A stretch of 64,000 nucleotides of DNA from a virus: positions 17,324 to 81,323 of IMG/VR virus record IMGVR_UViG_3300044617_002446; one strand, written 5' to 3'. Below, piece by piece: positions 1-64,000 of this stretch (the stretch's first letter is position 1; every line of letters begins with the position of its first letter). The notes beneath the pieces are model-generated. The model saw only the letters and a program-made list of their open reading frames with translations, was not told the DNA's origin and made no database searches. Both the position numbers and the translations under genes were made by a program.

Positions 1-1437
1 AGAGGGTACCCTGTAAGCTGTTTTGGATCAGCGATCTCTGATACCATGGAGTCTATTTTAGAAAAAGTTGCAGAAATTGGGATTATGTCAAAAATGGGAG
101 GAGGAACTTCTGCTTATTTTGGAAATCTTAGAGCGAGAGGCTCGAAAATTTCAGTTGGGGGCGAGTCGAGCGGTCCAGTGCATTTTATGGAGCTTTTTAG
201 CACAGTTGCAGATGTCGTAAGCCAGGGGTCAGCGCGCAGAGGATCTTTTGCCGCAACGCTTCCAGTAGAGCATTCAGATATCGAAGAGTTTCTTCAAATT
301 AGATCAACAGGGCACCCAATTCAAAGCATGAGTATCGGCGTTTCAATCACCGACCAATGGATGAAAGAAATGGTAGATGGCGATAAATCAAAAAGAAAAA
401 TTTGGGCGTCAATAATAAAAAAGAGGTTTGAAACCGGCTATCCCTATATTTTCTTTGCTGATAATGCAAACAACAATGCGCCTGAAGTCTACAAAACTAA
501 AGGGTTAAAAATTAATAATTCAAACTTATGTCAAGAAATTATGCTCAGTAATTCGGATACCGAATCATTTGTTTGCGTATTGTCTTCTTTAAACCTTTTA
601 CATTGGGATGAAATAGAAAAAACAGATGCCATAGAAACATTGATTTACTTTTTGGATTCTGTAAGCGAAGAATTTATTCAAAAAAGCGAAGGTGTTAAAT
701 TTATGGAGGCTCCAAGGAAATTTGCAATTTCGCAAAGAGCATTGGGTATGGGTGTATTAGGATGGCATTCCTTCCTTCAATCTAAAATGATTGGATTTGA
801 ATCAATGGAAGCTAAAATACTCAATAACCAAATTTGGAAAATTATCAGGAGCAGGTCTGACCAAGCCACGGAGCAATTAGCGAAAATTTTTGGCGCGGCT
901 AATATATATTTAAACACACCGATAAACAGGAGAAATACTACCACACTTGCCGTTGCCCCGACTACAAGCTCAAGTGCAATTCTCGGACAAGTATCACCTT
1001 CTATCGAGCCATTAAATAGTAACTATTTTATAAACAAACTTGCAAAAGGAAACTTTACATACAAAAACCCCTTTTTGAAAAAACTTTTGAAAGAAAAGGG
1101 AAAAGACGACGAGGAGACTTGGAAGTCTATCCTTGTAAAAGGCGGTAGCGTTCAACACTTAAATTTTTTAAACGAAGTCGAAAAAAACGTCTTCAAAACA
1201 TTCGGTGAAATTTCCCAAAAAGAAATTGTAATACAAGCAGCGCAAAGACAAAAATATATAGATCAGGGACAATCACTAAATTTAATGGTGCCTCCAAATA
1301 CGCCAGCAAAAGAAGTTAGCGAGCTTTTAATAGAGGGCTGGAAACTTGGAATAAAAACATTTTACTATCAAAGAAGCGCAAATCCAGCACAAGAACTTTC
1401 GCGCTCAATTCTTTCATGCTCAAGCTGTGAATCTTAA
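1..1437 (+). CDS. nrdA: Ribonucleoside-diphosphate reductase alpha subunit (class Ia), 5'-truncated by the window
   Basis: Frame open from base 1 (RGYPVSC, first redox Cys); NSNLCQEI catalytic motif, APTTSSS, KTFYY tyrosine pair, C-terminal CSSCES. Confidence 0.95.
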   Translation, partial: RGYPVSCFGSAISDTMESILEKVAEIGIMSKMGGGTSAYFGNLRARGSKISVGGESSGPVHFMELFSTVADVVSQGSARRGSFAATLPVEHSDIEEFLQIRSTGHPIQSMSIGVSITDQWMKEMVDGDKSKRKIWASIIKKRFETGYPYIFFADNANNNAPEVYKTKGLKINNSNLCQEIMLSNSDTESFVCVLSSLNLLHWDEIEKTDAIETLIYFLDSVSEEFIQKSEGVKFMEAPRKFAISQRALGMGVLGWHSFLQSKMIGFESMEAKILNNQIWKIIRSRSDQATEQLAKIFGAANIYLNTPINRRNTTTLAVAPTTSSSAILGQVSPSIEPLNSNYFINKLAKGNFTYKNPFLKKLLKEKGKDDEETWKSILVKGGSVQHLNFLNEVEKNVFKTFGEISQKEIVIQAAQRQKYIDQGQSLNLMVPPNTPAKEVSELLIEGWKLGIKTFYYQRSANPAQELSRSILSCSSCES

Positions 1438-1440
1438 AAT

Positions 1441-1866
1441 ATGAATATTAGAATAAAACTAACAAACGAAAACGCTAAAGTACCATCTAAAACATCTCCA
1501 GATGAGGCTGGTTATGATTTGTATAGCTCCGAAGACTGTATCATAAAACCCATGGAAAGAAGACTCGTTAAAACAGGCGTGTCGCTTGCTATTCCGTATG
1601 GATACTACGGTCATATATCTGACAGAAGTGGTATGGCACTTAAAAAAGGAGCACATTGCTTAGGTAAGATAGTTGATCCAACTTACAGAGGCGAAATCGG
1701 CGTTATTATATTGAATACCGACATGTTCGAATCAATTAAAATTCAAAAAGGAGACAGAATGGCTCAAGTTATTTTCAAAAAGTACGAAAATGTAGAATTT
1801 ATACAAGAAGCCGCGCTCGACAAGACAGAAAGAGACGAAAAAGGGTTTGGAAGCTCAGGAAATTAA
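1441..1866 (+). CDS. dut: Trimeric dUTPase
   Basis: AGYDL, RSG, IVDPTYRGEI, GDRMAQ and R-x3-GFGSSG motifs. Confidence 0.95.
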   Translation: MNIRIKLTNENAKVPSKTSPDEAGYDLYSSEDCIIKPMERRLVKTGVSLAIPYGYYGHISDRSGMALKKGAHCLGKIVDPTYRGEIGVIILNTDMFESIKIQKGDRMAQVIFKKYENVEFIQEAALDKTERDEKGFGSSGN

Positions 1867-1896
1867 AATAAAAATAAAATCAATTTAATTTTATTT

Positions 1897-1901
1897 GTGT
1901 A
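1897..1901 (+). promoter_or_regulatory. GTGTA putative phage late-promoter motif
   Basis: Intergenic GTGTA 10 nt before the ATG at 1912; same motif recurs upstream of at least 7 other gene starts. Confidence 0.55.
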
Positions 1902-1911
1902 TTAATTATTA

Positions 1912-2322
1912 ATGGAAAAAATAGATGTTTCAATAAAAGAGTTGGCAAATTCTATAAAAAATAACAATGAACAAGTTTTGGAAAATCTAAGACTCAGGTT
2001 TCAAAACGAACTAATGTTCAATATAATATTTTTTCTTTTTAATAATTGGGCAAATAGTCAAAGAAGCGAATTCGGTTCTAATCTAGAAGAAGACGATCCA
2101 GCTCAAAGATTTTTTAATGCATGGTATCACGAAACAAAGAAAAGAGTTAAAAAAGAAATGTTAGAAGTAAATAAAAACTTGACCTCTAATACTTTTGAAT
2201 ATTTAAACGCAATCTCTTCCAATTCTTTACCAAGCACCGAAGATTACCAATCAATATACAACACCGCATTAAGCGATATTAAAAAAATGTTCTCTAAAAA
2301 TACCAAGCCCCCCAAAATATAA
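1912..2322 (+). CDS. Hypothetical helical protein
   Basis: 136-aa ORF tightly packed between neighbours; no recognisable motif. Confidence 0.7.
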   Translation: MEKIDVSIKELANSIKNNNEQVLENLRLRFQNELMFNIIFFLFNNWANSQRSEFGSNLEEDDPAQRFFNAWYHETKKRVKKEMLEVNKNLTSNTFEYLNAISSNSLPSTEDYQSIYNTALSDIKKMFSKNTKPPKI

Positions 2323-2324
2323 TT

Positions 2325-2972
2325 ATGGAAGAAGGCTTTACTCAAAAATTAAAAAAAACATTTAAAGACTATATTGGATATATAGTAATATGCGTATTTA
2401 TTATTTTAGGAACAGTTGCGAAAGACATTTCTGTTAAATATTTTCAAAATCAAGAATGGAGTTTTTATTCTTTAAATAAAGACGCGAAAAGGAATGTTAA
2501 AATAACAGAACTTGTTTCTCAAATAAGAGAAATAGCAAATGCTGAAAATGTAACAGTTTTTCTTTTTCATAACGGGGGCTTTTTTAGTTCTGGAGTACCA
2601 TATAGAAAAAAATCACCCGCATTTGAATCAAACTCACCACTAAAAATTGGCAAAAACTACAAATACGAAAACGTACCGCTCACACAGGTTTCAGAATTAA
2701 TAAAAGAACTTACAGAAAACAATCAGGGTTTTTTTGTTAGAACTTCTTCAATTCAAAACGGAACATGGAAAGCGATGTTATTGGAAAGCGGCTACGAATA
2801 CAATTTTTATACAAGCCTTAGAATTGGCGAAAAAATGATAGGGTATATAAAAATATCTTGGGAACTTGAGCTTGAAAATGCAGAAAAGCAAAGACTTTCA
2901 AATCAAGTAAGTAGTTTTTCTTTAATAATAAGCTCACTGCTTGCTGAAAAAGAGCTTGATTTATTTAAATAA
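2325..2972 (+). CDS. Single-TM protein with probable GAF-like C-terminal domain (possible holin of T4 T-like architecture)
   Basis: One N-terminal hydrophobic segment (YIGYIVICVFIILGTVA), then VFLFHNGG ... LRIGEKMIGYIKISW GAF-like pattern; 215 aa. Confidence 0.4.
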   Translation: MEEGFTQKLKKTFKDYIGYIVICVFIILGTVAKDISVKYFQNQEWSFYSLNKDAKRNVKITELVSQIREIANAENVTVFLFHNGGFFSSGVPYRKKSPAFESNSPLKIGKNYKYENVPLTQVSELIKELTENNQGFFVRTSSIQNGTWKAMLLESGYEYNFYTSLRIGEKMIGYIKISWELELENAEKQRLSNQVSSFSLIISSLLAEKELDLFK

Positions 2973-2983
2973 ATAAATATAAT
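2956..2983 (+). promoter_or_regulatory. Sigma70-like promoter
   Basis: TTGATT (2956-2961), 16-nt spacer, TATAAT (2978-2983), 9 nt before the ATG at 2993. Confidence 0.45.
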
Positions 2984-2992
2984 CAATCTAAT

Positions 2993-3244
2993 ATGATTAG
3001 ATTGAAAATTTCATCAATAGATTTTTCAGAAAAATCGCCAGGAGCTTTAGAAGAAATTAAGATAGAGGGACTTGTTGGCAAGTCTTTAAATTCATCTATA
3101 GATAAAGATGAAATTATAAAAGCCATAAAAGAGGGAGAAGATTTTATTCTATTAACAAATAAAAAACTAATAGAAAAAGTTTCCGGCCGCTCCGGTAAAA
3201 AATCAAATCCATTAATGTTAAATTTTGAAGATTACTCTGAATAA
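2993..3244 (+). CDS. Hypothetical protein
   Basis: 83-aa ORF whose stop overlaps the next start (TAATG). Confidence 0.65.
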   Translation: MIRLKISSIDFSEKSPGALEEIKIEGLVGKSLNSSIDKDEIIKAIKEGEDFILLTNKKLIEKVSGRSGKKSNPLMLNFEDYSE

Positions 3245-4182
3245 TGAATATTAATATCAGAATGGAGGGAGGTCTTGGCGATCACCTACTTGCAAATAGA
3301 TTTGTTCCCGCTATATTAGATAAATATACAGACGCAAAAATTAAAATATTTTCCGACACGGAGAATAATTCAAAAAGCCTAGAAATGTTGCTGCATTTTT
3401 TCCCTTCGTTTTACCAAAGGGGAGGGGAAGTAATAAAAGAGAGAGCAAACAAAAACTATAAAATAATATCACAATTTGGCGAAGAAATTTACCCAGCCGC
3501 AATAGAAAACCAAACGGAATATATCAAAAACAAAATGATAAAAGAATGTGATATTTTTTATGATCTACACATAGACGGACTTAATTGGGTTAATCACGAC
3601 TATGACTGGATAAGATATTATTTTCATTTTCCAAAACCAGAAAAAGTTGAAAGTAAAATTAAAAACAAAGATGAAGATTTTGTTTTATGTCACCTTTATT
3701 CAAGACCAGATTCTATCTATAATGTAGAACAATGGTATGCAGAAACCTTAATAGAAGAAGTTGCAAAATCTATAAAAGTAAAAATAATTACAGAAAAGCA
3801 ATATTCTGATTTTTATTTTAAATTAAAAAACAACAAGAATATAGAAATTTTAACACCAGATATTTTTGAAATATTTGAAATTTCTTCTAAATGTTCTTGT
3901 TATATAGGAATAGATTCAGGAATAAGATATATTCCATACCATTTTTCAAAGCCTACATTTGTACTTTCAAATTATTGCAACAGTATAGGAAACGTAGTTT
4001 ACTCTCATCTAATAAGATGGCTTATATTTAAAAATCAAACATTACCCATGCATTTTAATGTAAAAAAAACTGCAAAAATAATAATAAATTCTATAAACAA
4101 CAAAGCATCTTATTTATTTCCTGAAATAGAAGAGAATTACGACAACCTTTTAGTAAAAAGAAACTATAAAAATTTTATTTAA
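3244..4182 (+). CDS. GT-B glycosyltransferase, GT9 (heptosyltransferase)-like
   Basis: N-terminal GGLGDHLL and C-terminal YIGIDSG motifs. Confidence 0.7.
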   Translation: MNINIRMEGGLGDHLLANRFVPAILDKYTDAKIKIFSDTENNSKSLEMLLHFFPSFYQRGGEVIKERANKNYKIISQFGEEIYPAAIENQTEYIKNKMIKECDIFYDLHIDGLNWVNHDYDWIRYYFHFPKPEKVESKIKNKDEDFVLCHLYSRPDSIYNVEQWYAETLIEEVAKSIKVKIITEKQYSDFYFKLKNNKNIEILTPDIFEIFEISSKCSCYIGIDSGIRYIPYHFSKPTFVLSNYCNSIGNVVYSHLIRWLIFKNQTLPMHFNVKKTAKIIINSINNKASYLFPEIEENYDNLLVKRNYKNFI

Positions 4183-4866
4183 ATGACTACAAAAAAAGAC
4201 GTAACCATTAACGGAATAGCCACCCAAGAAAAATATTTTGAAAATACTTTAAAAGCAGTAATCTATTCAAAAAAAATATCAGGCATACCAAATGCTCAAA
4301 TGATTTCTTTCAAAAAGTTTTTTCACGAAGAAGTAAAATGTGTTTATGTTCCAGATTTAATAAAAATTGATTCTGTTCCAAAGTGGAATTTTTTTCTTAT
4401 AAAAAACTTATATCAGTTTATAAATACTGATTTTTGTTTAAATGTGCATGACGATGGATTTGCAATCAATGCATCGGCATGGAAAGATGAATTTTTAAAT
4501 TATGATTATATAGGGGCATTATGGCCAGTTGGCTGCCATGAACCAATTGTTACAGAAAAAGACAGATGCGGAAACGGAGGCTTCTCATTAAGAAGTAAAA
4601 AACTTTTAGAAATTGCCGCCTTGTACTGTCCAGCATATGCTTATCCAAACGAAGACAGAGTTATTTGTGGGCTACATAGAGATATTTTCACCAAAAGAAA
4701 TATAAAATTTGCACCAGATCACATAGCTGCACAATTTTCAATAGAAGACGAAACAATACCTGAAGCCGCCGGTCAAACCCACAAAAATAGGTTTTCTATA
4801 AAAAGCTTTGGCTTCCATCAAAAAAATTCAGATGCAATTAAATTTTTAGAAAGCGTTCAAGTATGA
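4183..4866 (+). CDS. DUF5672-like putative glycosyltransferase
   Basis: HDDGF, YDYIGA, GNGGFSLRSKK, NED and FGFH motifs. Confidence 0.75.
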   Translation: MTTKKDVTINGIATQEKYFENTLKAVIYSKKISGIPNAQMISFKKFFHEEVKCVYVPDLIKIDSVPKWNFFLIKNLYQFINTDFCLNVHDDGFAINASAWKDEFLNYDYIGALWPVGCHEPIVTEKDRCGNGGFSLRSKKLLEIAALYCPAYAYPNEDRVICGLHRDIFTKRNIKFAPDHIAAQFSIEDETIPEAAGQTHKNRFSIKSFGFHQKNSDAIKFLESVQV

Positions 4867-5717
4867 TATTGCTAACTGGATCAACTGGTTATATAGGTTC
4901 TGAGTTTAAAAAGCAGCTTGAAAAAAAAAGTTTGATGCACTGCACAATTTCGCATAAAGAGATCAATAAAAAAAATTTAAAATCTATTATAAAATATAAA
5001 AATATAACACATATAATTAACTGTGCTGCATTTGTTGGCAAGCCCAATATAGAACAATGCGAAAAAGAAAAAGAAAAAAGCATAAACGGTAACATATTAG
5101 TTCCATTTCTTTTGAAAGAAATAGCAGAAGACTTCGACATTACAATGTGCCATATTTCTACTGGGTGCATTTATAACGGGTTATCGCCCGATCCTTTGGG
5201 ATGGAATGAAATGAACGAACCCAATCTTAGTTTCGAATTAAATAATTGTAGCTTTTATACTGGAACAAAATTAAGCGCAGAAAATATAATTAAAAACTAT
5301 GAAAAATCATATATATGGAGAATCAGGCTTCCATTTGAAAATAAACATAATCAAAGAAATTATATATCCAAAATAATTAATTACGAAAACCTCCTTCTGG
5401 AAAAAAATTCTATTTCTCATAAAGAAGAATTTGTCAGCGCATGCATTCAGTCAATAGAATTGAATATTCCATTTGGAACATATAATATAACAAATACTGG
5501 TTCAATTTCAGCATATGAAATTTTTGAAAAATTAAAAAAAACGATCACCCCAAATAAAGAAGCTAAATTTTTGTCTATTGATGATTTTTATAAAAAAGTT
5601 AGCAGTATGCCGAGGTCCAATTGTATTCTAGATAACTCAAAAATATTAGCAACCGGAATAAAACTTACAGAAGTAAATGAGCAAGTAGATAAATGCATAA
5701 AAGAATGGAAATGGTAA
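4863..5717 (+). CDS. NDP-4-keto-6-deoxyhexose reductase/epimerase (RmlD / NRS-ER-like SDR)
   Basis: TGSTGYIG Rossmann motif, AAFVGKPNIEQCE, STGCIY, YTGTK catalytic YxxxK. Confidence 0.85.
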   Translation: MILLTGSTGYIGSEFKKQLEKKSLMHCTISHKEINKKNLKSIIKYKNITHIINCAAFVGKPNIEQCEKEKEKSINGNILVPFLLKEIAEDFDITMCHISTGCIYNGLSPDPLGWNEMNEPNLSFELNNCSFYTGTKLSAENIIKNYEKSYIWRIRLPFENKHNQRNYISKIINYENLLLEKNSISHKEEFVSACIQSIELNIPFGTYNITNTGSISAYEIFEKLKKTITPNKEAKFLSIDDFYKKVSSMPRSNCILDNSKILATGIKLTEVNEQVDKCIKEWKW

Positions 5718-5719
5718 AT

Positions 5720-6850
5720 ATGGAAAAAGAAATCATAAATCTTGGAAAGCTACCGCTGGTCAATAATCTCTTTAACTCTAAAGAAGAAAGCTTAAATGCA
5801 AAAAGGTTTGACTTAAGAATTATACAAAAAGAAAATTATCTAATGAAATTAGATACAGAAATTTCTTCAAGGGACATGTTTGAAACCTATCTTTACAGAT
5901 CATCTATAAATAAACCCTACGTAGAGCATTGTAAAAAAATGTGGAATTACGCCAAAAAGTTTAATCCTAAAAAAATTGCTGATATAGGCGGCAATGATGG
6001 AGCACTTTTAAATGCTTTCAAAGAAGCTTCAAGAGAAAAACTAGACTTAACTAATATAGATGCAAGTTCATCTTTTAAATTAGATAACGAATCAAATGGT
6101 ATAAAATATATACAAGATTATTGGGGAGACTTAATTTTTAAAGAAAAATTTGATCTCATAACCTCAACAAATGTTTTTCAACACAATCCACATTATGAAA
6201 AATTCCTTCAAGGAATTAGGAATAATTTAAAAGGAATATGGATATTAGAGTTTCCTTATTTTTTAGAAACTGTAAAAACTAATCAATTCGATCAAATATA
6301 TCACGAACATGTATATTATTGGTTATTGACCCCACTATATACTATTTTTAAAAAATACGGATTAAAAATAATAGACGTTTCCTTAGAAGATATACACGGC
6401 GGATCAATGCGCATAATTTCTTCCAACAGAGAAGGCGACCAAGAAAATTTAGAAAAAATAAATAAATTTATTGAAGAAGAAAAGAACTTTAATTTTTCAA
6501 ACTGGGGCAAAAAAATTGAAAAAAAACTACAACAAGACAATTTGTTTATAAACAATTTACCTGGATCTGTTGCGGCTTTTGGAGCCGCAGCAAAAGGCTG
6601 CGTATATTTAAATTGCATTGGAAAAAATAAAATACAATATATAATAGATGACACACCAGGAAAACAAAATTTATTTAGCCCCGGTACCGGACTAAAAATA
6701 GTTGATAGAAACTTTATAAAAAATAACCAACCAGACAATATAATAATACTAGCTCATAATTTTAAAAATTATATAGCAGACTCACTTAAAAACGATGGAT
6801 ACAATGGTAAAATCTATACCATGCTTCCAGAAATACAAGAAATAATTTAA
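5720..6850 (+). CDS. NDP-hexose C-methyltransferase (class I SAM-dependent, C-methyltransferase C-terminal domain); start could be 5711
   Basis: LGKLPLVN, DIGGNDG, FDQIYHEH, HGGSMR, FGAAAKG, DDTPGKQ motifs. Confidence 0.85.
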   Translation: MEKEIINLGKLPLVNNLFNSKEESLNAKRFDLRIIQKENYLMKLDTEISSRDMFETYLYRSSINKPYVEHCKKMWNYAKKFNPKKIADIGGNDGALLNAFKEASREKLDLTNIDASSSFKLDNESNGIKYIQDYWGDLIFKEKFDLITSTNVFQHNPHYEKFLQGIRNNLKGIWILEFPYFLETVKTNQFDQIYHEHVYYWLLTPLYTIFKKYGLKIIDVSLEDIHGGSMRIISSNREGDQENLEKINKFIEEEKNFNFSNWGKKIEKKLQQDNLFINNLPGSVAAFGAAAKGCVYLNCIGKNKIQYIIDDTPGKQNLFSPGTGLKIVDRNFIKNNQPDNIIILAHNFKNYIADSLKNDGYNGKIYTMLPEIQEII

Positions 6851-6856
6851 AAAAAA

Positions 6857-7420
6857 ATGAAACTTAAAGAAATACTAGACTCAACAGAACTGTTAAATAC
6901 GACGCATTTTACAGGAACAGATAAAAATACGACGCATGGATTTATCGATTTTTTTTATGAAAGAGAATTTGAAAAGTATAAAGATAAAAAAATCTCTCTA
7001 CTAGAGATAGGTATGGAGGTTGGCGGCTCTATATATTTATGGGGTAAATATTTTCAAAACGGAGAAATAACAGGGGTTGATGTTGAAGATAAAATTCATG
7101 AAAGATGGAAATCTTTACCAAATACAAAATTTATAATAAATGACGCATATGAAATTGCGTTTATAGAAACGCTTCCGAACTTTGATATTATTATTGATGA
7201 CGGACCACATACGCTAGATTCACAAATTCTTTGCATAGAGAGATATTTGCCAAAGTTAAAAGAAGGCGGAATTATGGTTATAGAAGATGTACAGGACGCA
7301 AGCCACTTAGAAATCTTAAAAAAACATACACCAGTAGAGCTACAAAATAAAACCGAGATGATAGATCTTAGATTTTCTAAGGGAAGATATGATGATCTAC
7401 TATTTGTAATTAGAAAATAA
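6857..7420 (+). CDS. Class I SAM-dependent (sugar O-)methyltransferase
   Basis: TDK..H, LLEIG, FDIIIDDGPH, LKEGGIMVIED motifs. Confidence 0.8.
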   Translation: MKLKEILDSTELLNTTHFTGTDKNTTHGFIDFFYEREFEKYKDKKISLLEIGMEVGGSIYLWGKYFQNGEITGVDVEDKIHERWKSLPNTKFIINDAYEIAFIETLPNFDIIIDDGPHTLDSQILCIERYLPKLKEGGIMVIEDVQDASHLEILKKHTPVELQNKTEMIDLRFSKGRYDDLLFVIRK

Positions 7421-7423
7421 TAT

Positions 7424-8455
7424 ATGAAAAAAGTTATTATAACCGGCGCTACTGGAATGGATGGCAGTTTAATGGCTGATTATTTATTAAATAACACAGA
7501 TAATCTAGTTGTAGCCGGAATAAGAAGGCTAAGCAATACTAATCATAAAAACATAGACCATTTAAAATTAAACCCCAGGTTTAAACTAATTGATTTAGAT
7601 GTAACTGATTCTAATAATGTAGAGCAAGTAATAAGGCTAGAGCAACCGGATTTTTTTATAAATTTTGCGGCAAACTCATTTGTTGGCAATAGCTGGACAA
7701 TGCCAGTCAACCATATGCAAACGAACTGCATGGCGGTTTTATATCAATTAGAGGCTATAAGAAAATTTGTTCCTAATTGCAGATATTATAACGCAGGATC
7801 TTCCGAAGAATTTGGTGACGTTGTTGCTGTTCCACAAAATGAAAATCACCCACTAAGACCAAGAAGCCCATATGGGGCATCAAAAGCCGCAGCAAGAATG
7901 CTTGTTAAAGTATATAGAGATTCTTATAATTTATATGCTATACAGGGCTGGCTATTTAATCATGAAGGCGTTAGAAGAGGAATTGAATTTGTTACAAGAA
8001 AAATAACATCAAATATAGCAAGAATTAAAAAGGCTTTAGATACCGGTGTAAATTTTGAACCGGTTGAGCTTGGCAATTTAGATGCAAAAAGAGATTGGTC
8101 GGATGCAGAAGATTTCGTTGAAGGTGTGTGGAAAATGCTGAATCAAGAAACACCAAAAGAATACGTGCTTTCTTCTAACGAGACGCATACAATTAGAGAG
8201 TTTTTAGAACTATCTTTCAAAGAAGTTGATATACAAGGATACTGGGAAGGAAAAAATCTCGATGAAAAATTTATACATGGCAAAACCGGACAGGTAGTTT
8301 TGCAAATAAATTCAAAATTTTACAGACCAGCCGAAGTAGATATTTTATTTGGAGACTCATCTTTAGCCAGAAAAGAATTAAATTGGACACCTAAAATATC
8401 TTTTGAGCAACTTGTAAAAAAGATGGTTCAAAATGATTTAAATTTGTGTAATTGA
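7424..8455 (+). CDS. gmd: GDP-mannose 4,6-dehydratase
   Basis: ITGATGMDGS, AANSFV, SSEEFG, PRSPYGASK, LFNHE, FVTRKI, LGNLDAKRDW, YRPAEVD. Confidence 0.93.
   Translation: MKKVIITGATGMDGSLMADYLLNNTDNLVVAGIRRLSNTNHKNIDHLKLNPRFKLIDLDVTDSNNVEQVIRLEQPDFFINFAANSFVGNSWTMPVNHMQTNCMAVLYQLEAIRKFVPNCRYYNAGSSEEFGDVVAVPQNENHPLRPRSPYGASKAAARMLVKVYRDSYNLYAIQGWLFNHEGVRRGIEFVTRKITSNIARIKKALDTGVNFEPVELGNLDAKRDWSDAEDFVEGVWKMLNQETPKEYVLSSNETHTIREFLELSFKEVDIQGYWEGKNLDEKFIHGKTGQVVLQINSKFYRPAEVDILFGDSSLARKELNWTPKISFEQLVKKMVQNDLNLCN
8446..8450 (+). promoter_or_regulatory. GTGTA putative late-promoter motif
   Basis: GTGTA at the end of gmd, 9 nt before the ATG at 8460. Confidence 0.5.
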
Positions 8456-8459
8456 TAGT

Positions 8460-8651
8460 ATGCACCATGTTATGGACGGTCAAGAAAAAATGGACACATG
8501 CGCCCATAGATCAGACGCAAAAGAGGTTTTTGTAGGGTGTCCATGCAGGGGACAGAAAAAAACTGTTTATGAATGTATAGCCAGAAGCATACCAGAAATC
8601 CACTCTGCAATTTGCGCGGGCTGCCCTTTATATAAAAATAAAAATAGTTGA
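8460..8651 (+). CDS. Small Cys-rich hypothetical protein
   Basis: 63 aa with six Cys including CPC and CAGC; fills the gap and has its own GTGTA motif. Confidence 0.6.
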   Translation: MHHVMDGQEKMDTCAHRSDAKEVFVGCPCRGQKKTVYECIARSIPEIHSAICAGCPLYKNKNS

Positions 8652-8676
8652 CTTTTATTAAAAAAAAGAATATCCT
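8648..8676 (+). promoter_or_regulatory. Sigma70-like promoter for the replication genes
   Basis: TTGACT (8648-8653), 17 nt, TATCCT (8671-8676). Confidence 0.45.
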
Positions 8677-8691
8677 ATAATCACTAAAAAA

Positions 8692-9117
8692 GTGATTAGT
8701 GAAAATACATTTAAAAATACTTTTAGTATAAAAAAAGCAAAAGAGGCTTTTTCTCTTAAAAGGTTTAAATCAGATTTTATTTTAAACTGTTTAAAACTTC
8801 CCAAAAGCAGACAAAAAGAAATAAATTGGGCAAAAGAGATGAAAATCATGAACACTCTAACTCAAAGATGTTCAGATCCAAAATTTTGGCTTCATTCGAT
8901 TCCAGATTTTCAAATTCCGTCCCTGGCTTGGTTTCTTACAGACAACGGGAGAAAATTTTTAAATGAAAAACATAAAAGATTTTATTCAAAAATTCAAACA
9001 ATTGAAAAAATAGATAAAAGCATTAGTATATTAAGCGACCAATCACAAGGTGAAGATATAATAAATTCAACTTCAAAAATTAAAACATTGAAAGATTTTT
9101 TAAATAAAAAACTATGA
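8692..9117 (+). CDS. Hypothetical basic protein
   Basis: 141-aa ORF with GTG start; ATGA overlap with the recA-like gene. Confidence 0.65.
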   Translation: MISENTFKNTFSIKKAKEAFSLKRFKSDFILNCLKLPKSRQKEINWAKEMKIMNTLTQRCSDPKFWLHSIPDFQIPSLAWFLTDNGRKFLNEKHKRFYSKIQTIEKIDKSISILSDQSQGEDIINSTSKIKTLKDFLNKKL

Positions 9118-10196
9118 ACAATAAAGACCTATTATCAAACTATCTAAAAAGCAACAAAGAAGATCACTTTAATTTTGCCGGAGAACAGGACTATATATTA
9201 TCAACCGGAAGTTTAATTTTTGATGTAGAACTTGGTGGAGGGATTCACCCTTCAATTTTGCGCTTTAGCGGAGTTTCTGGAGGAGGAAAAACAAGCTGCG
9301 CTCTTTCAATGATGAAAAACTTCTTATCAGAATCAAAAAATAGAAAAGGTTTTTATATAAAAGCAGAAGGAAGGCTATCTAAACAGATAATTGATCGTTC
9401 TGGTGTAAAATTCGTTGATGACGCAGAGGAGTGGGAGGATGGAACTTGCTTTGTATTTAAAAGTAATATATATGAAACGGTTGCAAATCTGGTTGCCACA
9501 TTAATTCAAAATAACGAGGCAAAAACAAATTATTTTTTTATTGTAGACAGCATGGATGCCCTTTTACCAAAAGGAGATAAAGATAAAACTTTTGAAGAAG
9601 CCGTGAAAGTAAGTGGTGGCGCCGTTATCTCGTCTCATTTCTTAAGGAAGATGGCTCTGCCTTTTTCTGTCGGTGGACATATTTGTGCTCTAATTTCCCA
9701 AGTAAGAAGCGAGGTTAAAGTTAACCAGTATGCCAAAACAGATCCACGTTTAACAAACGCATCTGGAGGCTCAGCTCTTTTGCATTATTCGGATTGGATT
9801 TTTGAATTTTCTCCAAGATATAAATCTGATTATATTACGGCAACCATCAATGGTAAAGAACAAAACATCGGGCATTGGGCTAAAATAACATTTAAAAAGT
9901 CTCCAAATGAAAAAGATGGAAAAGAAATAAAATATCCAATTAAACACAACCAGAATGACGGAAACTCTGTTTGGATAGAATATGAAATCGCAGATTTAAT
10001 GCTTACATGGGAAATGGCTAAAAAAGCAGGAGCATGGATAAAAATAGACCAATCTTTAATTGAAGAATTAAAATCAAATAAAATTTCATTTCCAGAATCT
10101 GTTCAAGGAATAGATAACTTAAGACTAGCATTAACAAACAATCCAGAAGCGTGTAATTTTCTTTTTAAGAAATTTAAAGATATATGCTTAACATAA
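9114..10196 (+). CDS. RecA/UvsX-like recombinase
   Basis: STGSLIFDVELGGG, Walker A GVSGGGKTS, Walker B FIVDSMDAL, ISQVR, SGGSALLHYS. Confidence 0.9.
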   Translation: MNNKDLLSNYLKSNKEDHFNFAGEQDYILSTGSLIFDVELGGGIHPSILRFSGVSGGGKTSCALSMMKNFLSESKNRKGFYIKAEGRLSKQIIDRSGVKFVDDAEEWEDGTCFVFKSNIYETVANLVATLIQNNEAKTNYFFIVDSMDALLPKGDKDKTFEEAVKVSGGAVISSHFLRKMALPFSVGGHICALISQVRSEVKVNQYAKTDPRLTNASGGSALLHYSDWIFEFSPRYKSDYITATINGKEQNIGHWAKITFKKSPNEKDGKEIKYPIKHNQNDGNSVWIEYEIADLMLTWEMAKKAGAWIKIDQSLIEELKSNKISFPESVQGIDNLRLALTNNPEACNFLFKKFKDICLT

Positions 10197-10199
10197 AAA

Positions 10200-10613
10200 A
10201 TGTTTATTTTAAATCTAAAAGGCAGACCTGTAAAAATAAATATTAATAAATCTAGAATAAAATGGGATAAAAAAGTCGGCAGCAATGCTCAATTCAAAAC
10301 CAAGCAATTTTTTAAATCTTTTTGGGTTCAGGATCTTGTTTGTGAAGAATTTGTAATACCTCAATCAAGATTAAGAATAGATCTAATAAATTTTACAAAA
10401 AAGATTATAGTTGAAACATCTGGTCAACAACATGAAAATTTTGTGGAATTTTTCCATGGAAATAGAGTCGGTTTTTTAAAATCAATAAAAAGAGACTATT
10501 CAAAAATTAAATGGTCAGAGATAAATGATTTTCTTTTTTTAGAAATTTATGATACTGAGACAGATTTGTTGAGTGAAGACTTTATACAAAAAAAATTCAA
10601 TTTAAAACTATGA
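10200..10613 (+). CDS. PD-(D/E)xK-fold endonuclease (Vsr/DUF559-like)
   Basis: EEF..RLRIDL..IIVETSGQQH..RD..K pattern. Confidence 0.65.
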   Translation: MFILNLKGRPVKININKSRIKWDKKVGSNAQFKTKQFFKSFWVQDLVCEEFVIPQSRLRIDLINFTKKIIVETSGQQHENFVEFFHGNRVGFLKSIKRDYSKIKWSEINDFLFLEIYDTETDLLSEDFIQKKFNLKL

Positions 10614-10912
10614 GTAAAGAAAAATATAATCAAAATTTTGAGCTACCTGAATCAATTTTATCTCAAATGGAAGAGATGAGTGGTGGCGGATATATAATAT
10701 TTATTTTAGATGCAGGAAACACGCCCTCAGTGTACGAAAGTTTTGATGGATACGGACAAGAAAGCCAGGTTAAAAATTTTGCATTAGACTTTTTACAGGC
10801 GGAAAGAGAGGCTAGAAAAGAAATATTTAAAAGAGATATAATTGCGAATATGGAAAATCAAAACGACGACGACGAAGAAGAGGAGGAGGGCGATCAAGAT
10901 AATACTGATTGA
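10610..10912 (+). CDS. Hypothetical protein with acidic C-terminal tail
   Basis: 100 aa ending in DDDEEEEEGDQDNTD; directly upstream of the helicase. Confidence 0.65.
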   Translation: MSKEKYNQNFELPESILSQMEEMSGGGYIIFILDAGNTPSVYESFDGYGQESQVKNFALDFLQAEREARKEIFKRDIIANMENQNDDDEEEEEGDQDNTD

Positions 10913-10951
10913 CCTTTATCAAAAAAAGCGTTATTAGTTTGGTGAACCATA

Positions 10952-12460
10952 ATGATATTTTCAATTCCTGTAGAAAAACACGTTGTTGCGGGCTGCTTAA
11001 AATACCCAAAACTTTTTTTTGAAATCGATGCATTTGTTTCAGAAAAAGATTTTTATCATGAAATTCATTCCGTTATTTATTCTGTAATAAAATCAAATAT
11101 CTCTCAAAACGAGAGCGTGGACAACGTTCTTATCAGTGAAAAAATAAAAAATCTAGGAATAACATTCAAAAATCAGATAAATATTTTTGACTACCTGCAA
11201 AGTCTCAGTCTCATAAATCTTTCCGAAAAGGCTTTTATAGAAGCGGCAAAAACACTAAAAACTCTTACTGTCAAAAGAGAAATATATCAAACCGCCGAAA
11301 AATTAAAAGAAAAAATGACGGCGAAAGAGGACATGACCGCAGATCAAATCATATCTGCCGCAGACGCCATTTATAATGAAAAAATAAGTGCATACGATTT
11401 ATTCGAAGAACCTACAAACATCTTTGAAGACGCCAAAGAACAAATAGAGCTAATAGGTAACACGCCCGTTGATGATTCGGGGTTCAGAACGCCGTTCAAT
11501 GATTTCAATAGATTATACGGAGGATTAAGACCAAAAAACCTTTATGCGTTTGTTGCCAGACCAAAATCTGGAAAAACGACCATGCTTTGCGATTTAAATT
11601 ATAAAATCTGTAACGAAATAAACAAAGGCGAAATATCATGCCTATATTTGGATACAGAAATGGAAACACTTGATGTTCAAAAAAGACTCGTTGCTTCAAT
11701 ATCTGGAGTGCCATTTTGGTATATAGATACCGGCAATTGGAGAAAAGATAAAGAAATGACTCAAAAAGTCAGAGCTACATGGTCTAAAATAAATAATTTT
11801 AAATTTTATCATTTAAAAGTAGGAAACAAGACTATCAGTGAGGTTCTTTCTATTGCCAGAAGATGGTATTATTCCAAAGTTGGTCGAGGGGAGAAAGCAA
11901 TAATTACATACGATTATTTAAAAATGACAGGAGAAGGCGTATCCGAATCCTGGAAGGAATATCAAGTAATTGGCGACAAAACAGATAAATTAAAAAAACT
12001 CGGCGAAGAATTGAATTGCGCCGTACTTACTTCCACACAAATGAATAGAAGTGGTGAAAGCCAAAATAGAAGGGCTGGTGGATTTGCAGATGACTCATCC
12101 GCCATCGCGCTTTCAGATAGGCTTCAATGGTTTGCCTCATATGTTGGTATTTTTAGAAGAAAAACTGTTGATGAAATAGAAGAAGATGGAGAAGAGTGGG
12201 GCACGCATAAATTAATTACAACGGCAAGCAGATTCCAAGGAAAAGATGCAGCTGGTCACGTCGATCTAGTTGAACGAATCGTTGATGGTGAAAGAAGATA
12301 TGTTAATAATTACATTTCTTTTGATGTAAAAAATTTCAATGTTGAAGAAAAAGGAAGCCTAGATCAACTTATAAAAAGAAATGGATTAAGATTTCAAATT
12401 TTTGATAGAGATGGAAGGCTAGTTGACCAAGAAAATCAAAATGAAGACGGGCTTTTATAA
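10952..12460 (+). CDS. dnaB: Replicative DNA helicase, DnaB-like
   Basis: DnaB N-terminal domain (E.HV..DFY..H..IY), Walker A ARPKSGKT, YLDTEM, YDYLK, STQMNR. Confidence 0.92.
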   Translation: MIFSIPVEKHVVAGCLKYPKLFFEIDAFVSEKDFYHEIHSVIYSVIKSNISQNESVDNVLISEKIKNLGITFKNQINIFDYLQSLSLINLSEKAFIEAAKTLKTLTVKREIYQTAEKLKEKMTAKEDMTADQIISAADAIYNEKISAYDLFEEPTNIFEDAKEQIELIGNTPVDDSGFRTPFNDFNRLYGGLRPKNLYAFVARPKSGKTTMLCDLNYKICNEINKGEISCLYLDTEMETLDVQKRLVASISGVPFWYIDTGNWRKDKEMTQKVRATWSKINNFKFYHLKVGNKTISEVLSIARRWYYSKVGRGEKAIITYDYLKMTGEGVSESWKEYQVIGDKTDKLKKLGEELNCAVLTSTQMNRSGESQNRRAGGFADDSSAIALSDRLQWFASYVGIFRRKTVDEIEEDGEEWGTHKLITTASRFQGKDAAGHVDLVERIVDGERRYVNNYISFDVKNFNVEEKGSLDQLIKRNGLRFQIFDRDGRLVDQENQNEDGLL

Positions 12461-13373
12461 TCAAGACCAAATAAAATACGCTTTAGAAAATTTAGGTTAC
12501 AAGCTTTTAGACAAAGGTAAAGAGTGGAGAGCCAAACCTATTTATAGAGACTCCGACAATGAAACCTCTCTTTCTATAAAGAAAGATTCTGGGTTTTGGA
12601 TAGATTTTGCCAGAAACTATTCTGGCAAACTAGAAGATTTGATAGAAAAAACTTTAAAAAAACCAAAAGGTTTCGGAGAAGCTTGGCTGAAAAAAGAGGG
12701 TTTTTTAAAAAACGAAAAGACAGAAAATGAAAAAAGAGAACAGCTACCTATTTTTTATGAAAAATTTTTCGATAAATCCTTATTAGAAAAACTTTCCTTA
12801 AATTATACATATTGGATAAATAGAGGAATTTCAGAAAAAACATTGAAAGAGTTCGGTGGAGGGCTTTGCACTACTGGAAAAATGAATGGAAGGTATGTAT
12901 TTCCAATTTTTGATGAGTCTAAAAACATTAGGGGCTTTGCTGGTAGATCAATTTATTTAAATAATGATATAAAGTGGAAATTAATAGGTCGTCGAAGCGA
13001 ATGGAAATACCCTCTTTTTATAACAAAAGAATACATAGAATCAAAAAAAGAATGTATAATCATCGAAAGTATAGGGGACGGTTTAAAGCTTTGGGAAGCA
13101 GGAGTAAAAAATTTTATAATTTCGTTTGGATTAAATAGCTTGGAACATTTATATTATCCATTGATATCTCTTGACCCTAATAAAATAATAATATCATTCA
13201 ATGACGACTATAAAAATGGTAAATCAAACGGCGCAGGAAATTTAGCTGCCAAAAACTTTCAAAAAAATCTATTATCATTTTTTAATAAAGACCAAGTTGT
13301 TATAAAATTTCCAACAAAAAATGATTTTGGCGAAATGACCACAGAAGAAATACTCGAATGGAAGAAACTATAA
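12441..13373 (+). CDS. DNA primase, DnaG-like TOPRIM
   Basis: YWINRGIS, RYVFPIFD..IRGFAGR, IIIESIGD, FNDD..GAGN, NDFGEM; ATG at 12441 preferred. Confidence 0.85.
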   Translation: MKTGFYNQDQIKYALENLGYKLLDKGKEWRAKPIYRDSDNETSLSIKKDSGFWIDFARNYSGKLEDLIEKTLKKPKGFGEAWLKKEGFLKNEKTENEKREQLPIFYEKFFDKSLLEKLSLNYTYWINRGISEKTLKEFGGGLCTTGKMNGRYVFPIFDESKNIRGFAGRSIYLNNDIKWKLIGRRSEWKYPLFITKEYIESKKECIIIESIGDGLKLWEAGVKNFIISFGLNSLEHLYYPLISLDPNKIIISFNDDYKNGKSNGAGNLAAKNFQKNLLSFFNKDQVVIKFPTKNDFGEMTTEEILEWKKL

Positions 13374-14362
13374 AAAAAATAAACTACCTTAGTGCGTCAA
13401 AAATAAAAACTTTAAACAGTTGTACTTGGCAATATTATTGTGCTTATGAACTTGGAATTCCTCAAAAATCAAACAGCGGCGCAAGTCGCGGGACTATTGT
13501 TCATAATCTTTTTGAACTTATATCAAAACCAAAGCACCAGCATTATATAAATAAAATATGGGTATCTGGTTCTCCAGAAAAAGTGCCACAGATTAAAAAA
13601 TTTCTTATAAATGAATTCAAAAAACAAAAAATATCACTAACTGAAGAAGTTAAACCAATTAAGTCAAAATATGGTAAAAAAAACAATTGGGACACCATAT
13701 GCGACATGATTCTGACTACTTTAAAACATGAATTTATAGCAATAAATCATTCTAAAATAATAGATTCAGAATATGAATTTAATATAGTAAATGAAAATCC
13801 AAAGTATGCTGTAAGAGGTTTTATTGACAGAGTAGAAATAGAAAACGAAAATACAATAAAAATATTAGACTATAAAAGTTCTTCCAAAAAGTTTTCCGGA
13901 GAAGATGAGGAGTCAAATATTCAGGCAATGATATATTCGCTTGTTGCTAGAAAAATATGGAAAAATTATAAAAACTATACTGCTTCATTCTTTTTTATGA
14001 GATTCCCAGAAGATCCATATCAAAATAGTGAATTTTCAAAAAATGAACTAGATGGATTAGAACACTATTTAGAATATATTTCTGAAATATTGGAAAATTT
14101 CGACATTAAAAAAGCAAAATCATCAATGGCTGCATTTGACAATGCAAAATCATGGCTTTGCGGAAGAGGCAGCTGGGTTTGCCCGTATAAAAATGCTTTG
14201 ACTTTTTTTAAAGTTTTTGAAAAAAATAACGATGAAAAAAAATATATATCTTCGCATTTTGAATTAAAGGATGCCGAAGAAAAAATTTCTAAAAATAAAA
14301 AAGAAGATGTCTGGGACATAGAAATGGTAGAATATACCGGTTGTCCGGCATTTAGTATTTGA
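13358..14362 (+). CDS. PD-(D/E)xK exonuclease, RecB/Cas4/AddB-like, probable Fe-S cluster
   Basis: SAS..C, GTIVH, RGFIDR, ILDYKS, QAMIY; C-terminal C..C...C. Confidence 0.85.
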   Translation: MEETIKKINYLSASKIKTLNSCTWQYYCAYELGIPQKSNSGASRGTIVHNLFELISKPKHQHYINKIWVSGSPEKVPQIKKFLINEFKKQKISLTEEVKPIKSKYGKKNNWDTICDMILTTLKHEFIAINHSKIIDSEYEFNIVNENPKYAVRGFIDRVEIENENTIKILDYKSSSKKFSGEDEESNIQAMIYSLVARKIWKNYKNYTASFFFMRFPEDPYQNSEFSKNELDGLEHYLEYISEILENFDIKKAKSSMAAFDNAKSWLCGRGSWVCPYKNALTFFKVFEKNNDEKKYISSHFELKDAEEKISKNKKEDVWDIEMVEYTGCPAFSI

Positions 14363-14397
14363 CTAAAAATTAAAAAAAACCTATACATTAATAGGTG

Positions 14398-15153
14398 ATG
14401 ATTATTCCATTTTTTAAATCACATTACTCTTTAAATAAGAGTATTTTGACCTTATCTGAATCTCACGATGGAGATTTGGGACCAAAATCAATTTTAAAAT
14501 TAATAAAAGAAAATAATATTAAAAACGCTTTTCTTGTAGATGAGAACATGAGCGGTTTTCCAGAAATGTATTACAATTCTCAAGAACTAGCAGTTGATAT
14601 TAATTTTGGACTTAGACTAACAGTATGCCAAAATATTAAAGAAAAAAACGAAGCTTCTATAAAAAGTGAATCAAAGGTAATAATTTTTATAAAAAATGCA
14701 AAAGGCTATGAGTGTCTTAGCTCTATATTTTCAATTGCCGCAAAAGATGGATTTTATTATTTGCCAAGAATTGACCTTCAAACTTTAAGACAGAACTGGT
14801 GTGATGATTTGATTTTAGGAATACCATTTTACGATAGTTTTTTATTTAAAAATCATTTTAATATGTCTTCATGTGTACCTGAAGCATTTTGGACAAAACC
14901 AGTGTTTTTCTGGGAAAACAACAATTTGCCGTTCGATTTATTTTATAAACAAATACTTTCTGAATATTTATCGGATAATTTTCCCGATGCTGAATTTTTG
15001 CAAGCACAATCTATTTATTATAACGATAGGGATGATTTTTTAGCTTATTTGGCTATGCGATGCATTGGCAAAAAAAGCGAACTCCAAAAACCCAAACTCG
15101 ATCACTTAAGCAGTTGCGATTTCTGCCTTGAGTCTTTTCTAGAAAAAATTTAA
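14398..15153 (+). CDS. Stand-alone PHP domain of DNA polymerase III alpha
   Basis: KSHYS.. start, NMSGF, INFGL, IKNAKGY..L, YYLPRID match the DnaE N-terminal PHP domain. Confidence 0.8.
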   Translation: MIIPFFKSHYSLNKSILTLSESHDGDLGPKSILKLIKENNIKNAFLVDENMSGFPEMYYNSQELAVDINFGLRLTVCQNIKEKNEASIKSESKVIIFIKNAKGYECLSSIFSIAAKDGFYYLPRIDLQTLRQNWCDDLILGIPFYDSFLFKNHFNMSSCVPEAFWTKPVFFWENNNLPFDLFYKQILSEYLSDNFPDAEFLQAQSIYYNDRDDFLAYLAMRCIGKKSELQKPKLDHLSSCDFCLESFLEKI

Positions 15154-15154
15154 T

Positions 15155-15805
15155 ATGGAAGAAAATTTAATTAGATTTAACAAGAGTATCAAAATTCTTT
15201 TTATTGATTTTGAAACGGCTAACCTATGCCTTTCTTCTAAATTTAATCTTCCGTGGCAAATGGCTCTTCTTAAAACAAAAGGTGGAATTCCAGAAGACGA
15301 AGGTGAAAGTATTTTAATAAATTGGGGCGATGAATTTAAATTTTCAAAAGGCGCACTTGAAATGGCGCACTCTTATTGCAAGAACAAAATGCAATCAGAA
15401 GGACTTAAACCAATCGAAGCATTTCAAAAACTTTCAGATGCACTATCAGAAACAGATGCGATAGCCGGGCATAATATTTTAGGCTTCGATATTTATATGA
15501 TAAAAGGAATGTATGAAAAACTAGGTAGAAAATTTCCAAATATTATCCAAAAGAAAAAAATATTCGATACATTTGCTTTAGCCAAAGGTTATTTTAATAA
15601 TATACCAATTCAAAAAAACGAAAATATAATTTCATATCAATATAAAATGATTAATAATATCATCAAAGGTTCAAAAACATCTCTTTCAAAAGTTGCAGAA
15701 AGCTTCAATATCGAGTATGATCAAGGAATGCTACATGATGCTCTTTATGATCTAAATTTAAATTTAAAAGTTTGGAATAAACTAAAATACCAAATTGATT
15801 TTTAA
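15155..15805 (+). CDS. DEDDh 3'-5' exonuclease (Pol III epsilon-like)
   Basis: IDFET (ExoI), GHNILGFD (ExoII), HDALYD (ExoIII). Confidence 0.9.
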   Translation: MEENLIRFNKSIKILFIDFETANLCLSSKFNLPWQMALLKTKGGIPEDEGESILINWGDEFKFSKGALEMAHSYCKNKMQSEGLKPIEAFQKLSDALSETDAIAGHNILGFDIYMIKGMYEKLGRKFPNIIQKKKIFDTFALAKGYFNNIPIQKNENIISYQYKMINNIIKGSKTSLSKVAESFNIEYDQGMLHDALYDLNLNLKVWNKLKYQIDF

Positions 15806-15808
15806 AAA

Positions 15809-18406
15809 ATGTTTATAAAAGAATTCACAAAATTAAATCTTCCATTTCATGGTGTTATATGTCCAAAAATAAGTTTGGATAAAAAAGATCGCATAGAATA
15901 TGAAATTACCGAAGGAGCTACAAATCTTGAAATTTTGCAAGCACTTTGTAATAAAGGCTTTAAAAGCATGTTGCCGAAATGGAAAGATGAAGGCGCAGAT
16001 ATTCAGTCTTATAAAGATAGAGCAAAACTAGAAGTTGAAACATTAAATAAGTTGAATTTTGTTGATTATATACTTATTGTATGGGATGTTTTTAATTTTT
16101 GTAAGAAAAACGACATACCAACAGGATTAGGTAGAGGTAGCGCGGCCGGAAGTTTGGTTCTTTATCTGCTTGGTGTAACAGGCGTAGATCCGGTAAAGTA
16201 CGGTTTGTTTTTTCAAAGATTTGTTTCAGAGGCAAGGGCTAAGCAAAAAATAGTTGACGGTACGACATATTTAGATGGAAAAATGATTGCTGACATTGAT
16301 AGTGATATTTGCTATTATAGAAGAAAGGAAGTTATGAAGTATTTGGATGAAAAATACCCAGAAAGAACATCAAAAATGCTCACGGTTTCAACTCTTTCTG
16401 GAAAGGCTCTTATTAAAGACTGCGGAAAGATTATAGGTGAAAAAGAGGAGGTAGAAATGAATAAGATAACATCATTGTTTACTTCTAAATATGGAAAAGT
16501 TGCTGAACCCGAAGAAATGTATGAATCTAGTGAGGAATTTAAAAACTGGTGTGATGAAAACGCCTTAGTTTATTCGACTGCTTTAAAATTAAAAAACCTT
16601 ATTAGAAATAAGGGGGTTCACGCCTCTGGAATACTTGTAAGTCATGATAAACTTATAAAAACAACCCCAACAGAGCTTACAGCCGATAAAGAGATAGTTT
16701 CATCATTTACAATGGATTGGGCTACAAAAATAAATATTAAACTAGATCTACTGGGCTTGAAAAGCGTTTCTGTAATTCATGAAGTTTCAAAAATAACAGG
16801 AATAGATTATAAAAATGTTGACTTAGAAAACTATGAGAAAATATATGCTCATCTTCAAGACTTAAAGCACCCCAAGGGGTTATTTCAAATTGAGGCGGAT
16901 GTAAATTATAAAGTTTGCCAGAAAGTCAAACCAAAAAATCTAGATCAATTAAGCGCGGTTGTGGCACTAGCCAGACCAGGTGCGCTTGACTATGCTGATC
17001 AATATGCCACGTATGCCATTACAGGGGTAAAGCCGGAAATCGATCCAATTATAGAATCCGTGCTAGAAAAAACAGGAAATATTTGCTTATATCAAGAGCA
17101 AGTAATGTCTATGTTTAATAAAATTGGATTTTCACTAACAGATTCAGAAGAAATTAGACGCGCAATCGGTAAAAAACTTCCAGAAGAGGTAGCAAAATGG
17201 AAGCCTAAAATTTATCAACAATGTGAAAAACAAGAAATAAAAAAAGAAACAGCTGATCAGATCTGGAAAGTCTGTGAAGACAGCGCGAATTATCAATTTA
17301 ATTTATCTCACAGTATTTCATATGGTGCCATGTCTGCTCTCACTACTTATTTTAAGTTTAATCATCCAAAAGAATTTTTTCTAGCGTTATTAAAAATGGC
17401 TAAGAATGAACAAGATTCGTTAAATGAAATAAATATCATTTCACAAGAAATGAAACATTTTGGAATAACTTTACTGCCGCCAGATCTAGCAAAAAGTGGT
17501 GAAGATTTTGAAATTGAAGGAAATAATATCAGGTATGGTCTTTCTGCAATTAAGGGGATTAGCAAAAAGATTATAGAAAAGATGATAAACTTTCGAAATA
17601 GTTATTCTTCAAAAATTGATTTATTTATAGCTGCAAAACAAGCTAAAATATCAATTGGAGTTTTATCTGCACTTATTCAAGCCGGCGCATTGGAAAGTGT
17701 AAATAGCAAATCAAGAAGCCGCCTGGTATTAGAGGCACAAACATGGAATTTACTTAAAGATAAAGAAAAAATAATTGTAAAGCAATTAATTGATGAATGC
17801 AAGTATTCCGATATTTTGCTTTGCGTTAAAGCCATGTCTGAATCAATAAAAGACGAAAAAGGAAAACCCTTAATTAGAGAATCTAGATTTAAAACAATTA
17901 AAAAAGATTACGATAAGTTTAAAACTATTTACTTGTTAAATAGCCGCAACGAAGAGCTTGCGAATTTCTTTTACGAAAAACAACTTCTTGGCATGCCATA
18001 TAGCCAAAGTCTTTCTAAAATTTATTCTAAAAAGAATGAAAATATAAAACAAATTTATGACATAAACAATCTGGAAGACAAACAAGCAGGACTTTTTGTT
18101 GGAATAGTAAACGACATTTTAAAAAGAACATCGAAAAATGGAAACCCATATATTAAATATAGTATTGTAGATGAAAGCGATACAATAGATTGTTTTCTTT
18201 TTTCTTCTGCCAGGAGAGATAAGGTTGCTGAATGCAAAGAATTTAATGGAGGAAAACTTCCAGAAGAAGGGGATATTGTCGTAGTAAAAGGAACAAAAAA
18301 AGATGGTAAAGCTTGCTATATTGAAAAGCTAGGCATCCAAAGCGCAAAAATATATATGGCTTTAAGAGAAATAAAAGATATAGATTTAATTGAAGATGAT
18401 GCTTAA
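15809..18406 (+). CDS. dnaE: DNA polymerase III alpha catalytic subunit lacking PHP
   Basis: GLGRGSAAGSLV, DIDSD, HASG, KLDLLGL, LFQ, RPG, YQEQVM, FNLSHS, IRYGLSAIKG, C-terminal OB fold. Confidence 0.93.
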   Translation: MFIKEFTKLNLPFHGVICPKISLDKKDRIEYEITEGATNLEILQALCNKGFKSMLPKWKDEGADIQSYKDRAKLEVETLNKLNFVDYILIVWDVFNFCKKNDIPTGLGRGSAAGSLVLYLLGVTGVDPVKYGLFFQRFVSEARAKQKIVDGTTYLDGKMIADIDSDICYYRRKEVMKYLDEKYPERTSKMLTVSTLSGKALIKDCGKIIGEKEEVEMNKITSLFTSKYGKVAEPEEMYESSEEFKNWCDENALVYSTALKLKNLIRNKGVHASGILVSHDKLIKTTPTELTADKEIVSSFTMDWATKINIKLDLLGLKSVSVIHEVSKITGIDYKNVDLENYEKIYAHLQDLKHPKGLFQIEADVNYKVCQKVKPKNLDQLSAVVALARPGALDYADQYATYAITGVKPEIDPIIESVLEKTGNICLYQEQVMSMFNKIGFSLTDSEEIRRAIGKKLPEEVAKWKPKIYQQCEKQEIKKETADQIWKVCEDSANYQFNLSHSISYGAMSALTTYFKFNHPKEFFLALLKMAKNEQDSLNEINIISQEMKHFGITLLPPDLAKSGEDFEIEGNNIRYGLSAIKGISKKIIEKMINFRNSYSSKIDLFIAAKQAKISIGVLSALIQAGALESVNSKSRSRLVLEAQTWNLLKDKEKIIVKQLIDECKYSDILLCVKAMSESIKDEKGKPLIRESRFKTIKKDYDKFKTIYLLNSRNEELANFFYEKQLLGMPYSQSLSKIYSKKNENIKQIYDINNLEDKQAGLFVGIVNDILKRTSKNGNPYIKYSIVDESDTIDCFLFSSARRDKVAECKEFNGGKLPEEGDIVVVKGTKKDGKACYIEKLGIQSAKIYMALREIKDIDLIEDDA

Positions 18407-18429
18407 AAAATTATAATAATTTAAGCATT

Positions 18430-18915
18430 ATGAAACTAAACAACATTCAATTTTATAAACCTAATTCTTCTAATAAAGGCATAGCGGTTTCCTTGTCTTT
18501 TAACGAAAAAGACGGGGGAGTATATTTTTCTTTTATTAAGCAACATAGCTGGGACGCCGCAAAAAAAATAGGTTCTTTCAAAGGCAATACTGAAAATCCA
18601 AAAGCCAAAAAAAATATTAAATTTAATGACGTAGAGGTTTCTGGAATAATCAGGGCAATTGAAAAAGAAGATAAGTGGAGCGCTTATCATAAATTTAATA
18701 ACGATTCTGGCGTTTCAATTAGTTTTTCTCCATATATTAAAGAAAATGTAATGTCTGGCTACGGATTGAGAATAGTAGATTCAAAAGACAAAGAAAATGT
18801 ATTTTCTGTTGGCTTCACAAATGACGAAGCAGTAAAGTTAAGAGAATGGTTAAAAGAAAGCTTGAAAGAAGTTTTTAGATTAGAAAAAGAAGAAACAACA
18901 GAAAACAATAAATGA
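18430..18915 (+). CDS. Putative ssDNA-binding protein, Whirly/PC4-like fold
   Basis: Duplicated beta4-alpha pattern (FYK..A..GVYFSF..WD..F..E; H..ISFSP..GYGL..F..E); adjacent to dnaE. Confidence 0.5.
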   Translation: MKLNNIQFYKPNSSNKGIAVSLSFNEKDGGVYFSFIKQHSWDAAKKIGSFKGNTENPKAKKNIKFNDVEVSGIIRAIEKEDKWSAYHKFNNDSGVSISFSPYIKENVMSGYGLRIVDSKDKENVFSVGFTNDEAVKLREWLKESLKEVFRLEKEETTENNK

Positions 18916-20933
18916 GAAAAAAAAGAGTATTATTTCATTCTGATTTTGCTTTAGCTAAAACAGGTTTTGGCAGAGCAATGAAAGCATTATTATCAGAATT
19001 ATATAAAACCAATAAATATGAAATACATCATGTATGCTGTGGCGTTCATGAAGGCGCAAAAGAATTAGAATTCACGCCTTGGAAAAGCTATGGTTCGGTT
19101 CCCTCTGATCAATTTAAATTAAATGAAATTCAAAAAGATCCAGCCCTATCTAGAACATTAGGCTATGGTTCTGCCACGATAGACCAACATGTTTTAAATA
19201 TAAAACCAGACGTTTACATTGGAACGCAAGATTTTTGGGGGTTAGATTACAACATAGATAAAAACTGGTTCAAAAAAATAACAAGCTGCCTTTGGATAAC
19301 GCTTGATTCTTTACCATTATTACCCCCAGCTGTTAAAAGAGCAAATGATATTCCTAACTATTGGGTTTGGAGTAATTTTGCTGAAAAAGAAATGAAAAGG
19401 CTCGGTCACAATCAAGTCGAAACAATACATGGACCGATCAATGATGAAAAGTTTTTTAGACTTAGCGATGAAAAACGAAAAGAATTAAGATTAAAAAATA
19501 ATCTTCCTGAAGACGCTGTAATAATCGGGTTCGTTTTCAGAAATCAATTAAGAAAGCTTGTGCCCAATTTAATGGAGGGTTATAAACTTTGGAAAGATGC
19601 ACATCCAGAACTTAAAAACACGTATTTACTTTTGCATACAAATTTTTCAGAAGGATGGAATATAAAAGCGCAAGCAGATCAACATGGCGTTGACACAAAA
19701 GAAATATTAACTACATATATATGTAGGTCATGTCAAGAATATGAGGTAAAAACATTTGACGATAGGCAGGAAAAGTTTCAAAAAAATCAAAATGGAGAGT
19801 TTTTGCTTGATAAAAATGGTAAAAAAATTGAAGTTGAACTTGACGCTCAAAATAAAAATTGTAATCATTGTAGGACAGCAGGCTCTCAAATTACCACAGG
19901 TGTTGGATTTGGGGTTTCAGAAGAGCAGTTAAACGAGGTTTATAATTTAATGGATGTATATGTCCATCCATTTACTAGCGGCGGACAAGAAATACCAATA
20001 CAAGAAGCTAAACTAACCGAACTTATCACTCTTGTTACAAACTATTCGTGTGGAGAGGAATGTTGCGAGCCAGACGCCTGCTCTCTTCCCCTTGAATGGG
20101 CAAAATATCTTGAACATGGAACGGAATTTATAAAAGCATCTACCTATCCTTGGTCAATTAAAGACCAACTAGATAAATTTCTTTCTATGACAAATGAAGA
20201 AAGAAGAGAAATGGGTAAAAAAGCTAGGCAATGGACTATTAAAAACTTTTCTGCAAAAAACGTCTCTCAAAAAATAGAAAAATTTTTAGATTCTGCACCA
20301 CTGTTAAATGAAAACAACAATGCTTTTTTTGAATCAAAAGAGATAAAAAGTCCTAATCCAAATGCTAAAATAGATGGCGATCTATTAGATAAAGAATGGG
20401 TTAAATCTCTTTATAAAGAAATACTTGATCGCGAGGTTGATGAAGCAGACGAAGGCTTTAGATATTGGATGAACGAACTTGGTAAAAATACCGAAAGACC
20501 AAATATAGAAAACTATTTCCGAAAAGTTGCAGCAGAAGAAAAAGGTAAAGATACCTCTTCTAAATTTGAAGACTTACTGGACAAGGATGATAAAAACAAA
20601 AGAGCGCTTATAGTTATGCCAGAAAGCTTGGGTGATGTATTAATGCTTACGAGTTTGTTTGAATCGTTTAAACACCAGTATCCTGATTATAATTTATATA
20701 TTTCTACAAAACCAGAAAATTTTTCTGTACTCGATGGAAATCCATTTGTGCATAAAGTCATACCATACTTCCCTCAAATGGATAATTTAATGTGGCTTGA
20801 AGGTCATGGCGAACATGAAGGATACTTTGAAATGGCTTTTTTGCCGCATCTTGGCACCCAAAGAATGTTAAACTATCTACACAACGGAAAAGATAAAATC
20901 GCTTTTGAGATTAAGAATTTTAAAAATGATTAA
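18912..20933 (+). CDS. GT4-like glycosyltransferase with CxxC/CxxC insert and C-terminal extra domains
   Basis: KTGFGR, FRNQLRK, YNLMDVYVHPFTSGGQEIPIQEA; C-terminal LY..ILDRE.D..G..YW and PESLGDVLM (GT9-N-like). Confidence 0.8.
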   Translation: MRKKRVLFHSDFALAKTGFGRAMKALLSELYKTNKYEIHHVCCGVHEGAKELEFTPWKSYGSVPSDQFKLNEIQKDPALSRTLGYGSATIDQHVLNIKPDVYIGTQDFWGLDYNIDKNWFKKITSCLWITLDSLPLLPPAVKRANDIPNYWVWSNFAEKEMKRLGHNQVETIHGPINDEKFFRLSDEKRKELRLKNNLPEDAVIIGFVFRNQLRKLVPNLMEGYKLWKDAHPELKNTYLLLHTNFSEGWNIKAQADQHGVDTKEILTTYICRSCQEYEVKTFDDRQEKFQKNQNGEFLLDKNGKKIEVELDAQNKNCNHCRTAGSQITTGVGFGVSEEQLNEVYNLMDVYVHPFTSGGQEIPIQEAKLTELITLVTNYSCGEECCEPDACSLPLEWAKYLEHGTEFIKASTYPWSIKDQLDKFLSMTNEERREMGKKARQWTIKNFSAKNVSQKIEKFLDSAPLLNENNNAFFESKEIKSPNPNAKIDGDLLDKEWVKSLYKEILDREVDEADEGFRYWMNELGKNTERPNIENYFRKVAAEEKGKDTSSKFEDLLDKDDKNKRALIVMPESLGDVLMLTSLFESFKHQYPDYNLYISTKPENFSVLDGNPFVHKVIPYFPQMDNLMWLEGHGEHEGYFEMAFLPHLGTQRMLNYLHNGKDKIAFEIKNFKND

Positions 20934-21303
20934 TATACAAACAGAAGTATCGGCTGGAGAGCTTCTAGATAAAATATCTATTCTTGAAATAAAGCAAGAA
21001 AAAATAAATGATTTTAAAAAACTTCAAGAAATACAAAAAGAGCTTTTCATTTTAAGAAAAACATCTCTTCTTTTAGAAGGCTCAGATACCTGGATTAAAA
21101 AAATTAAAGAAGTAAATAGCAGGCTTTGGAAAATAGAAGATGATATTCGCGACAAAGAAAGAAAAAAAGAATTCGATCAAGAGTTTATTGAAATGGCAAG
21201 ATCTGTTTATTTCACAAACGATCAAAGGTTTAATATAAAAAACGAAATAAATATATATTATAAATCAAATATATTAGAACAAAAAAATCACGAAAAATAC
21301 TAA
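20926..21303 (+). CDS. DUF6165-like protein
   Basis: SAGELLDKISILEIK, VNSRLWKIEDDIR, ARSVYFTNDQR motifs. Confidence 0.75.
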   Translation: MINIQTEVSAGELLDKISILEIKQEKINDFKKLQEIQKELFILRKTSLLLEGSDTWIKKIKEVNSRLWKIEDDIRDKERKKEFDQEFIEMARSVYFTNDQRFNIKNEINIYYKSNILEQKNHEKY

Positions 21304-21310
21304 TTTAAAT

Positions 21311-22540
21311 ATGCATATATTAGAACAATATTCATTAAACTGCGGGCTAAAAATAGGAAAACCTTTTATATATAAAAAATTTTATCCTCTGCCTTTTGAT
21401 AAATATATAACATTTAATCCTTTTGGTAAATTTAACTCTAGGAAATATTCTTACTGGCAGGATGTAGTAGACATTCTTCACCCTGTATTATCTGATCATA
21501 ATATTAAAATTATCCAACTTGGTGGAAAAGATGAACCAAATTATACGGGCTGCTATAATGCAGCAGGTATTACTAATTTGAACCAATCCGCATATATAAT
21601 TAGCAATAGTCTTTTGCATTTTGGCGTAGATAGTTTTCCCGTTCACGCAGCTTCAGCTTTTGATAAAAAAATAGTTGCACTTTACTGCAACATGTATGCA
21701 TCTCAATCGAAACCATATTGGTCAAAAGAGGAAGACGTATCATTAATACAGGCGGATTTAAAAGGAAAAAAACCTTCATATGCACCAGAAGAAAATCCAA
21801 AAACAATTGACTCAATAAAGCCAGAACTTATAGCAAATGAAATACTTAAAAAGCTTGAAATAAAAAATAAAGTAGAACAAAACTCGATTTTTTTTGGAGA
21901 AAATTACCCGAATCTAGAACTAGACTTTATTCCAGATTCAAGTATTCTTATAGATAAAGGAATTAATCAAACATTAAACGTTAGGTTTGATTTATTAGAC
22001 AAGCCAGCTTCAGATGAACAAATAAATATCGCCGTAGTTAACATACAAAAAAGAAAATGCAGGATTTATTTATCTGATATAATACCAGTAGATTTTTTAA
22101 AACATCCAGAACTTAGAAAAAATACAGAGAGTATTATTTTTAAAATAAAAGACTATTCAGTCGAAACAAAAAAGTTTATTTCCAAATTGAAATCCATAGG
22201 GGGTAATATTAAATATATTGCGTGCAGCAAAACATTCAATACCGAAGAAAAATTTTCATTATTAAAACTTGAAATGTTGGATTATTGTCTTGTAGAAAAA
22301 GAGCAATTAAAACCAATTGAAAACGAAATCAAAAAACAAATTTTGAAAAATAAAAATTCATTGACTTTTTATAAAAGTTGTAGGATAATATACTCAAAAG
22401 GTGAAAGCTTTATTAGTGAAGCCGCCCTAAAAGAGAAAAAATCAACTACATCATTCGTACAAAAAATCAAAGACATTAAAAACATAGATCTACTTCTTGA
22501 AAAAGATCATAGTAATATTTATATTTTTAATAAAAAATAA
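21311..22540 (+). CDS. GT9-like glycosyltransferase with C-terminal extension
   Basis: RKYSYW, IIQLGG, HFGVDSFPVHAASA motifs. Confidence 0.7.
   Translation: MHILEQYSLNCGLKIGKPFIYKKFYPLPFDKYITFNPFGKFNSRKYSYWQDVVDILHPVLSDHNIKIIQLGGKDEPNYTGCYNAAGITNLNQSAYIISNSLLHFGVDSFPVHAASAFDKKIVALYCNMYASQSKPYWSKEEDVSLIQADLKGKKPSYAPEENPKTIDSIKPELIANEILKKLEIKNKVEQNSIFFGENYPNLELDFIPDSSILIDKGINQTLNVRFDLLDKPASDEQINIAVVNIQKRKCRIYLSDIIPVDFLKHPELRKNTESIIFKIKDYSVETKKFISKLKSIGGNIKYIACSKTFNTEEKFSLLKLEMLDYCLVEKEQLKPIENEIKKQILKNKNSLTFYKSCRIIYSKGESFISEAALKEKKSTTSFVQKIKDIKNIDLLLEKDHSNIYIFNKK
22361..22389 (+). promoter_or_regulatory. Internal sigma70-like promoter
   Basis: TTGACT (22361-22366), 17 nt, GATAAT (22384-22389), upstream of the ATG at 22542. 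Confidence 0.35.
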
Positions 22541-22541
22541 A

Positions 22542-23330
22542 ATGGAACAAGAACAACAAAATCAACAGATCGCAAAAAAATCAAACAAGAAAAACTCAAG
22601 TGAGGCAGATTTAAAATTTAAAAGAGATCAAAATGGGCTTATATGTGGTGTAACTTATCAGTTTAATGACAACGGCACAATAAACTGGAGATCAATGATC
22701 CAAAAAGAACACTTGGTTCCAAATAGAGATCTTTTTAAAAATCAAGATTCAAAAGAAATAGACGTGTCTACCCTGCCAGACAATCAGCTTTTAATACTAT
22801 TGGCTGGAATCAAAGATTTGGCTCAAATTAGGGGCTATGAAAGTGTTGAGTATAAAGTTATACAAGCTGGTCCGCAGTATGTTGCGGTAAAATGTACCAT
22901 TAAATGGCTTCCAAATTATGAAACAAGTATGCAATCCGTATCATTTTCTTCTTTAGCTGATGCGCACTTGGATAACACGAAAAGTTTCGCCAAAGATTTT
23001 TTAATGGCTATTGCTGAAAATAGAGCGTTTGTTAGAGCAGTTAGAAATTTTTTAAGAATTAATATTGTAGGAAGTGATGAAATGGGCGATTCAACCAAAA
23101 GCACTCCACCGATAGAATCTAATGACGCTCCCCCTATTTCAGCAACACATCCATCCAATGTTCTTTCCGATTTAATGAAAAAAGCAAATATCTCTTTCGA
23201 TAAAATCAAAGAGACGATGAATAAAGAAGGCATACAGGAATCAGAAGCCTGGAATTCTATAAATGATATTCCGAATAAAATAATTTTCTCTTTAATTCAA
23301 AGATTAAAGAAAAAAATTAATACGAATTAA
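22542..23330 (+). CDS. Rad52/ERF-like single-strand annealing protein
   Basis: LADA..N...MAIAENRAFVRAVRNFL.I...DE motif resembles phage SSAP cores; ATG at 22542. Confidence 0.55.
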   Translation: MEQEQQNQQIAKKSNKKNSSEADLKFKRDQNGLICGVTYQFNDNGTINWRSMIQKEHLVPNRDLFKNQDSKEIDVSTLPDNQLLILLAGIKDLAQIRGYESVEYKVIQAGPQYVAVKCTIKWLPNYETSMQSVSFSSLADAHLDNTKSFAKDFLMAIAENRAFVRAVRNFLRINIVGSDEMGDSTKSTPPIESNDAPPISATHPSNVLSDLMKKANISFDKIKETMNKEGIQESEAWNSINDIPNKIIFSLIQRLKKKINTN

Positions 23331-24324
23331 GAATCTCATCTTTCACACCGACGCCCTGCCTCAAACAATTTTGACAGCTGCCGGCTTCCGATAGTTTAAC
23401 TTCATCTGATCCATCATAATAAAATCTAGAGCAACATTCTCTGTCTTGCTCTTGTTTTGGTATGGAAATACTGCCAAAAACTTGCGGTCCTAAAATTCCT
23501 GCAAATCCTGTTTGACCAATGATCATACTTAATGGAAAAAAAATTGGTATAACAGAACCTTCAAAAGTTACATAAGCCATAAAACTTGATCCTGTTCCAA
23601 ATCCCGTATAATTATACGTAGTTTTAAAACCATATTGATTTTGCACTTGTGAAGTATATCCTATAAAAGAAGTTCCGTATGGCGTCATAACCATAACTCT
23701 CGGCCAATATAGTCTTCTAAATGTAATTATAGAAGAAAAATCTATTATTACACTCACTCCGTCATTATTTCCAACATGAAAAGGACCAGCAGCCGGCAAA
23801 ACTCCTTCTGTTACTCCTATTGGTATATCGTCTGTCACTAAAGAAGAATTGGAAGGCTTTCTTTTATTTGATCTAGTATGTAAAACTTTTTCTGCTATTG
23901 GAGAGTTTGGCGCCTGTGCTAAATTTAAATTATCCAAATCAGCGCCATCCGCTTTATTGTTATCTTTTATTCTGTTTCTTATTCTTGATGTAAAACCTAT
24001 CCGTGTTATTCCATTACCCTGGAAAGGTTTCGACAATGAAAGTTCACCAGCCGCAACTCCAACCAACCCTCCGCCCGCACTTCCAGCTGCACCACCGCCC
24101 ATTAAAAAGTCTGAAACCTGATCTCTTGGAGGCATATAACCAGCAACGGCAAATCTAAAATATCTAACTCTCCAATATAAAAAGTGCATACGTTCAAAGG
24201 TAAATCCAACAGGTCTGTCACTACCGTTTCCTACAACAAATTTTCTTTCAGGTAGATCATCTGGATTTACAGGAATTTCTCCTAAATAATTTATATAAAT
24301 TGGAGATTTTAATTTTTCTTCCAT
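23317..24324 (-). CDS. Hypothetical protein, last gene of the tail operon
   Basis: 335-aa ORF with a Gly-rich stretch and C-terminal Cys cluster; convergent overlap with 22542-23330. Confidence 0.65.
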   Translation of the reverse strand: MEEKLKSPIYINYLGEIPVNPDDLPERKFVVGNGSDRPVGFTFERMHFLYWRVRYFRFAVAGYMPPRDQVSDFLMGGGAAGSAGGGLVGVAAGELSLSKPFQGNGITRIGFTSRIRNRIKDNNKADGADLDNLNLAQAPNSPIAEKVLHTRSNKRKPSNSSLVTDDIPIGVTEGVLPAAGPFHVGNNDGVSVIIDFSSIITFRRLYWPRVMVMTPYGTSFIGYTSQVQNQYGFKTTYNYTGFGTGSSFMAYVTFEGSVIPIFFPLSMIIGQTGFAGILGPQVFGSISIPKQEQDRECCSRFYYDGSDEVKLSEAGSCQNCLRQGVGVKDEILNSY

Positions 24325-24327
24325 ATT

Positions 24328-25005
24328 TTAAAATGGATTTGAACCTATAACAACTCCAGAGGGGTGAGCATTCCCATGCCACGGCATAGGAAACGCAACA
24401 GGAACGCCCCTATGCTGCGAAGCCATCATTATTAAATTTGAATTTGCCTTTTGTATAACTGTAATACTTCCACTTTCTTGATTTTGATTAAAATAATAAG
24501 CATCATCAGATCTTAGACCTAAAAGCAAATAGGCTTTTGTTTGTCTTTTGTAATCCGCAATTTTTTTTATATATCCGTTATCATCAACTTCATCTTCTGG
24601 TATTAATCTCAACATAGAAGGAAAGTCAACCCATCCTCCAGGATCAATTACATTTTTTCCTCCTTTTCCAGGAGAATCTCTGCCAACCTTTTCACATTTA
24701 ATAAACGCATTACCAGAAACTTGAAGATTTCCAAGTATTGTAAAATCTATAAAAACCTTTGCATCTTTTTCCCACTCAAATCCAGAGTTTATACCGATAA
24801 TATTTATTTGTTGTCTTTTATCATAAGAAAAAGTTCTGAAACAGTCACCTGTTCTAACCATATAATAAGACTTTCCTTCGCTGCCCTTTGATCCGTAACC
24901 ATTTGGTTTAGGTCCGCCAAAAGCCTCATCGTATTCAACAATTTGGAAAGGGTAAGAGATATTGGAACTTTTAATTGGTATTATATTAGCTTTATATGTA
25001 GCCAT
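24328..25005 (-). CDS. Hypothetical beta-rich virion-associated protein
   Basis: 225-aa ORF in the tail operon. Confidence 0.65.
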   Translation of the reverse strand: MATYKANIIPIKSSNISYPFQIVEYDEAFGGPKPNGYGSKGSEGKSYYMVRTGDCFRTFSYDKRQQINIIGINSGFEWEKDAKVFIDFTILGNLQVSGNAFIKCEKVGRDSPGKGGKNVIDPGGWVDFPSMLRLIPEDEVDDNGYIKKIADYKRQTKAYLLLGLRSDDAYYFNQNQESGSITVIQKANSNLIMMASQHRGVPVAFPMPWHGNAHPSGVVIGSNPF

Positions 25006-25009
25006 AATA

Positions 25010-28000
25010 TTAAATATTTTGTATTATTATACTTGAACCAGAACCAGTAATATAAACATTTCCGCCTGTTGTATAAATATAATTTTTATCAAAAACTGTT
25101 AATTTAGCAGCGTCTTTATTATTAGACAAACCAAAAGAGTTGGTGTATGAAACACCAATGGTAAATTTAGATGGATATAGACCAGAATACTCACCAATCA
25201 AAGATCCAGATACCTCTTTATCTGAAATACTTGGAACAGAAAACAATCTATCCAAGAAAAGAGATTCACCTGTAGATATTTGCCAAATGCCCGAAAATTC
25301 CCTTTCTCCTTGATATGTAGAAATAGGTCCAGATATAAAACCAGAACCGCTATTATTATAAAAATATCCCGTCATAGCATAATTTTTGTGTTCAAAAAAA
25401 CCACTATATAATCCAGTTCCAGATATATATTGATAATAAGTTTCGCCTCCAGAAAGGCGTCCATCATATTTTATTCCATTTATTCCACCAAAATCAGAAT
25501 AAAAATCAAAAGAAGTTAAATTACCGGAGTCACCTATACCGCTTGATATTATTATAATTGAATTATCTATATCATTTATAACAAATGAACAATTGAAAAG
25601 AGAACCAAAGTCCTCACCTGTTAGAATAGAACACAAACCAGAAAAAGAATCAAAATAGCCAGGCGGCACATTATTCGATATATTATTTGTATAAAATATT
25701 AAATTATCATTTAATAATAAATAATCGTTTGTCGTTAGAAGTGGTTCAATTATTTTTATAAAACCAGATGCATATTTATACCCTGTTGGAACTTTATATT
25801 GAATAACAACTCCAGCCGAGCTTCCAGTTATACCTGTTGAATAATTTATATAGCCAGACGTTGAAATACCTGTTATATTATAAAAAGATTTAATATAACC
25901 AGTAATGCCACTTTCGTAATCAAAAGTTTGAAAATTTGTATAGTAAGTTACACCCGTTGTTATATTCACGTCATAAGTAGGATTTAGCCATCTACCAAAA
26001 GCCAAGTCTTTATTTACAACATCTAGCTTTATTCTAGTGTATGACCCACTAAAACGACCAGATCCAGATGCAAAAAACGCATCAAAACTCCTAATTGTAT
26101 CTATTTCTTTTGTAGTTGGATTATAAAACCAGTCTACAATACCCGTATTAAAAATACCTGTTGCATAAATTGGACCCTTATATAAAGAGTAACCGGTATT
26201 TGAAACTATTCTTCCACTTGCTCTATTGAATCTTATATAATCACCAGAAGAATACCCAATAATTCGACCGCTCATTAAGGCGTTTTCAAAAACTCTAACA
26301 CCGCTATCTTGAGGTCTAACATCGGCGGTAAAATGTCCGCTTATACTAACCGGCACATTTCCACTGGGAATTATTTCATACAATCCGCCATCCCAACAAG
26401 TTAAACCAGTTTGTAATTCAGGGTTATCTCTATCCAAAGAAAAGAAATTTATTTTATTAACTTTAAAATAATCAACTGGATTTAATCCGACTAAATCAAT
26501 TGGACTCTTAAAATCCTGAAGCTCAACTTTATAATAATTAAATTTTACATCGCCAGCCTCACCAGGGTTAATTCCTAAATTATTAAAATCAATAAGCCAA
26601 CCTGTCCTCAAAGATTCCACAAAAAATGGACCATCACCGCTACCGTCCTGTTCTTCATCATCTTCATCCTCGTCTTCGCCTTCGTCTTCCTGTTCTTTAC
26701 ATGTAATACCTGATCCAATATAAAAAATATCAAATTCTTGGTCAAATAATTGTGGTGGACACCATTTTCCAGCTTGCTCAACTGTCTTTTTTGTTAACTT
26801 TAATAGACTTCTTGGTCTATACCAAGGATCTGCTATAAACCCTGAACCAGATAAATCTATGCCTGTTTTTATATCTAGTCCAGTTTGTGCATATAATGAA
26901 TCATAAATACCAGAATTAGTATAACCACTTAATAAACCAAATCCATCTGAAAGAAAAGGTTCGTTTTTCAGATATTCTTCTGGTACACTTGCTATAGTAG
27001 AATCAATACCGGTCCAATTAATGTTTGATATATAATGAAGCCTACTCCATGTTTTAGCATCTTGCGAACCATATAGAGATATAGAATTTGGTAAAACAAA
27101 TTTGAATCCATCTACCCTACCGGTTTCGAGATCAAGTCTTCTTTGTGTTTTGTTTATTTTTATATTGTATCCACCACTATGATAGTAGTTAGATTTATAT
27201 CCAATAATTCTACCACTCCAATATTTTAATATAGATTCTGATGGACTATTAGTAAAGTAATCACTAGGGTTTATATAAAAAACATCAGCTAATGGTCTTT
27301 CAATTTTTTCAAAAACACCAGTTTGACCAATGCCCGTATTACAACCAAGACCAGCATACCATATAAATCCAGTTCTATTTGGATTATAAGTATATGAAGA
27401 GAACTCTTGGTTTAATTTATTAAATAAATCACCCGGAGTAGAAAAATCTTTTTTAAATTCTAAATTAAAATTAGAAATTTTTTTGTATGGAGGATTACTA
27501 ATATATATATTTTTATATAAACCAGTATAATCAAAGTTGTACGGCTCAAAAGACAGAGTATCTCCAGAAAAAAAGTCACCAAAAAATATTATACCGCTGG
27601 ACCCACTAAAAAAAGAATCAGATGAAAAAAGACCCGTATTTGTACTTGTTTCGTATAAAAAACTATTATTAGATGGATCTATACCTGTTACACTCCCTTT
27701 CATGACACCAGAAATTAAATCAACAACAAAGGCATCATATAAAGGACCAGGTGGAGGCAGTTGCCCGCCAGAGATGCCATATTTTCCGGATAGTCCATCT
27801 ATACAAATTTCTTTTGGCTCTTTGTCATCGAGTTCTTCACACCCTTCTTTTTCAAGGCATATCGCAGAAAAATTATTTAAAAAACTATGCCAGCCAGTTA
27901 TTAGGAAAGGGTCAACTCTTAACAGCGGTAAATAATAATAAGCAGAATATACATCTGGAACAGCTTCATAAACTTTACTTATTATACTTTTATCTAATTC

Positions 28001-29959
28001 AATAGCGTAAGCAAAAACATTTTTACTATTTGTTCCCGATCTCACGTCATAAGTTAAAAAAGCATTTCTATTAGAGTTATAGATAAGTGTATTTTTGATT
28101 ATTTGCGGAAAATTTTTAATAGAAAAAACGTATCTAGTATTTGCTTCATTAAGAGAAGTATAAAAGTTTTCTGCCAGAGAAGGCTTTTCATTTACTTTTA
28201 CAAAGTATTCTGAATTAAGATAATTAGAAAAATTATGAACAATTTGAAAAGCTGGATCTTTTTCAGAAAACGTATTCGGGTTTATATACCCGTTCGATAT
28301 TAAAGAATTTTTATAATCCTCATTAAATCCAGGATCACTCGACCAATTATCAGCAGAATAAAAATAAAAATAATTTTTGTCTAAACCACGATATATATCA
28401 ACCTTAGGATCTGAAATATATTTATATTCAAAATTTAAACCAGTAACAACTTTTCCAGAAAGAGAACTTCCAGATATCTTTAAAAAAGAATTTAATGAAA
28501 ATGAAGCCTGACCTGTTGGCATTTTGATAAAGTAATCAGAAGGCTCATATGACCAGCCAACTGTTTTATCTATTTTTTGTAATTTTTTATTAATCGCCGT
28601 ATCTATTTCAAAATTTTCTACACTAGGGTCTCCACTTCCACCGATAACGATACTTAAAGGTGTTTTTAAAAAATCAACATATTTTAAACCATTATCCACA
28701 ATAGTTTGTGTAAATCCCCAACCATTAAAGGCATATAAAAAATTTTTATTATAATTATTAAAAGCAAACTCATCACATTTCTCATCTCCAATCCCTAAAA
28801 TACTACCATCATTTAAAACTACCACAAACCCATTCGCTCCAGCGTTTACATAAACTGCACCCGTTATAGAATTTAAATATGCAAAATCTTGAAAAGATCC
28901 AACGCCAGTCGCAAAAACTCTGCCAAATTTTTCATTAATAGAGTTTTCATATATAATTATTGTTTTAAACTCGCCTGCAGAAATTTCTTTAACAAAAGAA
29001 AATACTGGTATATTTCTTTGACCAAAAAAGTTATCTCCACGAGAAAAAATTTGACCATTTTTATTTAAAAATAAAGAATGAGAATAGCCTGCTGAAATAT
29101 AGTCTACATTTACTAATGTATCTAAATTTGATATTTGACCACTACTATTACTACCAATACCTGTTACCGTACCGTCTTCAAATAAAACAAGAGAATAACC
29201 ATTTCCAGCGGCTGCATATTTAATATTCTTTTGTAAGGAGTTTATATTTTCAAAATTTATTTGCCCACTATAATTTGCACCCCATCCAGTCACCCTATAA
29301 AGATTTTCATTTTTTTTAGTTATATCAACAATGGCTTGCACAGAAAAACTATTTGTAGAATTAAGCAAAAGATTTCTTGTCGTTGGATAAATTTCTAAAG
29401 AAAAAGATTCATCTTTTTTTAAAGAAAAGTTCCCAGTAAAAAAAAATGGAAATTGGGATCTTTCGTCTAGAATTTTTTCATTTTGATTTGGATATTTTTT
29501 AACACAAATACCAGCATCAAACATTCCTGTAATTGTTATGTTTTTTTCAAATCCAGAAAACGGATCCGATGACGAAAGAGGAATCCACATTGGGCTTGCC
29601 CAACTACCTGTAATTGGAGTTGAAAAATCATAAAAACCAGTTGGACTAGAATAATTTATATTATATTTTACAGATTCAGTAGAAACTTGTGGCAAATAAA
29701 CCCCAACAGCGTGATCATATCCAGCAGAAATATTATTAAAAAATAAATTTGACACACCAACCGATGCAAAATTCAAAACGCCAGAAACATTTGTACCCCA
29801 TCCCTGTATGTTAGAATTTTCATTTAATATTAAAGAATAATCAGGTGCAACAGACATAAAAACAGGAGAAAAACTTTCTCCACCTTTTGACCTGTTATCC
29901 TTTGTTAAACCAAACCCCGATATCGAAGTTAAAGTATCCCTTTTTATCTTTTTTCGCAT
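25010..29959 (-). CDS. Large tail/receptor-binding protein with RCC1/BLIP-II repeats and a discoidin-like segment
   Basis: SAGYDHAV, AAGNGYSLVLFEDGTV, SAGYSHSLFL..GQI..GDN..GQ repeats; SLYGSQDAKTW; S/T-G rich. Confidence 0.7.
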   Translation of the reverse strand: MRKKIKRDTLTSISGFGLTKDNRSKGGESFSPVFMSVAPDYSLILNENSNIQGWGTNVSGVLNFASVGVSNLFFNNISAGYDHAVGVYLPQVSTESVKYNINYSSPTGFYDFSTPITGSWASPMWIPLSSSDPFSGFEKNITITGMFDAGICVKKYPNQNEKILDERSQFPFFFTGNFSLKKDESFSLEIYPTTRNLLLNSTNSFSVQAIVDITKKNENLYRVTGWGANYSGQINFENINSLQKNIKYAAAGNGYSLVLFEDGTVTGIGSNSSGQISNLDTLVNVDYISAGYSHSLFLNKNGQIFSRGDNFFGQRNIPVFSFVKEISAGEFKTIIIYENSINEKFGRVFATGVGSFQDFAYLNSITGAVYVNAGANGFVVVLNDGSILGIGDEKCDEFAFNNYNKNFLYAFNGWGFTQTIVDNGLKYVDFLKTPLSIVIGGSGDPSVENFEIDTAINKKLQKIDKTVGWSYEPSDYFIKMPTGQASFSLNSFLKISGSSLSGKVVTGLNFEYKYISDPKVDIYRGLDKNYFYFYSADNWSSDPGFNEDYKNSLISNGYINPNTFSEKDPAFQIVHNFSNYLNSEYFVKVNEKPSLAENFYTSLNEANTRYVFSIKNFPQIIKNTLIYNSNRNAFLTYDVRSGTNSKNVFAYAIELDKSIISKVYEAVPDVYSAYYYLPLLRVDPFLITGWHSFLNNFSAICLEKEGCEELDDKEPKEICIDGLSGKYGISGGQLPPPGPLYDAFVVDLISGVMKGSVTGIDPSNNSFLYETSTNTGLFSSDSFFSGSSGIIFFGDFFSGDTLSFEPYNFDYTGLYKNIYISNPPYKKISNFNLEFKKDFSTPGDLFNKLNQEFSSYTYNPNRTGFIWYAGLGCNTGIGQTGVFEKIERPLADVFYINPSDYFTNSPSESILKYWSGRIIGYKSNYYHSGGYNIKINKTQRRLDLETGRVDGFKFVLPNSISLYGSQDAKTWSRLHYISNINWTGIDSTIASVPEEYLKNEPFLSDGFGLLSGYTNSGIYDSLYAQTGLDIKTGIDLSGSGFIADPWYRPRSLLKLTKKTVEQAGKWCPPQLFDQEFDIFYIGSGITCKEQEDEGEDEDEDDEEQDGSGDGPFFVESLRTGWLIDFNNLGINPGEAGDVKFNYYKVELQDFKSPIDLVGLNPVDYFKVNKINFFSLDRDNPELQTGLTCWDGGLYEIIPSGNVPVSISGHFTADVRPQDSGVRVFENALMSGRIIGYSSGDYIRFNRASGRIVSNTGYSLYKGPIYATGIFNTGIVDWFYNPTTKEIDTIRSFDAFFASGSGRFSGSYTRIKLDVVNKDLAFGRWLNPTYDVNITTGVTYYTNFQTFDYESGITGYIKSFYNITGISTSGYINYSTGITGSSAGVVIQYKVPTGYKYASGFIKIIEPLLTTNDYLLLNDNLIFYTNNISNNVPPGYFDSFSGLCSILTGEDFGSLFNCSFVINDIDNSIIIISSGIGDSGNLTSFDFYSDFGGINGIKYDGRLSGGETYYQYISGTGLYSGFFEHKNYAMTGYFYNNSGSGFISGPISTYQGEREFSGIWQISTGESLFLDRLFSVPSISDKEVSGSLIGEYSGLYPSKFTIGVSYTNSFGLSNNKDAAKLTVFDKNYIYTTGGNVYITGSGSSIIIQNI

Positions 29960-29970
29960 TATATTTAATA

Positions 29971-29975
29971 TACAC
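29971..29975 (-). promoter_or_regulatory. GTGTA putative late-promoter motif
   Basis: TACAC on the + strand, 11 nt upstream of the ATG at 29959. Confidence 0.55.
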
Positions 29976-30016
29976 TTTCTTTTTAAAAAAACTAGCCCAA
30001 CTATATAATAACTTGT

Positions 30017-30322
30017 ATGACAAATTTAATATGTTTTCTTCTTGTTTCATGTGGAGCAAGCGCGCTATGGTCATTATCTGACATTTTTATGCCGCTTAGA
30101 AATATTGTTGCAAAAAAATTTCCTTCATTTTTTAGAAAAATGCTATTATGCATGGAGTGTTCGGGTTTTTGGGTTGGAGTCGCGTGTTCGTTAATTTTTT
30201 TTGAACCAACTGAACTTGTAACACACTCAAACCCATTATTAAATAAAATTATTTTAGCAATTTATGGTGGAATAATAACTCATTTGGTAATAAAAGTAAT
30301 AAATAAAAAAGAATTAATTTAA
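30017..30322 (+). CDS. Small membrane protein, DUF1360-like with CxxCxxxW
   Basis: Three hydrophobic segments; IF.PLR and LLCMECSGFWVG. Confidence 0.65.
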   Translation: MTNLICFLLVSCGASALWSLSDIFMPLRNIVAKKFPSFFRKMLLCMECSGFWVGVACSLIFFEPTELVTHSNPLLNKIILAIYGGIITHLVIKVINKKELI

Positions 30323-30324
30323 TT

Positions 30325-30993
30325 ATGAACACACAAAATTATTCATTAGAAGAAGCAAAAAACGCAGCAATTCAAGCAATTGACCTGTACTTTAATCCAA
30401 ATGAAAACAAAGGTTTGGCAAAATTCGGACCCAGCATGATTGTAAACGCCTATTTTGATTTAGGCAAAAATAAAGAAATAAGAAAAAACATCATAAACAA
30501 CTATGAACAAAAACATGAAATATTTGCAGATGTAGTTAGTTCTATGGACAATCCAAATTGTTCATGTAGAGGTAGATTTGGTACATACATTGAAAATAAT
30601 GTAGAAGAATCGGTTTCACTTTACAAAGAAGTAATCAATAAACTTGATGAAAATTCATTAAATATTTTAAAATCCGTAATAGAAAAACAAAACGCGGCGT
30701 TTGAAAAATTACAATCTGATGATGTTAAACCTGAAGAAAAAACAAATACACTTACAAAAACATTTACAACGCCTGCCGACAAAATTCTTTCGCCAGATGA
30801 AAATTTAAAAAAAGACCAAATAAATCAAGAACAGGTTTTTCCTGTTTATCTTGAGGGCAATGTAATAGAAATACGCGACACTCCAGAGGCTTACGGTAAT
30901 TTAATTAAATCAATGAGAGCAAATGGTGAATTTTATAAAGGATTGAATATAGTACCAAAACCAAATGGTAAAATTTGGGTTTATTTTTATTAA
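30325..30993 (+). CDS. Hypothetical protein with NPNCSC motif
   Basis: 222-aa ORF co-oriented with 30017-30322. Confidence 0.7.
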   Translation: MNTQNYSLEEAKNAAIQAIDLYFNPNENKGLAKFGPSMIVNAYFDLGKNKEIRKNIINNYEQKHEIFADVVSSMDNPNCSCRGRFGTYIENNVEESVSLYKEVINKLDENSLNILKSVIEKQNAAFEKLQSDDVKPEEKTNTLTKTFTTPADKILSPDENLKKDQINQEQVFPVYLEGNVIEIRDTPEAYGNLIKSMRANGEFYKGLNIVPKPNGKIWVYFY

Positions 30994-31014
30994 TTAATTA
31001 TTTTATAAACTTTA

Positions 31015-34000
31015 TCATACAGACAGACATTCCACAAACTCATATTCTACTTTTATACTTAAGTCGTAACTTCCATCTGCTATTTCGGGGCAGTCTTCAT
31101 ACCAATATTCTCCATCTCCTTTATATATAGTATTTCCCAATGAACTCGAGCCGCCCTTGCATGGATTTGGGGTATTTGGAAAAGCGGGATTTTCTGATGG
31201 ACATGATGTTGTAATATTTCCATTTACATTGCCCTGTATTATGCTGTCAATTGGTGTGGTACGATTATAGGTGTTGTGTGGACCTGGATTACTTATAGTT
31301 AAATTACAGGTACTTGTACAACTTGGATTTCCTGCTTTATTACATTTTATTGAAAGTAATTTTATACAATCCTTATTACCATTTTCATCATCATCATCAT
31401 CATCGTCATCATCACCTTCATCACAACATAGTATTTTTTTCTCCGGCATAGATCCAGGAGGCACTCCCGGTGGAAGAGGACACGTTTTTTGCACCAATAT
31501 ACCACCCTTGCTACCAGGACCAATCACATTACACCTTGCTCCAACTTGGTAGTCGCCATAAGAAAAACTATCTGGCAAACCAAAATCAGAACAAAAACAA
31601 CGCTTTTCTGTACCTTGGCAGCAACAAAATTGAGCTTGTTGATATCCAGTATAATTTTCGCCATATTTCTCTTTACATGAAGCAGTACAATCATTACTTA
31701 AAGGAGCAGTTTTACCTCCATCACATTTTGCTTCACAACAATAATAACATTTTTTACCTGGTGAATCGGGACAATCCGTTTCAATAGGATCCTCTTCTCC
31801 CAAGCAATATTGTCCACCAAATGGAGGTCCATCTAAACACGAACCTACCAATCTACAGCCCTGCCTACCAGGAGACTCGCATTCAGTATTTTCACATGGC
31901 AAACATTCATCTTTAGCACATGCCTTGTGGCAGCGACATTTTTTAACACCTCTTCCATTTGGACACGGGTAAACTGATTTTTCAACATATCCTGTCCAAT
32001 TATCAGTTGCACAGCATGAAGATTCAATAATTTCCTCCTGAATAGGCTCACCACCACATTGCCAAAACGTAGCTCGAATTCCACCTATTATATCTTTACC
32101 ATTTGCTAATCGTGTTTTACAGCTTTCATCAGTAAAAGCAGACTCTTCTCTCCTTTTATAAACAGTAAAATGACCATCTTTACCTTCGGGACCACCAATA
32201 TATACTCTTTCAGGTTCAATTGTAAAACCAAGACTCACACTAGATTGTTTTATTGTAGCAAAACATTCTTCGCATTTAGACTGGTTTCCTCCATTAACTA
32301 AGGTTTTAATAGTACAATCTGCAAGTATTTCAAAATTAGTACAATCACTATTATTTATACTACAACTCAAATCAAATTTCTGTTTACATGCTGGAGTTCT
32401 ATTTGTTTTTGGATCTAATCTACCTGTACCTATACTGTAAGTTCCATCGGGTCCAGTTTCAAAAGGACTGTCTACAGGAAGCAAGGGTCCTTGTTCTGGT
32501 CCAGATTCTGGTCCTGGCCCTGGTCCTGGCCCTGGTCCCGACCCAGATTCTGGCTCTGGTCCGTATCTTGGATCTAATGGTCCCTGAGCAAGAGGGGGCG
32601 GAGGTGGCGGTGGAGAAGTATTTTTACAAATATCACCAATGCATCTTGTATCATCACCCTTGTAAACACCATTTAAAAAGCCACATTGTTCTGAAGTTGT
32701 TTCTATACAATTTAAAAAAACTCCAGATACATCAAATCTACAACACACACCAACAGCAACAGGATTTTCAGTTGGCGCACAACCGTTTGGCTCCCTAATA
32801 TCATCATCGCTTATAATAAAATTAGCAGAAGATATACCAAATTGTAAAGATTCATATGGCACTAGTGTATTTAAGGTTAAATTAAATCCTTCAAATTTTT
32901 CTAAGTCACCCTCGTCTTCTAGAATTTGCCCGAGTCTTATGCTTTGTCTTGTTTTAGGTATTATAAAAGGAAGCTCTGTATAATAACCACTTGGCAAAAT
33001 TTCATTTGATTCAAAATGATCACCAAATAAAGGATCCGGCTTCCATTTACTATAAGTTATTAATCCCGTTAAATCATAATCCGTAAAACCAGTTCTATTA
33101 ATAGTATAACCAACTGATCTTTGCTCTTCGCAACCCGTATATCTATTTAGTGAAAAAGATAAAAAAGAATCAGGCTTTGGTGGACAAAAACCGTTTATAG
33201 CTATACTGCCGTCCCAGCAAATATCAGGCCTGGGTGGAAGAGTGATATCTCCATATTTTATTTTTAATAAATAGTTGCCAGAAGCAAGCTGTTGACTAAA
33301 CGAAAAAACATTTCCTGTGGTATTATATGGACCAGCGCGTAACGCATTTATTTTTTCGTTAACTTTGTAAAAATCCTGACAGTCAAAAAATTGAATTTGA
33401 CCTTTCGAGCTACCAGAAAGATCATTTTTCATATAATTTAAACCTCGAAAAGCAACAGCGAATTCGGCACCAAACGAATATTGATACGAATAACCTTCAT
33501 ATAAATTATTGAGAGCACCAGTACATCCAGCACCACTACAAACTCCTGTTATTAAAATGTGATCAGGTTTTAATTTATAAAATCCAGAAACACCATAAAA
33601 AGGATAATCATTTCCAGGTAGATTATTAAAATATACTCTTTTAAAAGGCGCTCCAAAAATATCTGTCGCATAACCTAAATCACAATTAAAAGCTTCATAA
33701 AAGTCATTTCTTAATTCATATTTTTCCTCAACCCCAGAAGCTATACCAATATATTGATAAATACCCCCGTCGTTTAAATAATTAAAAAATATACCAGAAA
33801 AAATACCAGAAAAACCTGTATTTGCATTTTCAGCATAATTATAAAAACCAGAATATAGTCCGCTAGTTTTTCCTACACATCCAGAACCTTCGCAAAAATA
33901 ATTGTAATCATAAGTTTCATTATAGGGTATATATGCACCAATATATAAATCATATAAAGTTCCAGAACTTGTATATACAACCCCGTTGTTAATATATCCA

Positions 34001-36627
34001 TTAATAGGAATTTTATTCACACCGAAAGCTTTTTCACCATAGAAAAAAGCATTTTTTTCACCATATTGCCCATTCACCCAAAAATCAAAAATACCAGTAG
34101 ATGCTAAAGAAAATCTATTTGTAGTTATTCCCGTAAAGCTGCCTGTAAAAAATTTATCATAAGGAGCACATCCCTTTATACCTGTAAATTGAAAAGAATA
34201 AAAACCTATACCAGTACAACCAACCCCAGTGCAAATTGAATTATAAATCGACCCATCAAAAACCTTAGGATCTAATATTTTCGATTCAGAGTTGTTATTA
34301 TTTACCCCAAAAGGGTAAGCATAAAATGTTTCTTCTTCAAAACTTGCATCATCATTGTATTGTTTACAATAATAATTTAATTTATATAAATCAAATAAAA
34401 CCGCCACATTAGCTTTGTCTATTTTTATTTTAAAATCACCTTTAGAAAAAAAACAAGGTTCTTCATTTATAGAAAAATTTATTTCACTTTTATCAAAATA
34501 ATCATCAAAAAAAAGATCTCCACTTAAATTAAAGTTATTTAATTGCGCAGGGGGTAAACTAGATTCAAAATTTCCAACAAGATATTCCCGCCAGCCTTCT
34601 TGACTTGATTTCTCATCTAAACTAGAAATACCACTTTTAAATTTTGCAAATTCTTCATTTAAAGAAGAGTAATAAGATCGAACTGGATTATAAAAAGAAC
34701 CAGAACCACTTTGCGAAGGATTCATACGAGAAATTCTTACTCTGCCTCCAGAGGGAGTGCTTTCTCCCATGTTCAAAGTTGAAATTAAATTACCTGACAA
34801 ATCATAAAAATCTATATTCCCTAAAAAATCACCAGATTTTTTTAAAAAATCAGAATTATTTGCATACTCTTCAAACTGATTAACAGGCTCTAATCCAGTT
34901 ATTATATACGGAAGGTAAACCTTTAAATTGTTTTGGTTATAATAAACATCATTTTCTGGTGTTTCAGAAATTTTAAGCTCAAACTCAGGAATAGGATCGC
35001 AAGGATCCCATGATAAATCTAAAGTTCTTTCAATAGGCTGGATAAATCCAAGCAAATTAATTTTTTTATCAGCACTTCCGTCTGTAGGTTTAAAAGAAAG
35101 TATATCAGGGGCGCCTTCTTCCTTTTGCATCAAATACCCACTTAAAACTTTCTTTATTGTTATATAACCAGGTTCAAGATATGACATATTCCCAACCCAA
35201 ATTCCAGTTGTTGATGAACCAGTTGCAAGAACAAAACCTGGTCTATTATTAAAATTGATTGTAAAAAACCCAGTTCCATAGGAGAAAGGACTTAAAAAAG
35301 AAAATTCTTCTAGTTCTTTTTCAGTATATTCCCCAGTTAATTTAAAACCAGTAGCTGGAACAGTATAAAGATAAGAGGCTCCTGATTCAGAAACACCTGT
35401 CGATATATAGCCACTTACAGTCTTACCAAAAAAATCAACACCAGATACAGCCCCTTCTATTCCTGTTACCAGTATAGATGGATTCAATCTAGAAATTGTA
35501 CCAGAAATATTAATCTCTTTGTAACCCGAACCAAAAACATTTTTTAATATTAGTCCTGTTCCTAAAGCAGGTATCTCAACCTCAATAAAATCATTTACAA
35601 ATCCTGTAGCAATAAAATTATTAAAATATACAATACCAGATCCGGTTCCGTATTCAAACCCACTAAGTAAGTTATTAAATCCAGAAACAATTCCAGTTTT
35701 ATACCCAGATAACAATCCAATTCCACTTACAAATCCAGAAACAAATTGACCGGTTAATTCTCTTGTTCTTTCAATATCTAAATAAACAGATCCAGTATAA
35801 CCACTTATATATTCAAATTGAACAGACAGATCAGAACCACTGGTATTTAAATAATATGAAGTATATTTATTTGTTTCTCCTGCAGATATATTTCCTTCGT
35901 TTGGTGAAATTAAAATATAAAATGTTTGCACGGATAAAGGTGAGCCAACTGCATTGAACGAATAAGAAAAATCACCAAAATCAGTATAAAAATTCACAGG
36001 AAACGAATAGTTTCCATTAATTTGATTAAGAATATCTATTTCAAATGTTTTTTCTGAAAATGGAAGAATAATAGATGGAAATTGACCACTAGAAAAAGAA
36101 AAATTTAAATCAGATATATCTCCTGAGAATATATTTATTGAATGCGGATTTTGATTTTTAAGCACCAAATTCAATGGAACATTAACTCCTTCAATATAAC
36201 TTCCTGATCTAGAATAAGCTTTTTCAGAATCAGATTCAGTATCTTTATAACCAGAAGGCTGCTCGCCATTAATAAAAAAATCCAAATTTGAAATTCCGCT
36301 TACAGAATTAAAATACAAATAAGAATAGTTATTGGAAAACTTATCTTGACCAATATAAACAGGAATTCCGTCAACAAAAAAATCATTAAATTGAGAATTT
36401 ATATTTCCAGATAAAAATAAATTTTTTTCACTATAAAATGAACCAATATATTGATTTTTATAATCAAATATTTTTCCATTTTCCAAAGTCCAATTAATCT
36501 TTCCAGAAACTCCAGAAAAACCAAAATCAAACTTGGAAGTATTTTGATCAACAATTATATTTGCAGACCAAGTAAAGTCACCAGTTTGGTTATAAATTTT
36601 TCTTTTTGTAAATCCGCTTATTTGCAT
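31015..36627 (-). CDS. Large tail fibre/spike-like protein: S/T-G-rich body, Calx-beta domain, Pro/Gly linker, Cys-rich C-terminus
   Basis: 1870 aa; D.GD.E..EGFNLTL..ANFIISDDD (Calx-beta), GVCC..C..C..G.YKGDDTRC, P7/GP linker, about 50 Cys in the last ~590 aa. Confidence 0.7.
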   Translation of the reverse strand: MQISGFTKRKIYNQTGDFTWSANIIVDQNTSKFDFGFSGVSGKINWTLENGKIFDYKNQYIGSFYSEKNLFLSGNINSQFNDFFVDGIPVYIGQDKFSNNYSYLYFNSVSGISNLDFFINGEQPSGYKDTESDSEKAYSRSGSYIEGVNVPLNLVLKNQNPHSINIFSGDISDLNFSFSSGQFPSIILPFSEKTFEIDILNQINGNYSFPVNFYTDFGDFSYSFNAVGSPLSVQTFYILISPNEGNISAGETNKYTSYYLNTSGSDLSVQFEYISGYTGSVYLDIERTRELTGQFVSGFVSGIGLLSGYKTGIVSGFNNLLSGFEYGTGSGIVYFNNFIATGFVNDFIEVEIPALGTGLILKNVFGSGYKEINISGTISRLNPSILVTGIEGAVSGVDFFGKTVSGYISTGVSESGASYLYTVPATGFKLTGEYTEKELEEFSFLSPFSYGTGFFTINFNNRPGFVLATGSSTTGIWVGNMSYLEPGYITIKKVLSGYLMQKEEGAPDILSFKPTDGSADKKINLLGFIQPIERTLDLSWDPCDPIPEFELKISETPENDVYYNQNNLKVYLPYIITGLEPVNQFEEYANNSDFLKKSGDFLGNIDFYDLSGNLISTLNMGESTPSGGRVRISRMNPSQSGSGSFYNPVRSYYSSLNEEFAKFKSGISSLDEKSSQEGWREYLVGNFESSLPPAQLNNFNLSGDLFFDDYFDKSEINFSINEEPCFFSKGDFKIKIDKANVAVLFDLYKLNYYCKQYNDDASFEEETFYAYPFGVNNNNSESKILDPKVFDGSIYNSICTGVGCTGIGFYSFQFTGIKGCAPYDKFFTGSFTGITTNRFSLASTGIFDFWVNGQYGEKNAFFYGEKAFGVNKIPINGYINNGVVYTSSGTLYDLYIGAYIPYNETYDYNYFCEGSGCVGKTSGLYSGFYNYAENANTGFSGIFSGIFFNYLNDGGIYQYIGIASGVEEKYELRNDFYEAFNCDLGYATDIFGAPFKRVYFNNLPGNDYPFYGVSGFYKLKPDHILITGVCSGAGCTGALNNLYEGYSYQYSFGAEFAVAFRGLNYMKNDLSGSSKGQIQFFDCQDFYKVNEKINALRAGPYNTTGNVFSFSQQLASGNYLLKIKYGDITLPPRPDICWDGSIAINGFCPPKPDSFLSFSLNRYTGCEEQRSVGYTINRTGFTDYDLTGLITYSKWKPDPLFGDHFESNEILPSGYYTELPFIIPKTRQSIRLGQILEDEGDLEKFEGFNLTLNTLVPYESLQFGISSANFIISDDDIREPNGCAPTENPVAVGVCCRFDVSGVFLNCIETTSEQCGFLNGVYKGDDTRCIGDICKNTSPPPPPPPLAQGPLDPRYGPEPESGSGPGPGPGPGPESGPEQGPLLPVDSPFETGPDGTYSIGTGRLDPKTNRTPACKQKFDLSCSINNSDCTNFEILADCTIKTLVNGGNQSKCEECFATIKQSSVSLGFTIEPERVYIGGPEGKDGHFTVYKRREESAFTDESCKTRLANGKDIIGGIRATFWQCGGEPIQEEIIESSCCATDNWTGYVEKSVYPCPNGRGVKKCRCHKACAKDECLPCENTECESPGRQGCRLVGSCLDGPPFGGQYCLGEEDPIETDCPDSPGKKCYYCCEAKCDGGKTAPLSNDCTASCKEKYGENYTGYQQAQFCCCQGTEKRCFCSDFGLPDSFSYGDYQVGARCNVIGPGSKGGILVQKTCPLPPGVPPGSMPEKKILCCDEGDDDDDDDDDENGNKDCIKLLSIKCNKAGNPSCTSTCNLTISNPGPHNTYNRTTPIDSIIQGNVNGNITTSCPSENPAFPNTPNPCKGGSSSLGNTIYKGDGEYWYEDCPEIADGSYDLSIKVEYEFVECLSV
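31385..31414. repeat. (TCA)n trinucleotide run encoding poly-Asp
   Basis: tcatcatcatcatcatcatcgtcatcatca = DDDDDDDDD tract in 31015-36627. Confidence 0.8.
32486..32612. repeat. Pro/Gly low-complexity linker (P7, GP repeats)
   Basis: ggtcctggccctggtcctggccct repeats; protein PPPPPPP...GPGPGPGPGP. Confidence 0.8.
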
Positions 36628-36633
36628 TTTAAA

Positions 36634-39537
36634 TTAATTGGTTGGAAGAGTTAACGGCCTATAAGAAGAATTTATATTTCCACCTACAGATGATGTATAC
36701 AATCTATAAGAAAGCCCTTCGATCATTTTATTTATTAAATTGGCTTCCGGTATGGCTCTATATTTAGTTGATAATGTATAAGATGTTTTCGGTCCATCTT
36801 CTCCTATTGTTATACTTATGTTATCTAAACCTTCTTCAAAAGAATATCTTTTTGGCATTATTCCAAATAAAGTAAAATTTGCACTTTTTTTATTTTGGGT
36901 ATTAGAATATTTTAAATAACTATAAGCCGCTGCGTGCGCCTTTTGAATTTGCTGCATATTTGGAACACATGCACCAGGTTTTAATTCTTTTTCTATTTGA
37001 GAGAGTTCATTAAAATAATAATCATGCTTCATTGCATCAGCTGGAATGTCGCCCGCAATTGGAACTTGATGCTTTGGAATAAAAACCGGCACGTCATAAG
37101 TTTGCCTAAGTCTTACTTTATAAAAGTCTTTATTTTGCCCCCCAGAAGAACCAATATTGCTTGATCCACCGTCTAACAATGATTTTTTTGGTTGAGCCAT
37201 AAGTTTTCTAAATTTCGCTGTTTCTTCTTGCATTTTTTCTGCTAGACTTCTTTTTACATCTTCCTTATCTTTAAAGAAACAACCACCAACTGGCATCATA
37301 AATCCGAAGCCATCAAACGTAACCCATCTACAATTGTCAGAAGTTAACCCAGATGCCCCAAGAACCATTTTTTTCTCGTATGGACTTTTTGTATCTCTAC
37401 TATCCCTCAACAAAGTTTTTCTAACATTTTTCATTTGCTTTGTTTCGTAAAAGTTATTTATTTGAGTTTTTGTTATTGGAAACTCTCTGCCATTCCTCGC
37501 ATTACGGACGCAATATATTCTTATATTTTTATTATTTTTTGCACATGGATATAATCTAACAAGTATATCTGGTCTTCCTTCTGGACCAACAAGCCAAAGA
37601 CCAAAATTATTTGCAAGATAGTCTACTTGAGAAGAGTATTCATTTATTTGACTAGAATGAGGGTACCATTTTGAATCTCTTTCTGCAATTACTAAATTTG
37701 ATTTAACTTTATATTCTTTTTGTATTTGCCCATCTTCTTGTTCTACAGTAAATGTCGAATCTTCTGCATTTGAATCATCATCATCTTTAACTTCTGTAAT
37801 AAGTTTATCTATATAAGACCCTGGTTCATGACCAAAACCGCAAACCGGATGACCAGGAATACCCGCGCCACTAGATAAAAATTCAGCAGATGCATCAGGA
37901 GATTCAATTGATACATTGGGCGCATTTTCTTCTCCAGCTGGAACAATAGGAGAATATTTTCTATACCAAAACCTACCCATAAAATTATTTGCTATTGAAG
38001 ACTCTCTATCGAACTGAGATTGTAAAGTTTCCAAACTATTTTCAACCACCAAAAAATAGTACGAAGAAGTTCCGCCGGTCTTTTTTTGATCTTCTAAAAT
38101 TGCTTTTTTTCTTTCGTCGCCCATTTGATTCAAAATTGAATTCCATCCAGCATCATTAGCTCCCTCATTTTTTGTTGGAGCTATAACATCAATAATACGC
38201 ATATTACCAAGTTCTTTTAATACATTTGGATCTTCTTCATCTTTTTTATTACCCGTAGTGGAAGCACCCAAACCAGGTCCAGCTGTACCTCCACCGGCTA
38301 AACTATTATCTTTTGGAGCAGTTCTTGGTTTTGAAGGATTTTCGCTACAGTCAAATGCCACCTTCTTGCTTACCGCATCTTTTACGCTAAGTATTTTGTA
38401 AGCATTATAAAACCAAAACACTTCTCTTAAATTATTACTATAGTAACTTAAAGCAATCGAAATTTCTTTATCTTCAAGATATTTTTCTTTATCTCCAGAG
38501 GAAGATTTCAAAGAGCCGCCAAGACTACTTTTATTTTTAGATAATCCTGCTCCATCTTTCATATCCCCACCAAATAAATCGGTTATATAAAATGGAGTTA
38601 AAGTAATTATTCTATCGTCTTCACAAGTGTATGATTGCTTTATTCCTTCTCTACCATAATAAGATATTACACCGCGTGATGATGTATCCTCACAAGAAAT
38701 TGTTTCGGAATATTCTGATAAATTTTCATAACTACTAGAATCAATATTAAAATTTGCACCAGATTTTAAATCAACAAAAACCAAAGAATCCTTTTCAAAA
38801 TCCCAATAAAAAGTAAAACCAAAATCAGAACACCAGCTTTGCAAAACACTTCTTAATGATCCTGTATAATCTCTTGGCAATTTTTTTAAGAAATCGCCAG
38901 ACGGTTTATTATTTGCAGTAACCGGCAACTTTGATAAAAGCTCATCAAATGTATATTTAACTTCATAAATACTATTGCCGTCTTCTTCATTAACGCAAGA
39001 TAAGCCATATTTATCAGGTGGAGCAAATGGGCAAGGGTCGCACCAATCAACTTTTATTTGATTTTCATTTAAATCAACAGTAGAATCGAAATCTGTATCG
39101 CATGGATGATATTCTTTCCCAACTATAATTAAATTTTTAGCAAAAGAACCAGGTCTAGATGGCGCCGAATATTTATTGAATCCAGTTCTAATTCTATTAT
39201 ACCCATGTCTTTTATGTAACCCAACATACCACTGATCTAATTTAAAACTATTATCAATATATTTAACCTCTAAAGTAGAAAGCTCAGGACTAACATTTTT
39301 TGTATATGAAACAAGCGCCCCTTTAAAATTTACACCGCCACCAATTCTAACAGAAGACGAATTTCCAACGGGCGAAATAGTAGGAAGACTATATCTCCCG
39401 GTTTCATTCACTATACTTAAAGTCAAAGAGCTGGGTTGTTCTGGTCCACCAACCTCACATGATAAATTGTAAACACGACCACCAAACATTGACGTGCCAA
39501 CAACAGAATCAGAATTTATTTTTATTACCTTTGACAT
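36634..39537 (-). CDS. Probable tail tip/baseplate hub protein
   Basis: 967 aa downstream of the TMP; GSLRSVLQSWCSDFGFTFYWD resembles hub (gp27/Tal-like) segments; C-terminal ISITIGEDGPKTSYTL. Confidence 0.55.
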   Translation of the reverse strand: MSKVIKINSDSVVGTSMFGGRVYNLSCEVGGPEQPSSLTLSIVNETGRYSLPTISPVGNSSSVRIGGGVNFKGALVSYTKNVSPELSTLEVKYIDNSFKLDQWYVGLHKRHGYNRIRTGFNKYSAPSRPGSFAKNLIIVGKEYHPCDTDFDSTVDLNENQIKVDWCDPCPFAPPDKYGLSCVNEEDGNSIYEVKYTFDELLSKLPVTANNKPSGDFLKKLPRDYTGSLRSVLQSWCSDFGFTFYWDFEKDSLVFVDLKSGANFNIDSSSYENLSEYSETISCEDTSSRGVISYYGREGIKQSYTCEDDRIITLTPFYITDLFGGDMKDGAGLSKNKSSLGGSLKSSSGDKEKYLEDKEISIALSYYSNNLREVFWFYNAYKILSVKDAVSKKVAFDCSENPSKPRTAPKDNSLAGGGTAGPGLGASTTGNKKDEEDPNVLKELGNMRIIDVIAPTKNEGANDAGWNSILNQMGDERKKAILEDQKKTGGTSSYYFLVVENSLETLQSQFDRESSIANNFMGRFWYRKYSPIVPAGEENAPNVSIESPDASAEFLSSGAGIPGHPVCGFGHEPGSYIDKLITEVKDDDDSNAEDSTFTVEQEDGQIQKEYKVKSNLVIAERDSKWYPHSSQINEYSSQVDYLANNFGLWLVGPEGRPDILVRLYPCAKNNKNIRIYCVRNARNGREFPITKTQINNFYETKQMKNVRKTLLRDSRDTKSPYEKKMVLGASGLTSDNCRWVTFDGFGFMMPVGGCFFKDKEDVKRSLAEKMQEETAKFRKLMAQPKKSLLDGGSSNIGSSGGQNKDFYKVRLRQTYDVPVFIPKHQVPIAGDIPADAMKHDYYFNELSQIEKELKPGACVPNMQQIQKAHAAAYSYLKYSNTQNKKSANFTLFGIMPKRYSFEEGLDNISITIGEDGPKTSYTLSTKYRAIPEANLINKMIEGLSYRLYTSSVGGNINSSYRPLTLPTN

Positions 39538-39572
39538 TTCCTTTTATCCTTTAATTATACCATTTTTTTGAA

Positions 39573-41411
39573 TTAATTTTCAAAAAAAGAACCATTATTG
39601 TTATATAATACACTTTTCTGCGATGAAAAACTTCCGTTTTTAACAAAAAGATCATTACTTGACGATTCAAAATAATCTATATTTTTATCAAGTTTAACTC
39701 CGTTTAAAAAACACGACAAAGAACTTTCTTTATACTTTCCGCCAAGCAAATCTATATTAAAAAATCCAGAATAAGAATTAAATTCTTTTCTTTTTGTTTT
39801 TATATTTTTAACAATAGATAAAGTACCAGAAACGCCTTCAAATAAAGAAATATAATTATTAAAAAATAAATTGTTATTAATTACATATATATAATTTTCA
39901 TTAATTAAATTAAAAATACCAGTATTTAATTTCTGCCCATTAAAAAATACCAAATTATTTGTACCAGAACAAATAAACCTATTACCTGTTCCAGATACGT
40001 GGCTGAAATTATCAATAATTTCGATTTCAGAAAAGTCTAAATATTCAACGTATGCCTCATCACCAAGGGAGTATCCGCCAGTAGAATAAATAAATTTTCC
40101 CGACGTAAAATAGTCGCGCTCAAGAACAATCTTTTGATCATAAAAATCTCCAGAATAATATCCAGATCCACTGTTTTGCATTATACCATTTAAATAAAAA
40201 ACGAAATTTGAATTTGTATTATTTAGAAAAAACCCTAAATTTATTCTATCCAAAGATGGATAATAACTTTGTGAATTTGCAAAAGTATTTAAAAATTCAC
40301 CAGTATTGCTTTCATATGTCCAAGAAAAAACATTTCCTGTATCTAAATTATATACGCTTACGCCTTTAGACATTCCAAAAGAACTATAATAAGATTCGTC
40401 AAAAACTAATTCTGTAGAAAGACCCGTAAATATAGGATAAACTACTTCACCACTTATCGGAACCTGAATAATGCCGCTTTCTATATAATAAATCGGTTCC
40501 TCTGTATATCCTGTATATTTATTGCCAAATTCATCCTCAACCAATCCAGTTGGATTTATTGTGTATCCAGTAATGCCGCTTGATATACCAGTATATATTG
40601 AATTGTATCCTGTTATTTCATAGCCTGTTACATACCCAGAAATAAAACCCGATGTCACCGGTTCATAAATAAAACCACTTGCTAAAAGCGAAGAATTAAA
40701 TTGGTCAACCGGTTCAGAAAAAAACAAAAACTCATCTAAGTAGCCACTAAAATTTTTATTATAAAAATTATTTGAATTACCAGTAATACCACCAATGTTC
40801 CAACTTTTGGATCCGGTTAAAATAGGCGCCTCAAGAAAAAAATCTTTGGAAACAACACCCTGAGAAAAAAAGTTTTGTTTTCCAAGTGATAAATTTCCAT
40901 TTGAATATGAAACAAATAAACAATTATTTTCCCCGAGAGGTTCATCTAAAACGTAAGAATACAAATTATTATCACTTCTATTTTCAAAATACAATCTATT
41001 TGCATCATTTATTCCGAATGAAAAACCTTTATATATTGTTGCATTTTTATAAAAATCTTTTTCAATATTGGAAAATATAACACCTTTTCCACTAGCGACA
41101 AAAGAAAAACCAAATCCATTAAACTCATAATCAAATCCAGAACCAAAATTATTAACCTGCAATATTCTAGATCCTGTAAAAAAACCGTATCCAGATTTAT
41201 GAAAAAATCCAGATCCACCAGGGGGAACAAAAGAAAAAGAAGAACCCGAAATAACTTTTAAATAAAAATCTTCATATTCAGAATACGGCGAGGAATTTGG
41301 CACATTCAATCCGGCATCCAGTCCATTAAATCTATAATGCAAAATATAATTCCCTGTATTTAGAGAACTAAAATTTTCTAAAAAATATAATGTTCCTGTT
41401 TTTGCAGACAT
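39573..41411 (-). CDS. Virion protein with LamG/ConA-like domain
   Basis: LHYRF..., FSFGINDANRLYF, WNIGG...FSGYLDEFLFF; repeated FYLNG/FFNGQKL/FLNGVKL. Confidence 0.65.
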   Translation of the reverse strand: MSAKTGTLYFLENFSSLNTGNYILHYRFNGLDAGLNVPNSSPYSEYEDFYLKVISGSSFSFVPPGGSGFFHKSGYGFFTGSRILQVNNFGSGFDYEFNGFGFSFVASGKGVIFSNIEKDFYKNATIYKGFSFGINDANRLYFENRSDNNLYSYVLDEPLGENNCLFVSYSNGNLSLGKQNFFSQGVVSKDFFLEAPILTGSKSWNIGGITGNSNNFYNKNFSGYLDEFLFFSEPVDQFNSSLLASGFIYEPVTSGFISGYVTGYEITGYNSIYTGISSGITGYTINPTGLVEDEFGNKYTGYTEEPIYYIESGIIQVPISGEVVYPIFTGLSTELVFDESYYSSFGMSKGVSVYNLDTGNVFSWTYESNTGEFLNTFANSQSYYPSLDRINLGFFLNNTNSNFVFYLNGIMQNSGSGYYSGDFYDQKIVLERDYFTSGKFIYSTGGYSLGDEAYVEYLDFSEIEIIDNFSHVSGTGNRFICSGTNNLVFFNGQKLNTGIFNLINENYIYVINNNLFFNNYISLFEGVSGTLSIVKNIKTKRKEFNSYSGFFNIDLLGGKYKESSLSCFLNGVKLDKNIDYFESSSNDLFVKNGSFSSQKSVLYNNNGSFFEN

Positions 41412-41414
41412 AGT

Positions 41415-43040
41415 TTATTCTATTAATAAAAATCCTGTACCAGCTTCATATGACACAGTTATATTAAAATTATACACCTGAGGACCTGAAGCAAGGTCTT
41501 TAGATATTTCCACAGCCTCTATAAAATAACCACTGCCTACATATCTGGAAATCAAAGAAAAGGCAAATGATTTTATATTAGAATAAACCTCCGCAACAGA
41601 ACAAGTATCCAGTAATTGTGCTGAGCCCTGAATTGAACACGACGGTCTTGTTGTTGATTCGATATCAATAACCTTTGCGCCATTATTAACAGTTTGCACC
41701 GGTAAAATTATTTTTCTTGATGCGTCTATATTTATATCGAAATTTAAATTTCTAAATTGATTATACCAAATATTAGCTGGATTCGCCTCTGCATAAGCGG
41801 CACTCACTGTAATTGTGCCATTTCTTTCATCAAACTCAACAGAATAAGACCTTGCATAAGGCTCTATTCTTACAGACGAATCTTCTTCACTTAAAAATTT
41901 TTGACATAGTGCGGCTACATTTAAATTAGAGTAAAAACTCTTTAATTCTGACCATTTTGTTTTTTGTGATTTTTTACCTTTTATAGTACCTGTAAAACTT
42001 ATTTCATGCAGCTCAGATAAGTCATCATACGATATTGAATACTCGGACTCTAAATAAACGGTCCCGGCTCCTATATCAGAATTAAAAGAACAAGAAAATG
42101 AGGCAGATCTTTCAATTTCATTTTCATTTACCTTAAAATTTAAAATATTTGGATTTAAATCAATACTATATTTCTTTTTAAATATAGTATTTGCTATACT
42201 ATAAAAATCGATTCTTTTAATTGCATTTCTTATTTCGTTAAAATCAGTATTACCCAAATTACCAGCGGCAAATCCGCCGTTAATACTTCCATCCATCGAA
42301 ACATTATAAATTCCAGACTCTTCGTCATATGAAATTTCAACAGATGAATTAAAAATCATGTTACTATTAACTCTCCTTGCGTCACAAATATATCTTCTTG
42401 TTATCGAATAAGAAGCCTCCATTCTATTTATTTCTTCATTTTCAGAAACCAGAACCGGAGAAGTTATCGTTCCGTTTTTTAATATTCTTGCAGAAATTGG
42501 AACAGCTGACCCAATCGTTATGTTGCTGTTTACATAATTTATCGCATTATCAAGGGCGCTATTATTTGTTTTAAATCCTTTTGCAGAAACTGTATGTTCT
42601 ATAGTTATTTCGCCGTTTTCTCCTTCAGAATAAGATATTTCATTTGACGGTTCTATCACGCCAAAGTCAGAGATATTAAAATAATCTTCTTCGTAGCATT
42701 CAATGCTTATAGAATAAGGTTTAATTGAAAAAGTTTTATCCTCATCACAATTAAAAGATGTTATTTTAGAATAAGGTTTTTTAACAACCTCGACGCCTTC
42801 AGAGACAATTTTAAACTCTTTGAAATCAGAAGATAACCTATTAAAAAGAGTTGTTGTTTTATTTATTATATCAGAATAACTGGTGTTGCATGAACCTGTT
42901 ATAACTCCTTCCAGAGTAAAAATATCTTTAGCGCCAAATTTTTTACCATACCTTATTGGCTCAACACTTCTTGAAACATATGGCGTTGGACCTACATCTG
43001 AAAATAAATTTGCACCGTTGTAAAATATAGAAACGCTCAT
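41415..43040 (-). CDS. Tail tip protein (distal-tail-like, internally repeated)
   Basis: 541 aa after the TMP; repeated (S/Y)x(D/E)xxGxxx(I/V)xxxGxIxG units. Confidence 0.5.
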   Translation of the reverse strand: MSVSIFYNGANLFSDVGPTPYVSRSVEPIRYGKKFGAKDIFTLEGVITGSCNTSYSDIINKTTTLFNRLSSDFKEFKIVSEGVEVVKKPYSKITSFNCDEDKTFSIKPYSISIECYEEDYFNISDFGVIEPSNEISYSEGENGEITIEHTVSAKGFKTNNSALDNAINYVNSNITIGSAVPISARILKNGTITSPVLVSENEEINRMEASYSITRRYICDARRVNSNMIFNSSVEISYDEESGIYNVSMDGSINGGFAAGNLGNTDFNEIRNAIKRIDFYSIANTIFKKKYSIDLNPNILNFKVNENEIERSASFSCSFNSDIGAGTVYLESEYSISYDDLSELHEISFTGTIKGKKSQKTKWSELKSFYSNLNVAALCQKFLSEEDSSVRIEPYARSYSVEFDERNGTITVSAAYAEANPANIWYNQFRNLNFDINIDASRKIILPVQTVNNGAKVIDIESTTRPSCSIQGSAQLLDTCSVAEVYSNIKSFAFSLISRYVGSGYFIEAVEISKDLASGPQVYNFNITVSYEAGTGFLLIE

Positions 43041-43041
43041 T

Positions 43042-44682
43042 TTATGTTGGTTTAAATGTTTGCAAATCCAAAGATGCCGTTTTATTTAATGGATTATATG
43101 AATACGAAGCACTTTCAATATACATATCAGATCCCCTGCATATTGCAGCTTCAGTTTTCAATTTATCTAAAATAAAATTTAAACTATTATTAGTTTTTGT
43201 TGAAACAGCTGAAACAGAAATGCTTTTTTTCTCATGAATATTATTTGAGGTTGACGGCTGCTTAATTTCTTTAAATCTTGGAACTACTATATTTGAAGAA
43301 AGTTTAATTTGTTCACCAGCTTGATTTGCGCAAGAAGAATCCAAGGTTTTTAAATTATTTAATTTGCCTCTAGATCTTGAAAGATCATCCGTATAAGATA
43401 TGTCATAATTAACCGCGCCCATTCGATCAGATTTTGTAACAGACCAATTTTGCAGGTTCAGCGAAAAGCTAGTACACGGCGCTATTCTTTTTGAATAAAA
43501 ACTATTTATTCTGCTTGGAACACTCACGCCAGGCTTTATATTAGTTTTCCAAAAAGTATTAGCTTTATTTTGTTTTTCTAAATCTTTTAATATATCGTCA
43601 CCAATTATTGTTCCAGATTCTTTTACTGTGGTTATATTTTGTTCATCGGTCTCTAATTCCAATTTATATTCCCAAAATACCGGACCAGAAGCAGAACCAT
43701 CTGAATAATTTTTTGTATAAAATAAATCATTTGAAAAAGTAACTGTATATGAAACAAAGCCAGACTTTTCTGTTATAGTCGTTCCTTTTTCTATCGGTTT
43801 ATCATATAGTGCAGCAGATGTATCTAAATTTACATTGGTTGATTTATATGTATTATAAATAGATTGGCATCTTGTAAATGCATTTGCCATATCCGACTTT
43901 GCATCGGCAATCATTTGGTCGGTTTTATCCCATTTGGCAGTATATTCAGCGGTTTCAGTTATTTTTATAACACCATCTTCAGCAACGTCAAATGTACTTG
44001 TTCTGGATTTTAAATATGTATCAAGGTCATCATTTAAAACATATCTCTTTTCAAAAGAACAACTATTGGTAATTTTATTATAAGTTTCACTAAAATAAGT
44101 ATTTAATGTTACTTTCGAATTACCCCAAAGCAAAGCTGGAAAATCTTCTGACGCAAACAGTTTTACTGCAATAGCCTTTGCCAAATCTATTCCTGAAGAC
44201 GGGGCGTCTATTGCCGTTATATTTATTGAATGAGTATAAGAATCTGTTTTTTGGTCAGAATCTTTTCTAAAAGTTTCGCTAATAGAATCTAAAAATTTTA
44301 AATCAGAAGCAGTCAATCCGCTTATAGATGGATTTAAATAAGACAAGTCGCCGTCTTCATATATTGTAAACGATGCGGAATATTCTTTTATTCTTACGTC
44401 GCTTCCTGAAGAAAAAGAAACCGATGACATAAAGCCTTGCCCAAAACTTACGCCATTTATAATTATTTCGTCCCAGTTATTTAAAAAACTAATTATTGTA
44501 TTTTCAACCTCTGATGTTATTCCACCCACACCAAAAGAATTAGCTAAATCCAAAAGATTTCCGCTTATAGAAACTTCTTTTGTAATTCTATATCGAAATC
44601 CTTCGCCAAGAAATTGAAACTGCCTGTTAAGACCAAGTGCAGCCGGTTGATTTTTCGTTGTGCCGTTGATTGTTATAGCCAT
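43042..44682 (-). CDS. Tail tip protein (distal-tail-like), likely paralog of 41415-43040
   Basis: Immediately downstream of the TMP; similar size and repeat units; ATG at 44682. Confidence 0.5.
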   Translation of the reverse strand: MAITINGTTKNQPAALGLNRQFQFLGEGFRYRITKEVSISGNLLDLANSFGVGGITSEVENTIISFLNNWDEIIINGVSFGQGFMSSVSFSSGSDVRIKEYSASFTIYEDGDLSYLNPSISGLTASDLKFLDSISETFRKDSDQKTDSYTHSINITAIDAPSSGIDLAKAIAVKLFASEDFPALLWGNSKVTLNTYFSETYNKITNSCSFEKRYVLNDDLDTYLKSRTSTFDVAEDGVIKITETAEYTAKWDKTDQMIADAKSDMANAFTRCQSIYNTYKSTNVNLDTSAALYDKPIEKGTTITEKSGFVSYTVTFSNDLFYTKNYSDGSASGPVFWEYKLELETDEQNITTVKESGTIIGDDILKDLEKQNKANTFWKTNIKPGVSVPSRINSFYSKRIAPCTSFSLNLQNWSVTKSDRMGAVNYDISYTDDLSRSRGKLNNLKTLDSSCANQAGEQIKLSSNIVVPRFKEIKQPSTSNNIHEKKSISVSAVSTKTNNSLNFILDKLKTEAAICRGSDMYIESASYSYNPLNKTASLDLQTFKPT

Positions 44683-44691
44683 ATAATACAA

Positions 44692-47600
44692 TTAAGCTTT
44701 TTTCTGCAAACTGCCAAGTTGGTCTGGAGTCATAGAAGATAAGGTTTTATTTGTTGACATAGGTGGTTTGGCTTTTATCGCCCCACCTTTTTCAAGCTCA
44801 CTTCTTAATTCATTTATTTTTTGATTGGCTCTGTCAACACCAGCCTTGATTTCATCAACATATATAGCTTCAACTTTAGTAGCCATTCCATTTTGAACAT
44901 CTTGCGGCGTACTTGTTGGTATCGTTACCGAAACAGGAACACTTATATTATACGTTGCCCCTGCACCAGCTGCCGCAGCTGACATTGACGGCATAGTCGA
45001 TAACGCCTGTTCCGTTGGCGACGGCTGTCTAGGCATAGCGTTTTGTGTAACAGGAGCTTGTGAATTAGGTTGAACAATACCAGAAAAAGCTGTTTTATTT
45101 GTAGCTGTGACCAGATTTGGATTCATGAAATTTGTTGAACCAGGTGTAAAATATCCTTCTTTACCCAAGGCTGCGTTTCTTCCAACAATTGATTGAATTG
45201 ATTCTGGCGTGGCATTTGCTCCAAGTTGAGACCTAATATCTGTTACGTTTGCTTCTGCTCGACCAAATTTTTCTTTATTTTTATTTATCTGTACCTCGGC
45301 GGATCGCTGTTCACCCACGGCCGTTTTATAAGCTTGGTCAGCAGCAACAAAATCTTTAAAAAGCTCCGCTTGCTTTATAAATTCTTTATCTTGTTTAGCT
45401 GTTGAAGCCCCCGTGGAAACATTTGTTCTGGCTTGTTGGATTGCTTCGTCCGAAAAGGCTTTAGAATACATTTCAATAAATGACGCATTATTTTCAGATC
45501 CCAAATCTGCCTTTTGTAAGGCATTATCGCCAGCAAATTTAGAAATAGCCAAATCTCTTAATTTTTTCGACTCTTCAGTTTTACCTTTCTTGGTATCTAA
45601 TTCGGTCTGTGCAAAAGAAAGCTCTTCTTTCGCATCAGATAAAGCATTTTCCATTGAAATTTTCATTTCAGCAGCTCTACCCTTATTAATTGCCGCTTCA
45701 AGCTGTGACCCAATTTTTGAAATATCGAATGATTCTCTTATAGCATCTTCAACTTCATTTAATTTACCAACAACCTCTTTTGTTTGATTATTTATTGTTA
45801 AAACTTGAAGTTTTGTATCACCGGTTACGCCCATATAAGCATCTTTTAACTCTTTAGGAAGACCTTCAAAAGCAGTTTTTGTATAATCACTTGTTACAGC
45901 ATCAACATATTGACCAGAATCTATTGCTCCAAATTTTTGCAATAATTGAAGATTTGCTGCTGTCATCGTACCTGTGTCGCCACCAGCTTGAAGACTTTGT
46001 ATTTGTTCTCTTAATCTATCAAATATTTCCGGACCAAGTGCGCCACCGGCTTGCGCTTCAAATTCATCAACTGATTTTGATAAAAATGAGCTATATCCTT
46101 GAGCTATAGCTTTAAAATTCGTATCACCCATCGACATAATAGGTACGCCTGCAAATCGCGTCAGTTTAGATATACTATCTGTTAATGAACCTAATTTATC
46201 AAACGCTGGAGCCTCGCCGGTTGCTTTATCAACGATTTTTCCAAACTCATTTGTAGTTAAATTTCCAACATTATATCCACCGCCAACAGTTGCAGCCAAA
46301 GAATCTTTGATTTGATTAACCAAAGAATCTTCTTCATTAAGAAGCCCCTTGGTTATTTCTTCAGGTCCACCACCTAAACTTTGTGCCTCAACTATTTTTT
46401 GACGAGCTTTTTCAAACGCAAGCTGCTGAGCTAAAAGAGCCTTTTGTTGTTGTTCATTTCTATTTGAAGTTTTTACGCCCCTATCAATATCATCAAGTTC
46501 TTTAGTAATTTTATTTTGTAAATCCTGTATAGCTGACTCTGTAAATTTGCCACTCGCTTTTAGTTCGCTTATAAATTTTGCGGCATCGGCTCTAGCGCCA
46601 CCAACATCACCTTTTAATAATTTTTCATTAATACCACTGCCCAAAAGGGAAGCGCGCAGCTGTTCTTTTTCTCTTTCAAAATCTGTAACTTTAGTTATTT
46701 TTTCTGCCTCATTGAGACCTGTTAATTGATCTTCTTTTAGTGAAAGACCAGCTATAGAACTGCCTATACTGTCTATAATACCAGTTGTACCTTTTGTTAA
46801 AATATCAGTTCTTTCCTCTTCTCCATTTCTCTGAATTTCAAAAATTCTGTTATTGACGTCCTGATTTCTTTCAGCATTAGGAAGATTTGTCAAACCGTAT
46901 ATATCTTTGGCAAAATCGCCCCTATTTGCTTTTAATTGGTTTTGAAATTTTACACCACTTACAGCATCGTCAATTGACGAAGAAAAATCTTTAAATACTT
47001 TGTCAACTTGAGCTTGAAGAACAGATAAACTAGCCGCAGACTTGTCCGCGCGCTCACGCTCTTTTGCCCTTTTCGCCTCTTCTCTCTTTCTATTTTCTTC
47101 TATAGCCTGTCTTGCTTTATCTAAATTTTCTTGAGCAGAAATAAATTGATCGTTCGCGCTTTGATATTTTTCTATCCATGCCAAAAGTTGATCTGGTCTA
47201 TTTATAGTATTTTTAAGTTCTTCTAAAATTTGCGTTTCATTTCCATCTAAGATGCCGCCACTTTCAGAAAAAGCGCTTTTGAGTGCCGAAATTAAAGTCG
47301 CTTTTTCTGCTTCAAATCCTCCTTGTATATCACCATTTTTAATTTGAGCCGCAGCCAGATCTAATTTTTCTCCAAAATTAAGAGCCGCAATTGAAGCCTC
47401 ATTAAAAGGAGTCGAAGCATCGTCTAGAACCTTTGTAAATGCATATGTTTGATTTACTATAGAGGACATATCACCAGAAGAAACTAAATCTCCAAAAGCG
47501 GCTTCATTTAAATTTCTTTTTAAACGATCACTTGATTCATTTAGAGTATTTTGTCCTGCTAATTGACCCAACGCAGCCCCTGGCGTTATTACAAGTTCAC

Positions 47601-50600
47601 CAAGCGCCAAAAATCCTCTACCTATTTTTTCTAATTCTCCTGTTTTTCCTTTTTCAAAAACGCTTCTTGTTTGAGCCGCAGTTTCCGCGCCAGCTTTTTC
47701 CAAAGTCAGTTGCTCTAATATCTGCGAATAAGTCTCTTGTGCCTTCCCTAATCTTTCGGCTTGCACAAGTTGCTCTTGATATTTAGTTGGAAGAGATGCT
47801 AATACATTAACATAATTTTTTTCAGCCGCCACAACTTGTTCAGCAGACGAATTTGGGTCAGATGATATGGTTTTAAGCTGCTCAGATGCAGTCAAAAACT
47901 GTTGACCAGATTCACTAAATTTTGTAAAACTTTCAGTTGCAGCTGTTACAGCTTTTTCAAATTCTGGCATTTTTGATGTAAGGGCTTTTTCAATTTTTGG
48001 AATTTCCAGTGCCAACCCAACAGCGGCTCCTGCTAAAGCGCCCCAAGGTCCAGCCATCGCACCCATTCCAGCCATTCCAGCAATATTTCCAACAGCCTCA
48101 ATGCCAGCCCTGGTTCCTCTGTTTTCTTCTGGTACAAAAGAAGCAATTTGAGGAGCCGCAATTTGTAAAGCAGATCCAACTGGAAAAGCTAAACTTGTAT
48201 ATCTAGAAATTTTTTGTTGTTTTATTTCTTTTTGCCTAGCCGCTGTCTCTGCTTTATTCGCAGCCAAGCCTTCTTTTTGAGCTTTAATTATATCGTTTAA
48301 ATTTTTTGAAGAAGCAAGCCTAGCTTTAGTTTCTTTTTCTTGAGCCGAAACAAGCCTTATTTGTTGCTTGTCAAGCAAATCCTGAGCTAAAACCACATCA
48401 TAACGATTGCCAGTAGATCGTGCGTCTAATAAATTTTTCTCAGCAGCGGCAACACCCGCCTCTGCTTTTTTTACGTTTTTGCTTCCAAATGTTTGATTTT
48501 TTATCGATTCTAAATTTTTGTCTCTCTTTTTTTCTAATACCCCTATATTTTTTTCCTGCTTTTCAACGCTAGAGGAAAAATCCGTCAAAGACTCTTCACT
48601 TTCTTTAATTGATTTTCCGGCATCCTTAAATTGCTGATTGATAAAAACCAAGCTAAATGCAAGCCCCTGCAAACCAGCCAAAACTGCCGCGATGGTATTT
48701 TCGCTACCACTCGAAGAACTTTCTGCAAAGTTAGGAATAAAACCACCAGACAATAAACCTGCACTTTTCTGACCAGTTACAGAGTCTTTCAATGCTTTGT
48801 TTAAACCTCCGTGATCTGCCATTGCCGATCCAAATGTAGGCTGGCTTTTATTTCTAACGTGTGGAAATGGTTTGCTATGATAAGTTGCTTTTTCTCCAGA
48901 CATGGCTGACTCAAGAGCCATCACTTGTGAAAGATCTGCAAAATTAGGAATAAAGCCGGAACCTAGTCTCTTATTCACAAGTCTAGCATTTAAATAACCT
49001 TTTTTACCTAAAAGACTTAAATCATCATCTATAATTTTCGCACCACGTTTATTTGCTTCTATTATTTTATCTTTTGGTCTTACTCCAAAATTAATTTTAT
49101 TAACAGGAAGACCAAGCCTAGAAGCTGTTTGTGATATTGCGTTTTCAAAAATTTGAGGACGAGCTGTTAATATATCAAATTTTTTCTTTCCGGCTTTTAA
49201 TTTTTTACCAATCGGAAGAAGATCTTTTTCTTTCAAAGAATTTAATTTATTTATATATTCGTCTGGCTTTCCTGAGAATCTTGGTATTATTGTTCCATCC
49301 CAGTCGTAAACGTTTCTTCTTAATTGATCCGCAAAGTTTGGTAAAAACCTTGATGACGCGCCGCTCATCGCAGAAGAAAAACGGTTTTCTACTAAAGCTC
49401 TAAATTTAGAACCCTCTTTTGATCTTCTAGATATATTCGATAATCTTTTTCTGTCTATAATTCCAGCGTTTTCAAGATTTCTTACAAAAGTTTTTTCATC
49501 AGCCGAAAGAAGATCTAAATTACCCTTATTCCTAAATACTTTTTCTTGTATTCTTGTTATAATTTCATCAACAGCTTTTCCGCCCGAATAAGTAGAGCTT
49601 GGATTTCTTCCTTCAAAATCCAATTGAACAGGATTCAAACCAAGACCGGAATAAAGGTTTTTTTCATTTACTCCCTTAAATAGAAAAGAAGAAATAATAC
49701 TTTTAACTCCAGCGTATTTTTTGGGATCTGATATAAATTTTCCTATTGAAGGATTTGATACAGATTTTCTAAATGTAGATCTTGAATAAACATTATGAAA
49801 TAACTCATGAGCCAATGTGTTTTCGGTCGCGCCAGTTCCAAGCTCTATGTTCGATTTAGAGCCATTTCCATAATTAGTTCTTCCCCTTACTCCAATTGGC
49901 AAATTGCTCTTTTTTATATCTAAAAAGTTAGGAATAAAACCGGCAGAACTCTGTGTTTTTAATTGAACACCTAAGCCCCTGTAAACACCCGCCTGAACAT
50001 CTCCAAAGTAATCAGTAAACTTATCAGGATCGTTTTTTAATATTTTAATTTGAGCGTCAATAAAAGATTTAAATTGTGCAGTAGTCATCTGCTCTTCGTC
50101 CATGCCCTTATGACCCCATACTTCAAAAATAGCTTTTTTAGCCATTTGCGCGCGCCTCATTTGAGGATAAAGGGTTTCTGCGGAAACAGGTTGGCCGGCT
50201 TTGAGTTTTTCCAAAAATCTACTTGTTTGTGGAAGAATCTGACCGCTCATCATTTTGCCGCGATTGATTTCCATGGCTTTTCTATATAATTCTCCAGCTA
50301 TACCTTGACCGCGATATTCTCTAGCAACACTAATATCATCAACGCTTACTTTGCCGGGTTTATCTTCGCTGTACTCAAAAGATCCAACTTTTTTACCATC
50401 CATCTTAGCAACAAGAGTAGAAAAACCAAATTCATCTTTTTTCCCTTGAGAAAATGTTAATCCTTTAGTTGCGAAATTAGGTAAAAATCCACCTGATAAT
50501 ATTTTTCTTGTTTGATATTCGCCAGCTTTTTTAAATATTCTTGAAACAGAAGCGCCTGGGTATTCTGAAGAAAAACCTCGAACACCTTTTGTAAATGAAG

Positions 50601-53600
50601 AAATCCCGCCTGTTCCAGATGTAAGTTGTGCTCTTCCAGGTGTTAATAAATCACCAGTAGCTGCGCGTTTCTCGCGCAAAGATTTTATTGTGTTTCTCGA
50701 TCCAACTAAAATATCTAAAGCGCCTCTGTCACCAGATTTTGAAAATATTTTCTTTAAATTATCTGCGACAATTTGATCTTTTGGCATTGATAAAACTGCG
50801 CGGTCTAGTATATAACTATCGAAAGCCGCCAAATCTTGAAATGATTTTACAATTTTTCCACCAGCCTTTGACGCCATTGTGGTTTTTCCAGAACCAGATG
50901 GACCAAGAATTGTTCTAACGGGCTTTGGCGTTTTAGCTAGAAAATCCAGTACTGCCTTATACTCATTACCGCGAATAACATCGCCCGTAACTATACCAGA
51001 TGCAAAATTAGGTATAAAACCCCCAAATAAATTATTATTTCTTACCCATTTTTCAAGAGAGCTTTGTTTATTAGGAAGTGAATTTGAACCTTTTGCTTCA
51101 TATGGACCAGGGGCGTTACCAAAAAAATCTCTAAGTTGGGCATTTGGCGCGGGGAAATCAAAAGCCTGATTTTTGCTTTGTGCCTCTTGATTGAACGCTT
51201 TTCTAATTGCTGATTCAAAAACCGTTCCAACAGCCGCCATGACAGTACTTTTATCAGAAAATTGTCCTATATCTGAAAAAGATGCGCCCGGATTAAAAAT
51301 GCCCGCAAAACGATTAGCTTCACCTAAAAGAAAATTCGAAATCTTTTTCTGCAACGATCCAGCATTTGCTTGTTTAGCCACATCGCTAGAACTTAGCCCA
51401 GAAGTTTTAAATTTACCAAAATAGCGAGTTGGCTGACCGGTTTTTTTATCTTTTTTCAAAAAATCTACTTCACCAGTATCTTGAATTCCAATATTTTCTG
51501 GATGAATCATTGTATACGCCAAGCTTCCCAAGTCTTTAACTGCCACTCTACCAGATTTAAGTGTCGCTTCCTTTGAACTTCTAGATACAAAAGTTGACTG
51601 CGCTCCCTGCTGAGCCATTAAATTTTTAAATCCAGCTTGCATTTTTGATCCTGCAAAATTTGGAATAAAACCTGAATACAATGGAATAGGAATACTATTA
51701 GCTGAATACTTCTCGTATTTTCCAGCGTTATCCATTTCTATCATTTTTCTTGCAATCGCAAATAATTTTGGGTGAGAATATTCTCTAGATCTTATTATTT
51801 CAGCGCCTCTTTTTTCTATTAATTTTTTATCATATGCTTCGACAGCCGAGCTAGGTAAAAGCAGCCTATTACCCTTTGGGTTTCCTAAACCAAAATTAGA
51901 ATCCTTATATGCAGCTGCACCAGATAATTTCGCCTCAGCTACAGCATATTTACCTTTTTTTATATCAGGACCAACTTTAGATTCAACTAAAGATAAATTT
52001 TTTTCACCTTGAGAAACAGCCTCAAAAACTCTACCTGCTAAAAAAGATGGTTGTGTAGAAGAAGAAATCAAGCTTTTTTGATAGCTTTTTTTTACCTGTG
52101 AAGAAGAGTTGTATTTTTGTTCTTTAGCAGCCAGCCCTTTTATCAATGCAAAATTAGGAATAAATCCACTAGCTGCAATTTCTGTATTTTCACCAAATCC
52201 ATTTGGAGGTCTTACAATCGTAGCCTTTTTACCATCTGCATTTCTAAAATTAACAATATCTTCTTTATTGTTAACCCACGACTGAAAAGACTTTCCAGCT
52301 CCATCGTGAATTCTTGTTTTCTTGGCTTTTCCGGCTTTATATCCGTGTTGGCGCGCCCCAGCATTTTCCATTGCTTGCCCTATTGCCTGCTCTGAAGCAA
52401 AATTAGGAATAAAACCCGCAGATTTAACTGTTGGAACACCAGTTTTACCAACAGAAACACCAGAGCGACCAAGATTTCCAGCAATAACTTTACTTAACCT
52501 TTCTTGCTCTTTCATTACATTTGACTGAGCAGTAAGATAATTCAATAATTGTTTTTCAGCTTGAACGGTGGATAATTTTCCACTTAAAATTTGATTTGTA
52601 AATTGAGTATTCTTTTGAAGAATAGAAAGAACACTTTGCTCCAATGCCGCCTGCTGTTTTGTTGCTTCATTTCTACCAAGAAGCTCCCTTGCAGATCCTG
52701 CCGCAAATTGCGTAAGTTTAACAAAAAGTTTAGTAAGAACAGCAACAGCTAAAACAGTTCCAGGTCCACCAATAAAATTAGAAATACCTTTAAAAAATCC
52801 TTCTATAAATTTTCCGCCTTGACTTTCAGTATCTATATTATTAAATGCTTCAAGGACGTTATTAAAAGAAGAAAGAAAGTTTTTAGCATTGGGTTCAAAA
52901 ACTATAGAACCTATTTTATCAGCAGCTTGCTGTAAGTTTGCAACTGCTTGAGAGGATAACGCGGCAACTGTTTGATTTAATAGCTCATTCCTTCTGATTG
53001 CTTGATCTGTAGAAGATAAAGATGTTTGTAATGCTCTATCATATATACTGTATTCTTTACCGAGATCACCTAAAGCAGCTTTTAAAATGTTAATTTGAAA
53101 AACGCCGCCAACTTGTTCAGCTACATAAGATTTTTGACTTGCGCTTAATGTATCATATGTGCTTGCTAATTGTTGAAGCAGCGAAACAGCACTTTGACCT
53201 TCGCCGGTATCAACCCCAAGACTTTCAAGAAGACTTTGAACTCTTCCGCGTTGTAATCTTGTGAAAATAGTTTTTAAAGAGTTACCAATAACGGCACCGC
53301 CTCTAGCAGTTGTTTGTTGTGCTGTTGTAACAATTGAAATTAATTCATCTAAAGAAACGCCTGCATCTTGAGCAGTTGAACCAACACGGCTTATAGCATT
53401 AGCCAAATCAGCAGAACTAACTGCAAAAGCGGCGTCAACATTCGCCAATTTATTTACAACCTCTACAGCATCAAGCGCAGAACCAGAAAATGAGTTTAAT
53501 GTAGCTGTAAGAGTTTCAACACTTTTTGTAGCGTCTAAACCACTGAGTCTTGTTAAAATAAGGGCAGCATTTGTTCTTTTTAAAGTTTCTTCAACGCCAA

Positions 53601-54027
53601 GACCTTGTCTAGCAAGCTCTGTTGCAGCATCTGCCACCGATGAAAAACTCTGAGCTGTATTTCTAGCTATACTAAATAAAGAGGATCCAAATTTTTCTAA
53701 ATTTGATGAAGAAAGATTTAATAAAACATTTACATCCTGCAGCTTCTTTTCTACTTCTATAGTTGTTGATATTAAAGATGTTATAGCTCTTTCAACAGCA
53801 AAAATAGCACCAGCTGAAGCACCGAAAGCAATAACGCGCGCATTAGAAGCCTCTAAGCTTTTATTAAATTCAGAAACCTGACCGGTTATTCTTCCAAGGG
53901 CTTGCGAGCTTTTTTTTGTATTTATTTGCGAAAGCTCTATTGTTCTTAAAGACTTCTCGATATCGCGCTCCATGCCGCGTGTATTAGCGCGAATATCAAT
54001 AGTAGCTTGTGTTAAACCATTTGCCAT
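44692..54027 (-). CDS. Tail tape-measure protein carrying an internal array of enzymatic domains
   Basis: N-terminal TP901-type TMP domain (ELARQG, LANVDAAFAVSSADLA, ARGGAVIGNSLKTIFTR); long coiled coils; AGPWGALAGAAVG hydrophobic segment; follows tail tube and chaperone genes. Confidence 0.9.
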   Translation of the reverse strand: MANGLTQATIDIRANTRGMERDIEKSLRTIELSQINTKKSSQALGRITGQVSEFNKSLEASNARVIAFGASAGAIFAVERAITSLISTTIEVEKKLQDVNVLLNLSSSNLEKFGSSLFSIARNTAQSFSSVADAATELARQGLGVEETLKRTNAALILTRLSGLDATKSVETLTATLNSFSGSALDAVEVVNKLANVDAAFAVSSADLANAISRVGSTAQDAGVSLDELISIVTTAQQTTARGGAVIGNSLKTIFTRLQRGRVQSLLESLGVDTGEGQSAVSLLQQLASTYDTLSASQKSYVAEQVGGVFQINILKAALGDLGKEYSIYDRALQTSLSSTDQAIRRNELLNQTVAALSSQAVANLQQAADKIGSIVFEPNAKNFLSSFNNVLEAFNNIDTESQGGKFIEGFFKGISNFIGGPGTVLAVAVLTKLFVKLTQFAAGSARELLGRNEATKQQAALEQSVLSILQKNTQFTNQILSGKLSTVQAEKQLLNYLTAQSNVMKEQERLSKVIAGNLGRSGVSVGKTGVPTVKSAGFIPNFASEQAIGQAMENAGARQHGYKAGKAKKTRIHDGAGKSFQSWVNNKEDIVNFRNADGKKATIVRPPNGFGENTEIAASGFIPNFALIKGLAAKEQKYNSSSQVKKSYQKSLISSSTQPSFLAGRVFEAVSQGEKNLSLVESKVGPDIKKGKYAVAEAKLSGAAAYKDSNFGLGNPKGNRLLLPSSAVEAYDKKLIEKRGAEIIRSREYSHPKLFAIARKMIEMDNAGKYEKYSANSIPIPLYSGFIPNFAGSKMQAGFKNLMAQQGAQSTFVSRSSKEATLKSGRVAVKDLGSLAYTMIHPENIGIQDTGEVDFLKKDKKTGQPTRYFGKFKTSGLSSSDVAKQANAGSLQKKISNFLLGEANRFAGIFNPGASFSDIGQFSDKSTVMAAVGTVFESAIRKAFNQEAQSKNQAFDFPAPNAQLRDFFGNAPGPYEAKGSNSLPNKQSSLEKWVRNNNLFGGFIPNFASGIVTGDVIRGNEYKAVLDFLAKTPKPVRTILGPSGSGKTTMASKAGGKIVKSFQDLAAFDSYILDRAVLSMPKDQIVADNLKKIFSKSGDRGALDILVGSRNTIKSLREKRAATGDLLTPGRAQLTSGTGGISSFTKGVRGFSSEYPGASVSRIFKKAGEYQTRKILSGGFLPNFATKGLTFSQGKKDEFGFSTLVAKMDGKKVGSFEYSEDKPGKVSVDDISVAREYRGQGIAGELYRKAMEINRGKMMSGQILPQTSRFLEKLKAGQPVSAETLYPQMRRAQMAKKAIFEVWGHKGMDEEQMTTAQFKSFIDAQIKILKNDPDKFTDYFGDVQAGVYRGLGVQLKTQSSAGFIPNFLDIKKSNLPIGVRGRTNYGNGSKSNIELGTGATENTLAHELFHNVYSRSTFRKSVSNPSIGKFISDPKKYAGVKSIISSFLFKGVNEKNLYSGLGLNPVQLDFEGRNPSSTYSGGKAVDEIITRIQEKVFRNKGNLDLLSADEKTFVRNLENAGIIDRKRLSNISRRSKEGSKFRALVENRFSSAMSGASSRFLPNFADQLRRNVYDWDGTIIPRFSGKPDEYINKLNSLKEKDLLPIGKKLKAGKKKFDILTARPQIFENAISQTASRLGLPVNKINFGVRPKDKIIEANKRGAKIIDDDLSLLGKKGYLNARLVNKRLGSGFIPNFADLSQVMALESAMSGEKATYHSKPFPHVRNKSQPTFGSAMADHGGLNKALKDSVTGQKSAGLLSGGFIPNFAESSSSGSENTIAAVLAGLQGLAFSLVFINQQFKDAGKSIKESEESLTDFSSSVEKQEKNIGVLEKKRDKNLESIKNQTFGSKNVKKAEAGVAAAEKNLLDARSTGNRYDVVLAQDLLDKQQIRLVSAQEKETKARLASSKNLNDIIKAQKEGLAANKAETAARQKEIKQQKISRYTSLAFPVGSALQIAAPQIASFVPEENRGTRAGIEAVGNIAGMAGMGAMAGPWGALAGAAVGLALEIPKIEKALTSKMPEFEKAVTAATESFTKFSESGQQFLTASEQLKTISSDPNSSAEQVVAAEKNYVNVLASLPTKYQEQLVQAERLGKAQETYSQILEQLTLEKAGAETAAQTRSVFEKGKTGELEKIGRGFLALGELVITPGAALGQLAGQNTLNESSDRLKRNLNEAAFGDLVSSGDMSSIVNQTYAFTKVLDDASTPFNEASIAALNFGEKLDLAAAQIKNGDIQGGFEAEKATLISALKSAFSESGGILDGNETQILEELKNTINRPDQLLAWIEKYQSANDQFISAQENLDKARQAIEENRKREEAKRAKERERADKSAASLSVLQAQVDKVFKDFSSSIDDAVSGVKFQNQLKANRGDFAKDIYGLTNLPNAERNQDVNNRIFEIQRNGEEERTDILTKGTTGIIDSIGSSIAGLSLKEDQLTGLNEAEKITKVTDFEREKEQLRASLLGSGINEKLLKGDVGGARADAAKFISELKASGKFTESAIQDLQNKITKELDDIDRGVKTSNRNEQQQKALLAQQLAFEKARQKIVEAQSLGGGPEEITKGLLNEEDSLVNQIKDSLAATVGGGYNVGNLTTNEFGKIVDKATGEAPAFDKLGSLTDSISKLTRFAGVPIMSMGDTNFKAIAQGYSSFLSKSVDEFEAQAGGALGPEIFDRLREQIQSLQAGGDTGTMTAANLQLLQKFGAIDSGQYVDAVTSDYTKTAFEGLPKELKDAYMGVTGDTKLQVLTINNQTKEVVGKLNEVEDAIRESFDISKIGSQLEAAINKGRAAEMKISMENALSDAKEELSFAQTELDTKKGKTEESKKLRDLAISKFAGDNALQKADLGSENNASFIEMYSKAFSDEAIQQARTNVSTGASTAKQDKEFIKQAELFKDFVAADQAYKTAVGEQRSAEVQINKNKEKFGRAEANVTDIRSQLGANATPESIQSIVGRNAALGKEGYFTPGSTNFMNPNLVTATNKTAFSGIVQPNSQAPVTQNAMPRQPSPTEQALSTMPSMSAAAAGAGATYNISVPVSVTIPTSTPQDVQNGMATKVEAIYVDEIKAGVDRANQKINELRSELEKGGAIKAKPPMSTNKTLSSMTPDQLGSLQKKA
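48724..52416 (-). repeat. Nine dispersed 21-nt/7-aa repeats GF(I/L)PNFA within the TMP
   Basis: Copies at 52396-52416, 52147-52167, 51652-51672, 51001-51021, 50470-50490, 49921-49941, 49330-49350, 48937-48957, 48724-48744, all in frame. Confidence 0.95.
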
Positions 54028-54057
54028 AAATTTTCCTTTTTCCGGTATATAATTTAT

Positions 54058-54062
54058 TACAC
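54058..54062 (-). promoter_or_regulatory. GTGTA putative late-promoter motif for the TMP gene
   Basis: TACAC on the + strand, 30 nt upstream of the TMP ATG; leader contains GGAAAAAGGA. Confidence 0.55.
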
Positions 54063-54082
54063 AAGAAATGTATTTTTATACA

Positions 54083-55141
54083 TTAATTTTTCCCTAATTT
54101 AGTAGCCGAATCGGTCTTTTTAATGGCGCCATATATATTTAATTCTCCACCTGATTCTTTTGCCGCTGAAAGTAAATCAACAGAACCAACATCAGATTCA
54201 TTAACACCAATATCCTTATAATCGGAAGCCGTTGCTCCAACTATCGAAGACATTCTACCCGTTCTTTCTCCGCGTTTATTTTTTTGATTTGGCGATCTAT
54301 CTAAAAGCTTTTTAGTTCTAGAGGATGACGATGAATCTTTTTCACACCATTCAACAAGCATTTCAGGATTATTTAATACGTCTTCTGGTATTCTTTCGGT
54401 AGTATTATTTATCAGTTTTCTATAGGACGAACCAAATGAAAAAACATCAATTTGATTACACGTCAATTCAATAACGGGTTTGCCATAAAAATTATAAATT
54501 GGGAAGTCCGCACCAGTCAAAATAACAAGATTTTGAAAAAAAGCAGAGGCGGCAACAATTTTTAAATTTTCTATCTTAGTTAAACTTAAGCAATTAAATA
54601 ATTTGTCCCAAAGTTGGGAATATTCAGACTCGCTTAATTCCTCAAAAAAAAGTCCATCACTCGAAACCTGTTTTTGCATAGCCGCATCTTTAAAAAGACT
54701 ATATATTAAATAATATCTATTATAATATTTTTCAGCATATTCTTCGGCAGTTACAGGTATAATGCTTTTTCTTTCATTTAATATTAAATTTAACTTATCA
54801 AATTCAGAATCAATTGTTTTTTGAACCTCATCTTTTTGTGATTGTAAAAGGAGTTTACTTTTACTTTTATTAAGACTTTCAATAAAGCTTTTTGATGTTC
54901 TAATTTCGTCTTCCTTGCTTTTCGACCACCAGTTTTTCTCTATAAAGAAGTCAAGGTATTCTTTTTCTGTTTTAACACCGCTTTTTTGCGCTATAAAAAT
55001 ACCCTCATTGTATTTTTCCTTTAAAGCTTGCTTGTCTGAATGCCTTGGGTGTTTTAAATAAAAAACTTCATCTAAAAAATTTATTTCATCGTAACCTCTA
55101 GATACAATAGTATATATTTTTTGTATCTGGTCGTACTCCAT
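54083..55141 (-). CDS. Probable tail assembly chaperone
   Basis: Helical 352-aa protein directly upstream of the TMP (synteny-based call). Confidence 0.5.
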   Translation of the reverse strand: MEYDQIQKIYTIVSRGYDEINFLDEVFYLKHPRHSDKQALKEKYNEGIFIAQKSGVKTEKEYLDFFIEKNWWSKSKEDEIRTSKSFIESLNKSKSKLLLQSQKDEVQKTIDSEFDKLNLILNERKSIIPVTAEEYAEKYYNRYYLIYSLFKDAAMQKQVSSDGLFFEELSESEYSQLWDKLFNCLSLTKIENLKIVAASAFFQNLVILTGADFPIYNFYGKPVIELTCNQIDVFSFGSSYRKLINNTTERIPEDVLNNPEMLVEWCEKDSSSSSRTKKLLDRSPNQKNKRGERTGRMSSIVGATASDYKDIGVNESDVGSVDLLSAAKESGGELNIYGAIKKTDSATKLGKN

Positions 55142-55158
55142 AAATACGACTGAAACAA

Positions 55159-55956
55159 TTACTGTTTCGAAATTACATCAGAAACATTTTGATCAGTTGT
55201 TTTGTTTGATTCATCCAGGGGCGACTCTTGCTTTTCTTCGTTTTCAACTTGATCAGCAAGATCTTCTTCAACTTCGCGTTTTAAAAATTCCGCATCCAAT
55301 GATTCAAATTCTTTAAATGTGTTAGCGCTTCCAAGATACCAAATAGTAACAAGGTAGTTTATTCTAGAAAGAATAGAAGACAAAAATTCATCGTTTTCTA
55401 AAATTGAATCATAACTATCTAGCTTTTCATCAATTGTTCCGTCGCCAAGAATTTTTTTAAACTCTCCATTTTCAAGTTGTTCTGCACCTAAATTTGCTGA
55501 CCACCAAACAATGGTTTTATTTCTAGCTTTTGCTTCTGCGGTATATTCAAAAGCATTTATTTGAGCAAGCTCCATTTCTTGCATTTGTTTTCTAACCAAA
55601 GCTATATCTGTTTGTAGTTCCAACAGCTCATCAGATTCTTCTTTTGAACGATCTGCTGCTTTTTTGACTGAAATCTTATCAACCTTTTCGCGGGCTTCAA
55701 CCAATTTTACATAAAGATCAGAATATTCCTTTTTGTCAACATCTGATATTATACCACCCTTATCTTTAAAAAGTTTATCCCAAAGTATTTTTGGCAAAAT
55801 TCCAGCAGCGATAAATTGTGAAAGCCTAGAGGCATAATAAAGTTCGCCGTCTTCTTTCATTTTTCTTGTCGGATTTAAAATACAAAAAGTTCTTTTTTTG
55901 CCATCCTTTGAAGAAGCCTCAAATTTATATAGATATTTATTTTTTTCGTTTTTCAT
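55159..55956 (-). CDS. Probable tail assembly chaperone
   Basis: Between tail tube and TMP; coiled-coil and acidic tail (synteny-based call). Confidence 0.5.
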   Translation of the reverse strand: MKNEKNKYLYKFEASSKDGKKRTFCILNPTRKMKEDGELYYASRLSQFIAAGILPKILWDKLFKDKGGIISDVDKKEYSDLYVKLVEAREKVDKISVKKAADRSKEESDELLELQTDIALVRKQMQEMELAQINAFEYTAEAKARNKTIVWWSANLGAEQLENGEFKKILGDGTIDEKLDSYDSILENDEFLSSILSRINYLVTIWYLGSANTFKEFESLDAEFLKREVEEDLADQVENEEKQESPLDESNKTTDQNVSDVISKQ

Positions 55957-55957
55957 A

Positions 55958-56194
55958 TTAATTTACAATTTTTATGTTTTCAAAAACAGAACTGATTTGC
56001 TCTTGAATATTTCTGATCGCGCCGTTTCCGTTATCTAATATCTCTTTGCGCTTTTTATTATATTCATTTTCTGAAATCTTTCCAGAATTAAGCAGTTCCT
56101 CCAAGTAGGTCAAATAACCTATAAATAAATACTTTATCTCTTTCTCTATTTTCTGAGACAGAAATTTATCGAAATAAAATTCAATTTTTTGCAT
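55958..56194 (-). CDS. Small helical hypothetical protein
   Basis: 78 aa, GKISENEY.KKRKEILD (SHOCT-like); own GTGTA motif upstream. Confidence 0.65.
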   Translation of the reverse strand: MQKIEFYFDKFLSQKIEKEIKYLFIGYLTYLEELLNSGKISENEYNKKRKEILDNGNGAIRNIQEQISSVFENIKIVN

Positions 56195-56234
56195 AACCTT
56201 TTTGACCTTTGATAACCTTGTTCCTTATGTACTA

Positions 56235-56239
56235 TACAC
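56235..56239 (-). promoter_or_regulatory. GTGTA putative late-promoter motif
   Basis: TACAC just downstream (in transcription direction) of a terminator and 40 nt before the ATG at 56194. Confidence 0.55.
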
Positions 56240-56260
56240 TATCAAGAAAAACTATAGAAC

Positions 56261-56288
56261 AAAAAAAAGAGCTGCCGAAGCAGCTCTT
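56261..56288 (-). terminator. Rho-independent terminator after the tail-tube transcription unit
   Basis: Minus strand AAGAGCTGC-TTCG-GCAGCTCTT followed by a T-run; 9-bp stem with a C(UUCG)G tetraloop. Confidence 0.9.
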
Positions 56289-56314
56289 ATAAAATATTTT
56301 ATCTTCTATTTGAT

Positions 56315-56623
56315 TTATATTTTGGTGGTCGACTCGTTGTTTTCTTTTTCCTCTTCGAATGTGGAGATTTTTTTGAATTCGATTTTTTGTTGGTTATTTT
56401 TTGAGGTTGAAAACTCAATAGATTCTTCTTTTTTACTAATCGAATCAACTTGCTTTTCAATTTTTGTATCCAACTTAAAATTTTTAGATATATATTCATA
56501 ATCAGAATCAGAAAGCTGTATAGTATCACCAAACTTTTTACCGCGTTTTAGAATCTCCTGTTCGTATCCAGGAAGTCTATTAATAGCGGCAGATTTAATG
56601 TCTGCTAAAAACAGTCTTTTCAT
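56315..56623 (-). CDS. Hypothetical protein
   Basis: 102-aa ORF between the tail tube gene and the terminator. Confidence 0.6.
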   Translation of the reverse strand: MKRLFLADIKSAAINRLPGYEQEILKRGKKFGDTIQLSDSDYEYISKNFKLDTKIEKQVDSISKKEESIEFSTSKNNQQKIEFKKISTFEEEKENNESTTKI

Positions 56624-56640
56624 TTTTAAAGTATTTTATA

Positions 56641-57756
56641 TTAAGGAGCCGGTGTTAAAACAGCTGGATCATAGCTACCAGAGACTCTAACGCCCTTGGG
56701 GTCTTCTGGTCCACCGATACTAACTTCGTATTCCAAAGTAACAGAAGCGTTGTCGCCAATTGATGTAGAAACATTCTCTGAAAGAAGTTTCGCACCATTT
56801 AACTGTGCTATCATTGCGGGTGCACCTACACCAGAACAGTCATTCCTTCTAAGTGTTATTGAAAGATTATACTCGCTTGTATCGCAAAGCAAATCAGAAA
56901 GATTAAAATTAGCCAAATCGCCCATTTGAGCTTCAACAGAAAGAGAAGCGGTAACGGGGAAGTCAATTTCGCGGCTGAACGGGAATCTGCTACCGAGTTT
57001 TTCGATAGGAGTTCTTCCTAAATCAGTTGAAAGGGTAAAGCTTTGAATCTTGATATCATTTGCAGTAAACCCTTTAACTTGATCATCTGTAAGAGATAAA
57101 GTTATATCGCCGGGTCTTAATACTGTGATTTGACCAGCGTAACTGTTTGTTTGAGCTTGAGGAAGTCTAAATGGCACGCCTGCAACTTTTGTTCCTAGAG
57201 TTGGGTTGATTGCTGGAACATCTTGTGTTCCATTGAGCGTAGAATAAACCGCAAAGTTTAGTGCCTCAAAATCAGCAGAAGCAGTAGGAATATCGCCTAC
57301 AGAAGCTTCAAGTGAATAAGATGTTAAATAACCATTTCCGACTCCGAATGCGCCCGTAGGAACATCGGTATAGTTAGAAGCATCACTACCTTCTTTAGCA
57401 ACAAGAAGAAAATAATTTTTTTCATCTGTTTCTTTTCTTAAAATACCAGAAAGCAATGCGCTTGTTGATTGACCGCTACCGCAAACACTCAAGCCGATCA
57501 TTTTTTCATTTAATCCATCTGTTGGATACCATGAAGTGCTCATGTTTACTGTAGGAGCTTCAACTTCAATACGATCAATAGCAGCAAGATTTCCGTATTG
57601 GTTTACATCAGTAAAGTTTCTTGAAAAGTCAGAATCCCAACTTTGAACTCTGGAAAGCTGAAGTACACTTTTATCGCTTGTATGACTACCAGATTGAGCG
57701 GGGTTTTGTCCAGCATAAAGAGCTAAACTTTGATAAATGATACGATTTCTTGCCAT
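56641..57756 (-). CDS. Major tail tube protein
   Basis: 371 aa beta-rich, low-AT codon style typical of highly expressed genes; upstream of chaperones/TMP; MARNRIIYQS...LSRVQS, QSFTLS..L.R.P..KLG. Confidence 0.7.
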   Translation of the reverse strand: MARNRIIYQSLALYAGQNPAQSGSHTSDKSVLQLSRVQSWDSDFSRNFTDVNQYGNLAAIDRIEVEAPTVNMSTSWYPTDGLNEKMIGLSVCGSGQSTSALLSGILRKETDEKNYFLLVAKEGSDASNYTDVPTGAFGVGNGYLTSYSLEASVGDIPTASADFEALNFAVYSTLNGTQDVPAINPTLGTKVAGVPFRLPQAQTNSYAGQITVLRPGDITLSLTDDQVKGFTANDIKIQSFTLSTDLGRTPIEKLGSRFPFSREIDFPVTASLSVEAQMGDLANFNLSDLLCDTSEYNLSITLRRNDCSGVGAPAMIAQLNGAKLLSENVSTSIGDNASVTLEYEVSIGGPEDPKGVRVSGSYDPAVLTPAP

Positions 57757-57845
57757 AATTTTATTTTATTTTAATTGTTATTTGTTTTTAAATTAACTAG
57801 ATATAAGCTTATTACATTAAAAATCTGAAGCTGAGAACATTAATT

Positions 57846-58688
57846 TTATATCCTTGGATGTCTTAAAGCAATCAATTTGAAGTCAATAAATCCCCCCCAA
57901 ACGCCTTCTTTTATAAGCTTATTAACTCTTTCATCAAATTTACTTACTCTAACGCTTTCGATGTATATTAGTTCAGGGTTAGAAGCGTAATAGTCGGTAT
58001 ATTTATATTCCGATATACCGGATTTAAAATCGCCATAAATATTAAATGGCAAACCACTCGAATTTATAAAAGGAAAGCTTTTTCTTGCCGAATCTTGCAA
58101 TATTGAATTAAGTGAATCCAATTTAAATGGATTGTCCGCTAAAACGGTACATCTAAATTCATAAACAGACTCGTCCATTCCTCCAAATGCAAAAGGATTA
58201 TTTATTCCGTAATAATTTTTTACATATATAAGTGGAAAAGGCTCTAGTATAGGAGATATTGCACCTGTTATCGCGTAAGAAGAAACGGGGTCGTCTAAAA
58301 ATAGTTGAGCTTCATCTTTTGCCGTAAGAAATAAATTAAATTCTTTATATGAAAAATCTGAAGTTATATTATTCAAACTAGGCGACATGCCAGAATCAAA
58401 GAAAACCCTACCCATTCCGTAATCTATTTGAAGACCTGATGTTCCTTTTGGAATAAAATTACTTCCAACATAAATTCCGCTAGGTATCAATGCAGAAGGT
58501 ATACTAGAATCAGAAATCCATTGCCTGTAAGATGATTGATATATTTTTTTGTTTGTAAAATATCCGTCGCTTGATGGGTAAAGTTTTCCAGAAGTTGTAT
58601 TGACAAAAGCGTCACCTTTGGAACATATTTCGTGATCCAAAAAAAGCATAAAAGATGACGACAAATCATTTACAAATAAAGGTTTCAT
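57846..58688 (-). CDS. Probable tail terminator/neck protein
   Basis: Directly upstream of the tail tube gene; IDYGMGRVFF, PFAFGG (synteny-based call). Confidence 0.5.
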   Translation of the reverse strand: MKPLFVNDLSSSFMLFLDHEICSKGDAFVNTTSGKLYPSSDGYFTNKKIYQSSYRQWISDSSIPSALIPSGIYVGSNFIPKGTSGLQIDYGMGRVFFDSGMSPSLNNITSDFSYKEFNLFLTAKDEAQLFLDDPVSSYAITGAISPILEPFPLIYVKNYYGINNPFAFGGMDESVYEFRCTVLADNPFKLDSLNSILQDSARKSFPFINSSGLPFNIYGDFKSGISEYKYTDYYASNPELIYIESVRVSKFDERVNKLIKEGVWGGFIDFKLIALRHPRI

Positions 58689-58691
58689 AAA

Positions 58692-59276
58692 TTATTGCGA
58701 ATTAATTCTATTTATAAAGTTTTTATACATTCTAGTAAAATAAGAGGTATTTTTAAATGCGCCGCTCCTTATTTGATTATTTGCTTGTACGCCTCCGCCG
58801 GATCTACCAGACAAAGCGCGCGATATATAATAACCAAAACCACTAATCCCACGTTCAACACCCTCTAACCAACTTCTTCCAGCAGCCCAAGGCATAGGTG
58901 AATTTTTCCTAAAATCCTCCAAAGACGGAACAAGAACCCTAAAACTCACAACGGATCCATTTTTTGATTTTTTTGATAGGCTTGTTTTTATTAATCTTAT
59001 TTTTCTTATTAAAAAAGAAACAGGAGAAGTTGGATCAAAATTATTTTCAAAACCAATAAAAGAAAAAAGATTTCCGTATCCCCCCAGGGTCATAGATATA
59101 TTTTTTGAATTTGGACCGGCTTTTATCTCTTCTGTAACAGGATGATTTTCAAATTCATTTAAAAATTCATTTTTTTCTGACTGTAATTTGCTTTCCGCAA
59201 GTTCAAGCGCAGCATTTTTAATCTTCGCAAGGCGACCAATATTCATTCGTAATGTATTCGTATCAAGAGACGCCAT
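58692..59276 (-). CDS. Probable neck/tail completion protein
   Basis: Basic 194-aa protein in head-tail joining gene order. Confidence 0.45.
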   Translation of the reverse strand: MASLDTNTLRMNIGRLAKIKNAALELAESKLQSEKNEFLNEFENHPVTEEIKAGPNSKNISMTLGGYGNLFSFIGFENNFDPTSPVSFLIRKIRLIKTSLSKKSKNGSVVSFRVLVPSLEDFRKNSPMPWAAGRSWLEGVERGISGFGYYISRALSGRSGGGVQANNQIRSGAFKNTSYFTRMYKNFINRINSQ

Positions 59277-59279
59277 TTT

Positions 59280-59729
59280 TTAATTTGTTTCTTTTACAAA
59301 GATTGTATAAAAATCTACGCCAACAATTCCGTGCGGTTTACTAAAACCAATCCACTCACATGATCTGCCATCTATAACAAAAGATTTATATCCATTTATA
59401 AAATCGTACGCATCTTTTTTCATTTTTAATCTGCAAGTATTGTCGTGTATTTTAGGTCTAACTTCATTTGTTTCTCCGCCAAAAAGTTCTTTCGTTGGAT
59501 CTTGCCACTGTATTCTCATTTTGAATATTCCAGATACAGGCACAAATTCCTCTTTAACAGAGTTTTGCTGCGCGCGACCATAAAAATAATTATAGTTCGA
59601 ATCAATTTCTTGAACAAGAACGCGCTTGCTTTCTTTTATTATAATTATATCGCGCCCAAATGTATCATGTATAGAATTAAAAGCGTCAACATATGAGGCT
59701 ATTTGACTGTTAGATAATAAATTAGCCAT
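59280..59729 (-). CDS. Probable head closure protein
   Basis: 149 aa from the ATG at 59729; beta-rich; synteny. Confidence 0.45.
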   Translation of the reverse strand: MANLLSNSQIASYVDAFNSIHDTFGRDIIIIKESKRVLVQEIDSNYNYFYGRAQQNSVKEEFVPVSGIFKMRIQWQDPTKELFGGETNEVRPKIHDNTCRLKMKKDAYDFINGYKSFVIDGRSCEWIGFSKPHGIVGVDFYTIFVKETN

Positions 59730-59730
59730 A

Positions 59731-60291
59731 TCAATAAATATAATCTCTATCTGATCTATAGTCAGAATAATCAGCTGATATACCTCTATAGTAACCACCA
59801 GCTACTGTATCGTCACCAACAACCTGTTCTGGTTTTGCTTTAAATTTTAAATACGAATCAACCATTTGATTTAATTCTGCTCTTGAATCAGAAGACATGG
59901 ATTTAAAAGTTTTCGCAACTTCGTTTCTATTTGTTCTTGTTATTGCTGAATCACCTTCTCTTAATGAAATCCAATCAGAGCCGCCATTTGCTAAAATACC
60001 AACACCACTTAAAGAATATCTAGCTTGTTTATTAAAATAATCTATTTCAAATATCTTTTTATATATAGCCATCTCTTGCTGACCAAGATCAGGTTCTATA
60101 TCATAAGATAGTATTTCTCCATAATTACCAGTTGTATAACTTCCAGAATAAGAAGTATCTATTAAAACATTAAGTCTGCCCAAATTAGAGTTTCCGGCAA
60201 ACCAATTGGCTAAATACTCTTGTGAATATCCAGCTTGCTCACCAATTTCGTCGTAAACCGATTGTATAAAATCATCAAAATATAAACTCAT
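59731..60291 (-). CDS. Probable head-tail adaptor protein
   Basis: Helical N-terminus, then SLREGDSAITR beta-hairpin typical of adaptors; synteny. Confidence 0.5.
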   Translation of the reverse strand: MSLYFDDFIQSVYDEIGEQAGYSQEYLANWFAGNSNLGRLNVLIDTSYSGSYTTGNYGEILSYDIEPDLGQQEMAIYKKIFEIDYFNKQARYSLSGVGILANGGSDWISLREGDSAITRTNRNEVAKTFKSMSSDSRAELNQMVDSYLKFKAKPEQVVGDDTVAGGYYRGISADYSDYRSDRDYIY

Positions 60292-60302
60292 ATTTGATGA
60301 TT

Positions 60303-60307
60303 TACAC
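60303..60307 (-). promoter_or_regulatory. GTGTA putative late-promoter motif
   Basis: TACAC on the + strand, 11 nt upstream of the ATG at 60291. Confidence 0.55.
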
Positions 60308-60320
60308 TAAAAATTAAGAG

Positions 60321-60701
60321 TTAAGCACCCTCGCGCAATACTTTTTGTGCTTCTTTGCTAAGGCAATCGGTGGAATTTACATTAGATGAAGAAAGATTTG
60401 AGAGATTATTTAAAGATGAGCTTCTTGAGGCAACAAACCTTTTAAACTCTCTAACCAATCTATCCTTTAAAACTCGTCTTTCAACAGATGGAACCAAGCC
60501 AACTTTTTCGGCGTGTCTATGCAAATCTGTTGAATTTAATTCATTAATAAAAGACTCATACTCATCTAAAGATGAAGTTTTATACGGGTTGCTGTTGTCT
60601 TCACCAAGTAAGGCATCTAAGCTTGTTAAAGTAACTTCGTTTGATATACTTTTAGCATCAACCTGATCAAGTTGTTGAAGTTTATTTTTTAATTTTGGCA
60701 T
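60321..60701 (-). CDS. Hypothetical protein (short helical HeH-like segment)
   Basis: 126 aa; L..TDL..HAEKVGL......LKDRL. Confidence 0.65.
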   Translation of the reverse strand: MPKLKNKLQQLDQVDAKSISNEVTLTSLDALLGEDNSNPYKTSSLDEYESFINELNSTDLHRHAEKVGLVPSVERRVLKDRLVREFKRFVASRSSSLNNLSNLSSSNVNSTDCLSKEAQKVLREGA

Positions 60702-60741
60702 ATAATTATTATTATAATTTAAATTAATTTATATTCAATTT

Positions 60742-60936
60742 TTAATTCAAAAACTGTTTAGCCTCTTCTTCTGAATCAAACCAATACCATCCATCAACAG
60801 GATATTGATGCTCGTCTTTTGATTCCTTTTTCAATGTAAAACTTCCATATGGTCCAAAAACAAAATTAGGAGCATACATTAATCCTTCACTATTTTTTTT
60901 ATAAAATCCAGATGTATCTTTAATTTCTTCTTCCAT
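60742..60936 (-). CDS. Small conserved-looking phage protein downstream of an LRR fibre gene
   Basis: 64 aa; SGFYK, YAPNFV, YPVDGWYWFD. Confidence 0.65.
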   Translation of the reverse strand: MEEEIKDTSGFYKKNSEGLMYAPNFVFGPYGSFTLKKESKDEHQYPVDGWYWFDSEEEAKQFLN

Positions 60937-60940
60937 AAAA

Positions 60941-62287
60941 TTAACCTGTTACTGTCCATCCTTTATTTGTTGCTATTGTAGGATCGTCTCCAGTCACTCC
61001 ATAGTTATCGGTTACATTAATTGTTTTACCTGATCCATTTGTTGCTAAGCTTTGATAAATATAGTTTAAACTAGCTGAAGAAAAATTACATCCGTTAAAT
61101 CCTAATATTCCTCCGCTTCCAACATTCATTCCAGAAGTTGAAAAAGTTATCATTGATAATGAAGTACATCCCGCCGCAAAAAATTGTAAATTACTATTTA
61201 TTGCTGTTAAGCTTGGCATTTTTAAGCTTTTTATACTATTTGAACCGAATAAAAAATTATTATTTGTTGTAGTAACAATTGGTTGCCAATTTGAAATATC
61301 TAAGTATTGTAAGCTATCACAAATTTCAAACATAGTAGACATAGTTGTAACTTTTCTTACATCCCAACTCGAAAGAGATATATTTTTAAGACTTCTACAT
61401 TCTCTAAACATAAAACTCAATGTGGTTGCATTAGAAACATTCCATTTATTTAAATTTAAAATTTCTTTATCGCAAAATAATGTTCCACAAAAATCAAAAA
61501 TATTATTCATATTTGTACAATTAGTTGAAACATTCCAATCCTCTAACCCTTCTATATTTTTTAAAGAAGTACAGTATGCAAACATGCTAGCAAAGTTTGT
61601 ACCACTACTTACATTCCAATTTCTTGTATCCAAAGATTGTAATCGATGACATTCAAAAAACATAGAATTAAAATTGTTTATTTGACTAGTATTCCATTCA
61701 TGTTCATTTAAAGACTGTAAAACTCTACACCCTCTAAAAACAGAATTAAGAGTGGTAATATTTCCCCAAGATTTAATATATACTCTTTCTAAAAAATGTA
61801 AAGTTTTATTTGCGCCTCCTATACTAAAAGTTGTAGCAGATGGACAATTTACATTTATATCCATCCATCCTTCCCCATAAGCAATATTCGCCGTAATTGC
61901 AGAATGTCTTACATTTAAAGTAAATTGTGTAAGATTTTGACCGCTTTGAGGTGTTATTGTGATAATAGCTTGTCTATAACCATACGAAGTAAGAGTATTA
62001 GAATTAATCGAATTCCAATTATAGTTGTAAGATGCCGTTGTGTTTGAAGAATAATTTTGAGGCGATGATCCATCCCCCCAATCAACTGTATATGCTCCAG
62101 AACATCTTAATGCATAAAAATTAGTATCATTATCAAAAACTGCAACAAGCGCCCTTACACCTTGAGGTTCTGGAACAGCGGGCAATGTCAACCAGTCAGA
62201 AGGTCTCGTCCAATGATCAGAAGATCTTGGGCTATCTTTATATAATTGCTTCGTTCCTAAATAAGCTCTGATTGGTGTTCTTGACAT
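60941..62287 (-). CDS. BspA/DUF285-type LRR virion surface protein with N-terminal PKD-like domain
   Basis: YTVDWGDGS; ~25-aa repeats WNVS..T....MF..C.SL..L; ATG at 62287. Confidence 0.8.
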   Translation of the reverse strand: MSRTPIRAYLGTKQLYKDSPRSSDHWTRPSDWLTLPAVPEPQGVRALVAVFDNDTNFYALRCSGAYTVDWGDGSSPQNYSSNTTASYNYNWNSINSNTLTSYGYRQAIITITPQSGQNLTQFTLNVRHSAITANIAYGEGWMDINVNCPSATTFSIGGANKTLHFLERVYIKSWGNITTLNSVFRGCRVLQSLNEHEWNTSQINNFNSMFFECHRLQSLDTRNWNVSSGTNFASMFAYCTSLKNIEGLEDWNVSTNCTNMNNIFDFCGTLFCDKEILNLNKWNVSNATTLSFMFRECRSLKNISLSSWDVRKVTTMSTMFEICDSLQYLDISNWQPIVTTTNNNFLFGSNSIKSLKMPSLTAINSNLQFFAAGCTSLSMITFSTSGMNVGSGGILGFNGCNFSSASLNYIYQSLATNGSGKTINVTDNYGVTGDDPTIATNKGWTVTG

Positions 62288-62297
62288 AAAATAAATA

Positions 62298-62819
62298 TTA
62301 AGAAATAAAATAAAGTGTGTTTGCATTTATTCCCGTTGATGCAACCAACGCATCATAGCCCGATTGAGGCAAAATAACTATAGAATAAATTGGCGTAGAA
62401 TTTGAAATATCACTTACAATTACTCTTTGACCGCTTGATTGAATTGTTCCAGAAAACGAAACAGAACCAGTATAATTTTGATTTATAAATCCACTTGGAT
62501 TACTATTAGCATAAAATTGTCCAGTTTGAGATGCGGAAATAAAATTAGATGTATCTACGCCAGTAATATATCCACTCGGATTACTCGATAAATAATAACT
62601 AGACAAGTCTAAACCTCCAGTTATATCGCTTAAGAGCGCCACCTGACTATTTCCACTAACTATAGGTCTATTAGAAAAATATGCATCACCGTCATCAATT
62701 CTAAAATTTTTACCAGATATATGAAGCCCCGAAACCGGATTCTCTATTCCAATACCAACCGTATCATTAAAAAATCCGCTGCGCCCGTAAAGTAATTTTG
62801 ATCTAAATTTGTTTGCCAT
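62298..62819 (-). CDS. Short tail-fibre-like protein
   Basis: VGIGIENP..LHISG, two SNPSG(Y/F)I repeats, C-terminal Q..YDAL......NTLYFI. Confidence 0.6.
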   Translation of the reverse strand: MANKFRSKLLYGRSGFFNDTVGIGIENPVSGLHISGKNFRIDDGDAYFSNRPIVSGNSQVALLSDITGGLDLSSYYLSSNPSGYITGVDTSNFISASQTGQFYANSNPSGFINQNYTGSVSFSGTIQSSGQRVIVSDISNSTPIYSIVILPQSGYDALVASTGINANTLYFIS

Positions 62820-62892
62820 TTTTTTTATTGTTGGGGTTTAACCAATCTGTGCCGGTTTTACAGCAACTAATTATTATTTATTTATTTATTTA

Positions 62893-62920
62893 TACACTTG
62901 TTATTATCATAATAAGTGTA
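62893..62920. promoter_or_regulatory. Back-to-back divergent GTGTA motifs forming an imperfect palindrome
   Basis: TACACTTGTTAT-TATC-ATAATAAGTGTA between divergent genes 62819(-) and 62939(+). Confidence 0.55.
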
Positions 62921-62938
62921 TTTATTTAAAATAAATTA

Positions 62939-63505
62939 ATGAAAAAAATAATAAAATTTTACGGCTTGCCGAAAACAGGAACTAATGTTTTATATTATTT
63001 ATTGAGTTTGAATTTTCCAAATTTTGTAGCTAATGAGCAAGATCACCATGTTCATTATTTGGGCTGGAAACACGGAAAACCAATCGGCTTCGACGCCTTG
63101 CAAGCAGTTGAGAAAGCAACAAATGAAAAAATACTCTTTGTATTTACTTACCGTGATTTTACAGATTGGAAAAAAAGTGTTTCAGAAAAACATGTAGGAG
63201 GCTGGGAGTTCCCGTATGCATTTTGGAATTATAAAAACCAGTTTTTATACAATACCCCGCTCGGACCAGAAGTTTATTATAGTATTTGGCATTTTTATAA
63301 AACATATATTACAGCTTATCAAGATTTTTGCAAAGAACATCCAAGCGATTCAATAATTATTGATTTTAAAGACTTAAAGAGCAATCAAATAAAAGTAGTC
63401 AAACAAATAAAAGAAAAATTCAATTTAGAATTAAATTATCCTGATCCGATAGAAATAAAAAAACAAATTGATTCTGCTGGAAAAATTGTTAATTTTTTAA
63501 ATTAA
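62939..63505 (+). CDS. PAPS-dependent sulfotransferase-like protein
   Basis: 5'-PSB motif GLPKTGTN, WKHG, 3'-PB motif R-x7-S (RDFTDWKKS). Confidence 0.7.
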   Translation: MKKIIKFYGLPKTGTNVLYYLLSLNFPNFVANEQDHHVHYLGWKHGKPIGFDALQAVEKATNEKILFVFTYRDFTDWKKSVSEKHVGGWEFPYAFWNYKNQFLYNTPLGPEVYYSIWHFYKTYITAYQDFCKEHPSDSIIIDFKDLKSNQIKVVKQIKEKFNLELNYPDPIEIKKQIDSAGKIVNFLN

Positions 63506-64000
63506 GCTTTTCAGCAATCTGTTTAATCTTTTCTTGCCAGTAAGGATTGTCTTTAGCACCCCAAAGGTGAGTGTATCCATACTTTTTGCAATCTTCTTCT
63601 GTTGGTGGTTCGTTATTAAAGAGATAGGTGATTGGAACGTTATAATGCTCTGCAGCCGCATTTAAATAAAATTGTTCAGCTATAACTGCACGACACCACT
63701 TATAGGGATAAACATCTAACCATGCTTTTTTATTTGCTGGATTAATTATCATTTCGATTGAGGATGAAGAATAATTCAAGATAAATTCTGAATTCGTGCC
63801 TCCAAAAATTCCACAATTCGAGGCGTTTCCTTTATAATAATTTGCTAGAAAATGTTTATTTTTGCATAAACTATTAAAAATAGGCACTCCATAATAACTT
63901 TCAACGTTTGCTTCTTTATTTTGAGCAAACACTTCAGCTTCTTCTATAAAGCTAGGTAACTTTTTCCACATAAAAACATCATAATCAAAATGTAAAAAAT
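63489..64000 (-). CDS. DUF6734-like / GT-A-like DxD protein, 5'-truncated by the window
   Basis: Frame stays open to the window end, giving FLHFDYDVFMWK (DxD); NCGIFGG, EQ, GYTHLWG. Confidence 0.65.
   Translation of the reverse strand, partial: FLHFDYDVFMWKKLPSFIEEAEVFAQNKEANVESYYGVPIFNSLCKNKHFLANYYKGNASNCGIFGGTNSEFILNYSSSSIEMIINPANKKAWLDVYPYKWCRAVIAEQFYLNAAAEHYNVPITYLFNNEPPTEEDCKKYGYTHLWGAKDNPYWQEKIKQIAEKLNLKN

Follow-up and report, generated by a model that had tools for sequence, protein, structure and literature searches.

The tape measure gene and its neighbours

The window, i.e. the whole stretch of 64,000 nucleotides analysed here, is part of an 81-kb record. Its source is an uncultured lake phage. 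All features described below lie on the minus strand. The ORF list contains a gene (P0001, 44692..54027) whose translation has a length of 3111 aa. Residues 122-308 (53104..53664) match the PhageMin_Tail domain PF10145 of Pfam (7.3e-26, 91.7 bits; cut-off 33.2), and eight PHROG tape-measure families match the ORF. Judged by these matches, the encoded protein is a TP901-family tape measure protein (TMP), which agrees with the preliminary description of this locus. The TMPs of cultured phages match the PF10145 domain only, with an identity of less than 37%.

The N-proximal third of the TMP contains a cassette array (residues 538-1768, 48724..52416), which consists of nine copies of a junction peptide and eight modules; a motif search reproduced the nine copies, and the coordinates given earlier for the array were matched exactly. 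The array is flanked by two hydrophobic segments identified in a Kyte-Doolittle scan. One is located 5' of the array (residues 418-443, 52699..52776), and the other (residues 1778-1796, 48640..48696), which has the top hydropathy score of 2.08, starts 10 residues past junction peptide 9. Searches of Pfam gave no match to an LPD or MPTase family. A lead from the Atlas to LPD23, which concerned 18% of one cluster, was not confirmed.

Three conserved genes lie 5' of the TMP gene and were followed by tblastn in 118 IMG/VR loci. The gene directly adjacent (54083..55141) lies where a tail assembly chaperone would be expected, encodes a protein of 352 aa without a match in Pfam, PHROG or PDB, and is found in 37 loci. 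The second gene (55159..55956, 265 aa), for which the family search gave no match, is present in 32 loci. A protein of 371 aa, encoded at 56641..57756 and present in 35 loci, is a candidate tail tube protein; its match to Phage_tube_2 is weak (E 0.042, below the cut-off).

The junction peptide and the eight modules

The junction peptides are located at 52396..52416 (peptide 1, GFIPNFA, residues 538-544), 52147..52167 (peptide 2), 51652..51672 (peptide 3), 51001..51021 (peptide 4), 50470..50490 (peptide 5, GFLPNFA), 49921..49941 (peptide 6, GFIPNFL), 49330..49350 (peptide 7, RFLPNFA), 48937..48957 (peptide 8) and 48724..48744 (peptide 9), and the first phenylalanine of F[IL]PNF is residue 539, 622, 787, 1004, 1181, 1364, 1561, 1692 and 1763, respectively. 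Seven copies read GF(I/L)PNFA, and the single RFLPNFA and GFIPNFL variants reported previously were both recovered. From the composition of the TMP, 0.002 copies would be expected by chance, and at least one match occurred in 36 of 20,000 shuffled TMPs. Outside the TMP, a six-frame scan of the window for [FY][ILV]PNF gave one stop-flanked chance match at 15781, and the exact DNA form of the motif has no other occurrence in the 81-kb record. This confinement to the TMP in window and record argues against a general virion-packaging tag. Relatives were analysed as a set of 120 listed metagenomic proteins among 305 matches, and each of the 120 contains 3-12 motifs. The nine-residue consensus is (A/S)(S/G)G(F/Y)(I/V)PNFA; across 794 sites in relatives, conservation reaches 99% for G, 100% for P, 100% for N and 98% for F, and the flanks are unconserved. 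In an AlphaFold2 (AF2) model of residues 530-800, all three motif copies are in coil with a pLDDT below 50, and the first two modules fold. The motif is thus predicted to sit in flexible, exposed linkers between folded domains.

The segments between the motifs have lengths of 76, 158, 210, 170, 176, 190, 124 and 64 aa, as had been noted before. Module 1 (F0, 52168..52395) is a conserved entry module of one helix and four strands, whose AF2 blocks have a pLDDT of about 78-87 and whose profile matched 554 proteins. Module 2 (F9, 51673..52146) contains the PD-(D/E)xK-like motif E...PD...ExK with the invariant residues E42, D61, E71 and K73; most of its 10-residue blocks reach a pLDDT of 84-91, and its fold matches are weak (Z <=3.7). 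Module 3 (F3, 51022..51651), the commonest middle module (56 of the 120 listed relatives), has an E...D...ExK-like motif with invariant E146, D165 and K187 and is predicted to fold (pLDDT 85.7), and a fold search gave no clear match. Module 4 (F5, 50491..51000) is a putative P-loop NTPase with a Walker A motif and two invariant arginines. Module 5 (F2, 49942..50469) matches the GNAT acetyltransferase family PF00583 (7.3e-8, 33.1 bits; cut-off 20.7) and occurs in 58 of the 120 listed relatives. An invariant HExxH motif (H38, E39, H42) characterizes module 6 (F7, 49351..49920), which matches DUF5700 weakly, with an E of only 0.06-0.08. Module 7 (F12, 48958..49329) carries HAD-like motifs (DxDGT, T, K, DD) with invariant D9, D11, T13, T55, K88 and D101 and has no match to Pfam or PDB profiles. 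The conserved exit module 8 (F4, 48745..48936) can be aligned with family F1, with which it shares the invariant residues E9, N29, G44 and A48.

The preliminary description had regarded the segments as unrelated globular domains, six of them with catalytic motifs. Independent folding is supported for the three modules folded by AF2 (F0, F9 and F3), which are separated by motifs in low-confidence coil. The catalytic strings are real and conserved; however, the GNAT module alone passes the curated threshold of a family, and the other five calls (two PD-(D/E)xK, P-loop, HExxH and HAD) are made at motif level only, by catalytic-type residues that are invariant across relatives; fold and profile searches gave weak matches or none for them.

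Exchange of modules among relatives

Homologs that keep the flanks and the motif and differ in their modules had been predicted, and this is what was found: the modules of the 120 listed relatives fall into 88 families and form 103 architectures. The first module is F0 in 61 of them and the last one is F1 or F4 in 98, so that, as far as the listed sequences tell, the F0 entry and the F4/F1 exit modules are near-constant. BLASTP HSPs with seven relatives end on or close to motif positions. In a contig from another lake, obtained in another study, motif 8 is joined to motif 6 and modules 6 and 7 are gone; the joint runs from 48943 to 49928 (984 nt skipped), is supported by 244 nt on its shorter side and contains 11 nt fitting both sides. 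Of the 12 listed loose ends of contigs inside the array, 11 are at most 3 nt from a motif edge, namely at peptide 1 (52396), peptide 2 (52147, 52148, 52150 and 52168), peptide 4 (51022), peptide 5 (50491), peptide 8 (48957) and peptide 9 (48722, and 48726 twice). Compared at the sequence level, relatives take up, lose or exchange cassettes exactly at the junction peptide, and in some cases the cassettes change their order there. The order of modules is partly fixed among the listed relatives, with F3 before F2 in 37 of 37 cases and F2 before F7 in 18 of 18, which implies that the array is shuffled less freely than the term 'magazine' used in the preliminary description suggests.

The array varies in length independently of the ruler part of the TMP (r = 0.08 for array versus non-array length, n=112 proteins). 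In the three closest proteins, the non-array parts have 1880, 1898 and 1906 aa and the arrays 1231, 1654 and 1674 aa.

Proposed delivery of the array and possible role of the peptide

On balance, we lean towards a virion-delivered cassette array in a TP901-family TMP, with an exposed junction peptide that serves for recognition, most likely in processing. As modules are added, dropped and swapped exactly at the peptide, the tail probably supplies the host with a variable set of pre-made enzymes. TMPs reside in the tail and are released from it during infection; the array would therefore be carried in the virion and enter the host shortly before the DNA. Eight separately folding cassettes, each fenced by the nine-residue peptide, would make up the array, and the enzymes of the set would be a GNAT acetyltransferase, a pair of nuclease-like modules, a P-loop NTPase, an HExxH module and a HAD-like module. 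One common factor may read the peptide, and a processing step would most likely free the modules or unlink them from the ruler part. It is almost as likely that the modules are not cut off, but act in tethered form at the entry pore. The earlier interpretation of the locus is partly supported, namely with respect to the TMP, the separate motif-delimited modules and the variation among relatives.

No published description of a TMP with peptide-fenced cassettes was found; however, several known systems share some of its features. TMPs with embedded cell wall enzymes include those of mycobacteriophage TM4 (Rpf-like motif) and T5 (Pb2 peptidase), whose catalytic domains are used at entry. Their lytic domains, one or two per protein, are fixed and target the cell wall, whereas the array described here consists of cytoplasm-type enzymes that can be exchanged and are fenced by a motif. 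In polymorphic toxins, short invariant peptides border swapped variable cassettes (VENN in CdiA, DPxGL in Rhs), and the Rhs DPxGL motif doubles as a self-cleavage site. CdiA and Rhs proteins belong to bacterial secretion systems and have a single toxin at the C-terminus, together with an immunity gene; in contrast, the TMPs of this phage and its relatives hold up to 12 internal cassettes in series inside a structural protein. Viral polyproteins likewise have repeated short sites between independently folding units. The polyvalent proteins of phages and conjugative elements described by Iyer, Burroughs, Anand, de Souza and Aravind in 2017 are thought to be injected with phage DNA (PMC5512222, PMC7824862). 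Like the array, they combine many unrelated effector domains (GNAT, restriction-endonuclease fold, zincin, kinases) in one phage polypeptide, with highly variable domain combinations and assumed host entry with the DNA (PMC5512222). However, the main text of that paper presents neither a TMP chassis nor a conserved junction peptide ('tape' and 'linker' occur 0 times each), and it credits processing to an embedded zincin peptidase (PMC5512222), whereas the HExxH module is found in just 22 of the 120 listed relatives. The giant TMP gp96 of Thermus phage P23-45 has a virion RNA polymerase at its N-terminus (Chaban et al. 2024, PMC10770324); this N-proximal enzyme is active in the cell at the very beginning of infection. 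As described there, gp96 has one large fixed enzyme without swappable cassettes or a repeated junction peptide, and its packing in the tail is unknown (PMC10770324); no sequence relation between gp96 and the phage TMP was found. The payloads of PVC contractile injection systems ride in a tail-like tube, as proposed for the array; however, they are described as separate, ATPase-loaded proteins with N-terminal signals (PMC11495950), whereas the modules are part of the tape measure itself.

The junction peptide could also be an assembly element rather than a cleavage site. Its copies would provide repeated sites at which a tail assembly chaperone, the tube lumen or other TMP chains dock or are kept in register, so that foreign domains can be fitted into the tail. 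In this case, the modules would remain attached to the TMP and exert their activity at the entry pore. We consider this possible, though doubtful. With nine residues, an invariant core, free flanks and disordered linkers, the peptide is built like a short linear binding motif, and the two conserved genes without a family at the chaperone position beside the TMP could fit such a role. The position of the array between two hydrophobic segments makes a loop tethered on one side of the membrane conceivable, and for the polymerase of P23-45, activity in the state fused to the TMP pore has been proposed (PMC10770324). In addition, no protease for the junction peptide was identified, a Peptidase_Prp gene is absent from all three complete related genomes, and a motif followed by a stop within 20 residues was found at none of 368 sites in IMG/VR loci, which indicates that there are no natural 'pre-cut' genes. 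However, no binding partner was identified either, and the confinement of the motif to the TMP also counts against this explanation. Moreover, an invariant asparagine and small residues before an aromatic residue are typical of cleavage sites as well.

Conservation of the motif solely as a DNA recombination joint, which would provide in-frame microhomology for cassette exchange without any role of the peptide, is very unlikely. It would account for the indels and swaps of cassettes at the motif and for the 11 nt shared at the natural joint. However, the nucleotide identity of the nine copies is 0.82 compared to 0.80 +/- 0.017 expected from codon usage (14% of the simulations reach 0.82), and synonymous codons differ freely among the copies; the identity of the motif flanks is 0.33 and 0.29. 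Amino acid identity, on the other hand, is near 100% at five motif positions across the 794 sites in diverged proteins. Since the nucleotide identity of the copies is close to that expected from codon usage, selection acts on the peptide and not on the DNA. It is likewise improbable that the array is no virion cargo, but a polyprotein of late enzymes which is cleaved at the motif while the tail is assembled or earlier, so that the ruler alone enters the tail. Such a cut would hold the tail length constant, in line with the constant non-array length of close relatives, whose arrays vary by about 440 aa. Three copies of folded 18-23 kDa domains are also estimated to hardly fit a tube lumen of about 4 nm, which speaks against the virion-delivered array, and the poor fit would be avoided. 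Nucleases, acetyltransferases and the other enzymes, however, have no obvious use when made late, and the precedents of the polyvalent proteins and of P23-45, as far as described in the papers cited above, both concern delivery at entry. Furthermore, the N-terminal PF10145 domain, which is located upstream of the array, would be severed from the ruler.

The tape measure chassis and its neighbourhood

The tape measure protein (TMP) encoded in the window is a chassis whose insertion zone undergoes in-frame exchange of cassettes, which are bordered by a peptide that is strongly selected at the amino-acid level. The ORF of 3111 aa at 44692-54027 (-) matches the Pfam family PF10145 (PhageMin_Tail) at residues 122-308 (7.3e-26, 91.7 bits against a cut-off of 33.2), and eight tape-measure families of PHROG match approximately its first 450 residues (best 4.9e-47). 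The ORF is therefore a TMP, as the preliminary description had claimed, with PF10145 above its curated threshold. Hydrophobic segments are located at residues 418-443, 1778-1796, 1989-2009 and 2139-2157; the first two flank the array, the second of them lying ten residues past the last motif. Compared with the remaining protein, the array has a more basic composition (K 10.3%, E 4.5%).

The IMG/VR source record comprises 81,323 bases, is classed as linear and has a CheckV completeness of 54%; the window represents its last 64 kb. Upstream of the TMP gene lie genes for proteins of 352 aa (54083-55141, -), 265 aa (55159-55956, -) and 371 aa (56641-57756, -), and the genes for the 371-, 265- and 352-aa proteins recur at 35, 32 and 37 of the 118 IMG/VR loci listed, respectively. 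The 371-aa protein is a candidate tail tube protein, whose match to Phage_tube_2 is weak and below the cut-off (E 0.042). The 352- and 265-aa proteins occupy the chaperone position and matched no Pfam, PHROG or PDB family; both are large for tail assembly chaperones. Further upstream of the tail genes, 60941-62326 (-) encodes a protein of 461 aa, whose DUF285 repeats (PF03382, 1.1e-26) are accompanied by weak matches to LRR. Three very large ORFs downstream of the TMP gene, 25010-29959, 31015-36627 and 36634-39537 (all -; 1649, 1870 and 967 aa), presumably encode tail-tip or fibre proteins; tblastn with the 1870- and 967-aa ORFs gave no homologue among the 118 IMG/VR loci listed. The GC skew reverses at approximately 22-24 kb, where the gene strand switches, positions 1-23000 of the window forming a block on the + strand.

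Exchange of cassettes at the junction peptide

A regular-expression scan of the window located F[IL]PNF at residues 539, 622, 787, 1004, 1181, 1364, 1561, 1692 and 1763 of the TMP. With the leading G and the trailing A, the array spans positions 48724-52416, one copy having R for G and one L for A, and the segments between the motifs measure 76, 158, 210, 170, 176, 190, 124 and 64 aa; the nine copies, the array coordinates and the segment lengths reported in the preliminary description were thus reproduced. Elsewhere in its six frames, the window has one further match, a chance occurrence flanked by stops. From composition, 0.002 copies are expected, and at least one match was obtained in 36 of 20000 shuffles. 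Across 794 sites in relatives, the logo of the motif reads [AS][SGK]G[FY][IV]PNF[A], in which P and N are invariant (100%), G (99%) and F (98%) are nearly so, and the flanks are uninformative. In the nine copies of the window, synonymous codons are used freely, and the mean pairwise nucleotide identity is 0.82, where codon usage predicts 0.80 +/- 0.017 and the observed value is reached in 14% of simulations; the 30-nt flanks on either side have identities of 0.33 and 0.29. Since the identity of the copies fits codon usage and synonymous codons vary, the peptide is conserved rather than the DNA.

BLASTP comparison with seven relatives revealed alignment blocks that begin and end on or near motif positions, e.g., residues 1-1185 and 1348-1697 against the relative P0002, and 1-626 and 783-1368 against P0003. 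A naturally shortened form of the array is present in a lake metagenome run of another study: a contig of 867 nt, approximately 94-96% identical to the window, joins position 48943 to 49928 and skips 984 nt (328 codons). The joint is in frame and lies within junction peptides 8 and 6, and modules 6 (HExxH) and 7 (HAD-like) are gone; its shorter side covers 244 nt, and 11 nt fit both sides. Twelve of the 24 loose ends listed (16 further ones exist) fall inside the array, and 11 of these 12 are located at most 3 nt from a motif edge (52396, 52168, 52150, 52148, 52147, 51022, 50491, 48957, 48726 twice, and 48722), the exception being 49172; motif edges with this 3-nt tolerance make up about 3% of the array. 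Four other joints (48749>52399, 48750>52397, 51673>53573 and 51681>52147) were set aside, since sides as short as theirs (20-33 nt) perhaps match the motif alone. Polymorphic toxins use junction motifs, such as VENN of CdiA and those of the Rhs type. The junction motif of the TMP behaves like such a border peptide, at which cassettes swap; this is a likeness and not membership, the junction-motif logic being alike, yet the array differing from the toxins.

In the structural models, the motifs lie outside the domains. AlphaFold2 predicted module 3 (23 sequences) with a mean pLDDT of 85.7 and a pTM of 0.75, and residues 530-800 (29 rows) with a mean pLDDT of 71.6. Within the latter model, module 1 (family F0) is made up of a single helix and four strands (block pLDDT approximately 78-87), and most 10-residue blocks of module 2 (family F9) reach 84-91, while each of the three motifs covered (residues 9-15, 92-98 and 257-263 of the model) is coil with a pLDDT below 50. 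The motif would thus be a linear motif exposed in linkers approximately 15-18 residues long. That the segments between the motifs are independent domains agrees with the predictions for the three modules modelled (F0, F9 and F3), each of which folds separately.

Using residues 530-1775 as query, 305 related proteins were obtained, 120 of which are listed and underlie the following counts. These 120 proteins are metagenomic and have a size of 1.8-4.8 kaa; PF10145 is present in nearly all of them, and the motif in every one, in 3-12 copies. Cutting them at the motifs yielded 672 segments, which fall into 88 families (36 singletons) and 103 distinct architectures; the expectation that relatives would differ in the number and types of modules between the motifs is therefore borne out. 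Several top pairs in an hhalign comparison of the module families proved to be merged segments from a missed motif. The architecture of the window protein is F0-F9-F3-F5-F2-F7-F12-F4. F0 serves as entry module and comes first in 61 of the 120 listed relatives, and F1 or F4 comes last in 98. The order of modules is partly fixed, F3 preceding F2 in all 37 cases and F2 preceding F7 in all 18; F5 and F9 are mobile, and F5 and F2 occur either way round (7 vs 7). F4 and F1 can be aligned with four invariant residues (E, N, G and A), F1 having a 7-residue insertion, and therefore form one superfamily of exit modules, their split being due solely to BLAST clustering.

A profile of the motif-F0-motif unit, searched against 1.84 billion proteins, found 554 cluster representatives at E ≤0.001 and 188 at ≤1e-10, with F0 nearly always occupying residue 520-560 within a giant protein. 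The short proteins found by this profile were dismissed as contig-edge fragments, and seven shorter matches, considered as stand-alone or split homologues of the modules, were judged to be TMP fragments on the basis of their PF10145 matches, their lengths and the sizes of their contigs. Some relatives of 3.4-4.8 kaa (P0191, P0200, P0201, P0217, P0221, P0223, P0233 and P0243) possess a second motif-F0-motif unit 3,000-4,500 residues in, beyond the main array; therefore, the entry module can stand alone between two junction peptides. A search of IMG/VR by peptide words did not find the relatives, but a scan with the degenerate DNA pattern of the motif did, giving at least 118 loci, 95 of which hold at least two motifs in one long frame. 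The related phage genomes G001-G003, to which the loci L082, L041 and L026 belong, also bear the array; they measure 148-178 kb and are rated 100% complete, and one of them has direct terminal repeats. The array itself had no match in 50,697 phage records (blastn, tblastn); when residues 1-640 were compared with cultured phages, the PF10145 region was the sole matching part, at less than 37% identity. The Pfam annotation of the 120 listed relatives contains PF10145 and two GNAT families and nothing else, and it is so sparse that most modules must be absent from current family libraries.

Identities of the modules

Catalytic motifs had been assigned to six of the eight modules in the preliminary description. 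The GNAT assignment stood with the support of a family model; the other five hold at the level of conserved residues, with family and fold matches that are weak or absent. Judged from sequence, one enzyme of the array is thus confirmed, and five more are plausible. Module 5 (F2) matches the GNAT family PF00583 above the curated threshold (33.1 bits vs 20.7, E 7.3e-8), and its conserved string RGQGIA fits the acetyl-CoA motif R/Q-x-x-G-x-G/A. Module 4 (F5) is a probable P-loop NTPase with an invariant Walker A sequence, GPxGxGK[TS], in 14 sequences and two invariant arginines (R109 and R112); its PDB profile matches are restricted to the P-loop (best 4.9e-6), and a kinase family match was not found in Pfam and profile searches. 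Module 7 (F12) appears to be HAD-like: D9, D11, T13, T55, K88 and D101 are invariant and D102 is at least 90% conserved in 12 sequences, so the four HAD motifs (DxDxT; S/T; K/R; DD) are all conserved and in order. It had no Pfam match at E up to 10 and no relevant match in a PDB profile search. Module 6 (F7) is a putative zincin, whose HExxH residues H38, E39 and H42 are invariant in nine sequences; two of the nine members gave sub-threshold matches to DUF5700, a putative Zn peptidase family (E 0.06-0.08), and a PDB profile search gave no match. A weak lead from the ESM Atlas, which pointed to LPD23 for this module, was not confirmed by Pfam scans of the nine members.

Modules 2 and 3 display patterns of the PD-(D/E)xK type, with E42, D61, E71 and K73 invariant in 10 sequences of module 2 (F9), and E146, D165 and K187 invariant in 23 sequences of module 3 (F3). 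VIA-align gave a best Z of 3.0 for the module 3 model, restriction-type nucleases accounting for 5 of 44 rows (Z 2.2-2.5), and a best Z of 3.7, to a NIF3-type protein, for the module 2 model, where approximately 14 of 50 rows were recognised as restriction-type nucleases with Z ≤3.4, which is the noise level of the tool. Foldseek returned no match at E ≤0.001 for the module 3 model (PDB and BFVD) or for the model of residues 530-800, the latter yielding just weak ERCC4/XPF rows (E 0.4-1). PDB profile searches with modules 2, 3, 6, 7 and 8 and with the upstream 352-aa protein gave nothing meaningful. A missing fold match does not show a new fold. Modules 1 and 8 (F0 and F4) match nothing in the family, profile and fold searches run, the ESM Atlas giving nothing usable for module 1, and receive no enzyme call.

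Pfam families of the LPD and MPTase type were found neither in the whole protein nor in the modules or the nine F7 members. As in polyvalent proteins, at least two unrelated effector-type domains are present in variable combinations, the eight modules of the window protein being unrelated to one another. The array works like these proteins, yet differs from them; the main text of their 2017 paper contains neither 'tape' nor 'linker' (PMC5512222). Full-text searches of the literature yielded no account of the motif strings or of a cargo, cassette or effector design of TMPs.

Proposed delivery and possible roles of the junction peptide

TMPs reside in the tail and exit at infection. Based on this established biology, the array would travel in the virion as part of the TMP and arrive in the cell just ahead of the DNA. 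Outside the array, the three closest proteins are of near-constant length (1880, 1898 and 1906 aa), with arrays of 1231, 1654 and 1674 aa, and array and non-array lengths are not correlated across 112 proteins (r = 0.08), as would be expected if the array did not belong to the ruler. The discussion of the P23-45 study restates that TMPs reside in the tail and exit at infection, and the TMP-fused virion RNA polymerase of this phage is one precedent for delivery (PMC10770324); the array works alike, yet differs from it. Polyvalent proteins, which are injected with the phage DNA, provide another (PMC5512222, PMC7824862). The interpretation given in the preliminary description is partly supported. 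We regard the protein as a probable polyvalent effector that is delivered by the virion, with the TMP as its chassis and one junction peptide used universally.

The anatomy of the motif would suit cleavage by a protease and docking equally. Its use as a processing site is tentatively put forward here. In one form of this reading, which we regard as possible but doubtful, the junction with its invariant Asn would be cleaved upon tail assembly or ejection, turning the TMP into a loaded magazine for up to a dozen enzymes. The cut would be made by some further factor or be self-catalysed at Asn, the enzymes would be freed in the host before phage genes are read, and the same peptide would act as a universal plug-in socket for their in-frame exchange. 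Some virus coat proteins self-cleave at Asn, and a cut of the Prp type, as in L27 and phage 80alpha, would fall between F and A. A Prp-type peptidase gene (PF04327) is absent from all three complete related genomes; no protease was found, the HExxH module occurs in just 22 of the 120 listed relatives, and none of 368 motif sites is followed by the gene end within 20 residues, all of which speaks against a known protease.

Alternatively, the junction peptide would tether or dock the modules, a use to which we give a chance similar to that of the magazine; a binding test of the upstream 352-aa protein against the motif-F0-motif unit gave a score of 0.00, which speaks neither for nor against binding. 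That the array is removed before tail assembly is improbable. A junction that is purely a DNA-level joint is the most improbable reading: microhomology at the DNA level does aid exchange, but it is a by-product of the conserved peptide.

If the modules are delivered as proposed, the array would represent a widespread and so far undescribed route for ready-made phage enzymes into the cell, possibly with functions in anti-defence or host takeover, and the peptide 'socket' would make this enzyme set exchangeable in frame. The dozens of module families that are new to the libraries are candidates for counter-defence activities. How folded domains are stored in and pass through the tail tube is a physical question raised by this arrangement, which could also serve as a model from nature for putting protein cargo into engineered phage tails or tail-like particles.

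The habitat is lake or fresh water: at least half of the sampled words occur in runs from each of three studies, one of them possibly being the source of this DNA, and the listed runs that contain the window sequence include no RNA run. A scan of genome contigs with the DNA pattern gave 120 loci, two of which (L162 and L227) have at least two motifs in one frame, the others being chance-like single matches. L162 is a contig of 3.96 kb in a MAG labelled Proteobacteria, and one relative was binned with a Nanopelagicales MAG.
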